Of a stretch of DNA of 64,000 nucleotides, positions 1-64,000 are shown piece by piece. Every line of letters starts with the position of its first letter. The first letter of the stretch is position 1. The notes under the pieces are model-generated. The model did no database searches. It was not told the origin of the DNA and saw only the letters and a program-made list of their open reading frames with translations. The DNA is taken from the NCBI GenBank assembly GCA_963824995.1, contig CAWGRK010000001.1, forward strand, positions 139,094 to 203,093. Reading direction: 5' to 3'. The position numbers and the translations under genes were made by a program. This DNA is from an uncultured Actinomycetes bacterium (GTDB lineage Bacteria > Actinomycetota > Acidimicrobiia > Spongiisociales > DATADW01).

Positions 1-10
1 CGGCATCGAA

Positions 11-853
11 GTGGATGTCCGGTACGGGGAGAGCCCCGAGTTGGCCGCCACGATCCTCACCGAGGGCGAGCGCTCGCCGGCTGATGTGTTCCTGGCGCAG
101 GACCCGGGATCGCTGGGTCTCGTCTCGTTCGAAGGCCTGTTCCAGCCGCTGCCCGAGGAGCTACTCGGCCGGGTGGACCGCCGGTTCGCCGATGCCGATG
201 GCAATTGGATACCCGTCTCCGGCAGAAGCCGCGTCGTGGTCTACAACGGCGAAGAGGTCGGAGACGAGGACCTGCCCCGGAGCCTCGACGAGGTTGTGGA
301 CCCGCGCTGGGCGGGCAACGTCGGTGTGGCACCGACCAACGGGTCGTTCCTGTCGTTCGTCGCCGCCATGATCCTCTCCGAGGGCGAGGATGCGACCGCC
401 GCCTGGCTCGACAAACTGGCCGCCAACGACCCCGTGACCTACCCGGACAACAACTCGATCGTCGCCGCGGTGGAGAGCGGGGAGATCGCGCTCGGCCTGG
501 TCAACCACTATTACCTGTTGCGCCTCGACGCCGAACAGGGCGGCACCGTGGCCAGGAACGAGTTCCTCGACGACGGCACCGCCGGGTCGCTGGTCATGCC
601 CGCCGGCGCCGGGGTGCTCGCCAGCTCCGACCGATCCACCGAGGCCACACAGTTGGTCGAGTTCCTCCTCTCCGAGGAGGCGCAGAGCTACTTCGCCGAC
701 GAGACCTATGAGTACCCGATGATCGAAGAGGTCGAGGCGGACCCCGCTCTGCCCGATCTGGATGAGCTGCACCCCCCAGACGTCGGCATGTCCGAGTTGG
801 CGACCATGCTCGACAGAGCGGCCGAGTTGGTGACCGAGTCGGGGCTGGTGTGA
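11..853 (+). CDS. Fe3+ ABC transporter substrate-binding protein (AfuA/FutA family), 5'-truncated by the window edge
   Basis: Motifs SPADVF, SGRSRVVVYN, GLVNHYY and ETYEYP are typical of ferric-binding proteins; first gene of an ABC operon. Confidence 0.9.
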   Translation: MDVRYGESPELAATILTEGERSPADVFLAQDPGSLGLVSFEGLFQPLPEELLGRVDRRFADADGNWIPVSGRSRVVVYNGEEVGDEDLPRSLDEVVDPRWAGNVGVAPTNGSFLSFVAAMILSEGEDATAAWLDKLAANDPVTYPDNNSIVAAVESGEIALGLVNHYYLLRLDAEQGGTVARNEFLDDGTAGSLVMPAGAGVLASSDRSTEATQLVEFLLSEEAQSYFADETYEYPMIEEVEADPALPDLDELHPPDVGMSELATMLDRAAELVTESGLV

Positions 854-2482
854 CCGCCGGCGCCGATCTCCCCGCCGAAGCTCTGGCGCTCGCCCCCGCC
901 CCCGAACCGACCGGAAGTGTCCGGCGGGCAACAGGCCGGCGAGCCCCGGCCGGGCTGTGGGCTGCGGCTCTTCTCGTTCTCGTCCCGGTTGTGGCGCCGC
1001 TGGTCTATCTCGGCATCAATATCGCTTCGGAGCCGGACCAGGTGGCGCAGACACTCACCTCGGGCCGCACCGGGGAGCTCATCGTCGCCACGGTTGCGCT
1101 CGTGGTGGCGGTCACGGTGTCGGCGACGGCACTGGGCACCGCCACCGCCTGGGTCACGGTCCGGACCGATCTGGGCAGCCGCCGGCTCGTTTTCACGCTG
1201 CTCGCCCTCCCCCTAGTCATTCCCTCATACGTCGGGGCGCTCGCCTACGTCGCCGCCCTCGGCCCGCGGGGGATGCTCGCCGAGGTGCTCGGTATCGACC
1301 GTCTGCCCGACCTCGCCGGCTTCCCCGGGGCCTGGCTCGCCCTCACCGTGTTCACCTATCCGTACGTGCACCTGCTGGTGGCATCTTCGATGCGACGGAT
1401 GGACCGCTCGCTCGAAGAGGCGGCGCGCAGCCTCGGTGCCTCGCCTGCCCGTGTTTTCCGCACCATCGTCCTTCCCAGGATCCGCCCGGCGCTGGCTGCC
1501 AGCGGAACACTGGTGGCGCTCTACACGCTGTCCGACTTCGGTGCGGTGTCGCTGATGCGGTACGACGCCTTCACCCGTGCCATCTACGCCCAGTTCGCCG
1601 GCCGGCCCAACCGGGTTCCCGCCCTGGTGCTGTCGTCGGTGCTGATCGTTCTCGCCCTGCTCGTGCTGCTTGGCGAGCGTGCCGCCAGGGGACGGGTGGC
1701 ACCGCCCGGCACGTCTACACGGCCGCCGGCCCTGATCCATCTCACAACCGGATGGCGGGTCGCCGCCTGGGTCGGGGTTGGGACGGTGATCGCGGCTCGG
1801 GGTGGTCGTGCCGGTGACGGTGCTCGGCTATTGGTTGCTGAGGGGACTCGCCGAACAGCAGGCGCTCGGCTCGGTCTGGGTCGAGGCGGCACGCTCGCTG
1901 CTCGCTTCGGGGGCGGCAGGCGTCGTGGCTGTCCTCGCCGCCATTCCGCTGTGCGTGCTGGCGGTCCGCTACCCGAGCCGCTCATCGGCGCTGGTGGAGC
2001 GGACCTCGTGGGTTGTCTACGCGCTGCCCCACATCACCGTCGGCCTCGCCTTCCTCACCCTCGCCGCACGTCTTGGCCCCCCGATCTACCAGAGCCTCGC
2101 CCTGCTGGTCGTCGCCTACGTCGTCCTATTCCTCCCCCAGGCGCTCGGCGCCGGCGAGGCATCGCTCCGACAGATCCCGCCTTCGCTCGAGGAGGCAAGC
2201 CGCAGCTTGGGCCGGTCGTGGTGGTCCACCCTGCGTCGTATCACGGTGCCGCTCATGGGCAAGGGACTGATCGCCGGTGGTGCCTTGGTGTTTCTCACCG
2301 CCATGAAGGAACTTCCGGCCACCCTGCTGCTCCGCCCTACCGGGTTCGAGACCTTGGCGGTCCGAATCTTCGCGGCGGCATCGGAGAGCCTCTACACCCG
2401 GGCGAGCGCCGCCGCCCTGGTGCTGCTCCTGGTCTCGGCGGTCCCGGTCTACCTGCTGACGATCCGGCGGACCAATGCCTGA
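850..2482 (+). CDS. Fe3+ ABC transporter permease (two EAA domains; apparent frameshift near 1800)
   Basis: LPLVIPSYVGA and LEEAARSLG in ORF 850; second half with LEEASRSLG and KELPATLLL in ORF 1802..2482. Confidence 0.9.
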
Positions 2483-3529
2483 GGGACTGTTCGCTTCCCG
2501 CCCGGAGATGGCACCGCTGGCTATCCGCGCCCGTGGTCTGGTGAAGCGGTTTGGCGAGACCGTCGCTCTCGACGGGTTCTCGGTCGATGCCTGGCAGGGT
2601 GATCTCCTCGGCCTGCTCGGACCATCCGGTTGTGGCAAGACCACAGCGCTGCGCGTGATCGCCGGGTTCGAGCAACCGGACGAGGGGACGGTCGATGTCG
2701 GCGACCGCACCGTCGTCGGGCCCGGCGTCGATGTTGCCCCGGAGCAGCGTCGGGTGGGGATGGTGTTCCAGGACTATGCCCTCTTTCCACACATGACCAC
2801 CGCAGCCAACGTCGCCTACGGCCTCGACTCCAAGGGCGAGCGGCGCAAGAGGGTCGGCGAGGTCCTCGAGTTGGTGGGGCTCGCCGGGCTCGAGGATCGT
2901 CTCCCCCACGAGCTCTCGGGGGACAGCAACAGCGCGTCGCTCTGGCCCGAGCGTTGGCCCCCCGTCCCGAGGTGATCCTGCTCGACGAGCCCTTCTCCAA
3001 CCTGGATGCTGCGCTGCGCGATCGGGTACGGCGCGAGGTGCGGTCGATCCTGATCGAGGCGCGCATCACCTCGGTCTTCGTCACCCACGATCAGGAGGAG
3101 GCGCTGGCGATGAGCGACACCGTGGCCGTCATGAGGTCGGGACGGGTGGTGCAGGCCGGCCCACCGACCGACGTCTACCTTCGCCCCGCCGAGCCCTGGG
3201 TTGCCTCATTCCTCGGTGACGCCGACTTTCTCCCCGGCGTGGCCGGCGGCGGGAAGGTCGAGACCGCGGTGGGGAACTTCGCCAGCGAGCACGAGGGGCG
3301 GGTGCAGGTGATGGTCCGCCCCGAGATGGTCGACCTGGTGCCCGACGATGAAGCTGCGGCATTCGTGGTCAACCGTGAGTTCTTCGGCCATGACCAGATG
3401 GTCACCGTGGCTCTCCCCGGTGGGGGGACGATCAGGGCCCGCCTGGGACCGGCGCCATGGGTGCGGCCACAAGTGCGGGTCCGGGTGACCATCGGAGCGG
3501 TGACCACCTTCCCCGACCACGTTCACTGA
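2475..3529 (+). CDS. ABC transporter ATP-binding protein (FbpC/PotA-like; frameshift near 2920)
   Basis: Walker A GPSGCGKTT; signature LSG/GQQQRVALARAL split across frames; Walker B ILLDEP; VTHDQEEA. Confidence 0.9.
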
Positions 3530-4143
3530 TGTCGCCCCCCGTTCTGGGTGCGATCCTCGCCGGCGGCCGCTCGTCCCGCATGGGCGAGGACAAAGCGCTG
3601 CTCGAGGTGGCTGGGCGTCCTTCTGTCCTCTGGGTGGCGGACGCCTTGACTTCGGTGTGCAGCGAGGTAGTGGTTACGGGCCGATCCGGTCCGACTCTCG
3701 GATTGCGGGGCATCCCCGACGTCGGCAAGGCACACCGAGGACCCCTGGCCGGGATCGTCGGCGCGATGCACGAAGCCGGCGATGGGTGGGTCGTGGCTGC
3801 CGGTGTCGACCAGCCCTGGATTCGCCAGGCAACGATCGACGAAATGGTTCGACTGGCCGACGCTGAGCGAGCCGTGGTGCCCGTGGACGATGGAACGCCT
3901 CAGGTGACGTGTGCCCTCTACCCGGCGGTCTGGGTGGAGGAAGCGCGGGCGCTACTCGATGCGGGTCGCCCTGCCCAGGCTCTTCTCGACCTTCTCCCCT
4001 GGCGACCGGTCGAGCAGTCCGAGTGGGAGAGTTGGCATGAGGACGGTCGGTCGTGGTTCTCGGTGGACACGCCGGCAGCGCTCACCGAGGGGCTGTCACG
4101 GTTTGGCGAACCGTCCAGGGTCGGCCCTACAACCCGATCTTGA
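3529..4143 (+). CDS. mobA: Molybdenum cofactor guanylyltransferase
   Basis: ILAGGRSSRMGEDKA and GPLAGI motifs; ATG overlaps the upstream TGA. Confidence 0.85.
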   Translation: MSPPVLGAILAGGRSSRMGEDKALLEVAGRPSVLWVADALTSVCSEVVVTGRSGPTLGLRGIPDVGKAHRGPLAGIVGAMHEAGDGWVVAAGVDQPWIRQATIDEMVRLADAERAVVPVDDGTPQVTCALYPAVWVEEARALLDAGRPAQALLDLLPWRPVEQSEWESWHEDGRSWFSVDTPAALTEGLSRFGEPSRVGPTTRS

Positions 4144-4456
4144 TCACGGTCTCGCCCCCAAACGCCATGGGCGAGGCGACCTGAAAGGCATCGGCGCGCT
4201 CGTCCCATGCTTTGAACCCAGGATGCGCGTCGTGTTCGTGGTGCCCCTCACCGCTGGCGAAGATCGCCACAACCAGGTATTGCACCGCTCCTTCGACCTT
4301 CCGCGACGAAATGTCGAGTCGGGAGAGCGTCGCCGCAACCAGGGTCCCCCGACCGTGCAGATCTGCCCAAACGGGATACTCATGCTCGGCAAAACCACTC
4401 TCGAACGCCTCAACCTGGTCGGTCCCGACGTTGAGCAGAACTGCCACGGTCTCCAC
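4127..4456 (-). CDS. Small hypothetical protein, possibly ABM/dimeric alpha-beta barrel-like
   Basis: 109-aa ORF with protein-like composition and a GGAGG SD upstream. Confidence 0.6.
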   Translation of the reverse strand: METVAVLLNVGTDQVEAFESGFAEHEYPVWADLHGRGTLVAATLSRLDISSRKVEGAVQYLVVAIFASGEGHHEHDAHPGFKAWDERADAFQVASPMAFGGETVIKIGL

Positions 4457-4524
4457 GTCGTTCCTCCGAGTGTTGGCGCGGGGAGGAGGCTACGCCGCGT
4501 GGCCGCCCCGCCTGCCTAGCGAAC

Positions 4525-4764
4525 TCACGGCGGTCCCGGCCCCACGGTGTAGACGTGTCCGAGTCGGCTGGTCCAGCGGAAGACGCCGGGTTCGATCTGC
4601 TCCAGCTTCCACTCCCCCTCGTGCTTCAACCGATGATGGTGACGGCACAGCGGCCCGAGGTTGGTGACGTCGGTCGATCCGCCCTTGGCGAAGTCCCTGG
4701 TGTGGTCGATGTCGGAGTCGATCGCCGGCTCAGGCTCGAGCGGCGGGAGCTCGAGGCATCGCAC
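4525..4764 (-). pseudogene. 3' remnant of a DUF222/HNH endonuclease gene (13E12-repeat type)
   Basis: DIDH...GGST...NLGPLCRHHHRLKH...WTSRLGHVY; the long N-terminal DUF222 part is absent. Confidence 0.75.
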
Positions 4765-5135
4765 AAGAATCGCACGTTCAAGCGCTTAGGTCCTTAAAGA
4801 CGATAAGACGAGGTTCACAGCACTATGCAAAGCCGTCGGATTGTCGAGTCGAGAGTCTCTGCCGAGCGGCCCTCGACGAAAGGAATCAGCGGCATGGTAG
4901 GCAATCACGACCCCGAATACATCGAGCCACCCGTCCTAGCACCCGGCCTGCATGGAAACTCCGCGGCCTGTGGCACGTTTACCGCAATGAGGTTCATGAG
5001 CTCGGACGGATACGAACGGTGTCCTTCGTGCTACTGGCAGCACCGCAAGAAGGTCGATTCGGTAGCAGCCGAAACGGCCGCGATGAACCGCAGCGTGGAC
5101 CTCTGCACGGCCGGCAAGCCGAGCCAAGCACCGGC

Positions 5136-5240
5136 ATGAAAGCAGCTGCCGTTGGACTCGGTCTGGTTCAAATCCTTGTTGGAGCCGCGGTCACGGTGGT
5201 TATTGCGATAGTCGTAATCAAAGCAATCTTCGGCGCGTGA
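5136..5240 (+). CDS. 34-aa single-TM small protein
   Basis: MKAAAVGLGLVQILVGAAVTVVIAIVVIKAIFGA; ATGA overlap with the stop of ORF 4825..5139. Confidence 0.45.
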   Translation: MKAAAVGLGLVQILVGAAVTVVIAIVVIKAIFGA

Positions 5241-5621
5241 GAGACAAAAGCATCTGCGTCTGGACCTGTTCAAGACGCTCACCGACAGTTCGGCTAGAGC
5301 CGCGTAGCCACGTCTTCAGCCCGGAATCGGTGGCGCTCTGGGAGGAGCACCTCGCCGAGTTCGTCGCCAGCGAGAGCGACTCCGGCTAGAGCCCGGCGGG
5401 TGTCGTCAACTGCAGGAGACCCGGCTGCCTGGCCGGGTCTCCACATCTCGGTGGCTTGAGTCGTCAGCCCCGATATGAATGGCGGCCGAATGGTGGCATA
5501 CGCCATATGGGGCCACCTATGGATGCAGTCGTCCCGGCTGTCCATTCAGACTTCCGACCCACGGTCGATGCAATGGATTCGATTGTGGTGGACGTTGATC
5601 ATGGACCCACCCCGCCAAGCG

Positions 5622-6883
5622 ATGGCACACTGAGACGATCGAGACCAACTGGGCGGGCAACTACATCTACCGCGCCGAGAGGATCCACCGGCCGGAGAGT
5701 GTCGACGAGTTGCGCTCGATCGTCGCCGCCGCGCCGCGCATCCGCGTGCTCGGCTCGCGCCATTCGTTCAGCGAAATCACGGACTCGGCGGAGCTCGTGT
5801 CGCTCGACGCGCTCCCTGCCGACATCGTCGTGGAACGCGACGCCGCCACGATCTCGTTCGGCGCCACGATGCGCTACGGGGACCTGGCCGCGGTGCTCGC
5901 CGACGAGGGACTGGCACTGCACAACCTCGCCTCGCTGCCGCACATCTCGGTTGCCGGGGCAGTGGCGACGGCCACTCACGGCTCCGGTGACACCAACGGC
6001 AACCTGGCCACCGCGGTCGCCGCGCTCGAGATGGTGACCTCGGAAGGCGACATCGTGACGGCGAGGCGCGGAGACGAGGATTTCGACGGGATGGTCGTCG
6101 GACTCGGGACACTTGGCGCCGTGACCCGCATCACGCTCGACGTCGGGCCCGCGTACGAGGTGCGCCAGCGGGTGTTCGAGGGCCTGTCCTATGACGCGTC
6201 TGTACGAAGCACTTCGACTCGATCAGCGCCAGCGGCTACAGCGTCAGCGTCTTCACACGCTGGGGGGACGCCACAGACCAGGTGTGGGTCAAGAGCCGGG
6301 TCACGGAAGACCCCGAGGAGCTCCTCGGCGATCTCTATGACGCGCCCGCGGCGACGATCAAGCGGCACCCCATCCTCGGCATCGACCCGGTCAACTGCAC
6401 CAAGCAGCTCGGGCGCCCCGGCCCCTGGTCCGACCGCCTGCCCCACTTCCGCATGGGCTTCACGCCGAGCGCCGGCGAGGAGCTGCAGTCCGAGTTCCTG
6501 TTCCCGAGGGGCCACACTGTGTCGGCGATCGATGCGGTGCGCGCCCTGGGCGACCGGATCGCGCCGGTCCTCCAGGTCAGCGAGATCCGCACGATCGCCG
6601 CCGACACCCTGTGGATGAGCCCGCAATACGGGGTCGACACCACCGCGATCCACTTCACCTGGGAGCCCGACACCGACTCCGTCCTGCCGGTGCTGGCGGA
6701 GGTCGAGGCCGCACTGGGACCTTACGAGGCGCGCCCCCACTGGGGAAAGGTGTTCCTGGCGACCGCGACACGATCGCCCCGCTCTACGAGCGCCTGCCTG
6801 ACTTCCTCCGGCTGGCCCAGCGACTCGACCCGCGGGGCGCGTTCCGCAACGAGTGGTTCGAACAACGAGTGTCGGGTCGCTGA
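5622..6883 (+). CDS. FAD-linked alditol/xylitol oxidase-like protein (ALO family; frameshifts near 5630, 6205, 6765)
   Basis: ETNWAGN, VLGSRHSF, LHNLASLPHISVAGAVATATHGSG, ELQSE, ARPHWGK and DPRGAFRN are spread over three frames. Confidence 0.85.
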
Positions 6884-7208
6884 CAGCCCGTCCCGGGCGG
6901 ACATCAATGCTGGCCGGGGACTCAGGCTTCGGCGTGGGTTCGACTCACCCGCCGTGCGGTGCAAGTCAGCATGCCTCGATTCAAGACCCAGTCCCGACCA
7001 TTTTGGAGCCAGGAGCAGCAGCCGAGGCGTGATGGACCGCGCCACCGTTAGTCGTCCATACGAACTCTGGGAACCGACTGCAGCGGTCGGTACGTTCAGC
7101 AAGTGGCACGCCCTTCAGGCAATCGCCCTTGTGATCGTCAGCTGGGTCGACGCTCACCGGGTCACCATATGGAGTCGAGGAAGTCGATGCCGCAGACGGC
7201 GTTGGCTG

Positions 7209-7566
7209 TTAACGAAGCCCGTCCCTCAGAAGGATTCGGTTCGTCTCCTCTGCCTTGATCGCGGTCAGCTTGTCGTTGAATTGGCCGACCGCGATCGAGG
7301 AGTAGATGGCGCAGGCCACCACGGTGAAGGCCCAACCAGCGAGGAACCAAGTGACCTTGGTCAGCGCCGCCATGACAGCGACCCCTCCGAGAGTCAGGAG
7401 AGTCAACCCGGGACTGAGGACGTAGAACAACCCAAGCGGCCCGAACAGGACGCTCAGGCCAATCGCGACCTTCAGCGACTTTGCTCCCGGTGTAAAAAGT
7501 CGGCTGAAGTGGGCCCATCCCGGTCGTCAGTTCGAACTCGTTCCGTTGATTGTTCGTTATCTTCAC
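7209..7566 (-). CDS. Small membrane protein (probable indel in the A-run at 7494-7498)
   Basis: Removing one base joins MGPLQPTF to TPGAKSLKVAIGLSVLFGPLGLFYV and two further hydrophobic segments. Confidence 0.5.
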
Positions 7567-7800
7567 TCCGCTACCTTTCCTGTTCAGTGGTTGCCGGCCA
7601 CATCGGCCACGGTTTTCGAGCGAGCTGGGACAGCCAGATCAACGTCCCCGCGGCCGTCAACGAGCATCCGTGACACGGCCAGTGAGATCCTCCACTCCCG
7701 CCTTCCAACTGGAGTGTGTCGACCGGGTACGACAAAAACCGCACCCTGACTACGTAAACGGCAAGAAATGAGTCGGCGGACCTACTCGAAAGGGCGGACC

Positions 7801-8187
7801 TCAGGCTGCTTCGAGGTCAGTGAGCCCGAAATCGGTTCCGACGAAGAGAAGTGGCTCCCCAGCCAACCGGGCGATGGCGTAAGCGAGGCAATCCCCGAAG
7901 TTGAGACGTGCCTTGTGTCGGCCGCGCCCGTAGCGGGTGTAAGCCCTGACGGCCTCTCGCCAATGGTCTTCTCCGAAAGGGACCGGCACGATCTCGAAGG
8001 CAGCGACCACTCGACCCAGCAGATCCCCAGCATCGAACCCGAGACGGCTCGTCAAGACGATGCCCGTCTCGGTGAGGGTGGGCGTGCCGATTCCAGCCGA
8101 TGGGGATGAGAGCAGCTTCTCGATGAGTGTGTCGTAACCGGGCTCTTTGGTGATGACGGCGATGAGAGCCGAGCTGTCGACGATCAC
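7801..8187 (-). CDS. vapC: VapC PIN-domain toxin
   Basis: MIVDSSA...LNFGDCLAYA...LLFVGTDF; overlaps the antitoxin stop. Confidence 0.93.
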   Translation of the reverse strand: MIVDSSALIAVITKEPGYDTLIEKLLSSPSAGIGTPTLTETGIVLTSRLGFDAGDLLGRVVAAFEIVPVPFGEDHWREAVRAYTRYGRGRHKARLNFGDCLAYAIARLAGEPLLFVGTDFGLTDLEAA

Positions 8188-8453
8188 ACGCCCTCCGGCC
8201 CGAAGCCGAGGATTTCCGCCTCTTCGTCCTCAGTGAGCCGACGACCGAGCTCCTCGGTGGGCACCGCCGGCCAGACGTCCCGCTCCAAGAGGGTCATCAC
8301 GCGATCACGCCGGTCTCGGCCGGACCTGTAGACGAGTTGGCGACGGCGCTCCAAGAGGGCCTGTCGGACGGCTTCTGTCTTGGTCTCGCCGGCGAGCCGA
8401 GCCACTTCGTTGACGAGACGCTCCACTTCCTCGTTCTTGATGTTGAGTGCCAT
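8184..8453 (-). CDS. vapB: VapB antitoxin (Rv0623-like RHH)
   Basis: MALNIKNEEVERL...GETKTEAVRQAL; directly upstream of vapC. Confidence 0.9.
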   Translation of the reverse strand: MALNIKNEEVERLVNEVARLAGETKTEAVRQALLERRRQLVYRSGRDRRDRVMTLLERDVWPAVPTEELGRRLTEDEEAEILGFGPEGV

Positions 8454-8475
8454 CAGATGAAGAACAATAGACAGT

Positions 8476-8492
8476 TTCCACCATTGGTGGAA
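8476..8492. promoter_or_regulatory. Palindrome upstream of vapB, candidate VapBC operator
   Basis: TTCCACCA-T-TGGTGGAA is a perfect 8-bp inverted repeat 23-39 bp before the vapB start. Confidence 0.55.
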
Positions 8493-8500
8493 CGACCAAC

Positions 8501-9150
8501 TCAGAAAGTAGGCGCCCAGCCGGTGGTTTGACGGAAGAGGGTGTTGGAGACAGGCTCGTCGTCGGCGACCACGTTGTAGGTGCCGGCGGGAGCGTCGAGG
8601 GCGGCAACGATGGCCCGGGCGGCGTCGTCGATCTCGAGGGTGCTGCCGAAGGAGTCGTCGGGATCATCGGAGCCGGTACCGGGCCCGTAGAGCAGCCCGA
8701 ACCGAAGGACGATCCCCCGTCGGCCGGGGCCGGTGAAACCGGCCACCACCTGTTCGGCGGCGACGCGGTCTCGAGGTAGTACGGCAGGTCGTCCCTGATC
8801 GGGGTCGACTCGTCCGACGGACCGGGCGGGTAGACGAAGGCGACGGTGGGCATCAGGAACAGCCCGGCCGAGCCATCCATGGCGGCACGCGCCAGGATCG
8901 GGGTGCCCTCGCCGCGCAGGCGGTCGTTCTCGATCCAGCTCTCACGCTCGCCTCGTGCTTCGGGGGGAGGGACTCTGGTAGCGAGATGGAGCACGGCGTC
9001 CGCCGGAGCAACGGCGGCGCTAACCGCTTCGGGGTCGAAGAGGTCGAGATCGAGGCGTCCGGGGGCATCGACCTCGTGCCCCGCCTCTTCGAGCAGTGGG
9101 ATGGTGTGGCGGCCGATCACGCCGGTGCCGCCGGTGACGAAGACCCTCAT
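8501..9150 (-). CDS. NAD-dependent epimerase/dehydratase family protein (frameshift near 8760)
   Basis: [11 protein letters not shown]ossmann motif; [11 protein letters not shown] and GTYNV in the second frame. Confidence 0.85.
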
Positions 9151-9160
9151 GACGGTCGAG

Positions 9161-10185
9161 CTACCCGCCGATGTAGCTCATCTCGATCTTGACCGGGGTG
9201 GGGGTGCCGGCGGTGCGGATCTCGGAGTAGCGGTCGCCGCGGCGGCGCCAGACGCCGGCCATGGCATCGCGAAGTTCGTCGTCGGTGGCACCATCGCGGA
9301 GCAGGGCCCGCAGATCGGTCCCGCGCGAGGCGAAGAGACAGGTGTACAGGGTCCCTTCGGCCGAGATGCGTGCCCTGGTGCAGGAACCGCAGAAGGGGTG
9401 GGTCACCGATGCGATGACACCGATCTCGCCGGACCCGTCGCGGTAGCGGTAGCGGTTGGCCACTTCTCCCGGGTAGTTGGGCGGCACCGGGTCGAGCGGA
9501 AACACCCGGTCGATGTCCTCGACTGATCCGATCGGCCGGGTAGACGTCGTCCATCCGCCAGCCGTTGGTGGTGCCCACATCCATGAACTCGATGAAGCGG
9601 AGGATGTGCCCGGTGCCCTTGAAGTGGCGGGCCAGGTCGACCACCGAGTCCTCGTTGACCCCGCGCTGCACCACCGTGTTCACCTTGACCGGGGTGAGGC
9701 CGGCGGCGGCGGCGGCCTCGATCCCCTCCAGGACCTTCTCCACCGGGAAACCCGACGTCGTTCATCGCCTGGAAGACGGTGTCGTCCATCGAGTCGAGGC
9801 TGACGGTGACCCGGTTGAGCCCGGCGTCGGCGAGCGACTGCGCCTTGCGGGCCAGCAGCGACCCGTTGGTGGTGAGGGTGAGATCCTCGATCCCGGGGAC
9901 CGCGGCCAGCATCTCGATCAACCGCTCCAGGTCGCGCCGGAGCAGCGGTTCGCCACCGGTGAGCCTCACCTTGCGGACGCCCAGATCCGCCGAAGCCCTC
10001 ACCAGACGCTCGATCTCCTCGAAGGAGAGCAGGGCGTCACGGGAGAGGAACTCCCACTCCCGGTTGAAGATCTCCTTCGGCATGCAATAGGTGCAGCGGA
10101 AGTTGCAGCGGTCGGTCACCGACACACGGAGGTCGTGCATCGGACGTTGCATGGTGTCCACGACGGGGAGAGAGGCGACGGCCAC
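9161..10185 (-). CDS. moaA: GTP 3',8-cyclase (frameshifts near 9750 and 9525)
   Basis: [15 protein letters not shown] radical-SAM motif; [19 protein letters not shown]...CLF; C-terminal MSYIGG. Confidence 0.95.
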
Positions 10186-10253
10186 ACACAACGGTACCGC
10201 CTCGGCGGGATTGAGTCCGCGGGAGACCGGTCACATGGGTACGATCCGCAGAC

Positions 10254-11608
10254 GTGGAGGTCGTCCCGATCCACACCCCTTCGCTGGGCGACACCTCGTA
10301 TCTGGTCCACCATGACGGGGTCGGTGTGGCCATCGACGTCCAGCGAGACATCGACCGGGTGTCGGATGCTGCCGAGCGGGCCGGGGTCACCGTGTCGATG
10401 GTGCTCGAGACCCACGTCCACAACGACTACATCAGCGGCGGCCCCGAGCTGTCACGGCTCACCAACGCCGACCTGGTGCTCCCCGCCGGGGCGGGTGTCG
10501 CCTACCCGAGCCGGCCGGCCTTCCACACAGAGGACATCGACGCCGGCGCCGGGATGACGGTACGGCCGTTGCACACCCCCGGCCACACCCCCGAGCACAC
10601 CAGTTATCTGGTGCTGCTCGGCGACGAACTCCGCTGGCTGTGTTCACCGGTGGAAGCTTGCTGATCGGGTCGGCGGGGCGAACCGACCTGCTGGGCGAAC
10701 GGCTCGCCCGATCGCTGGCACGGCTCCAGCACGGATCGCTCCAGCGGCTCGCCCGGCTCCCCGACTCGTCGCCGTCCGACCGACCCACGGTGGCGGGTCG
10801 TTCTGTACCTCCTCGAGCGTGGGTGGCAACCAGTCCACCATCGGCGAGGAGCGGGCGAACCAACCCGCTCCTTTCCTTTTCCGACCCGGAGGCTTTCGCC
10901 GACCACCAGCTTTCGGGTCTGTTGCCATACCCGACCTATTACGCCCAGATGGCGACCGATCAACCGGGATGGACCCCCGGGCTTCGAGTACGACGAGCCT
11001 CCCGAGTTGTCCCCGGAAGCGGTGCAAGAACTGATGGCCTCGGTCGCTGTCATCGATGGGCGGGCCCGCGACCAAGTTCGCTGCGGGGCACATCACCGCT
11101 GCATTGGGCGTCGAGTTGGGAGATCGGTTCGCCCCTTGGGTGGGGTGGCTCGTCCCCTTCGGTACCCCGCTGGTCCTGGTGCTCGACCATGGACAGGATG
11201 TGGCCACCGCGACCAACGACCTCGCTCGTATCGGCTACACCGTCACTGGTGTGCTCCGCGGGGTCGAGGGCTGGGAGGCCGAGGGGCTCCCCCTCGAGTC
11301 ACACGAGACCGCATCCACCGATCGGCTGGAACAGGCCATCGAGGAGGGCGCTCAGGTGATCGATGTCCGCGACCCCTCGGAGTGGGAATGCCGAGCACCT
11401 CCCCGGATCGATCCATCGCTATGTGCCCGATCTGATCGACGACATGCCCGACCTGGACGGCTCACGGCCGGTATGGGTGGTGTGCGCCACCGGGTTCCGT
11501 GCCTCGATCGCCGCCGGCCTCCTCCGGCGCGGGCGGGCTTCGAGCCGATCGTGGTCACCGATGGCGGTGTGACGGAGACGCTCGCCCTCGAGCTTCGCTC
11601 AGGGCTGA
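10254..11608 (+). CDS. MBL-fold hydrolase with rhodanese domains (multiple frameshifts; end approximate)
   Basis: LGDTSY, ETHVHNDYISG, TPGHTPEH, FTGGSLLIGSAGRTDL, IDVRDPSEW and VVCATGFRAS. Confidence 0.8.
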
Positions 11609-12804
11609 GCCATCTCCGGCGGTCGGACACGCCGTCTCGGGGGCGGATGCTCCGGACCCAGGCACCGAGCCCGGTGATGGCGACCACGGCGAGGATCGGC
11701 CATCCGACCAGGGGAACGAAGGGGAGCGCCACCACCAGCGGTGCCGCCACCAGGAAGTGGGTGATACGGGCTCGCCCGCCGCGCCACCATCCCGCCCACG
11801 GTGGTAGCCACCGGGACCGGACCAAGCGCCAACGCCGAGACCGAGGATCCCGACGGCGCCAAGCGTGAATGGGAGAGACACGGCGACGATCGCCACGGCC
11901 AGGTCGGGTGCGGAGAGAAACAGCACCAGCACCACCGCGGCGAGCAGCGCCGCAACGGAGAGCAAGGCGATCAACCCGAACAGGACCGACCTGAACGGCC
12001 GATGGCGAACCGAGTCGGTCGCACGGCCGCTCCAACCCGGGGCCGCCAGGTGGATGAGCAGCCCGCCGACCAGAAAGGCGAGGGCTCCCAACACCCAGGT
12101 GACCACGACGACCGAACGAGCCCGCACCGCAGGGACGTTGCTCCTCCGCCCCACCGTGCCCACCACCTCGACGTCGTCACCGACGACCAGATCCGAAGGG
12201 CGATCGGTAGCGGACGTCGCCACCCACCCGGGCACCGTCTGCCAAGTTCGAGTCGTCGGGCGTCGATCTCGATGTTGTCGTCGACATCGCCGGAGATCCG
12301 AGCCCGCCACACCCTGCCTAGGACGCTGCGACCCACATGACCAGCCACGTCGAGGCTGAATGCGGCAGTGATGATGTCGCCCGTCGACCGAGCCGCCATC
12401 AGCGACGATGACCCGTCCGGAACCGGCGAGCACGTCGCCACCGACGCGTGCCACGCACCTCGACGCTACCCGACAGCACCCGGACCGAACCGCCGACCGT
12501 CCCTTCGACTACGAGCGAGCCGCCGACGACCACGGCGTCGCCGTCGATGGTCCCGATCACCACGGACGTCCCTGGTGACGGCGGCCACCATGTCGCCACG
12601 CACTTCGCCCTCCATCCGCACCTGGTTGCCCAACGGCGTAGAGGTCGCCGGGGATGACCGTGTCCGATGTCAGAAGGACGAGATCACCCACAGCACGAGT
12701 CGGCGCCGGCGGAGGGACCGGCTGTGCGGTGACAATCAGGAGGGCCAGACCGGCGAGCGGCGAGCCGGGGCGCTTTCCTCGTACTCCTGGAAGGTGGTCC
12801 GCAT
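11599..12804 (-). CDS. Polymer-forming (bactofilin-like beta-helix) membrane protein (multiple frameshifts; boundaries approximate)
   Basis: GDLYAVG, GTIDGDAVVVGGSLVVEGTVGGSVR and GDIITAAFSLDVAGHVGRSV repeats followed by several TM segments. Confidence 0.65.
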
Positions 12805-12825
12805 CCCGCCCTCCCGGTCGGCGGA

Positions 12826-14286
12826 CTAGGGAGCGCTGTCGGCGAGAAGTTCGAGCAGGGGGCCGGGGATCACACCCAGCACCACGGTCACCGTGACCAC
12901 GACCACCGCCAGCCAGCGGACCGCCGCCGGCACCTCGGGCCGAGCCGTGGCCGTGCCGGGAGCCTCGGCATGGACCGGAGCGGTGAAGTACATCACCACG
13001 ATGACACGGAGGTAGAAGAAGAAGGCGGCCACCGATGCGACCAAGCCCAAGATCACCAGCCACTCGAACCCGGCGCCCCATGCGGCTGCGAATACCCCGA
13101 ACTTGGCCACGAACCCTGAGGTGATGGGGATCCCGGCCAAAGCGATGAGCAGCAGCGCCAGCACGGCGGCGAGGAAGGGCGAGCGGGTGCTCAATCCGCT
13201 CAGCGACCGCATCGATGTGTCGCCACCGCTGGTGGCTGCCACCACGGCGACCACGGCGAAGGCAGCGACGAGCACCATCGTGTACGCCACCAGGTAGAAC
13301 CACAGGTTGGGGACCGCGGTGGCGCCGGCAACCAGCCCGGTCAACAGGAACCCGGCGTGGGCGACGCCCGAGTAGGCCAGCATCCTCCTGGCGTCGTCCT
13401 GGACGATGGCGAAGATGGTGCCCACCAGGACCGACACCCCGGCCACTCCGGCGATGGCGCCCTGCCATACCTCCTCGACCGGCTCGAAGGCATCGAGCAG
13501 GATCAGCATCAGCCCGGCGAACCCGCCCACCTTGGCTATCGCCGCCATGAACCCGACGAACTCGGCTGGCGCCCCCTGATAGACGTCGGGTGCCCACGAA
13601 TGGAACGGCGCGGCGGTGATCTTGAAGGCGAGCCCGCCGACTAGGAGCGCCAAAGCAACGTAGGCGACCGCCGGCACCGTCCCATCGAGCGCCGCCGCCA
13701 CCTCGTCGAAAGCGAGGGCGCCGGTCCCGGCGTAGGCGAGCGCCACCCCGTAGATGAACAGTGCCGAAGCGAAAGACCCGAGCAGGAAGTACTTCACCGC
13801 GGCCTCGTCGGAGCGAGGTGACTCCCTGACGAAGCCGGCAAGCACGTAGAGCGATATCGATCCGATCTCGAGCCCGAGGAAGAGCACGAAGAAGTGCGCC
13901 GATGTCGCCATCAGCATGAAGCCCGAGGCGCTCACCAGTGCCAGCGCCAGAGCCTCGGCCCCTCTGGTGCCCAACCGAGACACCAGGGTCCACGCCGCAA
14001 GCATCCCGAGGGCGGTGGTGAGGATGATCACGCCGCGCCCCACGACGGCGAAGTTGTCGAAGCGGATCATCCCGGCAAACCAGGTCGAGGCGCCGTCCGC
14101 TCTCACCACAGCCCCCTGCCAGACGGTGAGCCCGGCGGCGGCAGCCAGGCTCAGCGCCAGAAGCCCGGCGTGGACCCGCGGCCCGGGGTTGCGAGCCACG
14201 TCGATCAGGAGGATGAGGACCGCCCCCAAGCCGAGGGCGATCTCCGGACCTACGGCGAGGAAGGAGACGCCGGCGGCCTCACTCAC
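12826..14286 (-). CDS. nuoN: NADH-quinone oxidoreductase subunit N
   Basis: EAAVKYFLLG, FKITAAPFHSWAPDVYQGAP and RMLAYSGVAHAG. Confidence 0.95.
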   Translation of the reverse strand: MSEAAGVSFLAVGPEIALGLGAVLILLIDVARNPGPRVHAGLLALSLAAAAGLTVWQGAVVRADGASTWFAGMIRFDNFAVVGRGVIILTTALGMLAAWTLVSRLGTRGAEALALALVSASGFMLMATSAHFFVLFLGLEIGSISLYVLAGFVRESPRSDEAAVKYFLLGSFASALFIYGVALAYAGTGALAFDEVAAALDGTVPAVAYVALALLVGGLAFKITAAPFHSWAPDVYQGAPAEFVGFMAAIAKVGGFAGLMLILLDAFEPVEEVWQGAIAGVAGVSVLVGTIFAIVQDDARRMLAYSGVAHAGFLLTGLVAGATAVPNLWFYLVAYTMVLVAAFAVVAVVAATSGGDTSMRSLSGLSTRSPFLAAVLALLLIALAGIPITSGFVAKFGVFAAAWGAGFEWLVILGLVASVAAFFFYLRVIVVMYFTAPVHAEAPGTATARPEVPAAVRWLAVVVVTVTVVLGVIPGPLLELLADSAP

Positions 14287-15811
14287 CGGATGCCTCCGCC
14301 AACAACCCGGTGGTGGGCAACTCGACCACCACCCGGTACCCGGTCGCCTCCGCCACCCGGTCGATCACGGCGTTGGTGGATGGCTCGATCCGGTCGAGCA
14401 GGACCTTCGGCTGCAGCCCGAGGAAGAGCATCAGAACCACGAGGGGAACCATGAGGGCGATCTCGCGCCCGCTCAGGTCGGGTATCGACTCGTTCTCGGG
14501 GCGGTCGAGCGGGCCGGTGAAAACCCGCTGGTAGGCCCAGAGCAGGTAGATGGCGGCGAGGATCACCCCGAGTGCCGCCACCACGGTCCAGGCGGGGAGC
14601 GCCACGTAGCTGCCCAACAGCACCATGAACTCCCCGACGAAGCCGTTCAGCCCGGGGAGCCCGATCGAGGCGAAGGCGGTGAACAGGAACAGCCCGGCGA
14701 AGATGGGCATCGACCCGGCCAGCCCGCCGAAGTCGGCGATCTTCTTGGTGTGCCTCCGGTCGTAGAGCATCCCGACGAGGAGGAACAAGGCTCCAGTGGT
14801 GACCCCGTGGTTGATCATCTGGATCACGCCGCCCTGGAGCGCACCTGCGGTGAGGGCGAAGGTGCCGAGCACGATGAACCCGAGATGGCTCACCGACGAA
14901 TAGGCGACCAGCTTCTTGAGGTCGGGCTGGACTATCGCCACAACCGCCCCGTAGATGATCCCGATCACCGCCAGGGTGGCCAGAACCGGGATCAGATCGA
15001 CCGAGGCGTCGGGGAAGAGCGGCAGGTTGAAGCGGAGGAAACCGTACGTCCCCAGCTTCAGCAGGACGCCGGCAAGGAGCACCGAACCAGCGGTCGGTGC
15101 CTCGACGTGGGCGTCGGGTAGCCAGGTGTGGAACGGAAACAGCGGCACCTTGATGGCGAAGGCGAGGGCAAAGGCGACGAAAAGCCACATCTGGGTGGTC
15201 CCGCCCAGGTCGAGTTGGAGCAGGTCGGTGTAATCGAACGAGATCGAGCCGGTCTCGGCCTGGTATTGGAACGCCAGGGCGATGATCCCGGCGAGCATGA
15301 AGGCCGATCCGAGAGCCGTGTAGATGAAGAACTTGATGGCGGCGTAGATCCGCCGGTCGCTCCCCCAGATCCCGATCAAGAAGTACATCGGGATGAGGAT
15401 CGCCTCGAAGAAGACGAAGAAGACGAACAGGTCGAGCGCCAGGAAGACCCCGATCAGCCCCGCCTCGAGCAGGAGGATCATCACCACGAAGAGCCGCCGC
15501 TTCTCGGTGATGGCGGTGGAGGCACCAAGGGCGATCGGCACCAACAGGGCGGTCAGCACGACCAGCGGGAGCGAGATCCCGTCCACCCCCAGGTGCCAGG
15601 AGATGCCCCACTGCCCGTACCAATCGGCCTGCTCGACGAACTGGAAACCTGGCTCGCCACCGGCGAACACCGAGAACAGGTAGACGGATAGGGCCAGCGG
15701 GAGTAGCGACAGCCCCACCCCCACCGGGAGCAGCACCTCGTTGCGCCGCGTCGGGATCAGTCCGACGATGATCGCGGCCACCACCGGCATGACGACGAGC
15801 GCGGTCAGCAT
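14279..15811 (-). CDS. nuoM: NADH-quinone oxidoreductase subunit M
   Basis: GVDGISL, FFEAILIPMYFLIG, KVPLFPFHTWLPDAHVEAPT and KKLVAYSSVSH. Confidence 0.95.
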   Translation of the reverse strand: MLTALVVMPVVAAIIVGLIPTRRNEVLLPVGVGLSLLPLALSVYLFSVFAGGEPGFQFVEQADWYGQWGISWHLGVDGISLPLVVLTALLVPIALGASTAITEKRRLFVVMILLLEAGLIGVFLALDLFVFFVFFEAILIPMYFLIGIWGSDRRIYAAIKFFIYTALGSAFMLAGIIALAFQYQAETGSISFDYTDLLQLDLGGTTQMWLFVAFALAFAIKVPLFPFHTWLPDAHVEAPTAGSVLLAGVLLKLGTYGFLRFNLPLFPDASVDLIPVLATLAVIGIIYGAVVAIVQPDLKKLVAYSSVSHLGFIVLGTFALTAGALQGGVIQMINHGVTTGALFLLVGMLYDRRHTKKIADFGGLAGSMPIFAGLFLFTAFASIGLPGLNGFVGEFMVLLGSYVALPAWTVVAALGVILAAIYLLWAYQRVFTGPLDRPENESIPDLSGREIALMVPLVVLMLFLGLQPKVLLDRIEPSTNAVIDRVAEATGYRVVVELPTTGLLAEASGE

Positions 15812-15959
15812 GAGCCCCGGGGCAGACGGCAGACGGCAGACGGCAGACGGAAGAACAGCGAGCACAGTTGGGAGTTCGGCAGCCCCCCTACCCGCTGCTC
15901 CGCAGCGGGGCCCTCCCCCTACGGGGGGACGGAGACGAGGGCGCGAGCGGAGCGAGCGG
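15812..15959. repeat. Composite intergenic element: (GCAGACG)4, GC hairpins and a GGCGCGAGCGGAGCGAG motif
   Basis: Heptamer array at 15822-15849; CCCTCCCCC-TAC-GGGGGGA hairpin near 15911-15929; 17-mer at 15940-15956. Confidence 0.75.
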
Positions 15960-17860
15960 TCATGTTCCGGCCGCCACGAACCAGACGACGAGGGCGACGG
16001 CGCCGGCGGCGAGGAGGACGGCGTAGCTCCGCACCATCCCGCTCTGCACCGGGCGGAGCGAGCGGCCGATCGTTGAGACGAGACCACCAACGCCGTTGAC
16101 CGTCCCGTCGATCACCTTTGGCGTCGATGTCGAAGGCGGCAATCCCGGCCAGCCGGCGACCAGGCTCGGCGAGCGCGCGGTCGTATGCGAGGTCCACCCC
16201 GTAACCGGTCTCCCACATGCGGAGCACGCCGGAGAGACGCTCTCCGAGCCTCTGTCGGAAGCCGGCGGGGCCGAGGTAGATCATGGCGGCGATGGCGATG
16301 CCGGCCAGCCCGGCGAAGGTCGAGACGGCGGCGAGCATCCAAACCAGCGGGCTGCCCGGCGGGTGAGCCTGGGTTATCCCCTCGAACGACGGCTCGAGGA
16401 AAAGCTCCAACCCGGGGTAGAAGGGTGTGTTGACGAACCCGGCGACCACGGTGAGCACGGCCAAACCGACCAGCGGCAAGGTCATCACCCTGGGCGACTC
16501 GTGGGGGTGGGCTCCCTCGGCCCACCTCGGCTCACCCATGAAGGTGAGGATGAACCACCTCGTCATGTAGAAGGCGGTCAGCCCCGCCGTGAGCAGACCA
16601 ACCGCCCAGAGGACGTAGTACCACCCACCGCGTTCGAAGGTGGCGGCGAGGATGTCGTCCTTTGACCAGTACCCGGATATGGGTGGGATCCCCGATATGG
16701 CGAGGACGGCGATGGCCGAGGTCACCGCGGTGACCCGCATCGGCCGGAACAGCCCGCCCATCCTTGTCATGTCCTGCTCGTCGCCCATGGCGTGTATCAC
16801 CGACCCGGCGGCGAGGAACAGCAGCGCCTTGAAGAAGGCATGGGTCATGAGGTGGAAGAGGCCGGCGGTGTACGCGGTGACTCCCACCGCCATCACCATG
16901 TAACCGAGTTGGCTGATGGTGGAGTAGGCGAGCACCCGCTTTATGTCGTTCTGGGCGATGGCGATGGTGGCGGCGAACAGGGCCGTGGCGGCCCCCACGA
17001 CGGCCACGGTGTCGGAGGCGAACGGCGAGAGCGCAAAGATCGGGGCGGTCCTCGCCACCAGATAGACCCCGGCGGTGACCATGGTTGCGGCGTGGATCAG
17101 GGCGGATACCGGTGTCGGCCCCTCCATGGCGTCGGGGAGCCACACATACAGCGGGATCTGTGCTGACTTCCCGGCGGCGGCCAGCAAGAGGAGCAGACCG
17201 ACCGCGGTCGCCGCCCCCTCGGAGAGAAGCGCACCCGGGTCCTCGAGCACCTCGCCGAACGACAGCGTTCCGAAGGTGGCGAACACGATCATCAGGGCGA
17301 CCATGAACCCGAAGTCACCGATCCGGTTGACCACGAAGGCCTTGGTCCCAGCCGAGGCTGCCGTCGGTCTGACGAACCAGAACGAGATCAGCAGGTAGGA
17401 GCAGAGTCCGACCAACTCCCACCCGAGGAAGAGGACGGCGAAGTTGCCGGCGAGAACCAGGGTCAGCATCGAGGCGGCGAAGAGGTTCAGGTAGCAGAAG
17501 AACCGCCCGAACCGGGGGTCGCCATGCATGTACCCGATGGCGAAGACGTGGATCAGCGTGCCGACGCCGGTGACTACGAGCGTCATCATCGCCGACAGCG
17601 GGTCCCAGGAGAACTCCCAGGCGGCGCCGACCGCAGGCATCCATTCCGCCAGAGTGACCAGGTGGGGCTCGCCGTCTCCAGAGAAGAAGGGGACCGATGG
17701 CGACGGCCGATACCAGGAAGGAGAACCCGAGGAGCATCGTCGCCAGCCATCCGCCCATCGGTTCGCCGATGCGCCTGCCGAAGAAGAGCAGGATGGCCGC
17801 ACCGGCAAGCGGGAAGAGCGGGACCAACCAGATCCAGTCGGCCAGCGACTCGAGGCTCAT
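15960..17860 (-). CDS. nuoL: NADH-quinone oxidoreductase subunit L (frameshifts near 17700 and 16117)
   Basis: GWELVGLCSYLLI, GKSAQIPLYVWLPDAMEGPTPVSALIHAATMV and THAFFKALLFL. Confidence 0.95.
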
Positions 17861-17890
17861 CGCCGCTTGCCCCCCGGTGACTCCATCGCC

Positions 17891-18196
17891 TCAGCCCCGC
17901 AACTCGTCGAGATCGTCCACCGACGCCGAGGCGCGGCGTCGGAACACGGCGACGATGATCGCCAACCCGACCACCACCTCGGCCGCCGCCACCACGAGCA
18001 CGAAGAACACCGCGACCTGGCCGTCGAGGTCGCCGAGCGCCCGCCCGGCCGAGACGAGCGTCAGGGCGACGGCGTTGAGCATCAACTCGATCGACATGAA
18101 CATGATCAGGGCGTTCCGCCGCAGCAGCAGACCGACGGCGCCGATGAGAAAGAGGATGGCGGCGAGGGTCATGTACCAGCCGGGGGTGACGGTCAT
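17891..18196 (-). CDS. nuoK: NADH-quinone oxidoreductase subunit K
   Basis: [17 protein letters not shown] and [12 protein letters not shown]. Confidence 0.95.
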
Positions 18197-18731
18197 CGCT
18201 CGGCGCTCCTGCGTTTGCGGACTGGTCTGAAGTAGGCGAGGGCGATCGCCCCGGCCGCCGCCACCACCAGCAACAGCGAGGTCACCTCGAAGGCGAGCAC
18301 CCATTCCTCGAAGAGCACGGTTGACACCGCCTGGACCGTCCCGTTGGGGGCCTCGGCCGAGGCCGGAGCCGCCGGTACCCAGGTCCACTGGTCCCGCAGC
18401 ACGAGCACCCCGGCGCCCACCACCACGATCAGAACCAACGCAGCCACCAGCGCCCGCTGACGTGGGATGCGCTCCTCGGTGTCCTCGGCCGGTCCACCCC
18501 GATGAACATGATCACGAAGAGGAACAGGGTGAGCACCGCCCCGGCGTAGACGATGATCTGGACCATGGCAACGAACTGGGCGGACTGGACGACGTAGAAC
18601 ACCGCCAGCGAGACCATCGTCGCCAGCAGCCCGATGGCGCTGTAGATCGGGTTACGGGAAAAGACGACCGCCAGCGCCCCGGCGACCGCCACGATGGCGA
18701 AGATCACGAAGAGGACGAGTTCAACAGTCAT
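18193..18731 (-). CDS. nuoJ: NADH-quinone oxidoreductase subunit J (frameshifted)
   Basis: [17 protein letters not shown] and FEVTSLLL. Confidence 0.9.
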
Positions 18732-18759
18732 GGACGGCGGACGGCGGACGGCGGACGGC
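18732..18759. repeat. Heptamer tandem array (GGACGGC)4 between nuoI and nuoJ
   Basis: Read directly from the sequence. Confidence 0.9.
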
Positions 18760-18771
18760 GGCCAGAGGGGG

Positions 18772-19415
18772 TCACTCCGGCTCCTCTTCGTCGAGCCGGG
18801 CGGAGGGCGAAGCGGTCTGGGCGGGTTCGGGGTCAGGGAGGCCGATGCCGGCGACGGGGGTCCAGGCGGCGACTCCGGAGTAGGCGGCGCGGCCGGATGG
18901 TGCGGTCGCTCGTAAGCCACCCATCGGGTTGTTGCAGTTCGGCGAGGTCGGCCATCGAGTCGGAGGGGAACATGTGGGGGACGGTGCCCTCGGTGTCCAT
19001 GAGGAGCGTGTCGCGGGTGTAGATGGCGTCGTCCCGGTTGGTGGTGGACATCTCGAAGAGATGGCTCATGGTGATGGCCTCCGTGGGGCAGGCCTCGACG
19101 CAGAGCCCGCAGAAGATGCACCGCAGCAGGTTGATCTCGTAGATGTACCCGTACCGCTCCCCCGGGCTGACCGGTGAGTCCGGGCGGGTTGTCGGCTCCC
19201 CGCACATAGATGCAGCGAGCCGGGCAGGCACCGGCGCACAGCTCGCACCCGATGCACTTCTCCATGCCGTCGGGATACCTGTTGAGCACATGGCGTCCGT
19301 GGAACCGCTGCGGCTTGACCCGGTGCTCCTTGGGGTACTCGGTGGTGATCCGCGGCCGGAACATCTGCGACAGCGTCACCCGCAGACCCTTCGCCAGCTC
19401 GGTCAGCATGCCCAC
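18772..19415 (-). CDS. nuoI: NADH-quinone oxidoreductase subunit I (frameshifts near 19185 and 18915)
   Basis: [12 protein letters not shown] and [12 protein letters not shown]; reconstructed tail ...ARLDEEEPE* stops at 18772. Confidence 0.93.
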
Positions 19416-19419
19416 GTCG

Positions 19420-20531
19420 TCACTCCCACGGGAAGCCGAATTGACGTACCGAGATCACCACGGTCGAGACCATCAGCCAGACGAGCGCCGCCGGGATCAG
19501 CCGCTTCCACCCGAGCTGCATGAGCTGGTCGTAACGGAAGCGCGGCAGCGTCGCCCTGATCCAGATGTAGACGAAGAGCAGCGCAACGACCTTGATCAGG
19601 AACCACATGATCGGCAGGAGCGCTGAGATCCAGCCTGGAATCGACCCCTCCCAGGTAGGCCCGTCCCACCCGCCCAGGAAGAGAGTGGTCGCCACCGCGG
19701 CCATCGAGATCATGGCGGTGTACTCGGCGAGGAAGAACATCCCGAAGCGGAGACCGGAGTACTCGGTGTGGAACCCACCGACCAGTTCCTGTTCGGCTTC
19801 TACCAGGTCGAATGGCGCCCGGTTGGTCTCGGCGACGGCGGCGATGCAGAAGATGACGAAGGCGATGATCTGTGGAAAGAGGTTCCAGCGGGGCACGAAT
19901 TGGAGGACCGGGGCGAGAGTGGGGAAGACCTCGGCCCATGTGCCCCGCTGCCGCTCGACGATCTCGACCATCGAGAGGGTGCCCCCGTCGGGAGAGGCGG
20001 TGGCGGCGAACATGACCACGGCCACCATCGCCAGACCAAGGGCTGCTTCGTACGAGATCGCCTGGGCCGATGCCCTCACCCCACCGAGCAGCGGGTACTT
20101 CGAACCTGAGGACCAGCCGGCGAGCACCGTGCTGTAGACGGCGATCGATGACATGGCGAGGACGAAGAGGACACCGACATTGAGGTCCGCTCCGACCAGG
20201 GCCACCTCGCGGCCGGCGATGGTCACGGTCCCGCCGATAGGGCACGACCATCATCGTGGAGAAGGCCGGGATGACGGCAAGGAAGGGTGCCAGCAGGAAC
20301 AGCCCGATCTGGGCCTTGGTCGGGCTCACCTGCTCCTTGAAGAAGAGCTTGAGCCCGTCGGCGATGGTCTGCAGCATCCCGAATGGCCCGGCCCGCTTGG
20401 GACCTATCCGGTTCTGCATGTCGGCGAGGATCTTGCGCTCGCCCCAGATGAGGAAGACGACGATGACCACCACCAGGACGAAGACTGCGATGGTCTTGCC
20501 CAGAGGCGATCAGAACGTCGATGCCGTCCAT
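19420..20531 (-). CDS. nuoH: NADH-quinone oxidoreductase subunit H (frameshifted; start approximate)
   Basis: [45 protein letters not shown] and [10 protein letters not shown]. Confidence 0.95.
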
Positions 20532-20630
20532 CAGATGGCAGAGAAGGCGTTGCTGGTTCTGGTCATCGCCTCGGTTGAGCATAGGGAGCGCCTGGTAGGG
20601 CGGCCAAGCTCAGTCGCTCGCTGGGCTCGC

Positions 20631-20665
20631 CGGACGGCGGACGGCGGACGGCGGACGGCGGACGG
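20631..20665. repeat. Heptamer tandem array (CGGACGG)5 in the nuoH/SPFH divergent gap
   Basis: Five exact copies. Confidence 0.9.
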
Positions 20666-20704
20666 CAAGACAACCGACCCACCTACCACGACACACCCCA
20701 CGTG

Positions 20705-20723
20705 TGATATCATCGTGATATCA
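20705..20723. promoter_or_regulatory. Tandem palindromes TGATATCA-N3-TGATATCA, candidate RHH operator
   Basis: Directly upstream of the AGGAGG SD of the SPFH gene; the operon encodes an Arc-like protein. Confidence 0.65.
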
Positions 20724-20738
20724 CCGTTGTAGGAGGAT

Positions 20739-21612
20739 GTGATGGACGAGCGCCCGGCGCCGTCGCTGTCCGGATGGCTGATGTTGTTGGTGGTCGTGAT
20801 CCTGGCCGGGGTCGCCGGTTGGGGTGGCTACCAGATCTCGCTCGGCGCCGACGAGGTGTTGTGGGCATGGGGAGCGGGCATCTCGGTCGTCCTGTTGCTG
20901 GTCCTGGTCAGCGGATTCGTCGTCAACCCGCCGAACATGTCGCGCGTCCTGACCTTTGTCGGCCGCTATGTGGGGACGGTGCGACGAAACGGCTTCTCGT
21001 GGAGCTACCCGCTGACGGCCGGGAGCGAGTGAGTCTTCGGATCCAGAACTTCGAGTCCGAGATTCTCAAGGTCAACGATGCCAACGGAAACCCGGTCGAG
21101 GTGGCCGCCGTGGTGGTGTGGCGGGTGCTCGACACGGCCAAGGCCGCATTCGAGGTGCAGGACTACGAGGGGTTCGTCAAGATCCAGACCGAGACCGCGA
21201 TCGACACATGGCCTCGCGAGTACCCGTACGACGCCTACCGCGACGGCGATCCATCGCTCCGGGCCAACGCCGACGAGGTCACCGCATCGCTGCACCACGA
21301 GTTGCAGGACCAGTTGCTGCTCTCGGGTGTCGAGGTGATGCGGACCCAGTTGCGCCGGCTGGCATACGCCCCGGAGATCGCAGCCGACATGCTGCGCCGC
21401 CAGCAGGCCGAGGCGGTGGTGGCTGCCCGGCAGCGGATCGTCGAGGGGGCGGTGGGGATGGTCGACCACGCACTGGAGATGCTGAGCGAACAGGGCAAAT
21501 CGTCGAACTCGACGAAGAGCGCAAGGCCGCCATGGTCTCCAACCTGCTGGTGGTGCTCTGCAGCGAGCACCAGGTGCAGCCGGTGCTCAACGCGGGCACC
21601 CTCTACCAGTGA
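20739..21612 (+). CDS. SPFH/band-7 domain membrane protein (frameshifts near 21025 and 21495)
   Basis: Two N-terminal TMs; [53 protein letters not shown]...NAGTLY. Confidence 0.9.
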
Positions 21613-21618
21613 CGACCA

Positions 21619-21792
21619 TTGGCAGAGCGCAAGGCCTTCCTCCTACGAATCGATCCCCAGGTGCACGCCGCCCTGGAGAAGTGGGCCGCTGACGAGCTAC
21701 GCAGTCTCAACGGCCAGATCGAGTTCCTGTTGACTCAGGCGCTGCGCGATGCGGGGAGGGAGCGCCACACCGAGCGGTCGAAGGAGGGCTGA
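21619..21792 (+). CDS. Arc-like ribbon-helix-helix DNA-binding protein (57 aa; not in the ORF track)
   Basis: TTG start; [38 protein letters not shown]. Confidence 0.85.
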
Positions 21793-21795
21793 GCT

Positions 21796-24267
21796 TCAGG
21801 GACGCTGCAGGCTGATGCGCGGATCGCTCGACAGCACGGGGCACCCCGGCTGGTTGAAGGGCACATAGACCACCCCGGGCCGGATCGAGGGGTCGATCCG
21901 CACCGGCATCTCGATGTCCCCGGCGGCGCCCCGCACCACCACCGGGTCGCCGTCATGGACCCGCATCCTCAGCGCGTCGTCGGGGTGGAGATGGGCGACG
22001 GCCCCAGGCGCCAGATTTCGCCAGGCTCGGGCCCATTCGCATCAGCACGCCGTCGTCGTACATCACTCTCGCCAGGTGGAGGGCGATGGGGATGGGCCGC
22101 GCTACCAGACCGGGGTCGGCCGGCGTGTAGGTGAGCGGCTGCTCGGCACCGTCGTGGGGCACGATCACCCCATCGCGTCCCTCGAAGTCGAGGAGGTCCC
22201 AGGTGACCCCGCGGTAGGCGGGCGCAACCTCGGCTATCTCCTTGGCGATCCCCTCCGCCGAGCCGAGCCCGAGAGGTGCCCCCATCCGTCGCTGCGAGGT
22301 CGTCGAGCACCGACCAGTCGGAACGGGTCTGACCGGGACCGGACACCACCCTGTTGACCCGTTGCACCCGGCCTTCGAGGTTCGTCACCGTCCCGTCCTT
22401 CTCGGCGAACCCCTCGACGGGGAGGACCACGTCGGCGAGGCGCGAGGAGTCGGTGAGGAACTGGTCGAGCGCCACCACGAACCCTGCGGCCGCCAGCGCC
22501 TCGGCGGCGAGCGGGCCATGGGCCACATCGCGCACCGGGTCGGCACCCACCAGGAGCAGAGCATGCATGGTCCGCTCGCGCAGTCCATCGAGGATGCCGA
22601 CGCAGTCTTTCCCGGTACCGTCGGGTACGAACCCCCATGGCCGTCGCCAACTCGGCGGCCGCCGGCGAGGAAGCCTCGAGCCGCCCGGGGAGAAGACCGG
22701 GCGCCAGCCCCATGTCGAGAGCGCCGAAGGTGTTGGCCCGTCGCACCAAGGGCAGCACCTTCGACCCTTCCAGTCCGAGGACGAAGGCCGCCACCGCCTC
22801 CGCCAGTAGGGGATCGTCGGTGTACCCGGCGCGGCCCAGCAGTGCGACCGCCCCGCCCTCCAGTGCTCGGCGGGCGTCGGCGAAATCGCCCTCACCCTCG
22901 GCCAGCCGGCGGAGAGTCTCGGGACCTTCTCCGGGCCGGTAGTCGAACTTCCAGGTGGCCCGGTCGTCGAGACCGGTGCGCCGCGGGTGGACCACGATCA
23001 GAGGGACGTCCACGCTCCTGGGCGGCCCGCCGGACCCGCAGGTAGAGGCTGCCCATCTCCTCCTTGAGGTCCGGTCCCCAGAGGAGGATGGCGCCCGCCT
23101 GTCCACGTCGGCGATCCGGGCTCGGCGCTCCACACCCACCAGAAGCCGTGGGTCGAGACCGTCGTCCATTTGGGCATCGACGTTGTCGGTACGCGACCGT
23201 CACCCGGAGGAACTTGGAGAGGGCATACGCGTCCTCGTTGGTGCCACGGGCACCGCCCAGCGCCGCCACCGCCGATCCATCGTGCTGCTCGATCACCTCA
23301 CCCAGCCGACGGCGCCACCAGGTCGAGCGCATCCCCCCATGCGGCGACGGCCAGTTCACCGTCTTCGCCGCGGATCAAGGGCTCGGTGAGACGGTCGGAG
23401 GAGTGGACATGCTCGAAACCGAAACGCTCCTTGTCGGTGAGCCATCCCTGGTTGGTGCCGTCGTGGTCGATGGCGTTGCACCGCAGGACCCTGTTCTGGC
23501 TCGTCTGGACGACATCCGTGCAGTGCACGGTGTCGTGCACCGAGCAACTCTCCACCATCCGCAGGTCCCAGGGACGGGCGCGGAACCGGTACGGGGTGGC
23601 GGTGAGCGCCCCCACCGGGCAGATCTGGACCGTGTTCCCCGAGTAGTAGGAACGGAACGGCTCGTCGGGGAAGGTGTTGACCTGGGTGCCGTACCCGCGG
23701 TCCTGGAACTCGATCAGCGGGTCACCGGATATCTCCTCGGAGAAACGGGTGCAGCGGGCGCAGAGGATGCACCGCTCCCGGTCGAGCAGCACCAGGTCGG
23801 AGATCGGTATCGGCTTCTCGAAGTGCCGCTTCTCCTCGACGAACCGGCTCTCACCCGGTCCGTACGCCATGGTCTGGTCCTGTAGCGGGCACTCCCCACC
23901 GCGGTCACAGACCGGGCAGTCGAGCGGATGGTTGATGAGGAGGAACTCGAGGATCCCCTCCTGGGCCTTCTTGACGGTGTCCGAGTTGGTGATCACCGAC
24001 ATGCCCTCGGCCACCTTGGTGGTGCAGGCGGTCGTCATCACGACCCCGCGGGGGGTCTCCAATTCGACAAGGCACATCCGGCACATGCCCACCGGGTTCA
24101 TCCGCGGGTGCCAGCAGAACCTGGGGATGTAGTTGCCCACCTGCTGGGCGGCCTCGATCACCAGTGAGTTCTCGGCCGCGTCGACCGGGCGCCCGTCGAT
24201 CTCGATCGGGAACCGTGGTCGGGCCCGTGTCCTCCACGGGGATGTCCGCACCTCCGCTGCTGGTCAT
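21796..24267 (-). CDS. nuoG: NADH-quinone oxidoreductase subunit G (several frameshifts)
   Basis: PRFCWH...MCRMCLVE, NHPLDCPVCDRGGECPLQDQ, CILCARC, ICPVGALT and AEKDGTVTNLEGRVQR. Confidence 0.93.
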
Positions 24268-25560
24268 GCGAGCGGACACCGTCCTTCGTGGATATGGGCT
24301 TGCGCCTCGTCTTTGAAGTACCTCATCAGAGAGGTGATCGGCGACACCGCCGATGGGCCCAGGGCGCAGATCGTGGTCATGGCGGGTGGCCAGCGGAGAC
24401 CCGGGCTGATGTTGTCAGAGACATCGAGCAGGACGTCGAGGTCGATCTCCCGCCCGTTGCCGGACTCGATCCGGGTGAGGATCATCTCCATCCAGGTGGT
24501 GCCTTCTCGGCAGGGGGTGCATTGGCCGCATGACTCGTGGGCGAAGAAGCGGACCAGCCGCTCGGCGGCGCGCACCATGCATGTGGTGTCGTCCATCACC
24601 ACCACCGCGCTCGATCCCAACATCGAGCCCGCCTGGGCGCAGGCGTCCTTGGTGATGGGCAGGTCGAGATGGTCGGTGGGGACGAACCAGGGGGAGGAGG
24701 CGCCTCCAGGTATCCACGCCTTCAGCTCGTTGTCGTCGCGCATCCCCCCCGCCACTTCGAAGATCAGCTCCCGCCAGCGTGGGGCCGTGGGGAAGCTCGT
24801 AGTTGCCCGGTCGGCGAACGTGCCCCGACACCGAGAACATGAAGGTGCCGGTGTCCACCGGGTCACCCAGTACCCGAAAAGCGTCGGGGCCCATCTCCAG
24901 GACGTGTGGGAGGTTCGAGATGGTCTCGACGTTGTTGACGATGGTGGGCTTCATGTAGAGCCCGATCGCAGCGGGAAGTAGGGCGGCTTGAGCCGGGGCT
25001 CGCCGCGCTGGCCTTCGAGGCTGTTGATCAGCGCGGTCTCCTCGCCGCAGATGTAGGCACCGGCGCCGAGATGGACGGTCAGTTCGAGGTCGAAGTCGCT
25101 CCCGAAGATCCCCGGTTCCGAGATAGCCGGAGGCGTACGCCTCCTCCACCGCTTGCTGCAGCCGACGGGCCGGCTTGGGGTATTCGCCACGGATGTAGAC
25201 GAAGGCGTGGTGCACCTCGTTGGCGATGGCGCAGATGATCATCCCGTCGACCAACTGGTGGGGATCCCGCTCCAGCAACTGCCGGTCCTTGAAGGTGCCC
25301 GGCTCGGACTCGTCGGCGTTGACCACCAGATAGGCGGGCCGGTCCTTGCCGAGGAAGCTCCACTTCATCCCGGCGGGGAAGGCGGCACCTCCGCGGCCCA
25401 GTAGTCCCGACGCCTTGGCCAACTCGACTAGCTCGTCCCTCGACATCCCAACGGCTCGCCGGGCCTGCTCGTAACCCTCGGTGGCCAGATAGCGGTCGAG
25501 GGTGTTGCTGTCCGCCGGGTACTCGGTCATCCGGGCGGTCACGACGAGCGGCCTGTTCAC
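24264..25560 (-). CDS. nuoF: NADH-quinone oxidoreductase subunit F (frameshifted)
   Basis: [36 protein letters not shown] and [13 protein letters not shown]. Confidence 0.95.
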
Positions 25561-26178
25561 TCCCGCCTCCTCTTCAACCACCGTCCCGAAAGGTTGGAAG
25601 GCGGGGACCGGCCCGGAAACGCCAAGGCGGTCCTTGATCGCCCAGTCGAAAGACGTGGCCCCACCGAACCGACGCTGCAGATCCTCGGCCACGATCACCT
25701 CGGGCTCTTCGGCCAGTAGCCAGGCGACCATCGCCTCGGCGCGCTCGGGGGTCAGGCCCTCGACCAACTCGTAGTTGATCTGGACGGCGGGGGCACCGCC
25801 GCAGGCGCCGATGCACTCGACGTGCTCCACCGACACCCGGCCATCGGCGCTGGTCTCGCCGTGGGGCACCCCGGTGACCTCCTCGACTGCGTGGAGGACG
25901 TCGTCCCCACCGAGCAGCATGCAGCTGATCGAGGTGCACACCGACACCAGGTAGCGGCCGACCTCGGGTTTGTACATGGTGTAGAAGCTGGCAACAGCGA
26001 GAACCTGCGCCGGGGTCTGCCCGGTGAGCTCGGCGACCTGGGCCATCCCTTCGCGGGTGAGCCGGCCGTCGTGACGCATGGCCAGATAGAGAAGGGGCAT
26101 CGTCGCCGAGCGCTTCTCCGGGTAGGAGGCGATCAGCGCGGCGGCCCGCTCCAGCGTCTGGGGCGACCAGCGGCTCAC
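25557..26178 (-). CDS. nuoE: NADH-quinone oxidoreductase subunit E (reads into nuoF as assembled)
   Basis: VASFYTMY, VCTSISC and ECIGACGGAP supply the 2Fe-2S ligands. Confidence 0.92.
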
Positions 26179-26259
26179 TGCGTGGAGACTAGAGAGCGCT
26201 CTGGGGGTCTCCCAATCACAAGTCGGCAATGAAAGCCTCACCGGGAGGGGCAGACCCGG

Positions 26260-27927
26260 TCAGTCGGTCAAGGTGCGCGCCGTGGCGAGGTCGGGGGCGA
26301 TTCCCCACCAGACGTTTGGTCCGTCGCAGGCGACGACGGCGCTGCGGCCGCTGTCCTCTCTTGCTGCTCGCTCCCGCTCACCCTCGGTGTCGGACTCGCT
26401 GGCGTCGGGGAAAGCGGCACGCTCCAGGGCGAGCACGGTGTCGCACAACGGTGCCGAGCCCTCACCGCCGTCGACCATGGTGACGGATACCGCGCTGTCG
26501 TCGCCATCTGTCCAGAGGACTATCTCTCCCCCATCCCACGCCGCGGCCCGCTCCTTGGCATCGGTCAAGGCCGCTTCCCGATCCCCACCCGGCGATCGGG
26601 CGAGCAGGTAGAGGTCGGCGGCACCGAAGGTGGTGCGGCGCTGCTCCTCCCAGGTCCCGCCGGGGCGTCCGCTCCCGGGTGCGGTGCTCGCCTCGTATGC
26701 GGCGAGATAACGCTCGGGGAACATCACCTCGGACGTAGTGAGGGGCGGTTGGTCGTAGGCGGCATCCACCGCTTCCAAACCGCCGTCGGCCATCAAGGCG
26801 CAGGTCAGCCCGAGGCCCTCGTTGTAGGGGAACTGAACCGCATCGCCAAGGTACGGGGGCAGCGATTCGAGGTCCTGCTGGGCACCGAGGACGGACGGGT
26901 CGAGCAGCGAGCCCATCAGAGCCATGGGGTCGAGCGCCCCGCCGGCGTAGCGCTGCATCGCCACCGTGGCGTCTCCCTCGACGAGCGAGAGGGCGGCGAG
27001 TGCCTGGTCGGGGTCGGCGGCATCGTCCTCCACCGCCGCGGGGAAGGAAAGCACCTGGTCGGTGAGCGCGTGCGTCTGCTCGTGGGCGAGCGCGACCTGG
27101 TCGATGGCGGCGAGGGTCTCGCCTTCGCTGCCCGTCCTGACCACCAGCTCGCCGGTATCGGGGTCGTAGAAACCGGCGACGCCGCTCCCCAGCATCTCGG
27201 ACTGTGCCTCGACCAGATCGGTCCCAAGGGGAATGGCACCGAGCGCCGCCAGGATGCGCGCATCCTGATCGGCGACGTCCGCCGGATAGTCCTCGGCGAC
27301 GATGGCGGCGATGCGGTCCTCCATCCCGGCGGAGTCCACGAATGTCGGAGTGACTTCGGAAGTGAACTCCAACTGTCGGATCTGCTCGACCGCATCTGCG
27401 ATCGAGGCCACCTGCGCCTCGAGCGAACTGGCGTCGATCTCGAGCTCCGTCTCGCCACCGAGCAGGCATGACGGGTCGATGCCGCCCTGGCCACCGAGCA
27501 GGCCTTCGAGACCGGAGGTGCCTCCTTCACCGCCGAGCAGGCCCCCGAGCAGATCTTCCATCGACCCGGCGTCGCCACCGAGCAGGCCCCCGAGGAGATC
27601 TTCCAGCGATTCAGCGTCGCCGCCACCGAGCAGGCCCCCGAGAAGATCTTCCAGCGACCCCTCTTCTCCGCCGCCGAGCAGACCGCCCAGGAGATCCTCG
27701 ACCGGTGGCTCCGCTTCCGCCTCGGCGAGGCGGGCCTCCAGGTCGGCGATCTGCGCTTCCTGCTCGGCCACCTGCGCTTCGAGAGCTTCGATCCGCTCTT
27801 CGGCGGCTGTCAGGCTTTGCTGCCTGTCGTAGCCCCAGACGGCGGCGCCTACCAGTGCCAGCACCAGCACGATCGATACCACGATGGCCGATACCGGCCA
27901 CCGCTGATTGCTCGGGGGAGTCGTCAC
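26260..27927 (-). CDS. Membrane-anchored putative zincin metalloprotease with coiled coil and EDLLGGLLGG repeats
   Basis: N-terminal TM; coiled coil; GFYDP; AHEQTHALTDQ (HExxH); LVEGDA; FPYNEG. Confidence 0.75.
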   Translation of the reverse strand: MTTPPSNQRWPVSAIVVSIVLVLALVGAAVWGYDRQQSLTAAEERIEALEAQVAEQEAQIADLEARLAEAEAEPPVEDLLGGLLGGGEEGSLEDLLGGLLGGGDAESLEDLLGGLLGGDAGSMEDLLGGLLGGEGGTSGLEGLLGGQGGIDPSCLLGGETELEIDASSLEAQVASIADAVEQIRQLEFTSEVTPTFVDSAGMEDRIAAIVAEDYPADVADQDARILAALGAIPLGTDLVEAQSEMLGSGVAGFYDPDTGELVVRTGSEGETLAAIDQVALAHEQTHALTDQVLSFPAAVEDDAADPDQALAALSLVEGDATVAMQRYAGGALDPMALMGSLLDPSVLGAQQDLESLPPYLGDAVQFPYNEGLGLTCALMADGGLEAVDAAYDQPPLTTSEVMFPERYLAAYEASTAPGSGRPGGTWEEQRRTTFGAADLYLLARSPGGDREAALTDAKERAAAWDGGEIVLWTDGDDSAVSVTMVDGGEGSAPLCDTVLALERAAFPDASESDTEGERERAAREDSGRSAVVACDGPNVWWGIAPDLATARTLTD

Positions 27928-27985
27928 GGTCGAGCAGCGTATCTGGACACGGTCGCTATATCGGCCGGTAGCGTGGCAACCCCAT

Positions 27986-28008
27986 GCTGGTGGAGCGGGA
28001 CCACCAGC
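27986..28008 (-). terminator. GC hairpin downstream of nuoD, possible terminator
   Basis: GCTGGTGG-N7-CCACCAGC 8-bp stem about 55 nt after the nuoD stop; no U-tract. Confidence 0.35.
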
Positions 28009-28061
28009 TGGCTCGGCTTCACGATCTACGTAGTGCTGCCGTCGCTCGGAGGCGGAGATAC

Positions 28062-29450
28062 CTAGCGGTCGACGTCTCCCATCACCGGGTCGAGCGAAGC
28101 GATGGTGGCCACGGTGTCGGCGACCAGCGAGTCGGCCATCATGATGGGGAGGGCTTGGAGGTTGGCGAAGGACGGGGCGCGGATGTGGCACCGCCATGGC
28201 TTGGCGCTGCCGTCGGAGACGATGTAGCACCCCAACTCACCACGAGGAGACTCGACCGCCTCGTAGACCTCGCCCTCGGGAACCTTGAAACCCTCGGTGA
28301 AGATCTTGAAGTGGTGGATCAGCGCCTCCATCGACTCGTCGATCCGGGCCCGCGGTGGTGGCGTCACCTTGCGATCCTCGGTACGCCAGTCGCCGAGGGG
28401 CATCCGCTCCGCCACCTGACGCGCGATCCGAAGCGACTGAAGGATCTCCTCGACACGGATCAGATAGCGGTCGTAGACGTCGCCGTTCTCACCGGTGATC
28501 ACATCGAAGTCGTACTGCTCGATGCCGGAGTAGGGCTGGGTCTTGCGGAGGTCCCAATCCACGCCTGCCGAGCGGAGGGTCGGCCCAGTGATCCCGTAGC
28601 CGAGGCACTCCTCGGGGGTGATCACCCCGATGTGTCGGGTTCGCTCCAGCCAGATCGGATTGTGCTTGAGCAGGTCGTCGTACTCGCCCAGCTTGGCGGG
28701 GAGGATCTCGATGATGTCCTCGACGTCGTCTTCCCACCCGGGTGGCAGGTCCGCAGCCACTCCTCCCGGACGGATGTAGTTGTGGTTCATCCGCAAACCC
28801 GTGACCTTCTCGAAGAAGGCGAGGACCGTCTCCCGTTCGCGGAATCCGTAGAGCATCATCGAGATGGCGCCGATGTCCATCCCGTTGGTGGCAAGGGCGA
28901 CGAGATGGCTCGACACCCGGTTGAGCTCGGTCATGAGGATCCGTATCGCCTGGGCGCGGGGCGGAACCTCAATCTCGAGCAGACGCTCCACCGCCATCGA
29001 GAAGACCAACTCGTTGTGGAGCGGCGCCAGGTAGTCCATCCGGGTGACGTTGGTGGGTCCCTGGAGGTACGTGAGGGTCTCTCCCGTCTTCTCCATCCCG
29101 GTGTGGAGATAGCCGATGATCGGCTTGGTCCGCCTGATGATCTCCCCCTCCAACTCGACCTGGAGCCGGAGGACGCCGTGGGTCGAGGGGTGCTGGGGCC
29201 CCATGTTGACGATCATGCGCTCGTCGTCGGGTGATTCGGACTCGATGATGTAGTCGTCACCTACGACGGTGCCCAACTGCTCGGCGAGCCGGGCGCCGGA
29301 CTCCACCTGCTCCATCTCCTGGCTGCCTTCGTCGGTGGAGCGGAGCATCCAATCGCTCTCCTCGCTCCCCGCCACCCACATGTCGGCGACCCGGGTCTCG
29401 GGCGGATCTTCGACCGCGGTGGTGACGTCTCGGTCGTCTTCGCTGGACAT
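28062..29450 (-). CDS. nuoD: NADH-quinone oxidoreductase subunit D
   Basis: NMGPQHPSTHGVLRL, IGYLHTGMEK, ESPRGELG and DPVMGDVDR. Confidence 0.96.
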   Translation of the reverse strand: MSSEDDRDVTTAVEDPPETRVADMWVAGSEESDWMLRSTDEGSQEMEQVESGARLAEQLGTVVGDDYIIESESPDDERMIVNMGPQHPSTHGVLRLQVELEGEIIRRTKPIIGYLHTGMEKTGETLTYLQGPTNVTRMDYLAPLHNELVFSMAVERLLEIEVPPRAQAIRILMTELNRVSSHLVALATNGMDIGAISMMLYGFRERETVLAFFEKVTGLRMNHNYIRPGGVAADLPPGWEDDVEDIIEILPAKLGEYDDLLKHNPIWLERTRHIGVITPEECLGYGITGPTLRSAGVDWDLRKTQPYSGIEQYDFDVITGENGDVYDRYLIRVEEILQSLRIARQVAERMPLGDWRTEDRKVTPPPRARIDESMEALIHHFKIFTEGFKVPEGEVYEAVESPRGELGCYIVSDGSAKPWRCHIRAPSFANLQALPIMMADSLVADTVATIASLDPVMGDVDR

Positions 29451-29976
29451 CACACCACCTTGGGAGCGCCCTTGAACTGCACCGGGACCGCCCCCACCTG
29501 ATAGTCCTTGCGCAGTGGGTGGCCGATCCATTCGTCGGGCATCAGGATCCGTGTCATGTCCGGATGGTCGGTGAACTCGATCCCGAACATGTCGAACACC
29601 TCCCGCTCGAAGAAGTTGGCACCGGGCCAGATCGGAGTCAGCGAGGGAATCTCCGGCTCGTCGGCGGGCACCGGGACACGCAGCCGGAGGCGCAGGTTGT
29701 GACGGTGAGACAGAAGGCCCGCCACCACCTCGAAGCGGATCGGCCTGGTGCGAAGGAAGTCGACCGCGGTCACGTCGACGCATACCTCGAAACCGGTGTC
29801 ACGCGCCGACTCGGCCAACCGTTGGAGCGTCTCTCGGGGCACCACCGCCACGTTCTGACCGAGCGATGGCGCCCACTCGACATCCTCGAACGGCTCGAGC
29901 AGGTCGCGCAGAACGGGATGCTCTGGCAGTGCCCGGGCCGGTGGCTCTTCCTCGGTCGCAGTCTCGTTCGTAGTAG

Positions 29977-29980
<4 letters not shown>
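29450..29980 (-). CDS. nuoC: NADH-quinone oxidoreductase subunit C (start uncertain)
   Basis: [19 protein letters not shown] and GHPLRKDY. Confidence 0.92.
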
Positions 29981-30458
<478 letters not shown>

Positions 30459-30462
<4 letters not shown>

Positions 30463-30578
30463 CAGGCTGCTTCCTTGTTGGTGCGGGGGGACGACCCCCC
30501 TGCACCCCCCGACCGCGAACGGCTCGGGCACGGAACAACGGGGACGAGGGCGCTCGCATCCATCAGGCTGCTTCCTTG
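30459..30578. mobile_element. 82-bp palindromic insert flanked by a 19-bp direct repeat at the nuoA/nuoB junction
   Basis: CCATCAGGCTGCTTCCTTG at 30459-30477 and 30560-30578; internal hairpin GTGC-G6-ACGA-C6-T-GCAC at 30481-30505. Confidence 0.7.
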
Positions 30579-30976
30579 CCCGACTCGACCTGTGCCTGGT
30601 AACGGGCACGGCGAGGGACGTTCCAGTCGAGAGCCCCACGCCGCCATACGTAGACCAGCGTCTCCAGCACGAGGAGGGTGAAGATGCCGATCGCCACCAC
30701 TCCGTACCAACCGAGTTCGGTGAAGCGGGATGCCCAGGCGAACAGGAAGATGATCTCGACGTCGAAGATGACGAACAGCATCGCCACCAGATAGAACTTG
30801 ACCGGGAAGCGCTGCACCGGCTCGACCTCGGGGACGATCCCGCACTCGTACGGCGCCAGCTTCTCCGGCGTGGGCTTCTTGGGCGACAACAGGTAGGAAG
30901 CGCCGAGCGACACCGCCACGAAACCTGCGGCGAGCAGGAACATGAAGGCGATCGGGAGGTATTCGCCGAGCTCCAA
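30563..30976 (-). CDS. nuoA: NADH-quinone oxidoreductase subunit A
   Basis: [23 protein letters not shown] and RRGALDW. Confidence 0.95.
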
Positions 30977-31040
30977 AGTTCGCTCCTCTCTGATCCTCAG
31001 CCTAGGAACCGGGCAGGGTTAGCTCCAAGACCAGACCCAG

Positions 31041-31180
31041 GACGGCGGACGGCAGTCGGCAGACGGCAGACGGCAGGTAGTCATGCATCTTCTCGGACAC
31101 ATACCTGAAGGGGGGTGATGAGAGACCAGTCACCCCTCCTCTCGCTCCGCTCGCGCCACCCCCCACCGGGGGAGGGCTGA
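31041..31180. repeat. Composite element upstream of nuoA: degenerate (GACGGCR)5, CTCGCTCCGCTCGCGCC and a C/G-tract hairpin
   Basis: Array at 31041-31075; the 17-mer at 31141-31157 is the exact reverse complement of 15940-15956. Confidence 0.7.
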
Positions 31181-31271
31181 CGGTGAGATATCGGCTGGTA
31201 CCCACCAGGGTGGCTGCGTTCTCCGACCCGCGAGGCAAGCGCGCTCAATCGCATCATTTACCGTCGCTCCC

Positions 31272-32024
31272 GTGACCCCCGCTCATCCTCTCGCGGACAT
31301 AACGGGCCGAGATATCCGGTCGCGCTCCTTCGGCCAACTGGCGTCGACCTATCACGCCGGGCGGCCGGAGTATCCGCTGGAGGCGGTCCGCTGGGCGACG
31401 GCGGGCGGTAGGAGGGTGGTGGACCTCGGTGCCGGGACCGGGAAGCTGACCTCGGCGCTGCTGGCCTTGGGCCACTCGCCAGTGGCCGTCGAGCCTGACC
31501 CTCTGATGCGGGCCCAGTTGCGTCAGGCGGTGGCGGGGGTGTCGGCAGTTGCCGGGTCGGCTGAGGAGATCCCGCTTGCCCGGTCCTCGATGGATGCCGT
31601 GGTGGCGGGACAGGCAGCCCACTGGTTCGACATGCGCCGGGCGGTCCCGGAGATGGCACGGGTGATCCGACCCGGTGGGTCGCTCGGGCTGATCTGGAAC
31701 CGCATCGATCCAACGCGCCCGTGGGTTGTCCAGTTGGTGGCGATTCTCCGCGAGGTGAATGTCGGCCGCATCGGGCACGGCGCAGATCTGTCGGCGCTGC
31801 CCGAGACATGGTTCGACCGGCCGGTTCGGCGAACCTGGCGTTTCCGCCAGAGCCTCGACCGCTCGGCGCTCGTCGATCTGGTGGCAAGCCGTAGCTATGT
31901 GATGGCTCTCGACGAGAAGAACCTCCAGTCGATACTGGACAGGGTCGTCGCTCTGACGCCGGCGCAAGAGCGCTTCGATCTGCCCTACCGGTCCGAGGTG
32001 TGGCGTGCGTTTCGTCGGGGGTGA
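31272..32024 (+). CDS. Class I SAM-dependent methyltransferase
   Basis: GRPEYP, VVDLGAGTGKLT and GQAAHWFD. Confidence 0.9.
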   Translation: MTPAHPLADITGRDIRSRSFGQLASTYHAGRPEYPLEAVRWATAGGRRVVDLGAGTGKLTSALLALGHSPVAVEPDPLMRAQLRQAVAGVSAVAGSAEEIPLARSSMDAVVAGQAAHWFDMRRAVPEMARVIRPGGSLGLIWNRIDPTRPWVVQLVAILREVNVGRIGHGADLSALPETWFDRPVRRTWRFRQSLDRSALVDLVASRSYVMALDEKNLQSILDRVVALTPAQERFDLPYRSEVWRAFRRG

Positions 32025-32063
32025 TCGTGAAGGCAGATATTCCGCGCCGATGACTTCAGCGGC

Positions 32064-33659
32064 GTGCCAGCGTCACAACCGCAGATGGACACGCCAATGA
32101 GAGAGACGTCGGAGATCGGGCAGGCCACCCGGGCGGGGAGGCGGGAGTGGATCGGGCTCGCCGTGCTCGCCCTTGCCTGCCTTCTCTATTCGATGGACCT
32201 GACGGTCCTCCATTTGGCGGTCCCGGCGCTGAGCGCCGACCTCCGCCCCTCCGGCACCCAGCTGCTCTGGATCATCGATATCTACGGGTTCATGGTTGCC
32301 GGGTCACTGCTCACCATGGGGACACTGGGCGATCGGATCGGCAGGCGGCGGCTGTTGTTGATAGGGGCCGCCAGCTTCGGGGCCATGTCGCTTCTGGCCG
32401 CCTTCTCGGTCAGCGCCGAGATGCTCATCGTGAGCCGGGCCCTCATGGGTATCGCGGGGGCGACGCTGGCACCGGGGACGCTGTCGCTCATCTTCACCAT
32501 GTTCCGTAACCAGGCCCAGAGGGCCGTTGCCATAGGGGTCTGGATCACGGCATTCTCCGCCGGTGGTGCCATCGGTCCGGTTGCCGGCGGATTGCTGTTG
32601 GAGCGATTCTGGTGGGGCTCGGTGTTCTTACTCGCCCTCCCCGTGATGGCGCTGCTGCTGGTCCTCGGACCTCGTGTGCTCCCCGAGTACCGGGATCCCG
32701 AGGCGGGGGAACTCGATATCGCTTCGGCGGTGATGTCGTTGGTCGCCATCCTCGCCGTCATCTATGGATTGAAGGAGACGGCGCAACGTGGTTTCGACCC
32801 AGTCGCCATCCTGTCGATCGTCTTCGGTGTGGGCATGGGCATTCGCTTCGTGCTGCGCCAGGCGCAACTCGAGAGCCCTCTCATCGACATGTCGCTGTTT
32901 CGCATACGCCGGCTCAACGCGGCGCTCGTCACCAACCTGTTGGGGATATTCATCGCCTTCGGGTACTTCCTCTTCGTAGCGCAGTACCTCCAACTCGTCC
33001 TCGGGCTCACTCCGCTCGAAGCGGGTCTGTGGTCGCTTCCCTCAGCCGCCGGGTTCATCATCGGATCGAACGTCTCGCCCCACTTCGTCCACCGCTTCCG
33101 GCCATCCCTGGTGCTCGGCACCTCGCTGGCGGCAGCTTCGGGCGGCCTGCTCGTGCTCACCCAGGTAGGGACCGAGCAAGGCATTGGGCTGGTGGTCGTC
33201 GGCTCGGTGCTGATATCGCTGGCTCTCTCGCCCGTCTTCACTCTGACCACCGAGTTGGTGGTTGGAAGCGCACCGCCCGAGAAGGCCGGAGCCGCTTCGG
33301 GGATATCGGAGACCGGGGCCGAACTCGGCGGCGCCCTCGGGATCGCCATACTCGGAAGCATCGGCGCGGTGGTCTACCGCAGTGGTCTCGACACGCTCCC
33401 TGCCGATCTTGCAGGCCCAGCGGCGCGCGCCGTTCGCGAGACATTGGGAGCGGCCGTCGCCGTCTCGCAGGACCTTCCCGAGGCGCTGGGGACTGTGGTG
33501 CTCGAAACGGCGCGCCAGGCCTTCGTCCGGGGTATGCATGTGACGGCCGCGGTGAGTGCCGCTATCGCCCTCGGGTCGGGGATCCTCGCCGCTGTCCTGC
33601 TGCGGGGGGTGCCTGCCCGAGGATCGGAGGGCGAGGACCGACCTGGGGCATCACCGTGA
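32064..33659 (+). CDS. MFS drug/H+ antiporter (DHA2, QacA-like)
   Basis: DLTVLHLAVP, LLWIIDIY and GTLGDRIGRRRLLL; about 14 TM segments. Confidence 0.92.
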   Translation: MPASQPQMDTPMRETSEIGQATRAGRREWIGLAVLALACLLYSMDLTVLHLAVPALSADLRPSGTQLLWIIDIYGFMVAGSLLTMGTLGDRIGRRRLLLIGAASFGAMSLLAAFSVSAEMLIVSRALMGIAGATLAPGTLSLIFTMFRNQAQRAVAIGVWITAFSAGGAIGPVAGGLLLERFWWGSVFLLALPVMALLLVLGPRVLPEYRDPEAGELDIASAVMSLVAILAVIYGLKETAQRGFDPVAILSIVFGVGMGIRFVLRQAQLESPLIDMSLFRIRRLNAALVTNLLGIFIAFGYFLFVAQYLQLVLGLTPLEAGLWSLPSAAGFIIGSNVSPHFVHRFRPSLVLGTSLAAASGGLLVLTQVGTEQGIGLVVVGSVLISLALSPVFTLTTELVVGSAPPEKAGAASGISETGAELGGALGIAILGSIGAVVYRSGLDTLPADLAGPAARAVRETLGAAVAVSQDLPEALGTVVLETARQAFVRGMHVTAAVSAAIALGSGILAAVLLRGVPARGSEGEDRPGASP

Positions 33660-34781
33660 AGGGCGACTCGTCCCACCTTGACGAAAGGCGATGCTGACAT
33701 CGCGCCGGTGGAAGCGCCCGTAGGAGGCGATCCCGGCTTCCACAGCGGCCTGTTCTCGAGTGGACAGCGGCCGGCCGAGGATCATCTCCACTTCGACGGA
33801 GCCGGTGCCGATCTTCCGCTGCCATTCACCGGCAATCTGACCGTCGATGAAGAGCAGCCACATGGCGAAGGCCCTGCCCTCTGGCATCGCCTTGAACAAA
33901 CCGGCGAGATCCAGCACATACCGACTGGAGCGATACCCCACCACGTACTCGTCGAGCAGTTGGAGCAACTGCACCGTCGGTCCCCGTGATCGGGTGAACG
34001 GGGAGCGGTCGGTGCTCCAGAACGTCATCCCGGCCACGTCCTGGGGCGACAACCGATCGCCGACGAGATCGAGTCCGCGCCGGATGTCCGCCACGGTGAG
34101 GCTCGACCACCAGCGGAAGTCGTCGATGGTGGCCGGCCCGTGGCTGCTGAAGTAGCGCCAGGTCAGCTCGGCGAGTGCCTCGTCTGGATCGAGAGTCACC
34201 GCTTGGGGTGCACGCCTGGCCACCAGGGCGTATGTGTGCTGCTTCCCCCGTCGAGCTCCATTGCAGATGACCGCCTCCAACTCGGCGTGCATCAGGATGT
34301 AGGCGAGACGGGGCCCCTCGGCCTCGATCCCCTCGGCCCCGAGACGGGCGCCTATCTCGGGCCGAGTGAGCTCTCCCTCTTCGCCGAGCCATCGCTCCAA
34401 AAGGTCCTGGGTCCTGGAGCGGAGCAACTCGTCGATCCCGAAGTTGCGGTATGGGGTGGCGTTGGCGACGTGGACCCGTGGAGCGGTCAGCGCCTGGATC
34501 CACCGGATGTCCTCTGGAGCCACGAAATGCCATGTCGGGCGGAGCGCATGGGTCCGCAGGATCTTCCCTTCGTCGATGAGCCTGTCGACATCGGCGTCGA
34601 GAACATCCCTGCAACGCGATGCCAGCGACCACTTTGCCGGCTCGTAGTCCTGCCCTTGCACCGCCCCGAACCATGACACGACCGCCTTTGGGTCGGCGAA
34701 GGGCTTCGCCCAGAGCCCGCCGTTGCGCAGCCGGCGATGTGCGATATCGAGCAGCCGCTGGTCGATGGGTGCGCTGATCAT
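33651..34781 (-). CDS. AlkZ-family (HTH_42) winged-helix DNA glycosylase
   Basis: AVQGQD (Q-x-Q motif), RTHALRPTWH, YFSSHGPATIDDFRWWS and DEYVVGY. Confidence 0.85.
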   Translation of the reverse strand: MISAPIDQRLLDIAHRRLRNGGLWAKPFADPKAVVSWFGAVQGQDYEPAKWSLASRCRDVLDADVDRLIDEGKILRTHALRPTWHFVAPEDIRWIQALTAPRVHVANATPYRNFGIDELLRSRTQDLLERWLGEEGELTRPEIGARLGAEGIEAEGPRLAYILMHAELEAVICNGARRGKQHTYALVARRAPQAVTLDPDEALAELTWRYFSSHGPATIDDFRWWSSLTVADIRRGLDLVGDRLSPQDVAGMTFWSTDRSPFTRSRGPTVQLLQLLDEYVVGYRSSRYVLDLAGLFKAMPEGRAFAMWLLFIDGQIAGEWQRKIGTGSVEVEMILGRPLSTREQAAVEAGIASYGRFHRRDVSIAFRQGGTSRPSR

Positions 34782-34820
34782 TAGCCACAGCCAACCCTAA
34801 GAGGCGTAGGCTCAGTCGGG

Positions 34821-36233
34821 ATGGCGAGGGCACGATTAGGTATCACGGCTACTGCTGTCTGGTGGCTGGTGATTGCCGTCGCCGCCCCGGCGGCCGCACA
34901 GCCCGGCGGCACATTCGTCGACGACGACGGCAACCATCACGAGGGGATGATCGAGGCGATCTTCGCCGCCGGTATCACTCTCGGTTGCGACCCTGCCGCC
35001 GACAATCTCTACTGCCCAAGCGATCTGGTCACCCGTGGGCAGATGGCCTCGTTCCTGGTGCGGGCGCTCGAGCTCTCGGGTGGATCTGACGCCTTCAAAG
35101 ACGACGACGGGTCGACCCACGAGGAAGCGATCAACGCCCTGGCGGCGGCCGGGATCACCGAAGGGTGCGCCTCCGACAAGTTCTGCCCTTCCGACCCGGT
35201 CACCCGGGACCAGATGGCGAGCTTCCTGACCCGCGGATATCAGCTCGCTCCGAGCGCCACCGATTTCTTCGACGATGACGACGGCAACATTCACGAGGAC
35301 GCCATAAACGCACTGGCGGCTTCGGGTATCACCGAAGGTTGCGGGGCCACCAGCTACTGCCCTCGTTCGTCTGTCGAACGCGACCAGATGGCGAGCTTCC
35401 TGGGGAGGGCCGAAGGTCTTACTGCGGCGAAGCCGCCCTTGCGCAGGATTGGATGGCAACTCCACCGGGGCGACGGGAGCTGTGCCCTGGTGGTCAATGG
35501 GATCGAGTTGTCGGAGATCTCTTGCCAGTTCGGAGGGTTGTCCTGGTCGCCCGACGGGGAGCGGCTCGTTTTCCCCATCGACGACGATTTGTGGCTTATC
35601 GACCGCACCGGGGACAACCTCACCCAACTCACGTCGCAGCCGGGATTCGAGGCCTTCCCCGACTGGTCGCCCGACGGAGCGCGCATCGCCTTCATCCGCT
35701 TCGCAGACGTCGATGACATCGGGGACCTCCACATCGTGGACGCCGACGGCGGCAACGATCTGCTGCTCGTCGCGGGTGTCCCGAAACGCGCCATCAGCAT
35801 GCCCGACTGGTCTCCTGATGGGACGCTGCTGGCGGTGAATGGCTTCGACACGCAGAGCGGCGGAGCGGGAATATTCACCGTCGATGCGGTGAGCGGCGCC
35901 GTCGAACTCGTGGTCGAGGGTGTGGGAGGAGGGCCTGACTGGTCGACCGACGGGAACAGCATCCTCTCGACGCGGATCATCGGCCCCAGGCTTGTGATCA
36001 CCCGGGTCGCCGCGGACGGCAGTGGATCCGTCGACCTGACCGACGCCAGCTTCAGCTCGGCGTTCCCGGGGTGGTCTGCCAACGGAAACCAGGTCGTGTT
36101 CACCACCCATCTCCCCAACTCGCCGGCCGCCGGCCCAAACAACGTCTGGATCATGAAGGCCGCCGGGACCGGCATGTTCCGGTACACGTACTACGAGGAC
36201 GCATCGACGACGTTCCCCAAGTGGGCACCCTGA
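34821..36233 (+). CDS. Secreted S-layer-homology protein with TolB/PD40 beta-propeller
   Basis: Signal peptide; three F.DDDG..HE..I...GIT.GC...CP...VTR.QMASFL repeats; WSPDG repeats. Confidence 0.88.
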   Translation: MARARLGITATAVWWLVIAVAAPAAAQPGGTFVDDDGNHHEGMIEAIFAAGITLGCDPAADNLYCPSDLVTRGQMASFLVRALELSGGSDAFKDDDGSTHEEAINALAAAGITEGCASDKFCPSDPVTRDQMASFLTRGYQLAPSATDFFDDDDGNIHEDAINALAASGITEGCGATSYCPRSSVERDQMASFLGRAEGLTAAKPPLRRIGWQLHRGDGSCALVVNGIELSEISCQFGGLSWSPDGERLVFPIDDDLWLIDRTGDNLTQLTSQPGFEAFPDWSPDGARIAFIRFADVDDIGDLHIVDADGGNDLLLVAGVPKRAISMPDWSPDGTLLAVNGFDTQSGGAGIFTVDAVSGAVELVVEGVGGGPDWSTDGNSILSTRIIGPRLVITRVAADGSGSVDLTDASFSSAFPGWSANGNQVVFTTHLPNSPAAGPNNVWIMKAAGTGMFRYTYYEDASTTFPKWAP

Positions 36234-36239
36234 ACCCGT

Positions 36240-37478
36240 CTAGTCGGTCGGTGCAGCCTTCACCAGCCCGGCCAGCGTCCAGTAGACCTGCTCGCCTATC
36301 CCCTTCTCGTCCTCTTCGAGCAGGTTGGTCATCACCTTGAGAGTCCACTCCATCAGCGACTTGCTGTTGAGCCCGGCGTGGGCCAGGGTGCGCATCACCC
36401 ATGGGTTGCCGATGGCTTTGACGAAGATGCGCGCCATCTTGAAGTAGAGGCCGTACTCCTCGTCGAGCGACCGCTCGTAGCGGGGCAGGAGGGTGAGGTC
36501 GTCGCGCTGCAGCGCCTGGGAGATGTGACGGGCGGCCAGTCGTCCTGTCTCGTACCCGTACGAGATCCCCTCACCGTTCCATGGGTTGATCGCTCCGGCG
36601 GCGTCGCCCACCACCACCCAGTTCCGCCCAACCCGGGGGCCGACCGAGAGCGACATCGACAGCTTCCCCCCACGGGGCTCGCTGAGCTTGCTCTCCTCGC
36701 TCAGTTCCCAATAGCCGGGTGCCGAGCCGACGTAGTCGCGCATCATGTCGGTCGTGTTGACCGACTTCCAGCGGGTGAAGGTGGACAGCAGGCCCACCCC
36801 GACGTTCACGGTGCCGTCACCCAATGGGAACACCCATCCGTACCCGGGCATGGTCGCCCCCGATTGGTCGCGTAGATCGAGTTGGCTCTCCATGAACCGG
36901 TCGTCAGAGCGCGGGCTGGCGTAGTAGCCGCGGGCGGCGAGTCCCATCGGATAGTCCCTGCGCCGTTCGGTGCCGAGCACCCGTCCGAAGCGCGAGAGGG
37001 AGCCATCGGCGATGACGATCACCTTGGGATCGACCCTGTGCCGGTCCCCGTTCTCGGCCAGATCCACCCCGGCGAGGCGCCCGTCCACCATCACAGGAGT
37101 GGCCTCGGTGTGGTCGCGCACCTCGACCCCCTCCTTCGCCACCAGCGACGCCACCTGTGCGTCCAGGTCGAGGCGCCGGATGACGCCTCCCCAATTTGGG
37201 AACCTCGAGTTGTCGGGCCAGGTCAACTCGACGAAGCGCTCCCCGGCGTAGGAGCGCAGTCCGTCGATCCGGTGGAATTCGCCGATGCTGAAGTCGTAAC
37301 CCATGTCCTCCAACTGGAGGATCGCCCTCGGGGTGAGCCCGTCCCCGCAGGTCTTCTCGCGGGGATAGCCCTTCTTCTCCACCAGCGTCACCTCGTGGCC
37401 GGCTCTGGCCAGCCAGAAGGCGGCGGCGCTGCCGGCCGGGCCTCCACCCACCACAAGGACCTCGGGTTTGTCTGCCAC
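36240..37478 (-). CDS. Geranylgeranyl reductase family protein (MenJ-like)
   Basis: VVGGGPAGS, REKTCGDGLTPRA, GYGWVFP and GDAAGAINPWNGEGI. Confidence 0.9.
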   Translation of the reverse strand: MADKPEVLVVGGGPAGSAAAFWLARAGHEVTLVEKKGYPREKTCGDGLTPRAILQLEDMGYDFSIGEFHRIDGLRSYAGERFVELTWPDNSRFPNWGGVIRRLDLDAQVASLVAKEGVEVRDHTEATPVMVDGRLAGVDLAENGDRHRVDPKVIVIADGSLSRFGRVLGTERRRDYPMGLAARGYYASPRSDDRFMESQLDLRDQSGATMPGYGWVFPLGDGTVNVGVGLLSTFTRWKSVNTTDMMRDYVGSAPGYWELSEESKLSEPRGGKLSMSLSVGPRVGRNWVVVGDAAGAINPWNGEGISYGYETGRLAARHISQALQRDDLTLLPRYERSLDEEYGLYFKMARIFVKAIGNPWVMRTLAHAGLNSKSLMEWTLKVMTNLLEEDEKGIGEQVYWTLAGLVKAAPTD

Positions 37479-37526
37479 GACAGTGAGGCTAACGGCGCAT
37501 CACGCCAAACTCACCGGTGAGGCTTC

Positions 37527-39913
37527 TCACCTGGGCAGCGCGGCGCTCCAGAACCCTGCTTGACCCAGGTATTGGCCGACGATGACGATCCTCCCTTGGA
37601 AGACGGCGATGTCGTTGACCGACTGCTGTCCTTCGGGGGCGAGGAAGACCTCATCGGGGAGCTGGGTGGCCTGCCATGCCTGTGCCGCCGGACCGGCGCG
37701 GTAGAGGATCGGCCGGGTGGCACCGTCCACCGCGGCGGTGCCCACCGCGTAGAACCGACCTTCCTTGTCGGAATCGACTCCGAGCACCGCCCCGTTGGCA
37801 CCGATGATCAGATCGGGATCCTCGATGCGGCGGTAGCGACGGCCATCCTTGGTGATCCAGACCGCCGGGTTGGACTGTCGCCCCGAGACCTGGCCCACCA
37901 CCACGACCGAGCCAGCGCCTGGTGTGCAGTCGTAGATCGCAGAGCCATCGGGATGGAATGTCCCCGGCGGGGCGCTCTCCGTCCAGGCGCGCCCGTCCCG
38001 GCTGGTCCAGGCGGTCGCCTGAGTCTCGTCTCCGGTCACCACCGCGCCGAAGGCCACCCAGCGGTCCCCCAACGGGCATACCACCTCGGCGCTCACCCAT
38101 TGTTGGTAGCCGGGACCACTGGCGCGTTGCCAGGCACCTGGTTTGGTGGCGAACCAGAAGCGCGGGTTGAAGCTGTCCGCCCCGGTTCCCTCGTGCCCGA
38201 CGGCCACCGCGGTGCTACCACCCGCCACGTCGAGCATACGGGTGGTGTTCACCGAGGCGGTCCCCTCCGATCGTTGCGGCGGGGACCAGGAGCCATCGGA
38301 CCGGGACCAGGTGATCGGGTTGACCTGGTCGGTGGCGATGAAGAGCGTGGTGAAGACGTCGTGGCCGACAAGGACCTGACGCCCCGCCTGGGCGGCAGCG
38401 GCGCTGACGACGGCGTCGCCGAACTGGGCATCGCTGGTCAGACGGGTGTGCCTGCCATCGGTGCTCACCCACACCAGCGCCCCGAGATCGGCCGGGTCGG
38501 CACCCACCTGTCCTCCGGCTATGACCAACTGGCCCCGGGCTACCTCGGCAGTCCCGGCATACCGCGTGGGGGTTTCCTCGGGCAGCGCCCCGCTGACCAC
38601 CTCGGCGGTGGAGTCGCCCTCTGCGGCCACCAGGACCGGTCGGGTGGGGTCGGAGGTCGCCGCCAGCGCTCGCGACCCGGCGGAGGTGAGAAGATCGACC
38701 GCCGGGCCGGCGGGGTCGGAGAGCCCGAACGGCAGGACCGCCTCGTTCCAGGATTCGCCGTCGTTGGAGCGGAGCAGTACATAGACGGCGTCTATGTAGG
38801 CGGTCGCCCACCATTGGTTCGCCGCCCCCGCTCAGCGATTCGAAGGACTCGCCGTAGCTGTTGTACAGGGTCCGACCCGTGGTGCTGACCGACGGGGGAC
38901 TCGGCAGCCCATTCGCCCTCAGACCGACGCCATACCGTCGGGTGGTAGCCGTCAGATCCGAGCGTTCCCCCCACCGCCAGCGCCTCACCTGAGTCGGTGG
39001 CCACGCCGGTGACAACATGCCCGTTGCCGGCGAAAGTCTCGGTCCGCCAGCTCCCTCCGTTTGGCAAGCGCCATACGGTCCCTCGGCGACGGTCTCCTGA
39101 CTGGACGGTGCCTGCCACCAGGATCCCTTCGTCGCCCACGGAGACGCTGGAGACGTCGGCTGCAGGGGCGGCGGCGAGAGCGCTCTCCAGACCACGGTCG
39201 CGCCGCCAGTCGCCGCCATCACGGCTGCGGAGCACTACCCAGGGTTCGTCGGTGGGATTGGTTGCCGTGCCGAGGACGATGAACCCGCCCGGCCCGCCGG
39301 CCACCTCGGAGAGTCGAAGCCCGCCCGGCACCCGGAGGATCGCTGCGGTCACCCTCTTCAGTGCACCGCCGTCGCGGCGGACATAGAGGAGACCGGCACC
39401 GCCCACCCCCGACCCCGACTGTCCGGAAGCGACGAGAACGTCTCCCCTGGAGGCGACACCGAGAAGGCGACCGCCGTTGGGCGAGTCGAGCATCTTGCGC
39501 CGCCACGAGGTGCCATTGGGGGCCGACCACACCGTCGGGTTTGGGTTGAGGCTGCGTCCGAAGGTCGTCCCGACGGCCACCCAGCCACCGCTTGGGAGGG
39601 TGGCGACATCGGCGTACCAACCACCGGGGGTGCCTGCGGTCAGGTTGGCGGCTTGGGAGCGAACCCAACGGAGCTCGGGAGGGGGCCCCGGTGTTCCGCC
39701 ACCGGCGTCGACCTCGGTGGTGCTGGTCGGACCGGTGCGGTCCGTGGTCGATGATGACCTATCGCCGGTCGTCGACGACGAGTCATCGCCAGGCGACGTC
39801 TGCGCTTGCGTCGAATTCTCGTCAGGCTGTATGGCGGATCCGCCGGTGACTGGCTGGCTGCAAGCAGCGGTAACGCCGACGCAGAGCACCACAATCAATC
39901 GACGAACACTCAC
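37527..39913 (-). CDS. Large lipoprotein with repeated W-x-S-x-DG (Asp-box-like) propeller motifs (frameshifts 38700-38880)
   Basis: Lipobox VTAAC; S/T linker; WSAPNG, RSRDG, WVSTDG, WTSRDG and WITKDG repeats. Confidence 0.65.
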
Positions 39914-40017
39914 ACCGTCTCCCAACGGTTGCAGCGTTGGCAGGGTACCAGTCACGTCCGGCGCTCCATGTGCACTCCGGCGGAGCGCCTACTGGGACGA
40001 TCTAACGTCCTGATTCG

Positions 40018-40638
40018 ATGCGCCGTCCGATCCCCCGAGCCACGGTGGCCCGGTTCCCCCTTTACCTCCAGGCGCTGGAGAGCATTGGCTCGGATGAGCC
40101 CACGGTCTCATCCGAACGGGTGGGGACACTCACCAACGTGACCGCTGCCAAGGTGCGCAAGGACCTCTCCTACCTCGGATCGCAGGGGGTCCGGGGTGTC
40201 GGGTACGACGTCGAGCACCTGCGGGGCAGGATCGAGCGCGAGTTGGGGCTGACCCACGACTACCCGGTTCTCATCGTCGGCGTCGGCAACCTGGGTTCGG
40301 CCCTCGCCAATTACAAGGGCTTCGCCGAACGTGGGTTCTTCATCGCCGGGTTGTACGACGCCGACCGCCAGAAGGTCGGGCGCCGAGTCGACGGTCTTCG
40401 AATCCGCCACATCGACCAGTTGGAGGAGGATGCCTCCCATCTCGGCGCCGCCATAGGAATCATCGCCACCCCCGGTGGTGCCGCCCAGGAGGTGGCAGAG
40501 CGTCTGGAACGCGCCGGTGTCCGCTCGATCCTCAACTTCGCCCCAGCCACGATCCGGGTGGCTCCACCCGTGGTGGTCCGCTCGGTGGACCTGTCGACGG
40601 AGTTGCAGATACTGAGCTACTACTTGAGCAGGGCGTGA
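40018..40638 (+). CDS. rex: Redox-sensing transcriptional repressor Rex
   Basis: IPRATVARFPLY, KVRKDLSYLGSQGVRGVGYDV, VGVGNLGSAL and ILNFAP. Confidence 0.96.
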   Translation: MRRPIPRATVARFPLYLQALESIGSDEPTVSSERVGTLTNVTAAKVRKDLSYLGSQGVRGVGYDVEHLRGRIERELGLTHDYPVLIVGVGNLGSALANYKGFAERGFFIAGLYDADRQKVGRRVDGLRIRHIDQLEEDASHLGAAIGIIATPGGAAQEVAERLERAGVRSILNFAPATIRVAPPVVVRSVDLSTELQILSYYLSRA

Positions 40639-40650
40639 AGGAAGAACGGG

Positions 40651-40705
40651 GTAGTGAGTGGTGAGTAGTGAGTTCAATACAGACTCAGTACTCAGTACTC
40701 AGTAC
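40651..40705. repeat. Opposed heptamer arrays (GTRGTGA)3 and (ACTCAGT)3 between convergent genes; possible bidirectional terminator
   Basis: The two arrays are imperfect reverse complements of each other. Confidence 0.6.
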
Positions 40706-40712
40706 CGCTCCC

Positions 40713-41066
40713 TTAGGCCCGTTCCTGGTTCTGCTCGAAGCGGGCGAGAGCGGTGAGGAACATGGCGAAGAGGATGCCCGAGGCGAGCATGTAGGCCATG
40801 GGGATGATGCGGATCTCGAAGGCGTTGAGGCCCTCGATGTCCACAGGGCGGGGACCGCGAGGGGCGTAGAGGACGAAGAGGAGGCTGTTGATCGTGATCC
40901 ACCCGAACGTGGCTGTGCCCGTCAGCAGGAAGGCGAGGCGGCTACCCAGGTTGGTGTAGAGCAGCAGGTATACGGCGCCCAGGAAAACGATGATCGCCAC
41001 CAACACCAAGAGCACACCGGTAATGGTGAGATTGGCCGAGAGGATGCTCCGGAACAGCTCGCGCAT
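40713..41066 (-). CDS. Small 3-TM membrane protein, last gene of the Rieske/cytochrome b operon
   Basis: GGAGG SD; three hydrophobic segments; starts 2 bp after the cytochrome c stop. Confidence 0.75.
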   Translation of the reverse strand: MRELFRSILSANLTITGVLLVLVAIIVFLGAVYLLLYTNLGSRLAFLLTGTATFGWITINSLLFVLYAPRGPRPVDIEGLNAFEIRIIPMAYMLASGILFAMFLTALARFEQNQERA

Positions 41067-41068
41067 CT

Positions 41069-42770
41069 CTACCTCCCGGTGAGCGTGGGACCGCGCAGGT
41101 AGCGGGTGATCAACTCGATGTCCTCCTGTTGGAGCACCTGGCCGAAGCCGGGCATCCGGCCGGTGCCCATGCCGTTGACGCCGTAGCCGATGTTGGCCTC
41201 TGACCCATTGATGAGAAAGTCGATCATGTCGGCCTCGTCGGTGAACTGCACGTTTGGCCGGTTGTTCCAGAGGGCGGGGCCGAGTCCGCCGGCGCCCGCC
41301 TGCAGCGTGAAGGGCACGCCGGCCGACCAATCGGAGGTGTGGCAGCGGGCGCAGTAGGCGTTGAAGAGGCCTACTGCCCTCGATGCCTGATCGACGTCGC
41401 CTTCGAAGGTCGCCTCGGCCACGGCGTCGACATCAACCTCCCAGGCCTTCTCCTCCTGCGCGCTGAGAAGGAAGTCGAGACCCTGCTGCGTCTGTTCGGT
41501 GAGTCGTTCTTGGTTGGCTGCGGACACGCCGAGCGACGTGGCAAGCGATTCGAGGGCGCTCACCGCTTGGCGGGCCACGACGATATCCGGCTGGGAGCCA
41601 TCGGTCTGCGGGTTCTGGGGGTCCAACGCGACGGCGGGAAGCTCGGTCGGCTCGAGCAGTTGCTGGGCCTGTGCGAGCAGAGACGAGATGCGGTCCTCCG
41701 CAGCATCCGAGAGTCCGTCGCCGTCGAGATCCTCGCCATCTCCAGCCTCGTCGAGGGCAGTTGCGGCGTCCTCTGCCACCAGACGCAGTGCGGGAGCCTC
41801 TTCGGCCACCTGCTCGAGCGACGCCACCATGGCTTCGGCGGTTTCGGCGTCCGGGGTCCCTTCCACCGACTCGGGGCTCTCGGGATCGAGCGTCTCGACG
41901 AGGAGGCCCTCGGGGACCAATGCCGCCCTCGTCTCGTCAACGATCTGGACGAGTTCGGTCTCGGCTGTGTCCGACAGACCGTCGCCGTCGGCGTCAACAC
42001 CCTCTCCACCGACCTCCACCAACTCGGCGGCACGCGGTGGCGGCATCGAGCGCCGCCGGCGCCCGACCGGGCGCCGCCGCGATGTCGGCGAGCAACTGCT
42101 CCTGATCGACGATCGCCTGATCGACACTGCGGTCGGCCTGGTTGAGCCGCTGCAGTTGCAGGTCCACAGAAGGGTCGATCTTGGCCAATGCCGCCTGCTG
42201 GTCGATCTGCTGGGTCCGCAGATAGTTGATCACATCGGATATCTGCTGCTGGTCGAGCGGACCACCACCCTCGGTCCCCCAAGCGGGCATCGGGGTGTTG
42301 GCTCGCCCGTAGACGATCCAGTAGCGGATCTCTTCGTCGTTGTAGCGGAAGAACACGTCGTTGAGCGCAGGGGCGGCCCAATTGACGTTGATCCCACTCC
42401 TCTGTTCGACGTAGCTGGCACCACCACCGCTCCAGTCGGCGCCGTGACAGTCGGTGCAGCCCACCGAGGCGACCACCTCGGCGCCCCGCTCGAGCGACTC
42501 CTCGTTGAACTGCTCGACGAAGCCAGCCTGCCTGTCCTGCTCGCCCAGGTAGTAGATGGGGAGATAGAAGGCGAGGAAGCCGGTGAGCACCACGGCCGCC
42601 GCCTGCACCTTCTCGAGCCGCTTGCTCTCGAGCTCGTCGTCGGTCTTCCCGGGGGCGACATTGCGTGGCACATCCCCGCTGCTCCGGTTGCGGATGCTGG
42701 AGGCGACGAGGAAGGCGAGCCAGCCCACGACGAGCACGGCCACCACCGCGATGACGATGGTGGCGGTCAA
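41069..42770 (-). CDS. Membrane-anchored diheme cytochrome c (frameshift near 42030)
   Basis: Two TMs; CTDCH with PMPAW; CARCH with RMPGF. Confidence 0.85.
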
Positions 42771-42795
42771 CAGACCTCCATCAGGATGGCGCCCA

Positions 42796-43704
42796 CTACT
42801 CCTCCGCGGGGACTTCCTCGGTGACGATGCCGATGCAAGACGGACCCTGGGGATACTCGACCACCCGATCGGTGGCCCGGGCGGTCTCCACGATGGTGCC
42901 GGTCTTGATGACCAGGTTGCCTTCGATCACCTCGACGCCGAAGCGGTCGAGGTTGCGTGGTGCCGGACCGGCGAAGTACTCGCCGACCGAGTCGTACTTC
43001 GATCCGTGGCAGGGGCACTCGAATCCCTGCGATGGCTGACACCAGGGGACCCGGCATCCCAGGTGGACACACCGCTGATACAAGGCGATGAGCCCTTCGG
43101 CGGAAGTGTCGGTGTCGGCGAACTGCGACCGCGCCAACTCCTCTTCGGAGATCGGCAGGATGTAAGCGCGCGCCGACGGGATGAACACCGGTGTGACCGA
43201 CCCATCGGGTTGGACCAACTCGGTCGACAGGTCCTCCACAGAGCCAGCCACGACATCGCTGCCAAAGCCGCCCGAGATCTTGGGCCACACCATCGCCAGC
43301 ATCGAGACGCCGAGGATCGCCGAGAAAGCACCAAAGGTGGCGGTCAACGCCCGGTTGAAGAACTGACGGCGTGTCACGCCCATCTCCTCAGGAGAAAGCT
43401 CTTCGAACCGCTCCTCCTCGACCACCCGGAGCGGACCTTGCTCCACGGGTTGCAGCACCCCCGCCTCCGGTTCGGGCGCGGGAGCAGGAGCCTCCTCCTC
43501 CACTTCCACCTCGGGGGCGCCGACCGTGACCAGAGCCATGGGGCCATCGGTGCGGTCCGCAGCGACCGTCTCCCTGCTCACGGTACGTCTCCATGCCTGC
43601 TGGGCATCCTTGGACCCGCGCCTGGCTGCGATGGCGAAAGCGCCGACGGCGGCTGCGATGCACACCACGGCGATAGCGAGCAGCAGCAGCTGGAGAGTCG
43701 TCAT
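42796..43704 (-). CDS. Rieske 2Fe-2S subunit of a menaquinol:cytochrome c reductase
   Basis: CVHLGC and CPCHGS boxes, GPAPRNL, and an internal TRRQFF twin-arginine motif. Confidence 0.93.
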   Translation of the reverse strand: MTTLQLLLLAIAVVCIAAAVGAFAIAARRGSKDAQQAWRRTVSRETVAADRTDGPMALVTVGAPEVEVEEEAPAPAPEPEAGVLQPVEQGPLRVVEEERFEELSPEEMGVTRRQFFNRALTATFGAFSAILGVSMLAMVWPKISGGFGSDVVAGSVEDLSTELVQPDGSVTPVFIPSARAYILPISEEELARSQFADTDTSAEGLIALYQRCVHLGCRVPWCQPSQGFECPCHGSKYDSVGEYFAGPAPRNLDRFGVEVIEGNLVIKTGTIVETARATDRVVEYPQGPSCIGIVTEEVPAEE

Positions 43705-44830
43705 TCGAACGAGATCCAGTCCGACAGATCGTCGAAGAAGATCCCGTCTGACCATGGGTAGGAGAAGTTGAACCCCTGGCCCCGGAAGAGGACTCCGATG
43801 ATGGTGAGGGTGGTCGCCCCGGCGAGGAAGAAGGTGAACATGATGATGGCGAACTTCCGGTCGGATGGCTTGGTGGACGGGTTGCGGTCGAAATAGGGGA
43901 CCGCCATCAGACCGATGAGCCCGAAGGTCGGCACCAGGACCCCGGCCACCTGGGGGTCGAAGTAGGAGAGCAACTCCTGAAGCCCGAGGAAGTACCACGG
44001 CGCCTTCGACGGGTTCGGAGTCTCGTTGAAGTTGGCCGCCTCCAGAAGGGGCGCCTGGAGGACGACCGACATGACGACCAGCAGGCCGGTCATCGCCAGC
44101 AGGCTGGCGAACTCGGCGATCATCAGATGGGGCCAGGTGTTTACCTTGTCGGTCGGCTCGGTCTTGACCTGCTGGATCGCCTTCGCCTTGACAACGGTGA
44201 GCAACCGTTGAGTGCGAACCCCTTCGGGCACTCCGGTCGGCGCCGCCACCGGCCTGGCAGCGACCGCCGCGGCCACCCGCCCAGCACCGGCTGCGGCAAC
44301 GGGGACGGGTTCTTCGTCGTCCGCTCCCCCGTCGGGAGCGCCGGCACCATTGCCCGCAGGGGGAGGCGTGGATGAACCGGCGCCATCGCCGCCGACAACC
44401 GGCTGGGGCTGCTCCGCCGCCGGTGACTCAACCTCCGCCGCCGGCTCGGGCTGCTCTGCCTCCGCCGCCGGTGACTCAACCTCGGCCGCAGGCTCGGGCT
44501 GCTCTGCCTCCGCCGCCGGCTCAGGCTGGTCAGCTTCGGCGACCGCTTCCGGCTGCTCCACTTCGGCGGCGCGCTCAACCTGCTCAGCTTCAGCAGCTGG
44601 CTCCACCTGTTCGGCTTCGGCTGCTGGAGCCTCTTCCGCGGGATCGTCTGCCGTCCGCCGTCCGCCGTCCGCCGTCTCTTCCGGAGTTGCCGTCTCTTCC
44701 TCCGCCGTCTCCTCCTCTGGGGCGTCGCCTCCCCCCGCATCTCGGCGAGCACTTGCTCGACCGGGATGCCAAGCGCTTTCGCCTTGGCCTCGGCCGACCG
44801 GCGGAGCAGGCTCTCGGGAATCTCAGGCAT
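43701..44830 (-). CDS. Cytochrome b6 subunit IV-like (PetD-like) protein with a long acidic N-terminal extension (frameshift near 44720)
   Basis: TWPHL, TPNPSKAPWYFLGLQELL and PYFDRNP; three TMs. Confidence 0.85.
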
Positions 44831-44839
44831 AGAAGCTCC

Positions 44840-45646
44840 TCACAGCGGTCCCGAGATCCCGCCATCCTTCCGGACCCGCCAGAAGTGGACGGCCATGAAG
44901 ATGACGATGATGAAGGGGAGGAAGAGGACGTGGAGCACGTACCACCTGAGCAGGGTATTGGCAGTCACCTCGGCTCCACCGAGTAGAGCGAACTTCACCT
45001 GGGCACCGAACACCGGGACGAAACCAGCCATGTTGGTCCCCACGGTCACAGCCCACAGCGCCAATTGGTCCCAAGGGAGCAGGTACCCGGTGAACGACAG
45101 GAGCAGGGTCAGGAGCAGGAGTACGACCCCGACTATCCAGTTGAACTCACGCGGTGGCTTGTAGGCGCCGTGATAGAAGACCCGGCTCATGTGGAGGAAC
45201 ACGGTGAGCACCATCAGGTGCGCCCCCCAGCGGTGCATGTTCCGCACCAGCGAGCCAAAGGCGACGCTGGTGGAGAGCGCCTGGGCATCGGCGTAGGCCT
45301 GGGTGGCGGTCGGCGTGTAATAGAACATGAGGAAGATGCCGGTGATGGTCAGCAGGATGAAGAGGAAGAAGCTGAGCCCACCAAGGCAGAGCGTGTAGGA
45401 GAGTCGGACTCCGTGCCGCTTCACCTTCACCGGGTGCAGGTGGTACAGCACGTTGTTCATGATCACGTACGAGCGGTTGCGCGGCGTGTCGGTGTAGCCC
45501 TGCTTGAAGGGCGACCCGGGGCGGAACACCGACTCCCAGAGCGACGAGGTGCGCATCTTGTCGCCCGCCTCGCCCATCCGTTCGCGGAGTCTCAGCCCAC
45601 CGTTCCCGTTCCCGTTGCCGCTGCCGTTGCCGTTTGCCATCACCAC
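44840..45646 (-). CDS. Cytochrome b6-type split cytochrome b (PetB-like N-terminal part)
   Basis: [13 protein letters not shown]...[16 protein letters not shown]...H; ends GISGPL. Confidence 0.93.
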
Positions 45647-46083
45647 CTAACCCCATAGGTGTACCCGTTCTTGAAATCTCGCTGGCCGGTGTCTACCTCC
45701 CATGGCACAAGACCGGCCTCCGCCGCCTGTTGCGCCAGCGATCCCTCGAACTTTCCGAGGGTGATGACGTTTGTCGGGCAGCGGTCTACGCACAAGGCGC
45801 ACCTGGTGCACTCGTCTTCGTCCACCACGAAGAACCCGTAGTTGGTGCCGTCACCCTTCGGATCGGACACCCCCACCGCCTCGGTGATCGCCTCGAGCGA
45901 GAGGTAGTGGATGCACTTCCACGGGCAGATGTCGACACAGCCCTCACAGAGGATGCACTCCGACTGGTCGATGTGTAGGAACTGCTTGGGTCGCAGCTTG
46001 TCCTTGAAGTAGTCGGTCTCCACCAGTGCAAGCTGGTAGTCGTCACGGAAGGGAGGGGTCTCGTCGACCACACCGCGTGGCAT
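45640..46083 (-). CDS. 2[4Fe-4S] ferredoxin
   Basis: [12 protein letters not shown] and [12 protein letters not shown]. Confidence 0.9.
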
Positions 46084-46691
46084 CAGTCGTCCATCCGGAT
46101 CAACGGCCGGCCATATGGCGAGGTGCGGGCCTTTGGCTCATCGCCGCCGGGGGGAATCTTCCCCCAGTCCTGGAGGAGGTAGGCGACCACGATCCAAGCG
46201 GCGAACACCACCACGTAATAGCCGCCGGAGATGGCGTCCTTGATCACCCCGGAGCTGATCTCGACCTCGTTACCGAGTACCAGCCAGGGAGGGATGGTGA
46301 AAGCGATGTTCTGGCTCGTCCAGCCGAGCGGGCCCTGGCTGAGGTTGAGCCACTCCGAGGGGACCACGCCGAAGAGGAGGACGAACTCGATCCAGGTGAT
46401 AAAGGCACCGAACGAGGCACGGGCCCATGTGAGGGGTTGGTTGGCGACCCAGATCATGGCGGCACCGAACAGCATCATCTGCGAGCCGGCGAAGGCGATC
46501 AATTGGCCGGCGGTGAACCACAGCCAGCCCCGGGGAATGAAATCGAAGATACCGCGATCGACCTCCGGCGGGAGGAGGGCGAAATGGGCAATCAGGACGC
46601 CCAACACGATCGCTGGGATACCGAGCAGCAACGCGGCCCAGCCGAGCCTCAACCGCTGCGACTCGTCCAGCCGGCTCAGTCGGGCGATCAC
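46083..46691 (-). CDS. Uncharacterised 4-TM membrane protein, first gene of the cytochrome b operon
   Basis: Hydrophobic segments; TGATG overlap with the ferredoxin; C-terminal SPYGRPL. Confidence 0.7.
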   Translation of the reverse strand: MIARLSRLDESQRLRLGWAALLLGIPAIVLGVLIAHFALLPPEVDRGIFDFIPRGWLWFTAGQLIAFAGSQMMLFGAAMIWVANQPLTWARASFGAFITWIEFVLLFGVVPSEWLNLSQGPLGWTSQNIAFTIPPWLVLGNEVEISSGVIKDAISGGYYVVVFAAWIVVAYLLQDWGKIPPGGDEPKARTSPYGRPLIRMDD

Positions 46692-46872
46692 CTCAGGTCC
46701 CCTGCTCCTTCCCTGACGGCAGCCGGTTGGCGCCGCCGCACCGGTACGGCCCCATCCTTGCACACGCTGGTAAAACGCGGGGAATCGCGCCCCGCTCGAT
46801 GGAGCCCCAGATGACGACCCTCTTCAGCGGCTACCCGGCTCGTTATCCTCCGGCGACCATGGAGGGATCGGC

Positions 46873-48291
46873 ATGACCGAAGATCAGGACTCCGCCGCCC
46901 GCCTCCATCTCTTCGCCTCGGTTGCGTTCGCGGTGGCCGCCGGTGTGCTCCTGGTGGCGCTCTTCCTTTCGCTGCGATTCCCGGACGCCGTCGGGCAGCT
47001 ACCCCAACTCACCTATGGGCGGCTCAAGCCGATGATGCTCACCACGGCGGTGCTCGGTTGGTTGACGCTGGCCGGCATCGGCGCCGTCTACTACCTGCTT
47101 CCCCGGCTGACCGGTACGCCGATGTGGGGTGAGCGCATCGCCCGGCTCAACCTCATGGCGGCCATCCCGATCTATGCGGCCGCCTCGCTCTCACCGATGT
47201 TCGGGCTCTCGTCGGGTCAGGACCTGCTCGAGGTCCCCTGGTATCTCGACCTGCTGGTTCTGGCGACGCTGGCTGTTCCACTCGGAGTCACCGTCCAAAC
47301 GCTCCGGCGCCGCACCGAGGAAGGCATCTACGTCTCGCTCTGGTATGTGGTGGCCGGGGTTTTCGCCGCATTCGGACTCTGGCTGGTGGGCAACATCCCC
47401 GGCGTCATCGGGGACCTGCCCGGGCTCGGCGGGATGACCACTGCCCTCCAGAGGGTGATGTTCTCCTCGGGGTTCCTCACGCTTTGGGTCGTTGGGATCG
47501 GTATCGGTACCGCTTACTACCTGCTCCCCAAGGAGACGGGGAACCCACTCTTCAGCCGGGGCCTGGCGGCGGCAGGGTTCTGGTCGGTCGTGCTGGCGGC
47601 GCTGTGGGCGGCGCCATCAGCCCTCACCCATACCCCGATTCCCGGCTGGACACAGACCGTGGCGGCGGTGATGGCGCTCGGACTGGTGATCCCGGCACTG
47701 GCCGTTGCCACCAACTTCGCCGGGACGCTCCACGGCAGGTGGGATACGTTCACCAACTCGCTACCGGTCAGGTTCGCAGTGGCTGCCACCTCGTTTCTCG
47801 TGCTGGTCACGCTCGCCTCGGCGGGGAGGGGGTTCCCATCGGTGTCGACCGTCGTCGGTTTCACGCCCACCGCTGACGCCGTACTCATCGTCACCGTCTT
47901 CGGTGTCGCCGGTCTCTTCTCCGCCGCCTTCACCTATCACGCCATTCCCCGCATCGCCGGCAGGCAGGTGTTCAGTACCTTCTCCGGGCGGCTCCACCTG
48001 CGGATGGCGGCACTGGGAAGCGCCGCCCTCGGGATCCTGCTCTGGGTCACCGGGACCGTCACCGGTTACACCTGGGTGGGAGCCGCCCGAACCGGAGCGT
48101 TCGTGGCCGCCGGAGAGGGTTGGGCGGAGGTGGAGGGCTCGACCCTCGTCTTCACCAGCCTGCTGCCGCTCGCCGCCCTCCTCGTCGCGGTAGGGCTGGC
48201 AGCCTTCGGGTACAACGTGCTCAGGTCGTACACCTCCGGGGAGACGGTGCCCCAAGAGGTGCTGGTGGCGTCTGGGACCGAAGATGGCTGA
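46873..48291 (+). CDS. CcoN-like (cbb3 subunit I fold) protein lacking the heme/Cu histidine ligands
   Basis: TYGRLKP, YYLLPRL, IYVSLWY, YYLLPKETGNPLFS and PGWTQT align with CcoN; intact 472-aa ORF; ligand His positions substituted. Confidence 0.8.
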   Translation: MTEDQDSAARLHLFASVAFAVAAGVLLVALFLSLRFPDAVGQLPQLTYGRLKPMMLTTAVLGWLTLAGIGAVYYLLPRLTGTPMWGERIARLNLMAAIPIYAAASLSPMFGLSSGQDLLEVPWYLDLLVLATLAVPLGVTVQTLRRRTEEGIYVSLWYVVAGVFAAFGLWLVGNIPGVIGDLPGLGGMTTALQRVMFSSGFLTLWVVGIGIGTAYYLLPKETGNPLFSRGLAAAGFWSVVLAALWAAPSALTHTPIPGWTQTVAAVMALGLVIPALAVATNFAGTLHGRWDTFTNSLPVRFAVAATSFLVLVTLASAGRGFPSVSTVVGFTPTADAVLIVTVFGVAGLFSAAFTYHAIPRIAGRQVFSTFSGRLHLRMAALGSAALGILLWVTGTVTGYTWVGAARTGAFVAAGEGWAEVEGSTLVFTSLLPLAALLVAVGLAAFGYNVLRSYTSGETVPQEVLVASGTEDG

Positions 48292-49131
48292 CGCCGAACT
48301 CCTCTCCCAAGCCTCGGCAGCGCTCGGTGTCCCCGAGCCCATCGTGCAGCGTTCGGCGGCGGCGAGGGCCACCGCCAACGGCGTGGACGTCGACGAGGTC
48401 CTCCGGGCGTGGGCCGGGGGAGGCGCCGTGGCTGCGGGGACCCCGTCGGAGGCAGCGTCGGAGGGGGCAGAACCGGCAGCGGCGGCTGAGGCTGAGACGG
48501 CTGCGGAAGAGACGGCGGACGGCGGACGGCGGACGGCGGAGGAAGAGGCGGCACCGGAAGAGGCGGCTCAAGCACCGCACCAGCGGCGGCAGCTGTGGCG
48601 GTTCCCGCTGCAGCGTGGCGGTGGCGGCCGCGGTGGTGGAGCGGCCTCGGGTCATTCCGATTCTCGAAGGGTCGCAGGGAGAGCCACTGGAAGCTCATAT
48701 TCGGAGTGGTCGGGTTGCTGACTCTTGGCCTTCTCGGTGGTTGGGTGCTCCCCGCTCTCGACACGCTCGACGACCCCGGAGCGCCGGCCGCCCTCACCGC
48801 AGCCGGGACCGAGGGCCGCCGGATCTATCTGCGCGAGGGTTGCCAGTCGTGTCACACGCAGGTGGTCAGGGCGATCGTGACCGACGCCGGGTTGGGTCCG
48901 GTGTCGAACGCCGGGTCCGTTGCAGGTTTTCCGGGCGACACCATCGGTTCGGTCCGTTACGGGCCTGACCTCACCCACTTCGGGAGCCGTGAGGGAGTGG
49001 ACCTGGCCTCGGTCACGGCCTATCTCCGCAACCCCCGGGCGGCTCGCCCCGAGAGTCTGATGCCGCCGATCGACTACCTGGACGACGCCGAACTCGAAGC
49101 GCTGTCCCAGTTCCTGGTGGAGTCGAAGTGA
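48284..49131 (+). CDS. ccoO: CcoO-like monoheme cytochrome c with an N-terminal helical module and acidic linker (frameshifts near 48560-48680)
   Basis: GRRIYLREGCQSCHTQVVR, GSVRYGPDL and ESLMP. Confidence 0.8.
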
Positions 49132-49153
49132 GGATCGTCCATAGGATGCAGGC

Positions 49154-50338
49154 GTGAGCGACGAACAGCTGGCAGCGGCTGCCGCAGCGCTCAACGCCCC
49201 CGAGGCAATTGTCAGGCGCTCCGCCGAGGCGCGGGCCAAGGCCGACGGGATCCCGGTGGAGCAGGTGCTGACGGCGTGGGCTGGTGGGGAGAGCACACCG
49301 AAGACGGAAGACGGAAGTCGGAAGACGGAAGATGAAGCGGCGCCGCCGCCCGCAGCCGAAGAGACGGCAGACGGCGGACGGCAGACGGCAGCCACTGAAC
49401 GCGACGGCAGACGGCGGACGGCAGACGGCAGCAGAACCAGGAGCGGAGGCACCAGGCGCGGTTCCGGCGGTTCCGGCCGTCGCCGCAGCGGCTGTCGCCG
49501 ACATTCCCGACTTGCCGCCGGCACCGGAGACGGTCTCGCCGGCGGCGGCCATGGATTACCCCGAGGTGATCTCGGTCCCCACCGCCGGGATAAAGGAGCG
49601 GACCGGGGGTGGCGTTCCCGGCTGGCTGACCAGCGTGTTCGTGGCCGTCCCGCTCTTCGCTCTCTTCTACCTCATCTCGAACGCGGGCGGAGTCGAGTGC
49701 GGCGAGGGCGGCGCGCTTGCGGTGAGCCCGATCTCGGGTGAACTGGTCAACTGTGATGGAACCCCATACGAAGGATCGGGCGCCGGCGGCGGGGCGGGCG
49801 GTGACTTCCTCGCCGTGGGAGAACAGGTGTACGCCGAGGTCGCCGCCTGTCAGGGATGCCATGGAGACCAGGGACAGGGCGGCGTCGGGCCGCCGCTGTC
49901 GGGGGGGGCGGTGCTCACCACCTTCGGCAGTTGCGAGGACCACGTCACCTGGGTGCGGCTCGGAACCCAGGGTTGGGCAGCCGAGGTCGGGGAAACATAC
50001 GGGGACAGTGGCAAGCCGGTGGGTGGGGGCGGGACCATGCCCGGGTTCTCCACTCTCAGCGACGAGCAACTCCGGGCGGTCACCTACTTCGAGCGGGTCC
50101 GGTTCGGCGGGGCCAATCCCGAGGAGGCGCTGGCGGACTGCGGCCTCGGCGAGCCGGCGGGCGGTGAGGGTGGAGGCGGTGAGGAAACCGGGACCACTGT
50201 GGTCGGGGAAGATGGGAGCGACCGAGACCACCGTGGCCGGGGAAGAGTGGGGCGACCGAGACCACCGTGGCCGGGGAGGGCGGGGCGACCGAGACCACCT
50301 TGGCCGGGGGCGGCGCCGCCACCACCGCGGCGCCATAG
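49154..50338 (+). CDS. Membrane-anchored monoheme cytochrome c with an N-terminal helical module and Thr-rich tail (frameshifts)
   Basis: One TM; CQGCH; TMPGF; tail ...TETTLAGGGAATTAAP*. Confidence 0.8.
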
Positions 50339-50353
50339 GGCGACAGGTCCCGT

Positions 50354-50446
50354 TTGCGCCCTGCCACCACGTTCGTGATCCTCGCCCTATTGGCGGTCAT
50401 CGCCATCGCCGGAGCGATCATCGCAGTCCAGCTTCTCAGCCGCTGA
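50354..50446 (+). CDS. 30-aa single-TM small protein (not in the ORF track)
   Basis: TTG start; MRPATTFVILALLAVIAIAGAIIAVQLLSR*; GC3-rich codons; 15 bp after the cytochrome c stop. Confidence 0.55.
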   Translation: MRPATTFVILALLAVIAIAGAIIAVQLLSR

Positions 50447-51239
50447 ACGACACCACGGTCGAGGCGGCCAAGCCGAGGTCGAGGTCGGCCCGACCGCCGC
50501 GCACCGCCAGCGCCACCATCCCGTAGGAATCGACATGGAGCAGTTCGTCACCCGGCTCCACGTCGGCGTATGCGGATACCCAGGGGACCTCATGCTCGGC
50601 TCCGTGGTACCTCACCTTGACGGGCGACCCGGGACGGAGCCCTATCTCAGCCAGGTCCTCGGGGGAGACGTTGGTCTGGACGTTCCCGAAGGTGTCGATC
50701 CACCAGGCCTCGCCGCGCACGGTGTTCCCCTCATGCTCGGGCAACGGCAGCAACAGCGGTACGAGGGTTCCCGGTTCGATGTCGGGTCCGAGATCATCCA
50801 TTCGGGCGTCACCAGAAGCGAGCAGCGCCGCAGCCGGAGCGAAGCGGTCCCTCCCCTCGAAGGTGGCTCCTGCGGAGGGGATGACCAGTTCGGGGTTCTC
50901 GATGGCGACTACCCGCTGTGCCCCCTCGACGATGGCCACCGCGGGCGATAACAACCCGTTGTCCGGCCCGACGAAGTGACCCCAGGACGTCTCGGCGGCG
51001 ATCGCCCTCCGGGCGGTGCCCACCCCGGGGTCCACGACGGCGAGCGCCACGCCCTCGGGCAGGTACTGGATGGCTCTCATCAGGGCGAGCGCTCCCGACC
51101 GCACGTCACCTGCGGATACGCCGTGCGTGATGTCGATGACCTTCACCTCGGGCGCCAACTTGGCGATGACGCCATGGACGACTCCGACGAACTCGTCGTC
51201 GCGCCCGTAGTCGGAGAGGAAGGAGAGCGGCCGGACCAC
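50436..51239 (-). CDS. SAM hydroxide adenosyltransferase / chlorinase-fluorinase family (DUF62)
   Basis: FLSDYG, IDITH, VVDPGVGTARR, GPDNGLL, TFEGRD and IDTFGNVQTN. Confidence 0.9.
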   Translation of the reverse strand: MVRPLSFLSDYGRDDEFVGVVHGVIAKLAPEVKVIDITHGVSAGDVRSGALALMRAIQYLPEGVALAVVDPGVGTARRAIAAETSWGHFVGPDNGLLSPAVAIVEGAQRVVAIENPELVIPSAGATFEGRDRFAPAAALLASGDARMDDLGPDIEPGTLVPLLLPLPEHEGNTVRGEAWWIDTFGNVQTNVSPEDLAEIGLRPGSPVKVRYHGAEHEVPWVSAYADVEPGDELLHVDSYGMVALAVRGGRADLDLGLAASTVVSFSG

Positions 51240-51315
51240 CGGGTACGACGTTACAGGCCGTCATCAACCACACCTTCGCTGGTCGGGGTACCACAAGGGG
51301 CGCCCGTAAACTGGC

Positions 51316-52212
51316 TTGGAGGTGACCGACCCGGCCCACATCGATCTTGCCCGCCGGCTTGCCGAAGCCGGGGGCGTGGTGATGGTGATGGGGGCGATGG
51401 ACACCGGGAAGTCCACCCTGTCCCGCCTCATCATCTCCGCAGGGCTGGAGCAGGGCAGGTTGGTCGCCTACGTCGACGCCGACGTCGGGCAGAGCACGGT
51501 CGGCCCTCCAACATGCGCCGGATTGAAGTGGTTGCGAGAGCCCTCCGACCTCGACACCATCGATCGCGCCGACGAACTCCAGTTCGTCGGGTCCACCACC
51601 CCCGAGCGCCTCGTCCTCCCCCACGTGGTGGCCACCTCCGCCCTGGTGACGCTGGCCAGGGAGAGCGCCGACCTGATCGTCATCGACACCACAGGGACCG
51701 TCTCGGGGGTCGTCGGCGAGACACTCAAGTACTACAAGACCGAGTTGTGCCGACCCGACAAGGTGGTGGCGCTGCAGCGGGGAACCGAGATGGAGCCGAT
51801 AGTGGGGATGCTCCGCCGGTTCTTTTCATCAGAAGTGATCGTCTCCGGCGTCGATCCCGAGGTGCTCCCGGTCCCCCCCGACCAACGTGCGGCGCAGCGC
51901 ACGGTCCGACTGGCCGACGCATTCGCCCCACCGCTCGAGCGCTGGAGGGTGCGTCCCACGGTGTTCGCCCCCACCCTCCCCGCCGGTCTCGACCTCTCCC
52001 GGCTTCATGGCGTCCTGGTCGGGGTTCAGGACGGGACAGGCCGGTGCCTCGGCCTCGGGGTTCTCGAGTTCTCCGAGGACGTGCTGCGCGTGATCACCAA
52101 TGTCGGCGGTGGGATGCAGGGCCTACGCCTCGGGTCGCTCCGTGTCCATCTCTCCGACTTCACCAGCAAGCAGGTCAATCTGCAGGAGATGATCTCAGGG
52201 CTCGAGGGCTAG
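51316..52212 (+). CDS. Clp1/Nol9-like polynucleotide 5'-kinase
   Basis: GAMDTGKST Walker A; DADVGQSTVGPP; IVIDTTG; R...R lid region. Confidence 0.8.
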   Translation: MEVTDPAHIDLARRLAEAGGVVMVMGAMDTGKSTLSRLIISAGLEQGRLVAYVDADVGQSTVGPPTCAGLKWLREPSDLDTIDRADELQFVGSTTPERLVLPHVVATSALVTLARESADLIVIDTTGTVSGVVGETLKYYKTELCRPDKVVALQRGTEMEPIVGMLRRFFSSEVIVSGVDPEVLPVPPDQRAAQRTVRLADAFAPPLERWRVRPTVFAPTLPAGLDLSRLHGVLVGVQDGTGRCLGLGVLEFSEDVLRVITNVGGGMQGLRLGSLRVHLSDFTSKQVNLQEMISGLEG

Positions 52213-52217
52213 AGGCC

Positions 52218-52396
52218 AGACGGAAGACGGAGGCGGAGGCGGACGGCGGACGGCGGACGGCGGCAAGCCGAGACGGAAGACGGAAGACGGAAGACGGAGA
52301 GAACAGCCGAACGGCAGGCGTCAGACGGCGGACGGCGGACGGCGCTTCCACGAGGTCGCGAGGGGGAGGCTCGGGAGGGGGAGGCTCGGGAGGGGG
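52218..52396. repeat. Compound tandem array: GACGGCG and GAAGACG heptamers followed by about 2.5 copies of GAGGGGGAGGCTCGG
   Basis: Read directly from the sequence. Confidence 0.85.
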
Positions 52397-52496
52397 TGAA
52401 ACCCACCTCCCGTACGATCACCCGAGGAACCTCCCCGGATCGTTCCCCGCACTTCCCCTAACGGGCTGCGGTCCGGTTCAGCACCTCGGGTGTCGC
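52387..52496 (-). ncRNA. Candidate structured small RNA (about 85-nt rod followed by a hairpin)
   Basis: Follows a sigma70-type promoter; nested stems CACCCGAGG/CCTCGGGTG, CCGGA/TCCGG, CCGCA/TGCGG and CCC-GTTA-GGG; no credible ORF downstream. Confidence 0.55.
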
Positions 52497-52502
52497 ACGG
52501 CG

Positions 52503-52531
52503 ACCATACGAAGAGGCCAAAGGAGCGTCAA
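52503..52531 (-). promoter_or_regulatory. Sigma70/SigA-type promoter
   Basis: TTGACG-N17-TATGGT on the minus strand. Confidence 0.7.
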
Positions 52532-52624
52532 GGGGTACGTTGTGGGGTCCAAACCGCCGGTTTCCTCTACGTTGTTGGGCACAAGTGCGGCTAACTGCGA
52601 GCATTTCTGCCAACGACCGAGGGG

Positions 52625-52680
52625 TAATCCACAGATCCACAGGTATCCACAGGGCGTTGTTCACAGCCTGCTGTGGAGAC
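52625..52680. promoter_or_regulatory. Cluster of five DnaA-box-like 9-mers
   Basis: TAATCCACA 52625, AGATCCACA 52633, GTATCCACA 52643, TTGTTCACA 52657 and reverse GTCTCCACA 52672, against consensus TT(A/G)TCCACA. Confidence 0.6.
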
Positions 52681-52684
52681 CTTT

Positions 52685-53161
52685 CTACGGCGAGATTTCG
52701 CGCCCGCCGGACAGCCATGCCGAAAGCATCGGTCGGAAGGACACCTCAATCGTCTCGTAGATCTCACCGAGCAGGAGGTCCAGTTCCTCCGGGGTGACCC
52801 GCTCGAGGGGTAGGCGGCCACGGAGCACTACCGCCCCTTCGCGATCGACCGCGAAGTGGATACGCCACGTTGTGGCGTTGCGGACCAGACACTGGCGGTG
52901 CACCTCGCTGGGATCCGACTCCGGAGCCGGGAGCACATACGCCTCGCAGCGCAAGCTGCGTTGCCCGACCTCCCACCAGACGGTGGTGGCGTCGCGCACC
53001 GTCTGTCGCATCCGCACCGCCCAGCGCAGCATGCCGGGCGCGTCACCAGGGGCTGAGCCGTTGACCTGCTCGACGTGGACCACGTCAGACTCGGGATCCT
53101 CGAGCCAGCGGCCGAATGCCGCTTCGAGAGTGGCGACTACCTCAGGCTGTGATCCCGGCAT
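52685..53161 (-). CDS. YbjN-domain protein
   Basis: LRCEAYVLPAP...VHRQCLVRN and LDLLLGEIY; follows mshA as in other actinobacteria. Confidence 0.75.
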   Translation of the reverse strand: MPGSQPEVVATLEAAFGRWLEDPESDVVHVEQVNGSAPGDAPGMLRWAVRMRQTVRDATTVWWEVGQRSLRCEAYVLPAPESDPSEVHRQCLVRNATTWRIHFAVDREGAVVLRGRLPLERVTPEELDLLLGEIYETIEVSFRPMLSAWLSGGREISP

Positions 53162-54359
53162 ACAGCTCGAGAAGTCGCTGTGCAGTCGCCTCCCAGGAGA
53201 ACCGCTGGGACACCTCGACCGCACCCTTGGAGAGCCGGCTGGCCAGTTCGTGGTCGGTGAGCAACTCGACGACGTGCTCTGCGTACTGGTCGGGGTCCCA
53301 GCCCCCGACGAGATAACCGGACTCGCCGTCCTCGACGGCATAAGCGAGACCGCCGGCGCCGGAGGCGACCACCGGTATCCCACAAGCCTGCGCCTCGGCC
53401 GCCACCAGACCGAATGTCTCGCTGCGCGACGGGAAAAGGAGAACATCGGCGGCCTGGTAAACGGCGGCGAGGTCGTGGTGCGGCACTGGCTCCCACCACT
53501 CGACCACATCGTCCAAGCCGAGATCGGCCACCCTCTTCTGCAGCCGTCCCACCTCGGTGGCGCCCTCCTCGCCGCTCGGGCCGCCGACGACGAGCATCCG
53601 CGCATTGGGTACCGCCCGGCGAACCCGGTCGAAAGCGTCGATGGCCACGTCGAGTCCCTTGAGCGGTTGGATGCGACCGACGAAGAGGACCGTCGGCTGG
53701 TCGGGCAGACCGAGACGCTGCCTGGCGGCGGTCCGGTCACCTGGACAGAAGCGGTCGTGGTCGATACCAGGTGGGGATGTGCAAAGCCGTCCCGGGTCGG
53801 CGCCGTAGTGGAGCATCAGGTCCTCCGCCTCGAACGGGGTGGAGGCGATGACGCAATCGGACAGAGCGATGACCTCGTGCTCGGCGGCGATGCGGAGGAG
53901 GCTCTCTGGCGGCTGGTCTGCTCGCCTGGCCGCATCCTTGACCCGCCCGAGAGTGTGGAACGAGTTGGCCAGCGGGATGTCGAGCTCGCGCTTCACGAGG
54001 ATGCCGGCCCAGCCGGAAAGCCAGTAGTGCGAGTGGACCAGGTCGTAGCTCACCCCGGCGGCCTCCGCCCAGGAGACCGCGGCCGCAGCGAACTCGCCCA
54101 CCAGCCCGGACTGGTCGGCGGTGGACAGCGGCTCGGCGGGACCGGCGTCGATGTGGATCACCCGATATCCGGAGTCGGTCTCGACGACCGCGGGCACCGC
54201 CGGATCGGTGCGCCTGGTGAACACGTCCACCCCGACGCCTCTCCCGACCATGGTTGCCGAAAGCTCGTCGATGTAGACGTTCATCCCGCCGGCGTCGCCG
54301 CGACCGGGGACGAGCAGCGGCGAGGTGTGCATCGACATGTAGGCGACGCGTTCGATCAT
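53142..54359 (-). CDS. mshA: D-inositol-3-phosphate glycosyltransferase (mycothiol synthesis)
   Basis: HTSPL..PG.GDAGGMNVY, HSHYWLSG, FVGRIQPLKG and SETFGLVAAEAQACG. Confidence 0.88.
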   Translation of the reverse strand: MIERVAYMSMHTSPLLVPGRGDAGGMNVYIDELSATMVGRGVGVDVFTRRTDPAVPAVVETDSGYRVIHIDAGPAEPLSTADQSGLVGEFAAAAVSWAEAAGVSYDLVHSHYWLSGWAGILVKRELDIPLANSFHTLGRVKDAARRADQPPESLLRIAAEHEVIALSDCVIASTPFEAEDLMLHYGADPGRLCTSPPGIDHDRFCPGDRTAARQRLGLPDQPTVLFVGRIQPLKGLDVAIDAFDRVRRAVPNARMLVVGGPSGEEGATEVGRLQKRVADLGLDDVVEWWEPVPHHDLAAVYQAADVLLFPSRSETFGLVAAEAQACGIPVVASGAGGLAYAVEDGESGYLVGGWDPDQYAEHVVELLTDHELASRLSKGAVEVSQRFSWEATAQRLLELYAGITA

Positions 54360-55276
54360 CGGGTCGCACGCAGTTCATAGAGAGGACGGGGCTCGGCTCC
54401 CAGCCGGAACTTGTACGCCTCATTCCCCTTGAGGAAGTCGAACACCGACTTGCCGTCCTCGATCGCTCGGTGGACGAGACACCACAACAGCATCACCCCA
54501 GGTGAGGCAGCAGCATCGTCGGGCTCGTACGCCGAGTTGTACAGGTAGTAAGCGTCGTCGTCCTCGAAGGAGAAGGCGGCCGCCACCGGCCGATCGGTGG
54601 CGCTGAGAAGGTCCACCTGGAAACCGGCATCGGCCAGATCTCCGAAGAACTCTGTCATCGAGTCGTCCAGAAAACTGCCCTTGGCCCCCGCAGCGCGTCG
54701 GTGAAGCTCTACGAACGAGTCAAACCACGGGCCCCTGCCGCGGTGGCTCTCCAGAGTCGCCGGGCCGAACGCCGCTTCGAACCTCCGCACCTTGCGCCGC
54801 AACTCGTGTCGCTCCTTCTTCCCCAGTTGCCCCAGCCAGGTGTCGGGGTCGCCAGGCAGCGAGAGCACCGCAGCGACGGTGTGCATGGCTGGCTCCGAAT
54901 CCATCCCCACCTCGGCCATGGCCTTGGAGAGGGGGGCGGCAGCCTCCTCGGGCAGCGAGTCGAACACAGCCTCTGTCCCGGGGTGCAGCTCGTCTAGCGC
55001 CGCCGCCATTGCCGTGGTGACAGCCGTCTGCTCGCCCAGTGGACTGCGGTAATCGACCAGGTCAGGATGACCGACGAAGCTCACCAAGGACCGTCCCTCA
55101 TCGAAGCGGAGTGGGATCAGCGCATCTTCAACCTGGACCGGCATGGCGACGTCGCTGGACTGGCGTCTCCGCCACACGGCTTCGATGAAAGGTCGGTGAG
55201 GAAAGGGGCCCACGTGGCCGGCTATGGGAGGCAGGGAGAAGCCGGGACAGTCCCAGGGTGTTGTCTCGTCCTTCAT
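54356..55276 (-). CDS. GNAT acetyltransferase (CelD/BcsL-like)
   Basis: KERHELRRKVRR, YLYNSAY, SPGVML and FDFLKGNEAYKFRLG. Confidence 0.85.
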   Translation of the reverse strand: MKDETTPWDCPGFSLPPIAGHVGPFPHRPFIEAVWRRRQSSDVAMPVQVEDALIPLRFDEGRSLVSFVGHPDLVDYRSPLGEQTAVTTAMAAALDELHPGTEAVFDSLPEEAAAPLSKAMAEVGMDSEPAMHTVAAVLSLPGDPDTWLGQLGKKERHELRRKVRRFEAAFGPATLESHRGRGPWFDSFVELHRRAAGAKGSFLDDSMTEFFGDLADAGFQVDLLSATDRPVAAAFSFEDDDAYYLYNSAYEPDDAAASPGVMLLWCLVHRAIEDGKSVFDFLKGNEAYKFRLGAEPRPLYELRATR

Positions 55277-55407
55277 CGGTTGACCCTCGCTCGGCGGTTG
55301 GACGGAGACCCCCACCGCTCACGCTAGAGCGAAGCCCGTCACTAGCGGAAAACCGCTGTTCAAGCCAGGCAAACTCGGAACCGGCCTGGAGCATTCCCGG
55401 CCGAGGC

Positions 55408-55933
55408 TCAGCTGAGCTGGGCTCCCGACCGGTAGCGGACGGCGAGCTCCTCGTGGAGGGCGTCGATCACGGCATGGAGTCGGTGACGCTGTTCTGACAC
55501 CTCCCGCTCCGCCTCTTCGAGTTCGGCGACAGTTTGGCGTCAGCTCCTTTTCGCCTACTTCGCCAAGCCGGGCGATCACATCATCGGCCAATAGCCGGTC
55601 GAGGTGCCTGCGTCGTTCCTCGGGCATATCGGGGTCGGGCTGAATCCCCTGCCGGGCAGGACGGCCGCTGTGTCGATCGCCACCGAGGATGTCGGGGAGG
55701 GCCTCCAAGAGGGTCCTCTCCTCGCGGCCGGCACGGCGCTCCAGCTCGAAAGCGAGGAGATCTCGCCTCCCTTGGAGCAGTCTCCGCTCGTAGCTGAGGA
55801 GGTTCTCCTCCTGCTCGGCGAGTTCGCGCCTCTGCCTCAGCTCTTCTAGGTCCACCGACCCGAGATCGGCGACGAATTCGTCATCCAAAGCCCGGTCGAG
55901 GCTGCGTCGTGATCGCTCATCCATGTCGCTCAT
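55408..55933 (-). CDS. rsiG: RsiG/AmfC-family c-di-GMP-binding anti-sigma factor (frameshift near 55535)
   Basis: ENLLSYERRLLQGRRD; after the frameshift, EREVSEQRHRLHAVID...ELAVRYRSG. Confidence 0.75.
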
Positions 55934-57038
55934 CCACAGGCTCGCTTCAACGTAGGGTAAGGGTTGACCGCGCCATTGCGGACGCCGCTCGGGTGGATCT
56001 CGAAATGGACGTGGGGAGCGCCACCAGCAGCGTTCCCGGTGTTGCCGTTGTACCCGATCACCTGTCCGGTGCCCACCCGGCCTCCGTTGCCGACCCCGCC
56101 GGCATATCCCGACAAGTGGGCGTAGTAGTAGGCGGTGCCGCTGTCCGACTGGAGCCAGATCGAGATCCCACCCAGCGAGCTGACCGAGAGATAGGCGGTC
56201 CCGTTGCTGACCGCCATCACGGGTTGTCCATAAGGAGCCATCACGTCGGTGCCCTTGTGGCTGCGGCCCCCGGACCTGGGTGCCCCCCAGCTGTCGATGA
56301 ACGAAACCGCCGCAGGTGCCATGGGGCAGATGAATCCCGGCGTACCTGCCTCGCCGATCCCCCCGAACCGCCCGAGCGGCGGGCGGCCTCCTCGGCCTCG
56401 CGGCGGGCCTTTTCCGCCTGATAGGCGGCGTAGAGCTCTTTGCAGTCGCCGGCCAGTTGCTCGTAGCTGGCGAGATGATCGGCGGCGGCGGATTCGAGCG
56501 CTGCTGCGTTGTCGGCGGCCGCCTCCGTCTTGGCGGTGAGCTCCGCCCGGGTCAGCGAGAGCTCGCTGCGCAGCCGCTCCAGTTCGGCGCGGAGCGCGGT
56601 CAGGTCGTCGAGCGAGGAGATGTCCACCTCGGTGACGGTCTCGAGGAACTCCTGGCCGGTCACCAACTCGTCCACAGAGCCGGCGGTGAAGACCATCTGG
56701 TTCATGCCGCCGCCGCCGTTCATGTACATCTCGACGGCCTGCTCGGCCACCTGCTCCTCCAACTGGGCTAGCTCGCCCTGCTGATCCTCGAGAATTGCGG
56801 AGAGGCTCTGCTCTCTGGTGGAGACGGCGTCCAACTCGACAGTCAACTCTTCCCATTCCCGGGTGGCTTCGTCGAGGCGCGCCCTAGCTGCGACGAGCGC
56901 GTCGAGCGCGGCATCCTGCTGTGCGCAGGCGCGCTCTACGTCCTCCTCTGTGATCGGCCATGCGGGCACTGCCGACGCCACCAACCATCCGGTGACACCG
57001 AGCGCCAGCCCGATCCGCACCCACCGGGAGAGGCGCAT
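55930..57038 (-). CDS. Secreted coiled-coil M23 peptidoglycan endopeptidase (frameshift near 56350)
   Basis: Signal peptide; coiled coil; HKGTD, YYAHL and PHVHFEIHP. Confidence 0.9.
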
Positions 57039-57089
57039 GACCTTTCAGGGTAGCCATAAGCGGATTGCCTATGCCTTGCCGACCGGGGC

Positions 57090-58082
57090 TCAACCGAGAA
57101 CGAGGCGGAGCACGCTGAAGTAGAGCGCGGCGGCCACGAACGCCCCGTCGTATGAGGTGAGCGTGCCGGGTGCCCGCTCGGTGAGGATGACACTGCCGTT
57201 GCGGACCATCGATCCGAGCGCCCTCCCGGCGATGGTGCCGGCAGCTACCGCCACCGAGGCGAGAAGCATCGCCGCCACCCCGAAGTCCCAGATGAACGAC
57301 CCACCAACGCCTGCGAGCAGGACAGCCACAGTCCCCACGGTGAAGGGGTCGAATCTCGACCCGGGGAGGAACCGCATCACCGCCCAGGCGAGGAGCGCCC
57401 CGGCTGTGACCATGAGCAGGAAGGCGAGGATCAGGTCCGATCCATCGCCTCTCGCCCTCACCAGATACATCGAAGCCACGGCCAAACCGGAGACGAGACC
57501 GACCACGGCGGTAGAGGTCACCGACTCCAGATCGCGGGGTCCGGGGCGGAGCACCGCCCAGGCGAGGACGGCGATGACGGCGAATCCCGCGGTGACCCCG
57601 AGTCCGGCGATCCCGAGCATGTGTGCACCCACGATCCCGGCGACGATGCTCGCCAGTAGCGGCGGGAGCGCCAGTCCGACGCCGGCGATGGCGCCTTCGC
57701 GTTTGAGATCGAGCACCCAGACGGCTGAAACGCCGACCAGTGCGGCAGCGAATGCGGGCTGACCGATTAGGTTGCCCGCCACCAGTGCGGCGAGTCCGAC
57801 GAGCGCCACCACCGCTTGCGCCGAGCCGAGCGAGACAACCGCCTGGGCGCCACCGGAAACCGCCGGGATCACCGCCACCTCGTCACCGTCGGCGAGCGGA
57901 TGGTCGGACTCGGCGGGGTCACCGTTGACCCAGACCGCCGACCTGGCCACACCTCTCCTGAAATCCTCACCGAATCGATCGGAGGCCAGGTCGAGCAGTT
58001 CTCCCACCGTGGCGGCGTCGGCTTCGAGCCGCGACTGCCCAGCGGCCTCGCGCAAACCGGCGAACAACAGGAGTCGCGCCAT
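57090..58082 (-). CDS. MoaD/ThiS ubiquitin-like domain fused to a multi-pass membrane domain
   Basis: LFAGLREAAG...VNG...LADGDEVAVIPAVSGG followed in frame by about 250 hydrophobic residues. Confidence 0.75.
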   Translation of the reverse strand: MARLLLFAGLREAAGQSRLEADAATVGELLDLASDRFGEDFRRGVARSAVWVNGDPAESDHPLADGDEVAVIPAVSGGAQAVVSLGSAQAVVALVGLAALVAGNLIGQPAFAAALVGVSAVWVLDLKREGAIAGVGLALPPLLASIVAGIVGAHMLGIAGLGVTAGFAVIAVLAWAVLRPGPRDLESVTSTAVVGLVSGLAVASMYLVRARGDGSDLILAFLLMVTAGALLAWAVMRFLPGSRFDPFTVGTVAVLLAGVGGSFIWDFGVAAMLLASVAVAAGTIAGRALGSMVRNGSVILTERAPGTLTSYDGAFVAAALYFSVLRLVLG

Positions 58083-58123
58083 CGGTTGGAGGGTAACGGG
58101 TGGCCGCCCGGCCACCGCCGATG

Positions 58124-58642
58124 TCAGCCGGGTGTGGTGCCTCCCCCGGCGGGCTTGGCCGCGCCCTCGATCCGCTCATCGACCTGACGGAGCGTGTCGT
58201 CGTCGGGCAACTCTCCGTTCGGCGTCAGGGCATCGACCATCCCGGGGATGACCTTGGCCAAGCCGTCCTCGACCTCCTGGCGCGAATGCCCTGTTTCGCT
58301 GGCGATCTCGTCGATCGCCTCGGTGCCGAGAGCCTTCTCGACGGTGGCGGCGTCTATCGGTTGATTCTCGCCGGTGGAGACCCACGACGCCGCCTGCTCC
58401 TCGGCCCCCGCTCCCTTGAACTTGTCGAGCATTCCGCCGAGGGCCCCGCTGCCGGCCGCGCCGCCGAGTAAACCCCCGAGGACGCCGCCAAGTCCTCCTC
58501 CCATCGCCTTGCCGGCGAAGACGCCGAGCATGGTCGTGGCCGTGGGGCCGATCCAGTCGGGCAGATCGATCTGCTCGTCCCCGCTCTTGCCAAAGATCTT
58601 GTTGAGCCCCTGCTCGATGCTGTCGGTGACGTTCTCTGCCAT
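58124..58642 (-). CDS. YidB (DUF937) family protein
   Basis: SWVSTGENQPI and PGMVDALTPNGELP. Confidence 0.85.
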   Translation of the reverse strand: MAENVTDSIEQGLNKIFGKSGDEQIDLPDWIGPTATTMLGVFAGKAMGGGLGGVLGGLLGGAAGSGALGGMLDKFKGAGAEEQAASWVSTGENQPIDAATVEKALGTEAIDEIASETGHSRQEVEDGLAKVIPGMVDALTPNGELPDDDTLRQVDERIEGAAKPAGGGTTPG

Positions 58643-58718
58643 GGTTCCTCCTCGTTGGATGGCACCACAGAACGTACTCCCGATCGGCGAAGCCAAATGA
58701 CGGTCTAGCTTCCGAGCG

Positions 58719-58934
58719 ATGATCACCAAGACCATCCGATTGTCGGGGTCATCGCCCACCTCCTTCGAGGATGCCATCGAGGCTGTCCTGGCCAGAGCGG
58801 CGCTCACCATCGACGCCATCGAGTCCTTTCAGGTAGTGGAGATGGGTGGGACGGTTGACGAGTCGGGGGCACCTGCCGCCTTCCGGGTGAGCATCGACGT
58901 CAACTTCGTGGTCAAGGAGAGCGTCCACGGGTGA
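58719..58934 (+). CDS. Dodecin family protein
   Basis: KTIRLSGSSPTSFEDAI...A..TI; 71 aa. Confidence 0.85.
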   Translation: MITKTIRLSGSSPTSFEDAIEAVLARAALTIDAIESFQVVEMGGTVDESGAPAAFRVSIDVNFVVKESVHG

Positions 58935-59911
58935 GCGGCGACGGCCCTCGGCCGCTCGGCCACGGCATCAACGTCATCCCGGTCCCGCTCCCTTTCCCCG
59001 GGCTGCCCTGGGTCAACTCCTACGTCATCGAGGGTGACGACGACATCACGATGATCGATTGCGGCGTAGACACTCCCGTGGGTCTAGCCGCCATCTCCGC
59101 CGGGTTGTCGGCTCTCGGCCTGGGCGACGCCCCGGTCGGGCGCCTGGTCGGCACTCATCTCCACCTCGACCACGTCGGCGTGGCACCCCGTCTCGTCGCC
59201 GACGACGGGTGGCGACTGGTGATGCACCAGAGGGTGCCGTCTTTGATCGATCGGTACAACGACCCGGCCCGGTTCGTTAGTGAGACGGCGGCGATGGCCG
59301 CAAGGCACGGCGCTCCGCCGGACGAGGTAGCCGAACTGGCGACGATGGACCCCGTCCCGGACTATTTCCTCCCCGCCGAGCCGCCTGCCGAGACGGTGGT
59401 GGACGGCGACAGGATCCCCATAGGCGCCGGCCGTTACCTCGAGGTGATCCACACCCCGGGCCACGAGGCGGCACATATCTGTCTACGCGACTCACGCACC
59501 GGCGTGCTCTTCGCCGGTGACCACCTTCTCCCCCGGATCACCCCGGTGATCATGTGGCGCGACGAAGACGACGATCCTCTGGGCGACTACCTGGACGGAC
59601 TCGACCGGCTCGTCGGAATCGACGCCGGGCTCACCTACCCCGCCCACGGCGTCGCCATCGACCGCGGCGCCGCCCGCGCCGCTCAGATCAGAGCGCACCA
59701 CCGGCGCAGGCTCGACGATGCCGCCGAGCTGCTCGCCGCGGGACCGATGACGGCATGGACCGTGATGGGGAGGCTGTTCCGACCTCATCTCATCGCCTTC
59801 GAGAAGCGCCTGGCTCTGCGCGAGACGCTCTCGCACTTGGAGCATCTCTGCCGGGTGGGACGAGTCGAGTCGTTCACCGAGAATGGGGTCATCTGGTATC
59901 GACGGGTCTGA
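58931..59911 (+). CDS. MBL-fold metallo-hydrolase with a C-terminal winged helix
   Basis: THLHLDH, TPGH, GDHLLPRITP and PAHG. Confidence 0.88.
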   Translation: MSGDGPRPLGHGINVIPVPLPFPGLPWVNSYVIEGDDDITMIDCGVDTPVGLAAISAGLSALGLGDAPVGRLVGTHLHLDHVGVAPRLVADDGWRLVMHQRVPSLIDRYNDPARFVSETAAMAARHGAPPDEVAELATMDPVPDYFLPAEPPAETVVDGDRIPIGAGRYLEVIHTPGHEAAHICLRDSRTGVLFAGDHLLPRITPVIMWRDEDDDPLGDYLDGLDRLVGIDAGLTYPAHGVAIDRGAARAAQIRAHHRRRLDDAAELLAAGPMTAWTVMGRLFRPHLIAFEKRLALRETLSHLEHLCRVGRVESFTENGVIWYRRV

Positions 59912-59967
59912 AGAACCGTTTTGGCGTCAGGAAACGCGGTCATGGTGCGCTGGGTGACGCCAAAGGT

Positions 59968-61082
59968 CTAGCCGAGCGTCTCGAGGACTCCGCCGATGAC
60001 CCGCTCCCTGTCGGCCGCAGAGAGGTTGGATCCACTCGGCAGACAAAGCCCCTGTTCGAAGAGGCGAGCGGAAACCGACCCACCGAACACCCGGCACGCC
60101 GCGTAATACGGCTGGAGGTGCATCGGCTTCCACACCGGCCGGGACTCGATGTCCATGCTCTCCAAGTGGAGACGCACCTTCTCGCGGTCGACGCCGGTGA
60201 CCGCCGGGTCGATGGTGATGCAGGTCAGCCAGAAGATGGAGCGGCAGCCGGGGGCCTCTGGCATCAACTCGACCCCATCGAGACCGCCGAGGGCCTCCAG
60301 GTAGGCGGCGCGATGACCTCGACGGACCTCGATGCGACGATCAAGATCGGCCAACTGGCACCGCCCGAGGGCGGCGAGCAGGTTCGACATCCGGTAGTTG
60401 AACCCCAACTCCGAGTGCTGGTAGTGCGGCGCCGGGTCGCGCGCCTGGGTGGCGAGGAATCTGGCGTGGGTCAGCCCAATCCTCGGGATCGGTGACCAGC
60501 GCGCCGCCGCCGCTGGTGGTGATGATCTTGTTGCCGTTGAACGAAAGCGCCGCCGCCGCCCCGAAGCTCCCCGCCGGGCGTCCCCGATAGGTGGAGCCGA
60601 GTGCCTCGGCGGCATCCTCGATGAGCGTGACGCCGGCGTCCTCCAGAGCGGGGACGATCCGGTCGTAGTCGGCGCACTGCCCGTACAGATCGACGACCAG
60701 GGCAGCGGCAGTACCCGGCCATCGGGTCGAGCGCTTCGGCCAGGAGATCGGGGTCCATGTTCCAACTGGCGGTCTCCGCGTCGACGAACACCGGTTCGGC
60801 GCCGACGTAGCGCACCGCGTTGGCGGTGGCGGCGAAGGTGAGGTCGGAGACGAGCACCCTGTCCCCGGGAGCAACCCCGGCCTCGATCAGGGCCAGGTGG
60901 AGCGCCGCGGTGCCGCTGGAGAGCGCCACCCCGTGACTCCTCCCGGTGACCGCCGCCAACTCCCGCTCGAACCCGTCCACCTCGGGACCGAGCGGTGCCA
61001 CCCATCCGCTGTCGAGCGCGGCGAGCAACCTCTCGGTATCGGCAGGGCCGACGTCGGGTGGGGAGAGGTAGATCCGGGACAT
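59968..61082 (-). CDS. DegT/DnrJ/EryC1/StrS PLP aminotransferase (frameshifts near 60715 and 60475)
   Basis: SSGTAALHLAL, IEDAAEALG, SFNGNKIITTSGGG, GFNYRMSN and GLCLPSG. Confidence 0.92.
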
Positions 61083-61143
61083 GGGTGTATCAGGTTGGCA
61101 GCTTCGCCCGGTCGCCGGCCAGCCCGGGGGTAGCTTCTGCCCG

Positions 61144-62658
61144 ATGGGGTCGTTGCCCGATCGGGTCGTGGTCGCCGTCACGCCACCGACCGTCGGCGAT
61201 GTCGTGGCGGTGGCGGCCGGTGCCGGCGTCGAGATCGCTCCCGAGGCGATGGAGAGAATCCGAGCCAGCCGAGCCGTTCTCGAGCAGGTGCTGGCCAGCG
61301 GACAGCCGGTCTACGGAGTGACCAGTGGCGTCGGGCACGAGCGAGATACGCCGGTCCAGGCAGGCAGCCCCATGGCGTCCGAATCGATGCTGCTCTTCAT
61401 TCATGCCGCGGCGATCGGGCCTCCGCTTCCTCCGCCCTGGGTGCGTGCCACGATGTTCGCCCGGATCGCCGGGATGGCGGTGGGCGGTGCCGGTGTCTCA
61501 CCAGGTGTCGTCGAGACCCTGGTTGCGATGCTCGACCGAGGGGTCCACCCCGTGGTCCCTTCGGCGGGATCGGTGGGGGCCGGCGATCTCGGTCAGCTGG
61601 CGGCCGTCGGGCTGGTGGCGATCGGGGTCGGCCGTGCCGAGCTCGATGGGGAGGAGATGGATGCGGCCGAAGCGCTGAGAAGGGCCGGGATCGACCCGGC
61701 CGAGCTCGGACCGAAGGACGGGCTAGCGCTGATGTCGGCCAATTCCGTGTCCATAGGGGCGGGCGCGCTCGCCATCGACCATGCCGATGCGACGCTCCGC
61801 CTCGCCGACCTGGCCGCGGCGGCATCGATGGAGGCGTACACCGCCAACCCCGAGCTGGCGAATGCGATCGCGGCTTCGGCCAAGCCGGTGCCCGGGCAGG
61901 TCGAGACGGCGAGCCGGCTCCGCCGGCTCCTGGCCGGTACTGAGTTGGGAGGCGATGCGGTGTCGCTCCAGGACCCGCTCTCGTTCCGGGTCGTTCCCCA
62001 GGTCCACGGCGCGGTGCGCGCCATCCTCGAATCGGTGCGGACCGCAGTCGAAACCGAGCTTGGGGGTCGCAACGACAACCCCCTGGTCGCCGTCGAGGAG
62101 CGTGTGGTGGTTCAGTCGGCCAACTTCCACCCCATGCTGATGGCGCTCGGGTTCGATGCGCTCCGGCCCGGGTTGATCCACGTCGGTGCGATCAGCGAGC
62201 GGCGGATGAGCCATTTGTGGGAACGGGTATTCGCCGGAGGCACACCCGACGCGGGGATGTTGGCCTCGATCTCGGGCGGACCGGGGTTGTGGTACGCGGC
62301 GGCGGCGAGGTTCTCGGAGCTTCGGCCGCTGGCCGCTCCGGCAAGCCTCGCCGTCCCCCCACTCGACCTGAACCACGAGGACCATGCCACCGCCGCCCCG
62401 GCCACGGTCGCCGCCACGCACCGGGCGCTCAACCTTCTCGATGACATCCTGGTATGCGAGTTGATCTTCGCCCGCGACGTGATCGTGGCAGCGGGCGACC
62501 GCCGGGTGGATGCACTCGGCTCAGGGGTGCGAGCGGCAATTGGGCAGATCGAGTCCGTCCTGCGGACGATTCCCCGACCGTGGTCACCGGCCGCGGTCCA
62601 CGCTGCGGTGTCAGCGGCGAGCAGCGACATCGTCGCAGTGGCCGATTCAGCCGGGTAG
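61144..62658 (+). CDS. Aromatic amino acid ammonia-lyase family protein without the ASG (MIO) triad
   Basis: VYGVTSGVG, GSVGAGDL, PKDGLALMSAN, QDPLSFRVVPQVHG, DNP, ANFH and EDH. Confidence 0.85.
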   Translation: MGSLPDRVVVAVTPPTVGDVVAVAAGAGVEIAPEAMERIRASRAVLEQVLASGQPVYGVTSGVGHERDTPVQAGSPMASESMLLFIHAAAIGPPLPPPWVRATMFARIAGMAVGGAGVSPGVVETLVAMLDRGVHPVVPSAGSVGAGDLGQLAAVGLVAIGVGRAELDGEEMDAAEALRRAGIDPAELGPKDGLALMSANSVSIGAGALAIDHADATLRLADLAAAASMEAYTANPELANAIAASAKPVPGQVETASRLRRLLAGTELGGDAVSLQDPLSFRVVPQVHGAVRAILESVRTAVETELGGRNDNPLVAVEERVVVQSANFHPMLMALGFDALRPGLIHVGAISERRMSHLWERVFAGGTPDAGMLASISGGPGLWYAAAARFSELRPLAAPASLAVPPLDLNHEDHATAAPATVAATHRALNLLDDILVCELIFARDVIVAAGDRRVDALGSGVRAAIGQIESVLRTIPRPWSPAAVHAAVSAASSDIVAVADSAG

Positions 62659-62748
62659 GGAGTTGCTCAAACGGCGGGTCGCTTGCGGCCGGGTCGCCAT
62701 GTAGTGGCCGCTGAACTCCTCGGAGCCTGCTGCCGTCCGCCGTCTCTC

Positions 62749-64000
62749 TCAAATGTTCCTGCGGTACTGCCCACCCACCTCGTACAGGGCATGGGTCGTC
62801 TGGCCCAGCGAGGCCACCCTGGCAGTCTCGAGCAAGGCGTCGAAGAGGTTGCCGCCGCTCACCGCCGTCTCCTGGAGCGTACGCAGTGCTTCCGGGGCCC
62901 TGTCGGCATTGCGCTGGTGAAAGGCGGACAGGTCGGAGATGAGGCGGTCCTTCTCGGCGTCGGTGGACCGGACCAACTCCTCGGGGACGACAAATGGCGA
63001 GCCCTCCGACGAGAGGAAGGTGTTGACCCCGATCAGCGGTAGCTCGCCCGACTCCTTCTTTCGCTCGTAGAGAAGGCTCTCCTCCTGGATCCTTGTCCGC
63101 TGGTACTGCCGCTCCATTGCCCCGAGGACCCCGCCGCGGGCATCGATCCGCTCGAACTCGGCGAGCACCGCCTCCTCCACCAGATCGGTCAACTCCTCGA
63201 CGACGAACGACCCCTGCGTCGGGTTCTCGTTCTTGGCCAGTCCGTACTCGCGGCTGATGATGAGTTGGACCGCCAGGGCGCGGCGCACCGACTCCTCGGT
63301 GGGGGTGGTGATCGCCTCGTCGTAGGCGTTGGTGTGCAGGCTCTGGGCGTTGTCGTAGATGGCGTAGAGCGCCTGGAGGGTCGTCCGGATGTCGTTGAAC
63401 CCGATCTCCTGGGCGTGTAGTGAGCGGCCCGAGGTCTGGTTGTGGTACTTGAGCATCTGCGACCGGGGGCTTCCCCCGTAGCGGTGTCTCATCGCCTTGG
63501 CCCATATCCGGCGCGCCACCCTCCCCAGGACCGAGTACTCGGCGTCCATCCCGATCGAGAAGAAGAAGGAGAGATTGGGGGCGAAGTCGTCGATGGCCAT
63601 CCCCCGCGTCAGGTAGTACTCGACGTAGGTGAACCCGTTGGCCAGGGTGAAGGCGAGTTGCGAGATGGGGTTGGCCCCCGCCTCCGCCATGTGGTAGCCC
63701 GAGATCGAAACCGAGTAGAAGTTGTCGACGTCACGGTCGACGAAGCTCTGCTGGATGTCACCCATCATCCGCAGGGCGAACTCGGTCGAGAAGATGCAGG
63801 TGTTCTGAGCCTGGTCCTCCTTGAGGATGTCGGCCTGGACCGTCCCTCGCACCGCCGAGAGCGTCTCGGACCTGATCCGTTGGTAGACCTCGGCAGGGAG
63901 CACCTCGTCGCCACTCACGCCGAGCAGCATCAGCCCGAGACCGCTGTGACCGGGCGGTAGCACCCCGTGGTAGCCGGGACGGGGCCGATCACCGTATATC
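62749..64000 (-). CDS. icmF: Fused isobutyryl-CoA mutase/GTPase, C-terminal part (5' end outside the window)
   Basis: [51 protein letters not shown] and GGQYRRN. Confidence 0.88.

Follow-up and report, generated by a model that had tools for sequence, protein, structure and literature searches.

What could the fold of an oxidase catalytic subunit do in a respiratory locus once its metal ligands are gone? The question is raised by a divergent locus in the window (the whole analysed stretch of 64,000 nucleotides, from an uncultured Actinomycetes bacterium), in which the genes of a b6-type Rieske/cytochrome b complex (left arm) are placed opposite genes for a CcoN-like protein (CcoN*), a CcoO-like protein (CcoO*) and a cytochrome c (right arm). 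The best explanation for the locus, taken as a whole with slightly better than even confidence, is that it would encode the front and middle of the aerobic chain of this lineage.

Gene content and state of the assembly

All 12 genes of a preliminary description made from the sequence were found again, with matching order and strands (Table 1), and its cytochrome and ferredoxin identities in both arms were borne out by Pfam (Fer4 twice, Cytochrome_B, Cytochrom_B_C, Rieske, COX1, FixO and Cytochrome_CBB3); two cytochrome c domains were assigned to the diheme cytochrome c gene by Pfam. The assembly has frameshifts in four genes (diheme c, PetD, CcoO* and cytochrome c), most likely sequencing errors because congeners read through. 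The long acidic linker of PetD is frameshifted near 44680-44720, next to its tag at 44720-44830, and tag and core form a single ORF in congener G001, where CcoO* is likewise one ORF. The surplus base near 42035 in the diheme c gene is absent from G004 and from one contig of run X4, and G004 and other relatives have the gene as a single ORF. A common N-terminal tag, which the preliminary description did not contain, sits at the true starts of PetD, CcoO* and cytochrome c; the 3′ end of the cytochrome c gene is uncertain owing to a 34-bp repeat at 50187-50309. Each of 12 sequencing runs contained less than 0.2 of the words, and four runs yielded short contigs on both arms; these came from mixed organisms and from DNA and RNA libraries and are no proof of expression, co-transcription or habitat.

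Table 1. Features of the divergent locus, in window coordinates.
Feature	Position	Strand	Remarks
rex, redox-sensing repressor	40018..40638	+	Pfam Put_DNA-bind_N and CoA_binding
TM3, 117-aa membrane protein	40713..41066	-	last left-arm gene; position conserved; no family above cut-off
Diheme class I cytochrome c	41069..42770	-	two N-terminal TM helices; two CxxCH domains with acidic spacer between
Rieske [2Fe-2S] protein	42796..43704	-	Pfam Rieske; both boxes, RR motif; hydropathy
PetD / subunit IV-like	43701..44830	-	tag, acidic linker, 3-TM core; PWY at Qo motif
PetB / cytochrome b6-like	44840..45646	-	four heme b His; CLGG motif; C-terminal GISGPL
2[4Fe-4S] ferredoxin	45640..46083	-	predicted cytoplasmic; two CxxCxxCxxxCP motifs; no TM helix by hydropathy
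TM4, 202-aa four-helix membrane protein	46083..46691	-	first left-arm gene; no Pfam/NCBIfam family
Divergent intergenic region, 181 bp	46692..46872	.	between TM4 and CcoN*
CcoN*, 472 aa	46873..48291	+	12-helix C-family heme-copper oxidase fold without heme/CuB His or cross-linked Tyr
CcoO*	48284..49131	+	tag (48284-48427), acidic linker (frameshifted), TM helix, monoheme c, CxxCH, Met sixth ligand
Membrane-anchored monoheme cytochrome c	49154..50338	+	CcoP-like domain; tag (49154-49291), acidic linker (frameshifted), TM helix, CxxCH
Conserved 30-aa TM peptide	50354..50446	+	probably outside respiratory arm

The two outermost genes are probably mere neighbours. The 30-aa peptide, previously counted as a right-arm subunit, tracks a SAM hydroxide adenosyltransferase gene rather than cytochrome c: it was present in 32 of 60 cytochrome c-bearing loci, convergent on the transferase gene in 29/32 and behind cytochrome c in 23/32. 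Regulation by Rex likewise found no support. The gene lies close by in 18/20 same-order loci, in variable orientation, and in 0/6 loci of 1-Mb genomes; a sequence scan of the intergenic region between the arms found neither a sigma-70-like nor a Rex-operator-like site, and in 17 intergenic regions the best match to the operator consensus differed from it at 4-6 of 12 positions. rex is therefore probably not a dedicated regulator of the locus.

Fold, ligands and selection of CcoN*

CcoN* was matched to P. stutzeri CcoN (3mk7_A) with E 2.4e-28, was modelled by AF2 with pLDDT 92 and 12 long helices, and was aligned to 3mk7_A by Foldseek with TM 0.89 and rmsd 2.9; against TIGR00780 it scored 163 bits (cut-off 583). 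The loss of its metal ligands was confirmed: H60, H207, H257, H258, H345, H347 and Y251 are replaced by M55, S199, S249, A250, V337, I339 and A243. Among 42 Acidimicrobiia homologues, His was found at the six sites in 0, 0, 2, 0, 0 and 0 sequences and the Tyr in none, which leaves the heme sites (two of low-spin heme b, one of heme b3) at 0/42 each and the CuB sites at 0, 2 and 0; in 35 control homologues, selected for six intact His, the Tyr was present in 34. Three CuB His and a cross-linked Tyr are given as features of C-family O2 reductases in the parts of PMC11214002 and PMC3578206 used here. Alternative ligands (M, C, K, D or E) occupied the His sites in at most 5/42 at any one, the ligands of nitric oxide reductases (high-spin heme His; FeB His with Glu/Asp) were missing from the homologues, and no conserved His, Cys or Met able to hold heme was seen in the 42. 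The sequences thus support the claim that CcoN* cannot be an O2 reductase.

CcoN* is under purifying selection. Its dN/dS was 0.05-0.21 and far below 1 in 7/7 pairs, the constraint resembles that on neighbouring genes (dN/dS 0.075-0.082 within the genus), its frames are full-length across the order, and it is retained in 12/12 genomes of 0.9-1.1 Mb. A decaying cbb3 relic with no present function is largely refuted by these data and is hardly credible, even though CcoN* evolves faster than PetB (dN/dS 0.013-0.025) and dead CcoN shows long branches in a quick tree of CcoN sequences.

The emptied heme cavities might instead be put to use, as a quinone or lipid pocket or as a conduit for protons, ions or gas. 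The 12-helix fold is complete, the mean side-chain volume is smaller in dead than in live CcoN in 12/12 helices, and small residues predominate at the His sites, so that cavities may stay open. Against this stand the helix cores: residues conserved in dead CcoN alone are mostly Gly, Pro and Trp, and of four conserved polar columns within the helices none is acidic and R57 and N281 are shared with live CcoN. At the polar proton-channel positions of CcoN, which we take to be T215, Y223, S240, H243 and Y251, T215 has become mostly V/I, S240 mostly A/G and Y251 is lost; only Y223 is kept (35/42). On this evidence use of the cavities is improbable. The earlier proposal that the CcoN fold is a scaffold or ion conduit rather than an O2 reductase therefore stands in its exclusion of O2 reduction and fits a scaffold, and the ion conduit has become unlikely, since the helix cores lack conserved acidic residues and the channel is apolar. 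G49, R50, P53, E120 and further loop residues are common to dead and live CcoN.

CcoO* and cytochrome c

CcoO* (Pfam FixO; 3mk7_B, E 4.7e-13) adjoins or is fused to CcoN*, as expected of a partner subunit, and retains the GPDL motif; the fusion, without the tag, was found in 9/20 relatives. We propose that CcoN* would be a former cbb3 catalytic subunit in which the surface facing CcoO persists and which now acts as a scaffold for the c hemes in the membrane. The sixth-ligand position of CcoO* holds Met in 14, His in 13 and Gln in 2 of 29 sequences; such variation poorly fits a fixed redox potential on the electron path and counts against reading CcoO* as a relay.

Since two c hemes face outward, and since a cupredoxin on a similar anchor replaces cytochrome c in five loci of family f51, the right arm could be an entry or exit for outer-face redox partners, such as inorganic donors or another acceptor, and stand apart from transfer between complex III and complex IV. 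We give this little credence: no partner enzyme co-occurred with the right arm in the loci examined, the arm is kept in 1-Mb genomes, and it is missing from five same-order genomes that have no heme-copper oxidase.

The left arm

In the left arm the cofactor ligands are all intact in the sequence. The top PDB matches of PetB were cytochromes b6 (E 4e-49), and its score was above the NCBIfam cut-off for ExtP (307 bits, cut-off 290) and below that for QcrB (115 bits, cut-off 500). As in short cytochromes b, it has heme His H138, H152, H239 and H254 and C87LGG, the CxGG motif for covalent heme ci; PetD is a separate subunit IV with the PxWY-like Qo motif KAPWYF. The Rieske protein, with boxes CxHLGC and CxCHGS, has one extra TM helix at its N-terminus, and its twin-arginine anchor is internal. 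Ferredoxin, TM4 and petB genes were co-located in 77/80 loci, and the atlas neighbours of TM4 are unnamed Actinomycetota clusters. G000, the genome of the window, yielded one cytochrome b match, the short one, and neither an unsplit long QcrB nor a qcrCAB operon. From these motifs we infer that the left arm is a menaquinol:cytochrome c oxidoreductase with a Q-cycle. The ferredoxin would probably be a cytoplasmic electron entry at heme ci, the weakest step of the proposed mechanism.

Linkage of the arms and the terminal oxidase

The linkage and co-occurrence of the arms in relatives held up. The arms are divergent in 45/45 CcoN*-bearing loci (retrieved with PetB as query), and among 44 same-order genomes both were present in 38, neither in 5, PetD only in 1 and CcoN* only in 0. 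The five genomes without either arm have no COX1-family gene whatsoever. Across 151 genomes of the class CcoN* was found in 53 and PetD in 140, so the left arm usually works without the right arm; the 98 genomes without a CcoN* match mostly still have it.

The rest of the genome was searched for a His-intact terminal oxidase, and the search returned an A-family caa3 oxidase with intact motifs, the only such oxidase found in G000 (85% complete), in which no bd oxidase and no NrfD-type ACIII were found. The genes of G050 run ccoN*-coxBACD-ctaG-ccoO*-tag-cytochrome c and diverge from the left arm, and in 4/14 loci of other classes coxBA occupies the right-arm position. A TM domain fused to CcoN* in G050 resembles the C-terminus of TagTM, a tagged protein of the cox cluster (hhalign 94.9% with a three-sequence profile and 29% with a single sequence; hydrophobic helices were aligned), and an HMM of the TagTM body gave no match to the fused segment. 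The evidence points to caa3 as the third partner of the arms. The earlier interpretation can thus be retained for the exclusion of O2 reduction, the linkage, the separate oxidase and the scaffold; the ion conduit, a role of Rex and the peptide as a right-arm component found no support, the single supercomplex that it drew from the two arms is a putative one, and it was incomplete in that left arms free of CcoN* and the third partner were not covered.

CcoN* is present and coxA was not found in G140 and G513 (95% and 94% complete), and coxA is present without a CcoN* match in G161, G031 and G032. These mismatches, the CcoN*-free genomes of the class (the module is dispensable elsewhere) and the tags that occur without CcoN* count against the scaffold reading.

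Genes for cytochrome c biogenesis (resABC or ccm-like) directly precede ccoN* in G045, in G050 and in further classes of actinobacteria, and in G179 genes of heme A/O synthesis follow it; CcoN*-CcoO* could accordingly help to mature or assemble c-type cytochromes or the oxidase and carry no electrons. The chance of this appears slim, as the res genes keep the same place where CcoN* is missing, none lie between the arms in the window's order or in 1-Mb genomes, and CcoN* has no conserved residue to hold heme.

A shared cytoplasmic tag

The tag (~45 aa) was found in exactly four of the 48,847 ORFs of G000, namely PetD, CcoO*, cytochrome c and a membrane protein encoded next to coxBACD; G044, G030 and G035 have the same four kinds of tagged protein. 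The fourth, TagTM, is a 7-TM protein of no Pfam family; it adjoins cox genes in 19/20 loci and closes the coxBACD-ctaG operon in 4/4 small genomes. Families with fused CcoN*-CcoO* gave no full-length TagTM match, and G034 has only two tagged proteins; both points count against a tag-linked chain. The tag model is all-helical, the best fold-search Z was 5.4, and no family was assigned in NCBIfam, PDB, atlas or fold searches. A ribbon-helix-helix assignment was unsupported, the model being without a strand. Two natural tandem tags modelled by AF2 had pLDDT 76-93 in each block with pTM 0.39; packing between them was not confident, which is no evidence either way.

In the mechanism that we slightly favour, CcoN* would be the scaffold in a tag-linked chain from complex III through a relay to caa3. 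Menaquinol would be oxidised at the left arm by the Q-cycle, and electrons leaving the Rieske protein would reach the diheme c first, monoheme c and CcoO* next, and finally heme c/CuA of caa3 and O2. Borne on long flexible linkers by PetD, CcoO*, cytochrome c and TagTM, the three-helix tag would loosely tether complex III, relay and complex IV. Tentatively, this would amount to a tethered assembly held by a repeated docking tag and not by helix packing, comprising a ferredoxin-bearing b6-type complex III, a cofactor-free pseudoenzyme adaptor with two c hemes, and caa3; the widespread actinobacterial lineage with such a chain apparently includes the streamlined marine Ca. Actinomarina.

Alternatively, the components may be co-regulated and not joined, with the right-arm proteins as separate carriers or an electron buffer and the tag as a targeting, assembly or turnover signal for a common factor. 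Where searches gave neither CcoN* nor TagTM the tag persists, with 1-5 copies: in G032 and G452 a reduced locus, TM4-petB-petD, lacks CcoN* and its PetD bears several, and the short core of the tag on PetD and the divergent cytochrome c also occurs where CcoN* is missing. Linkers are long and variable, the sixth ligand of CcoO* varies, and in 6/16 cases the CcoO* and cytochrome c tags of one genome hardly differ, as expected for one common binding partner. Restriction of the tag to respiratory proteins of complexes III, IV and the relay, the operon and fusion of G050, and the strict arm linkage speak against co-regulation alone, which we regard as rather unlikely; the tethered chain with CcoN* as scaffold is preferred.

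Comparison with known systems

The literature search returned no description of a locus with dead CcoN and a b6-type complex. A superfamily survey (PNAS, PMC11214002) presents one family as the first in which a single active-site His is replaced and describes these residues as completely conserved elsewhere; in the present case an entire conserved branch lacks every one of them. P0011 bears the database name 'cbb3-type cytochrome c oxidase subunit I', and through such labels microaerobic respiration may be wrongly assigned to abundant soil, sediment, sponge and marine bacteria. Deep-branching actinobacteria, as the locus shows, have a complex III very different from that of mycobacteria, with possible ferredoxin entry, and the tag (45 residues, soluble) offers a cheap, direct handle on how the parts join.

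The actinobacterial dead CcoN formed a branch of 29 rows (SH-aLRT 92) in the quick tree. His-less CcoN outside Actinomycetota (P0022, P0024 and P0028-P0031) shows the same kind of ligand loss in a branch of its own (13 rows, SH-aLRT 99); because this branch sits within His-intact CcoN and away from the actinobacterial one, the losses were probably independent. Searches did not confirm a truncated CcoN in heliobacterial or Geobacter operons.

With cbb3 CcoNOP (3MK7) the locus shares the fold, the N-O-c gene order, a CcoO heme c with GPDL, and N-O fusions; it differs in the missing six His and Tyr, a third subunit that is monoheme where that of cbb3 is diheme, and the cytoplasmic tags. The bc1-cbb3 supercomplexes (R. 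capsulatus 6XKW, P. aeruginosa 8SMR), as covered in part of PMC8361435, likewise join a Rieske/cytochrome b complex to a CcoN fold through membrane-anchored c cytochromes, but CcoN is catalytic there, whereas the present system has an inert CcoN*, a b6-type complex III and a separate caa3 catalyst. The obligate III2IV2 bcc-aa3 complex of actinobacteria (QcrCAB-Cta; same source, in part) resembles it in the monoderm host, the diheme c on complex III and the A-family oxidase; here cytochrome b is split and has the heme ci motif, the oxidase is caa3, and an extra relay, ferredoxin, TM3 and TM4 are added. For complex III the comparison is with b6f/b6c and the Geobacter ExtP-type short cytochrome b, which, according to the portion of Dibrova 2017 (PMC5600118) used, share the 4-helix CxGG cytochrome b, the separate 3-helix PxWY-like subunit IV and Rieske; the present locus has no cytochrome f and is set apart by the 2[4Fe-4S] ferredoxin of its operon, two membrane subunits of no known family and a tagged PetD.

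Gene content and conservation of the locus

Every gene named in the preliminary description was present in the window, which lies on contig C1 of the source genome (G000; 2.9 Mb, 85% complete, 66% GC). Frameshifts in four locus genes, three of them in low-complexity linkers, were treated as probable assembly errors because PetD, the CcoO-like protein (CcoO*) and the N-terminal part of cytochrome c each occupy one frame in the congener G001, an extra base near 42035 is absent from the related genome G004, and coxA of G000 is likewise split. The heptamer GACGGC(A/G) forms short arrays, 103 across the genome and 10 of them in the window (see table), that lie between genes and within linkers; they insert 'ADGGRRT' segments into proteins, and several frameshifts lie close by. 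The closest PetB among named records were mostly labelled Acidimicrobiia.

The proposed linkage of the two arms held. With PetB as query, the His-less CcoN-fold protein (CcoN*) was found in 45 of 80 loci, upstream and divergent in 45/45; with CcoN* as query, an orthologous petB, whole or in part, adjoined in 33/34 relatives (including G021), and the single exception was a locus at a contig end. CcoN* and CcoO* were fused in 9/20 loci. Both arms occurred in 38 of 44 same-order genomes, neither in 5 and PetD only in 1; these counts, like those for linkage, are descriptions and not statistics, kin not being independent. No COX1-family gene was found in the five same-order genomes lacking both arms. 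Against a link between CcoN* and the oxidase stand G140 and G513, in which CcoN* is present and coxA was not found, and G161, G031 and G032, fragmented assemblies with coxA and without a CcoN* match.

Proximity of rex was as described; its orientation is variable, and no operator-like site was found between the arms. The 30-aa TM peptide had been counted with the right arm but probably does not belong to it: in 29/32 loci it converges on the gene for SAM hydroxide adenosyltransferase, and in 9/32 it does not lie behind cytochrome c. A complex I (nuo) cluster and, between the geranylgeranyl-reductase-family (GGR) gene and rex, an S-layer-homology protein and two ORFs with propeller-like repeats were also noted.

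Coordinates of features in the window and in loci of related genomes
Feature	Position	Remarks
Complex I (nuo) cluster	window about 12800-31100	9 kb from the respiratory locus
nuoE and nuoF domains sharing one ORF	window 24415-26241	in the nuo cluster
SPFH/band-7 gene	window 20774-21733	inside the nuo cluster, opposite strand
48-bp tandem repeat	window 27528-27696	3.6 copies, in the nuo cluster
S-layer-homology protein with TolB-like propeller and two adjacent propeller-like-repeat ORFs	window 34821-36233, 37527-39955	no Pfam family found for the two adjacent ORFs
GACGGC(A/G) arrays	window 15821, 18732, 20631, 31041, 44645, 48511, 49300, 49362, 52218 and others
f51 cupredoxin	L117:16663-17445 (G179); also L118, L119, L129, L130	type-1 copper ligands; anchor like that of cytochrome c; same place before the GGR gene
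f7 reduced TM4-petB-petD locus	L265:1011-3855 (G452); L263, L264 (G032)	usual place (SAM gene, rex, GGR)

The left arm

PetB, with four heme His and CLGG, best matched cytochrome b6 and exceeded the NCBIfam ExtP cut-off; no other cytochrome b was found in G000. PWY is present in PetD, both boxes in the Rieske protein and two cluster motifs in the ferredoxin. Neither a bd oxidase nor an NrfD-type ACIII was found in the 85% complete G000. PetD was matched in 140/151 class genomes (a few at paralogue level). In genomes lacking CcoN*, the complete seven-gene order was seen at 18 of 20 PetD loci; of the other two, one was paralogous and one was truncated where its contig ended. A single cytochrome c gene stood alone in divergent orientation at 13 of the 20. 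The ferredoxin was matched in 112/301 phylum genomes and adjoined petB in 14/14 loci from other classes. Judged by this distribution and gene order, many deep-branching actinobacteria appear to have the left arm as their ordinary complex III, and it is not peculiar to the window locus. In many same-order relatives there are additional cytochrome b paralogues, together with a second gene of the COX1 family (E about 1e-95). The reduced locus of family f7, in which ferredoxin, Rieske protein, cytochrome c and CcoN* were not detected (G452, G032), may encode a Rieske-less b6/subunit IV pair; its PetD bears three or more copies of the tag described below.

Ligand loss in CcoN*

CcoN* could be aligned along its length with P. 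stutzeri CcoN, which its predicted structure resembles. The preliminary description called the protein metal-less, and its metal ligands are indeed gone: in the window the six His and the Tyr are all substituted, and no conserved alternative ligand was found at the His sites. All six His were absent from 40 of 42 Acidimicrobiia homologues, and the other 2 retained one; 45 further loci had none at the six sites (2 partial). Dead (His-less) and live (His-intact) CcoN have in common Gly, Pro, Trp, R50, E120, Y215, Y216 and N281, while R57, E122, W203, T215 and S240 (P. stutzeri numbers) are lost from dead CcoN; these residues are presumably involved in handling Ca2+, propionate and protons. Within the genus, dN/dS of CcoN* was 0.075-0.082 (0.05-0.21 over seven pairs), similar to diheme c (0.085) and TM4 (0.091). 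It is nearly certain that CcoN* is not an O2 reductase.

CcoN* was present in 35/41 relatives and in 53/151 class genomes, including 12/12 of family f16 (0.9-1.1 Mb; GC 34-36% in six loci). His-poor CcoN also occurs outside the class: 6 of 13 such loci had the left arm on the same stretch, divergently oriented and separated by genes for cytochrome c biogenesis, against 0/5 other-class loci with 5-6 His. In a quick tree (76 rows), 28 actinobacterial dead CcoN and one unnamed protein formed one branch (SH-aLRT 92, not starred), separate from a second dead branch. Homologues keeping 2-5 of the six His (P0092, P0096, P0103, P0151, P0154, P0171; L099, L111, L112) may represent intermediate stages in losing the ligands, or may have new active sites.

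Terminal oxidase and shared tag

The His-intact terminal oxidase sought elsewhere in G000 was found on contig C10 (ctaB, coxB, coxA, coxC, coxD, ctaG): coxA keeps every His motif together with the Tyr of HPEVY, and coxB has a CuA motif and a C-terminal heme c. An HMM of a ~45-aa N-terminal segment (the tag; 77 copies from 20 loci) matched 4 of 48,847 G000 ORFs, each with E below 1e-15, at the starts of PetD, CcoO*, cytochrome c and TagTM, a membrane protein (396 aa, about 7 TM) convergent on ctaG. The same four proteins were tagged in G044, G030 (three further matches, E above 0.01) and G035, two in G034, and two weakly in G050. Cox genes lay beside TagTM in 19/20 loci, the remaining contig being too short; in f16 genomes TagTM directly abuts coxBACD-ctaG as its final gene (4/4). 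Acidic linkers of Ala/Pro/Glu carry between 1 and 5 tag copies, which, standing N-terminal to the first TM helix, would be cytoplasmic. The short core IPEHLLxRS is also on PetD and the divergent cytochrome c in genomes without CcoN*. In 5/5 f16 genomes and G030 (6/16 pairs; L056-L060, L042), the tag-encoding 5' ends of ccoO* and the cytochrome c gene have 171-235 identical bases within each genome, which suggests gene conversion between tags.

In G050 the left arm is followed divergently by resABC, ccoN*, coxBACD, ctaG, ccoO*, tagged cytochrome c, a GGR gene (probably menJ) and nuoAB, with three TM helices and a cupredoxin fused to ccoN*. In G429, G419 and G185 the three-helix segment also occurs, there as the gene that follows ctaG; a profile built from three segments of this kind matched the TagTM C-terminus (94.9%, 86 columns), a likeness of moderate weight because the sequence is hydrophobic. 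The f51 cupredoxin is an apparent cytochrome c/blue-copper swap.

Proposed electron path

Directly supported, at sequence level, are intact complex III motifs, a dead CcoN*, retained c hemes, an intact caa3 and the tag distribution. Electrons would pass from menaquinol through Rieske protein and diheme c to monoheme c with CcoO* and on to caa3; CcoN* may be a scaffold, the remnant of a b6c-cbb3 pair, and the tag a tether. We lean slightly towards this scheme as a whole; the chief reasons for doubt include the variable CcoO* ligand, the fact that most of the class can do without the module, and tags on reduced loci without CcoN*.

No description of His-free CcoN, this operon or the tag was found in open full text; supplementary material of PMC12008989 (Table S5), PMC5600118 (Fig. 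S1) and PMC11214002 may be relevant to novelty. In the text covered, PMC12008989 names complexes III and IV with no occurrence of 'cbb', and PMC7771536 contains neither 'cytochrome' nor 'oxidase'.

The locus is a real, conserved system, best read as a complex III-IV chain containing a pseudoenzyme. 2-Oxoacid:ferredoxin oxidoreductase was present in 5/5 genomes checked, so reduced ferredoxin could feed heme ci, by analogy with b6f (PMC5600118), and membrane-anchored carriers are, according to PMC8361435, the rule in monoderm actinobacteria.

Follow-up and report, generated by a model that had tools for sequence, protein, structure and literature searches.

A small helical domain, here called the tag, begins three different respiratory proteins in the 64,000-nucleotide stretch of an uncultured Acidimicrobiia contig that was analysed (the window), and we tentatively suggest that it may well be a leashed docking domain which binds one conserved third partner on the cytoplasmic side. 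The carriers would be tethered by flexible arms to this common partner and the modules would thus be kept close together. We infer the cytoplasmic location, the binding and the partner of the tag, and its three-helix fold is predicted. The literature at hand, to which supplements and subscription journals may add, gave no published description of the domain or of the histidine-less CcoN encoded beside two of its carriers.

The three copies lie at the N-terminus of the PetD gene (copy 1, 44726..44830, minus strand, profile match), of a CcoO-like monoheme cytochrome c (copy 2, 48284..48424, plus strand, profile match and model) and of a membrane-anchored monoheme cytochrome c that we named CytP (copy 3, 49154..49291, plus strand). 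A preliminary description of this DNA had quoted three peptides starting at 44830 (minus), 48284 (plus) and 49154 (plus) and had proposed that they share one motif; the peptides are present at these starts, and a shuffle test and a profile search both support the common motif. Over the 31-residue core the pairs of copies share 13, 20 and 19 identical residues, compared with a mean of 2.7-3.4 and a maximum of 10-12 in same-composition shuffles, of which 0/20,000 reached the observed identity for each pair. A profile built from the three copies alone recovered a fourth copy from the same genome, outside the training set, at 60.7 bits (runner-up 12.9 bits). The motif is therefore real, but the true unit is longer than was first described and forms a domain of about 45 residues, since the CcoO and cytochrome c copies have an extra N-terminal helix. 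The predicted structure (pLDDT 93) has helices at residues 4-14, 18-32 and 36-43, and helix 1 is absent from the PetD copy. Two subtypes can be told apart: the PetD subtype of copy 1, which has helices 2-3 only, ends in VLAEM and is 81% identical across genomes, and the three-helix Trp subtype of copies 2 and 3. The conserved face, Arg-Ser-x-x-Ala-Arg/Lys, is basic. In most cases the tag begins with residue 1 of its carrier, internal and C-terminal placements also occur, and one to as many as seven copies stand in tandem. As had been noted earlier, an Ala/Pro-rich linker follows; it is net acidic and has a median of 72-124 residues up to the first membrane helix.

As assembled, each motif is out of frame with its own protein body. 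An apparent 2-base frameshift lies near 44717 in the segment that encodes the Ala/Pro/Glu linker and the body of PetD (subunit IV; 43701..44725, minus, PF00032), another near 48612-48614 in the segment for the linker, the membrane helix and the heme domain of the CcoO/FixO-like protein (48425..49131, plus, PF02433), and an apparent 1-base shift near 49400 in CytP, in the segment for its linker, its membrane helix and its cytochrome c domain (49292..50378, plus, PF13442/PF00034). A genome of the same genus (G001) has both the PetD and the CcoO fusion whole and without a frame break, and its CytP fusion stays in frame up to the contig end. The window has two more bases than G001 near 44717, and compared with single low-depth short-read contigs (run X1) it has two more at 48612/48614 and one more at 49400; the three indels are exactly the shifts needed to restore the frame. 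The linker frameshifts in all three window genes, being absent from the relatives, are probably assembly errors, and the C-terminal end of CytP may be shifted as well. Programmed frameshifting was ruled out, since the relatives are in frame.

The bc complex that bears copy 1 is of the b6f/b6c type (as defined in a section of PMC5600118), with a short cytochrome b containing CxGG, a separate subunit IV and a Rieske protein. PetB (44840..45646, minus, PF00033) is a cytochrome b6-type protein whose CxGG motif is visible directly in the translation; it is untagged, as is the 2[4Fe-4S] ferredoxin of the operon (45640..46083, minus, Fer4 families), a candidate partner. An uncharacterised conserved membrane protein stands at the head of the operon (46083..46763, minus). 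The rest of the operon (40713..43705, minus) encodes the Rieske protein, a diheme cytochrome c, which in the window is divided between two frames, and a small membrane protein. A redox-sensing repressor (40018..40638, plus, PF06971 and PF02629), which from this Pfam pair we take to be Rex, is a usual neighbour of the cluster.

Upstream of CcoO lies an untagged CcoN-like membrane protein (46873..48291, plus). Its homology to the CcoN scaffold is clear (PF00115, E 5e-30; 3mk7, E 2e-28 over residues 17-452), and it scores 163 bits with TIGR00780, for which the cut-off is 583. However, in the alignment to 3mk7 none of 66 sequences has a histidine at any of the six columns that hold the heme b, heme b3 and CuB ligands of CcoN. 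The gene order ccoN-ccoO-cytochrome c is that of a cbb3-type oxidase (CcoNOP) and CcoN is the best solved relative, but there the six histidines are present, whereas here they are absent (66/66) and CcoO and the cytochrome c are tagged. The module is therefore not a working cbb3 oxidase, which corrects the label of a Cco module in the preliminary description; in annotation this pseudo-CcoN would count as a high-affinity cbb3 oxidase despite the absent metal ligands. It could instead be a scaffold that supports CcoO and CytP; these two would carry electrons to the caa3 oxidase from the bc complex. In five loci CcoO is fused to CcoN and the fused CcoO is untagged, as expected if the tag stands in for a covalent link.

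In order to follow the distribution of the tag we used genomes that are all metagenome assemblies, so that what is called absent is what was not found in the genomes searched. The domain is present in 69/72 genomes of the order and in 26/26 genomes of a sister family with 1-Mb genomes (f16), and the core helix occurs in 224/251 genomes of the class; in the other orders the tag is one short basic helix, with Ile/Leu/Leu along one side and Lys/Arg flanks. Orthologues thus retain the tag, which the preliminary description had allowed they might lack. The tag is strict in its carriers: among 82 loci, tags were found on 71/83 PetD, 48/51 CcoO and 52/56 CytP frames, the untagged ones being contig edges or frameshifted pieces, and none was found in 76 PetB, 71 ferredoxin and 81 Rieske frames. 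The fourth carrier is a multi-helix membrane protein that adjoins caa3 (cta) genes in 17/18 loci, the remaining one being a 3-kb contig. In one genome (G050) the bc operon, pseudo-CcoN, ctaCDEFG, CcoO and CytP form a single contiguous cluster; the caa3-linked carrier ends in helices that we suspected to be homologous to the CcoN extension of G050, but comparison did not support this. In family f7 tags occur on PetD only, and neither CcoN nor CytP was found. In family f59 the ferredoxin operon is present and PetD has no such N-terminal extension, so the bc complex can work without the leash, which counts against the docking reading. The f16 family encodes a full b6-type complex III operon; complex III is reported missing in Ca. 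Actinomarinales (passages of PMC7771536), to which we infer that the family belongs. PetD of other actinobacterial classes (alignment A5) carries an N-terminal helix pair at the same position, with a similar Ala/Lys helix, matched to the tag with an hhalign probability of 10-13% over 11 columns. A metagenome search for a tag-PetD-membrane-protein fusion (P0151) returned ordinary operons only, and public sequencing runs matched at most 0.14 of the query words, from which we make no claim on habitat or expression.

The tag is portable, and in f16 it was gained together with its linker as one cassette. The alpha subunit of 2-oxoacid:ferredoxin oxidoreductase is tagged, with a linker, in 7/24 f16 genomes, and untagged alpha frames in five genomes (618-631 residues) have no linker. 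NuoI is tagged in 1/5 genomes (45.9 bits; shuffled sequences reached at most 7.1), by a copy without the invariant Arg-Ser; this NuoI belongs to a second nuo cluster, directly after nuoD-nuoH, and a nuo cluster without NuoEFG is described in Ca. Actinomarinales (again in passages of PMC7771536). We counted the position of this tag on NuoI itself, and its loss of the Arg-Ser pair, against the docking reading. These placements bear on the role proposed earlier, a docking tag linking the bc and Cco modules: the domain behaves as a portable docking tag, but such linking is insufficient as its whole function, since tags also sit on the caa3-linked protein, the soluble oxidoreductase and NuoI, and are kept in f7.

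The two carriers gained in f16, one an enzyme that reduces ferredoxin and the other the NuoI encoded in the second nuo cluster, would also suit a tethered catcher of the acidic 2[4Fe-4S] operon ferredoxin, which would hold the ferredoxin on PetD, dock the other subunits and speed ferredoxin-linked turnover, and the basic tag face agrees with such a role. We consider this improbable. Five genomes (G012, G023, G032, G159 and G247; 94-100% completeness) keep tags despite having no intact bc operon, and in these no orthologue of the operon ferredoxin was found, only weak partial Fer4 matches at 37-45% identity, which weakens the ferredoxin as sole partner, a common partner suggested in the preliminary description. 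The persistence of tags there speaks for a third partner, as does the position of these relic tag genes close to nuoA; against it, the relic tags could be decaying remnants. G247 encodes a soluble 217-residue protein made of tags and linkers only, with no other tag (A2 match) in the genome; its single-sequence model without alignment gave four separate helical hairpins at a pTM of 0.23, which says little about binding.

The main rival of a third partner, though an unlikely one, is that tags bind each other, homo- or heterotypically, as a velcro that clusters the bc complex, the pseudo-CcoN module, caa3 and the ferredoxin-linked enzymes. Identity between the CcoO and CytP tags of one genome is 84%, whereas orthologues from different genomes share 64-66%; 7/38 pairs are identical, and in 17/38 the DNA is nearer to the paralogue than to any orthologue. 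This homogenisation within genomes suits tag-to-tag binding as well as it suits a third partner. The PetD and CytP helices are moreover nearly identical inside G045, G050 and G057, and one subtype is found on each side of the electron path. However, self-binding would be of little use to the lone tag-only protein of G247 or to the PetD-only tags of f7, and the short basic helix of the other orders should repel its own copies. For a docking domain with a third partner, that partner would be acidic, and neither another tag nor the operon ferredoxin alone, as suggested by conservation of the Arg-Ser-x-x-Ala-Arg/Lys face and by the basic character of the single-helix form in the other orders. Our leading guess, to which we give about a third of the confidence placed in docking, is the cytoplasmic arm of NADH dehydrogenase (complex I). 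NuoD and NuoF are encoded in 13/13 tag-bearing genomes tested; complex I also occurs in three tag-free genomes (G148, G063 and G078), and its presence is therefore no distinguishing mark.

The Ile/Leu/Leu side and Lys/Arg flanks of the basal form could also point to anionic lipid or curved membrane as the target, the carriers being sorted into one membrane domain with no protein partner, and this would account for the soluble carriers and the tag-only protein. We regard it as very improbable, given that in this order the prediction packs helix 2 between two further helices and that a leash of 60-120 residues would be an odd route to lipid for a protein already integral to the membrane. Slightly less probable again is a biogenesis or turnover signal (an insertase, chaperone or protease adaptor site), or a near-neutral element spread by recombination of low-complexity linkers. 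The usual position at the first residue would suit such a signal, and gene conversion is evident among the tags and one gained copy is degenerate; the internal and C-terminal tags speak against it, as do the retention in 26/26 streamlined genomes and the fact that all carriers identified are electron-transfer or respiratory-operon proteins.

What holds respiratory complexes together, and whether the holding matters, is a long-standing question. To our knowledge, solved respiratory assemblies are held by direct membrane contacts or ordered tails, and to join complexes through a portable domain that several proteins share, hung on disordered leashes, would, if true, be a different solution. The tag is retained in genomes of 0.9-1.1 Mb, where several hundred linker residues are costly. 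A bolder and rather doubtful extension of the docking reading is that Acidimicrobiia wire their whole energy chain via one portable cytoplasmic tag on flexible leashes, the chain then comprising a ferredoxin-reducing dehydrogenase, complex I-like and bc complexes, a dead CcoN relay and the caa3 oxidase. If so, a loose, tunable respiratory network would replace a rigid supercomplex, with copy number setting avidity and cassette gain recruiting new enzymes. The parts of such a system are small and easily expressed and tested.

The domain is unnamed in the libraries searched, in line with the preliminary description, with no match in Pfam (best E 0.02), NCBIfam (0.02) or PDB sequences (1.4). The best ESM Atlas score, 0.79, was to an unnamed cluster, Foldseek with the tag model gave no match at E <=0.001, and the best VIA Z of 5.8 was to a designed protein; the lack of a clear fold match is no proof of a new fold. 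ANTAR domains may resemble the tag in their three-helix arrangement and similar spacing (Z 4.2-4.7 for NasR, EutV, Rv1626 and AmiR; rmsd 2.5-2.7 over 47 residues; Foldseek E 7.6), with Z values typical of a common arrangement, but a relationship by sequence, through the conserved helix-1 AKG motif, was rejected (hhalign probability 1.2% against 19 ANTAR domains, no PF03861 match). Ribbon-helix-helix was rejected because the model has a helix (4-14) and no strand where the beta strand is required, the sole Arc match having an E of 0.18, and a twin-arginine signal because a single Arg is conserved. E. coli RsxC, an electron-transport subunit, likewise has Ala/Lys/Arg-rich helices in tandem, joined by short linkers, but this is an architectural analogy only, without sequence relationship to the C-terminal repeats of RsxC/RnfC (negative HMM scores against both profiles).

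In the E2 component of 2-oxoacid dehydrogenases, a peripheral-subunit-binding domain and Ala/Pro swinging arms dock one enzyme onto another, and the tag is like it in being small (about 40 residues), helical and carried on Ala/Pro-rich linkers. However, the tag sits on membrane respiratory subunits, in 1-7 tandem copies and on unrelated proteins; no E3_binding-type match was found among the Pfam families of 68 tag members (E up to 1), and the fold comparison with the 47-residue helical model gave generic rows only. Another parallel would be the actinobacterial bcc-aa3 supercomplex, in which a cytoplasm-side protein extension also joins complexes III and IV: a 102-residue C-terminal extension of QcrB docks on CtaDEF (passages of PMC8795186). 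The link there is the tail of a long cytochrome b and is rigid and ordered, whereas here cytochrome b is split (PetB/PetD), the leash that bears the portable domain is disordered and the two complexes have a pseudo-CcoN/CcoO/CytP module between them. The leashes could take the place that the rigid bcc-aa3 supercomplex has in Corynebacterium and Mycobacterium.

The three peptides placed by the preliminary description at 44830 (minus strand, PetD), 48284 (plus, CcoO-like) and 49154 (plus, CytP, a membrane-anchored monoheme cytochrome c) are present there and belong to a helical domain, here called the tag, whose complete unit spans about 45 residues. The pairs share 13, 20 and 19 of 31 residues and none of 20,000 composition-matched shuffles per pair equalled the observed identity, a likeness far beyond composition-matched chance. 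Across 68 aligned copies, Ser24 and Ala27 never vary, and conservation reaches at least 90% at Pro17, Arg23, Ala25, Ala29, Gly33, Leu40 and Gly45. The AlphaFold2 model (pLDDT 93, pTM 0.74) shows helices at residues 4-14, 18-32 and 36-43; the N-terminal PetD tag starts at the Pro and has no helix 1. Known families and solved sequences gave no match, and fold searches returned no clear match; the preliminary description, too, had recognised no named domain.

All three window tags sit in another frame than their own protein body, while the same fusions are in frame in G001 (same genus) and other genomes. Surplus bases near 44717, 48612-48614 and 49400, judged against G001 or single low-depth short-read contigs, have exactly the sizes that the shifts require, and we read the frameshifts as probable assembly errors. 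Many genes of the nuo operon (12829-30976) are likewise broken over frames, which fits frequent indel errors in the assembly. Tandem arrays of a heptamer DNA repeat (GACGGCG/GACGGCA type), each with 2-8 units, number 174 across this genome, and five shuffles of contig C6 contained no such array. The repeat is found in all three tag linkers (44645-44681, 48500-48540 and 49352-49429) and in linkers of same-genus genomes.

The tagged genes belong to a minus-strand b6-type bc operon (membrane protein, 2[4Fe-4S] ferredoxin, PetB, PetD, Rieske, diheme cytochrome c and small membrane protein) and to a plus-strand group encoding CcoN-like, CcoO-like and CytP proteins, an order kept in those of 82 mapped loci long enough to tell; the window also contains the nuo operon, at a distance of 10-28 kb. 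PetB starts with an Asn-Gly repeat tract (45600-45635, minus). The CcoN-like protein (46873-48291, plus) aligns over 436 residues with solved CcoN and cannot be a conventional oxidase, since His is missing at all six ligand columns (66 of 66 sequences). Of 251 class genomes, 89 encode this pseudo-CcoN, almost exclusively those of the window organism's order and its ~1-Mb sister family f16; it is joined to CcoO in a number of families, and in genome G050 to what we take, from its motif, to be a cupredoxin-like domain.

Across the 82 bc loci, tagged frames were PetD (71/83), CcoO (48/51) and CytP (52/56), with no tag in any frame of PetB, ferredoxin or Rieske. The earlier observation that a long linker separates the tag from the first membrane helix holds, with median linkers of 124 (PetD), 72 (CcoO) and 91 (CytP) residues, about 45-50% Ala plus Pro and negative in net charge. 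From single-helix cytochromes, as generally understood, and from subunit IV topology (PMC5600118, available text), we infer a cytoplasmic tag; that text has the subunit IV N-terminal helix touching the n-side heme. A fourth copy in the window's genome lies on an unannotated multi-helix membrane protein (L001:9806-10996, minus, contig C10), which is encoded next to the caa3 (cta) genes in 17 of the 18 loci inspected, belongs to no Pfam or NCBIfam family that we found, and is a candidate new oxidase-associated subunit. The profile matched 460 clusters at 50% identity and, at 90%, 3,597 among 8,000 candidates scored; the best 150 and best 120, respectively, were inspected. The best 150 clusters comprised 30 CytP, 15 PetD, 9 CcoO, 7 caa3-linked carriers and 83 fragments, the last 6 being apparently frameshifted or chimeric; up to seven tandem copies occur among the matches listed.

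The tag was matched in 41 of 41 genomes of a first panel, a tally that takes in the unpublished G021, and class-wide in 69 of the order's 72 genomes and all 26 of f16 (0.9-1.1 Mb). Weak matches in 21 of the 152 remaining class genomes represent a reduced form that consists of helix 2 only, carried by PetD (often in two copies) and CytP. A model of this form matched 224 of 251 class genomes, with none in families f24 (0/12) and f27 (0/2), where PetD of the bc operon was also missing in the two genomes tested. In other actinobacterial classes, the tag's place on PetD is taken by an Ala/Lys-rich helix pair of another kind, of uncertain homology to the tag; in loci L196-L215 this pair is conserved at the start, often with a second linker motif (LTPEERAARV-like), neither matching Pfam. 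We infer that f16 is Ca. Actinomarina, from its genome size and its second nuo cluster without EFG (PMC7771536, available text). The same text reports complex III missing in Ca. Actinomarinales; f16 loci L149 and L151 carry a complete b6-type complex III operon, ferredoxin included, in 1-Mb genomes.

CcoO and CytP tags have been homogenised within genomes, at 84% identity inside a genome versus 64-66% between genomes and with full identity in 7 of 38 pairs; the PetD tags form a separate subtype, better conserved at 81% between genomes. CcoO fused to CcoN is untagged (four loci of the order and outgroup G045). In f16, 2-oxoacid:ferredoxin oxidoreductase alpha has gained a PetD-type tag and linker in 7 of 24 genomes, at either end or both, being a plain 618-631-residue frame in five untagged genomes, and NuoI of the second nuo cluster bears a degenerate tag in one of five.

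The tag persists after the bc complex has been lost. In family f7 the operon is reduced to the membrane protein and divergent forms of PetB and PetD, the latter bearing two or more tags, and searches there for pseudo-CcoN and CytP found none. In f7 loci L167, L168 and L170, the relic PetB has four heme b histidines and has lost the Cys of CxGG, and the cluster no longer contains genes for ferredoxin, Rieske or cytochrome c. A tag array immediately follows the membrane protein in G159, and in four database proteins the last membrane protein of the operon is fused to one PetD helix and 3-7 tags. In G247, a soluble 217-residue protein (L266:5295-5948) consists only of linkers, a pair of tags and a pair of tag-like helical hairpins; its gene occupies the former operon site, between a nuoA-linked reductase gene and Rex. 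All five relic genomes (G012, G023, G032, G159 and G247) have complex I, as do tag-free genomes, and none has an operon-ferredoxin orthologue; G012 and G023 gave no COX1 match.

Chosen by energy-chain proteins, present in tandem copies, transferred as a cassette, absent once two subunits fuse and kept after catalysis is lost, the tag seems to behave like a leashed binding module. The relics weigh against both another carrier's tag and the operon ferredoxin alone as its partner, and binding to a common third partner is for this reason ranked first, at somewhat below an even chance. Of the earlier proposal of a common partner such as the ferredoxin, the shared partner would be retained, and the case for ferredoxin as the only one is weakened. 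Tag-to-tag binding, against which the relics speak, is rather unlikely, and ferredoxin capture, given five tag-bearing genomes without the orthologue, is improbable. We consider lipid binding by the tag very unlikely, and a function as biogenesis signal, or a neutral spread, slightly less likely still. Gene clustering, clearest in G050, suggests that electrons would pass from bc to caa3 by way of CytP/CcoO seated on a dead CcoN as scaffold.

For UBA5794, the probable order of the window organism, complexes I-IV are listed in PMC12008989, with the oxidase lost in 12% of genomes, and the available text does not mention the domain. The literature searched gave no description of it. The peripheral-subunit-binding domain is a docking domain on a swinging arm, to which the tag may be likened in its working although it gave no match to that family. 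It also parallels, as a non-member, the tail of Corynebacterium QcrB, which docks onto the aa3 oxidase (PMC8795186, available text). We rate the tag as a new family among tethered docking domains, a known kind, used in an unreported way.

Follow-up and report, generated by a model that had tools for sequence, protein, structure and literature searches.

Between two convergent genes of an uncultured acidimicrobial genome lies what we are confident is an independent, conserved small RNA gene, belonging to a family outside Rfam 15. Encoded on the minus strand at 52412..52498 of the window (the whole 64,000-nucleotide stretch of DNA that was analysed), the predicted RNA forms a rod of about 85 nucleotides that runs from an outer helix, P1, through P1b, a GA/GA internal loop, P2, a junction and P3 to an apical loop. 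A feature that is single-copy and kept with its promoter across a class, as this one is, lies far beyond chance. The RNA probably acts in trans through its loop; the partner is possibly a protein, and we put the probability of the whole reading, a stand-alone small RNA that shows its loop to a protein partner, at about 40%.

Only one sigma-70-like site, TTGACG-N17-TATGGT, occurs between positions 52000 and 53000, where shuffled sequences gave a mean of 0.0. Its −35 hexamer TTGACG is at 52526..52531 and its −10 hexamer TATGGT at 52503..52508, both on the minus strand, the latter inside a cGTAnnnTCG pattern that is found family-wide. The arrangement recurs in relatives: of 76 distinct homologues, 69 have a TTGnnn-N16-19-TAnnnT promoter at constant distance (with TTGAC in 35 of those 69), and in 57 of the 76 the end of the −10 element is 13–17 nt ahead of a CCRAGG core. 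From promoter geometry, transcription is predicted to start at G52496 (52494..52498, minus strand), 7 nt past the −10 element and identical with the first base of the rod; a sigma-A-type promoter would thus start transcription at the foot of the rod. Both the promoter and this start geometry are present in the sequence as the original prediction had described them, the start itself being a prediction. In relatives the segment 52413-52595 is covered by contigs of two RNA libraries, both from one study, at a depth of about 2 and with DNA carry-over possible; within 52100-52900, RNA-library contig coverage consists only of that segment and 52311-52344, and the flanks without coverage carry no weight as evidence. 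One 151-nt metatranscriptome contig of a relative ends at 52494, a weak hint given that contigs cannot prove starts.

The segment 52500-52387 folds with an energy of −70.8 kcal/mol (z = −5.45, equalled by none of 200 shuffles), and the rod alone (52496-52405) with −48.0 kcal/mol (z = −3.91). P1 is formed by its 5′ strand GCGACACCCGAGG (52484..52496) and its 3′ strand CCUCGGGUGAUCGU (52414..52427); the top of this helix, CCCRAGG/CCUYGGG, is near-invariant within the order. Above it, the GCU of P1b and the GA of the internal loop (52478..52482) face GA and GGU at 52429-52433, and across the family the P1b pairs are G.U in 75 of 76 sequences, C-G in 72 and Y-G in 52. The facing GA/GA dinucleotides may form tandem sheared G.A pairs. 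P2 pairs CCGGA (52472..52476) with UCCGG (52435-52439), P3 pairs CCCGU (52461..52465) with GCGGG (52446-52450), and the apical loop of 10 nt, UAGGGGAAGU, occupies 52451..52460, all on the minus strand.

This family structure modifies the rod as it was originally drawn. The rod of about 85 nt, a 7x7 bubble, the stems CCGGA/UCCGG and CCGCA/UGCGG, and a second hairpin had been proposed; all of these appear in the minimum-energy fold, and the other features listed with them are in the sequence. The bubble is indeed seen in that fold, but the family reading replaces it with three more pairs, GCU/GGU, and then the facing GA/GA, and the internal loops of the RNA, which is about 85–92 nt in size, are only about 2x2 and 6x6. 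Of the inner stems, CCGCA/UGCGG and the accompanying CCC/GGG, drawn from one sequence, are not conserved; the family's P3 is CCCGU/GCGGG, which closes a 10-nt loop of the UUAGGGGAAGU type. In the window's own sequence the fold with this P3 reaches −47.7 kcal/mol, only 0.3 kcal/mol costlier than the minimum of −48.0.

Covariation was scored on 77 sequences against the hand-mapped family structure, with slid and shuffled controls; one alignment row, L021, comes from an unpublished genome, and no count rests on that row alone. The family structure had 84.5% of its cells paired, compared with 37–50% in the slid controls. Two-sided compensatory changes occurred at 18 pairs, and compensated cells numbered 197 against 92.5 in the shuffles, none of 500 reaching as high a count. 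In P1, for example, columns 24:125 are GC in 40 sequences and AU in 35; in P2 all six columns show two-sided changes (3 to 19 sequences per column); and in P3, GCGGAG is matched by CUCCGU in 5 sequences. The helix adjoining the loop, in 67 distinct sequences, was 82.6% paired in register and 44–59% paired when shifted. The G.U pairs, present in 75 of 76 sequences in P1b and in 72 of 74 at the closing pair of P3, would be A.C on the opposite strand and therefore set the transcribed strand. These data support the fold.

Beyond the rod lies a second GC-rich hairpin, CGGGAGGUGGG-UUUCA-CCCCCUCCCG (52387..52412, minus strand), which has no U-tail and is likely the terminator; hairpins like it follow the rod in genus-level relatives and in the RNA-library contigs of relatives. 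No canonical U-tailed terminator was found at the locus. In lower-GC relatives a U-run comes directly after the 3′ strand of P1, so that P1 would there double as the terminator stem. The conserved transcript would then be the rod, followed in this genome by the second hairpin and in those relatives directly by the U-run.

On the same strand upstream of the RNA are a YbjN-family gene (52685..53149) and, ahead of it, an MshA-like GT4 gene (53142-54359; TIGR03449 at 423.6 bits, just below the cut-off of 462.5) and a GNAT gene (54356-55315). The downstream neighbour, a gene for a CLP1_P P-loop protein (51316..52212, plus strand; PF16575, E = 4.9e-27), is convergent. In most of 49 loci inspected, the GNAT, MshA-like and YbjN genes precede the RNA on its own strand, and across the Acidimicrobiia the RNA gene sits mostly in the spacer after mshA-ybjN. 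Directly 3′ of it, proC is found in several loci of the second subtype, as it is in most of the ybjN-downstream regions examined. This conserved synteny, with mshA-ybjN upstream and proC next in most of the class, would suit a cis element that either terminates or insulates the mshA-ybjN operon or serves proC as leader or attenuator, as would the U-run after P1 that makes the rod a terminator in low-GC members. We consider such a role very improbable, however: a promoter of its own precedes the rod at fixed distance in 69 of the 76 homologues, an anti-terminator has no space where transcription starts at the base of P1, and invariance of a 10-nt loop across the class is unexpected for a mere terminator.

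The relationship with proC argues in the same direction. Where proC lies 3′ of the RNA, a separate TAnnnT box stands 7–10 nt before the proC start codon, and the proC transcript may be leaderless. In the window's genome proC is on another contig with no rod upstream, and on these two grounds, its own box and its separate position, we rejected a proC leader. In the window's order as a whole the linkage to proC has been lost, yet the RNA and its promoter are retained in 10 of 12 families by BLAST. The RNA is also present in at least 12 genomes without a YbjN match. A downstream gene that is convergent, a proC that is either unlinked or equipped with its own box, and an RNA that occurs without YbjN indicate that the rod is independent of its neighbours; this independence, together with the promoter, the single copy, the covariation and the strand set by the G.U pairs, argues that it is a gene. 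The original notion of an orphan promoter driving a self-contained structured RNA is therefore supported by the fixed promoter distance, the covariation and the copy number.

In the window's genome, which is 85% complete, BLAST and a covariance model each found one copy, full-length in the BLAST search. With the model, R1, exactly one copy was detected in each of 62 out of 150 good Acidimicrobiia genomes (class assigned by record labels), all 63 positive genomes among 151 had exactly one match, and matches elsewhere in the phylum were limited to 1 of 140 genomes. A dispersed REP family is ruled out by these counts. The window copy scores 78.7 bits with R1, a model built with that copy included, and it has the features by which we define the family: its own promoter, an end-closed rod and a UYGGGGAAGU loop on a covarying helix.

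Judged by the alignments, the apical loop is the most conserved feature of the RNA. Its family consensus is UYGGGGAAGU; 45 of 67 distinct sequences have UC-GGGGAAG-U, and GGGGAAGUGCGG is unchanged in 20 of 20. The same loop is found on otherwise dissimilar rods in the syntenic ybjN-proC spacer of 18 of 27 class genomes that were negative with the model, and variants of it in 3 more. Since the loop is invariant and recurs on dissimilar rods while the helix adjoining it covaries, it appears to be the functional site, and the rod would serve as a stable pedestal that displays it to a conserved cellular partner.

If that partner is a protein, the RNA would be a component of a ribonucleoprotein or a decoy. 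We slightly favour a protein over a C/U-rich RNA, because about 30 further nucleotides inside helices are invariant at the level of the order (CCCRAGGUGC / GGUUCCUYGGG, a U.U mismatch and the facing GA/GA), the word ARGUGC is present twice and some relatives carry extra 5′ hairpins, features more in keeping with a folded surface that a partner recognises than with a bare antisense seed. Seven of these 5′ hairpins were read, with loops of GAGA, GAAA or GCGA in four and GACG in three. In a second class, two genomes (G187 and G491) share this P1 top but have another tip, with a covarying hairpin. The frozen top of P1 is not class-wide, however, three families (f13, f18 and f4) having other sequences there; a protein conserved throughout the class would therefore read mainly the loop, and this fits an antisense seed equally. 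A broader proposal is that throughout the class a conserved protein reads the invariant G-rich decaloop and forms, with the rod as the RNA component, a house-keeping ribonucleoprotein or a regulatory switch; this seems to us doubtful.

None of the neighbouring proteins and candidate RNA-binding proteins that we compared tracks the presence of the RNA. YbjN was rejected as a ribonucleoprotein partner for want of co-occurrence, as it is present in families without a model match and was not found in 12 carriers of the RNA. CsrB/RsmY-type sponges resemble the rod in having GGA motifs in a hairpin loop, here with a second GGGGA about 10 nt off, but they have many such sites and the rod only one or two. 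A CsrA sponge was rejected because most carriers lack a CsrA match: only 16 of 61 class genomes had one (PF02599), and none was found in the window's genome or in eight other carriers of its order.

The loop could instead be an antisense seed, used in a kissing-loop interaction in which GGGGAAGU pairs with C/U-rich ACUUCCCC sites while the rod stabilises and displays it, and small RNAs of Hfq-less Actinobacteria do use loop-borne seeds. Such a role would explain a single-stranded 10-nt loop that is invariant above helices that all vary or covary, that is the sole part common to all class members and that belongs to an RNA without any fixed downstream gene. Even so, we think it somewhat unlikely. 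The complementary 8-mer (ACTTCCCC sites) occurs 114 times in the window's genome against a control of 87, barely above it, and the 24 of these 114 sites that are intergenic or 5′-proximal have no common context, theme or extended pairing; as a screen of one genome with crude gene calls, this is a weak negative. A G-rich seed would presumably be promiscuous in a genome of about 68% GC, and the roughly 30 additional positions that are invariant in the order would not be needed by a seed. The loop complement was not found in the rRNA operon, the SRP RNA or the tmRNA, nor in the RNase P RNA of two relatives, and among 46 tRNAs the full 7-mer CUUCCCC occurs only in tRNA-Gln, near chance, while three others have just the shorter CUUCCC.

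Several specific RNA connections were tried and rejected. On contig C6, three inverted pairs of ACTTCCCC...GGGGAAGT are copies of an unrelated repeat. Mimicry of helix 45 in the genome's own 16S rRNA was not significant: within the rRNA operon the 27-nt tip matched this helix best, but 356 of 500 shuffles reached its score of 11, and alignment of the whole RNA was no better than shuffles (78 of 200). The mraW motif (RF01746) is tabulated for Actinomycetales in PMC2864571. The reverse complement of the rod is similar to its hairpin, and the loop consensus of that hairpin, ACUUCCCC, exactly complements GGGGAAGU. The match amounts to 18.9 bits against a cut-off of 50, however, lies on the non-transcribed strand and has ybjN and the CLP1_P gene rather than mraW as neighbours. 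Kissing with an mraW leader was likewise rejected despite the exact loop complement, since the RF01746 search found no mraW motif in the genome (best 15.9 bits). Nor was 6C RNA found in the genome as a pairing partner; the best RF01066 match had 24 bits against a cut-off of 47 and was not at the locus, and nothing in the window matched.

As a described family, 6C RNA (RF01066) is comparable in being a small single-copy RNA with its own promoter in Hfq-less Actinobacteria. It consists of two hairpins with C-rich loops, and homopurine- or homopyrimidine-rich loops on GC-rich stems are conserved in it. The present RNA has one long rod with a G-rich loop in place of those two hairpins, and its range is the Acidimicrobiia rather than the Actinomycetes. 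Small SRP (4.5S) RNA (RF00169) is likewise a single-copy, end-closed rod of about 100 nt with a conserved apical region; it differs in its domain IV pattern, a GGAA tetraloop and AGCA, which the true copy has and the rod lacks. That true copy lies on another contig (C16:36293-36392; 61.1 bits, threshold 40 bits) and RF00169 scores nothing at the locus, in agreement with the original observation that the SRP domain IV motif is missing here. The covariance search of Rfam 15 gave no family match at gathering score in the window, which upholds the suggestion of a novel small RNA, and the literature yielded no paper on the tip sequence and, at the level of abstracts, nothing relevant on structured RNAs of Acidimicrobiia or on mshA- or ybjN-linked small RNAs.

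The other identity suggested at the outset, a 6S/Ms1-like RNA that binds RNA polymerase, found no support and is in our view very improbable. Like those RNAs, the transcript is rod-like and has a house-keeping-type promoter, and its action in trans, though here only proposed, would be a further likeness; its closed end, its strong promoter, its single copy and the lack of an RF00013 6S RNA in the 85%-complete genome could be taken in favour. But 6S RNA is roughly 160–200 nt long and Ms1 about 300 nt, twice the 85–92 nt of the rod or more, and 6S RNA imitates an open promoter with a large bubble at its centre, where the rod offers internal loops of at most about 6x6 nt. The conserved feature, too, is a hairpin loop rather than a central bubble, and there is no Rfam match at gathering score. 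The best RF00013 match in the genome, on contig C10 and not at this locus, reached 11.7 bits (cut-off 46.4 bits), although this model matched only 7 of 14 control genomes, so that a missing 6S match says little.

A stand-alone ligand sensor, riboswitch-like or otherwise self-folded, in which internal loops and tip form a pocket, would account for the many invariant nucleotides within and between helices (GA/GA, U.U, GUGCGG), and the GAGA, GAAA or GCGA loops of four of the seven 5′ hairpins might dock. We regard it as very improbable. The RNA has no expression platform and, in this order, no regulated downstream gene, the neighbour here being convergent; it is built as a simple rod that lacks any multi-helix junction, its conserved internal-loop sequences are not class-wide, and no riboswitch model matches it.

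Soils, oceans, sponges and wastewater all harbour abundant Acidimicrobiia, whose RNA biology is to our knowledge almost unknown. With its single copy, its strong promoter at a fixed position, its covariation and its frozen loop, the RNA looks like one of the few bacterial RNAs that have house-keeping roles or act globally. The covariance model is ready for annotating Acidimicrobiia genomes, and a single loop in a single gene makes a testable entry point. Should the partner be a protein, a new ribonucleoprotein would be defined; should it be an RNA, the rod with its G-rich seed would parallel the small RNAs of other Actinobacteria that have C-rich loops. The class-wide ribonucleoprotein or switch, if true, would place this RNA beside the 6S, Y and CsrB RNAs as a new functional class rather than another antisense small RNA.

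Downstream on the minus strand we found, as originally reported, no credible coding sequence, only open reading frames of 43–70 aa inside tandem repeats. A small peptide was also rejected as the product: the only open reading frames are 43–86 aa long, and the family alignment has indels that do not come in multiples of three. A 15-nt unit repeated in 3.1 copies (52352..52396) extends into the 3′ arm of the second hairpin, and heptamer tandem repeats of the AGACGGA/GACGGCG type (52218..52344) fill the spacer up to the convergent gene. Repeats of this heptamer type also occur at at least 10 other sites in the window.

The minus strand of the window carries an independent, single-copy and structurally constrained small RNA (sRNA) gene, whose sole class-wide invariant is a 10-nt hairpin loop. 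The original prediction had described the locus accurately in its promoter, rod, second hairpin, neighbours and lack of a convincing ORF. The boxes TTGACG (−35, 52531-52526) and TATGGT (−10, 52508-52503), 17 nt apart, form the sole sigma-70-like site between 52000 and 53000 (shuffle mean 0.0), and G52496, the first base of the rod, lies 7 nt past the −10 box. The rod runs to about 52412, its 5′ and 3′ ends pairing with each other, and is directly followed by a GC-rich hairpin without a U-tail (52412-52387); the folding energy of 52500-52387 is −70.8 kcal/mol (z −5.45; matched by none of 200 shuffles), and that of the rod alone −48.0 kcal/mol (z −3.91). A tandem-repeat search found 3.1 copies of a 15-nt unit, GAGGCTCGGGAGGGG in the plus-strand reading, at 52352-52396; its first copy is the 3′ arm of the second hairpin, which leaves the 5′ arm three possible pairing partners.

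Every homologue extracted from relatives found by BLAST has a TTGAC-type box and a cGTAnnnT box at a constant distance before the RNA; more broadly, TTGnnn-N16-19-TAnnnT stands upstream in 69 of 76 distinct homologues (35 of these with TTGAC) and is missing from seven. The end of the −10 box lies 13-17 nt from the CCRAGG core in 57 of the 76, and 37-42 nt in nine that have an extra 5′ hairpin. It is mainly because promoter position is conserved across families that we regard the RNA as an independent transcription unit. The extra hairpin, between the −10 box and the basal helix P1, marks a subtype (loci L061, L064, L076, L121, L176, L180 and L181) and might dock onto the rod; the seven loops read are GAGA, GAAA or GCGA in four and GACG in three.

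In the source assembly (2.9 Mb, 85% complete) BLAST finds a single copy of the 161-nt element, other matches spanning only 14-34 nt, and a covariance model likewise finds one copy; the element is therefore not a repeat of the dispersed REP kind. BLAST recovered it from 22 of 41 related genomes (the source genome counted) and 10 of the order's 12 families. The model, R1, was built from 20 of these sequences (alignment A1) and matched exactly once per positive genome, in 63 of 151 class genomes; among those at least 90% complete it was positive in 62 of 150 and in 44 of 94 genera, counts that are not independent, as the genomes are related, and that are too low wherever more than 40 genomes were searched, under stricter filters. 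Six of 151 genomes in a phylum-wide sample were positive, five being class members including the source genome; the one match outside the class, among about 140 genomes of other classes, was in genome G187 (E 9e-4). A pattern search across 185,579 species genomes returned at least 120 loci, and R1 confirmed 38 of the first 100 listed. Among 31 confirmed loci with a record title, 20 are assigned to Acidimicrobiia, Acidimicrobiaceae or Ca. Spongiisociaceae (itself an Acidimicrobiia family), and the remaining 11 bear MAG labels that are broader or doubtful; it is from these labels that Acidimicrobiia is taken as the class of the RNA family. RNase P RNA was found in 19 of the 21 genomes of the relatives search, 18 over the cut-off (the tally includes an unpublished genome, G010, on which alone no claim rests); RF00010 did not find it in the source genome, one of the two misses, most likely through a gap in the 85%-complete assembly.

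RNAalifold on A1 gave a long, covarying P1 and a tip helix unlike that originally proposed. We mapped the family structure by hand, as the string stored with A2, a 77-sequence alignment, was out of register. From foot to tip it comprises P1 (15 pairs, then a U.U mismatch), P1b (G.U, C-G, Y-G), facing GA/GA dinucleotides that may form sheared pairs, P2 (six pairs, then a junction) and P3 (CCYCGU/GCGGGG), topped by the 10-nt apical loop. On A2, 84.5% of 2115 cells are paired, as against 37-50% in slid controls (3′ partners displaced by 1-3 columns); 18 of 30 pairs change on both sides, and 197 cells are compensated versus 92.5 in shuffles, none of 500 reaching 197, so that covariation, suggested earlier as a check, supports the fold. 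Because A2 was aligned to R1 it leans towards the structure, a bias limited by the slid controls and by an independent check of the helix adjoining the loop, which is 82.6% paired in register versus 44-59% shifted (67 distinct sequences, including model-negative rods). A1 and A2 each include one row, L021, from an unpublished genome, G021, on which alone no claim rests. P3 is further supported by GCGGAG pairing with CUCCGU in five sequences, and G.U pairs in 75 of 76 sequences at P1b and 72 of 74 at the end of P3 fix the transcribed strand. The inner stem CCGCA/UGCGG first proposed is iso-energetic in the window sequence, since enforcing P3 gives −47.7 kcal/mol versus −48.0 for the minimum-energy fold, but the conserved stem is P3.

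Within the order, some 30 positions are invariant in A1 (CCC-A-GUGC, GGGGAAGUGCGG, GGUUC and GGG); across the class only the tip survives. Downstream of ybjN in R1-negative genomes (28 genomes in 16 families, which gave 27 full-length regions and one incomplete one), we found a GC-rich rod with GGGGAAG in its apical loop in 18 of the 27 full-length regions, one-letter loop variants in three (GGGGGAG twice, GGGAAGG once) and nothing convincing in six; these rods are without the AAGGUGC/GGUUCC top of P1. Among 67 distinct sequences, 45 have the loop UC-GGGGAAG-U and 66 have its terminal U; in the phylum's other classes, the GGGGAAG-loop motif is missing from all 21 regions inspected downstream of ybjN.

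In another class, one family (genomes G187 and G491) combines the same P1 top with a different tip. Its rod of about 60 nt (L199, G491:C18:127242-127299; L200, G187:C4:34471-34528; base CCAAGGUGCC...GGUUCCUUGG) ends in a covarying hairpin, AUGC-GAAA-GCAU versus GCGC-CCGA-GCGC; it has a promoter of its own (TTGACA-N16-TAAGAT) some 55 nt upstream, carries a U-run (terminator) directly after P1, and may represent a sister RNA family. A U-run also directly follows P1 in lower-GC class members such as loci L103, L045 and L035; the rod can thus itself be a terminator, the transcript then being essentially the rod.

The same-strand upstream neighbours in the window encode a GNAT protein, an MshA-like GT4 glycosyltransferase (TIGR03449, 423.6 bits, the cut-off of 462.5 being narrowly missed) and a YbjN-family protein; downstream are a convergent CLP1_P P-loop gene on the other strand and then a SAM_HAT gene. 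Pfam scans of 132 flanking ORFs from 49 loci placed GNAT, GT4 and YbjN genes upstream on the same strand in most, with RsiG-like or other genes there instead in some; downstream was convergent CLP1_P in this order and, in a second subtype, same-strand proC directly after the RNA. That adjacency would suit a proC leader; however, proC, 60-130 nt after the rod, is preceded by a conserved (G)TTACCCT or TAGCNT box before its ATG or GTG (loci L071, L171, L179, L176, L180, L181, L044, L095 and others), and this TAnnnT box, often TTACCCT and 7-10 nt before the start codon, is probably a leaderless proC promoter, which argues against a leader. In the source genome proC is unlinked: it sits on contig C10, immediately behind an ORF whose translation looks uridine-kinase-like, and has no rod upstream; cis roles in general we consider very improbable. 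An RNP with YbjN is not supported either: the orthologue occurs in 114 of 150 class genomes, including families without an R1 match (9/9 in f13, 19/19 in f18), and was not found in at least 12 RNA-bearing genomes.

Across the 64-kb window nothing in Rfam 15 reached gathering score, nor did sixteen second-subtype loci match any family there, and a permissive scan of the locus returned only noise, of which an mraW-motif hit (18.9 bits, cut-off 50) on the strand opposite to the RNA was the most notable. The SRP RNA of the source genome sits on another contig (61.1 bits), in keeping with the view that this RNA is not SRP. The 6S, 6C and mraW models found nothing over their cut-offs in that 85%-complete genome, and neither a 6C partner RNA nor an mraW kissing partner is supported. 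The 6S-like role first guessed is not upheld and appears highly unlikely. Every test of membership in known RNA families was negative, and we came upon no description of the RNA in Rfam 15 or in the literature listings, abstracts and table passage of PMC2864571 consulted. In our assessment it forms a new family of an already known kind of RNA, one that would work most like 6C, the loop-presenting sRNA of Hfq-less Actinobacteria, or like small protein-binding rods such as the SRP, Y and Csr-type RNAs; its function is a question of real interest.

We tentatively propose that the sRNA acts in trans, that its apical loop would be the contact surface and that the partner may be a protein (probability about 0.4). 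The frozen helical segment with its U.U mismatch and GA/GA, the ARGUGC word, which occurs twice and is seen in the out-class variant as well, and the GNRA-type loops in four of the seven optional 5′ hairpins that were read, taken together, look like a folded recognition surface, favouring a protein. A close rival, possible if somewhat less probable, is an antisense kissing-loop role, which explains most simply why the loop is invariant and the pedestal beneath it varies, but a target screen in the source genome and in stable RNAs, albeit shallow, gave no support. A ligand sensor seems scarcely credible, and a 16S helix-45 mimic and a CsrA sponge were checked and not supported. CsrA is usually regarded as rare in Actinomycetota; of the 61 Acidimicrobiia genomes sampled, 16 carry it (PF02599), a patchy distribution that takes in all four genomes of family f15.

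An index search found two rhizosphere metatranscriptome runs of one study, whose contigs are 95-99% identical to the window, thus from relatives, and cover 52413-52595 and 52413-52494. The second of these is a 151-nt contig that stops at 52494, two bases short of the predicted start, and runs 3′ into a relative's GC-rich hairpin; at a depth of about 2, with DNA carry-over possible and contig ends not being evidence of RNA ends, these contigs weakly hint at transcription.

The stretch up to the convergent gene contains nothing but the threefold 15-nt repeat and heptamer repeats; its few minus-strand ORFs (43-70 aa) all lie within repeats, bearing out the claim of no credible downstream CDS. At least ten sites in the window, one of them the spacer that immediately follows the sRNA, carry heptamer arrays of GACGGCN/GGACGGC/AGACGGA type with 3-12 copies each (among them 15821-15854, 18732-18761, 20631-20666, 31041-31076, 44645-44676, 48511-48540, 49300-49431 and 52218-52344), and these look like a genome-wide micro-repeat class; relatives have other heptamer or hexamer arrays (AGTCGCG, CAGCTAT, CCGTTG) after their RNA copy. 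On contig C6 of the source genome, copies at 53350-53396, 350492-350539 and 493807-493853 (L187-L189), one inverted, belong to a repeat of about 170 nt or more containing ACTTCCCC-N31-GGGGAAGT, probably the end of a mobile element or a repeated gene, unrelated to the sRNA. Longer tandem repeats lie at 27528-27696, 44399-44627 and 50187-50309 (periods 48, 48/27/21 and 34 nt, respectively), the last just upstream of the SAM_HAT gene.
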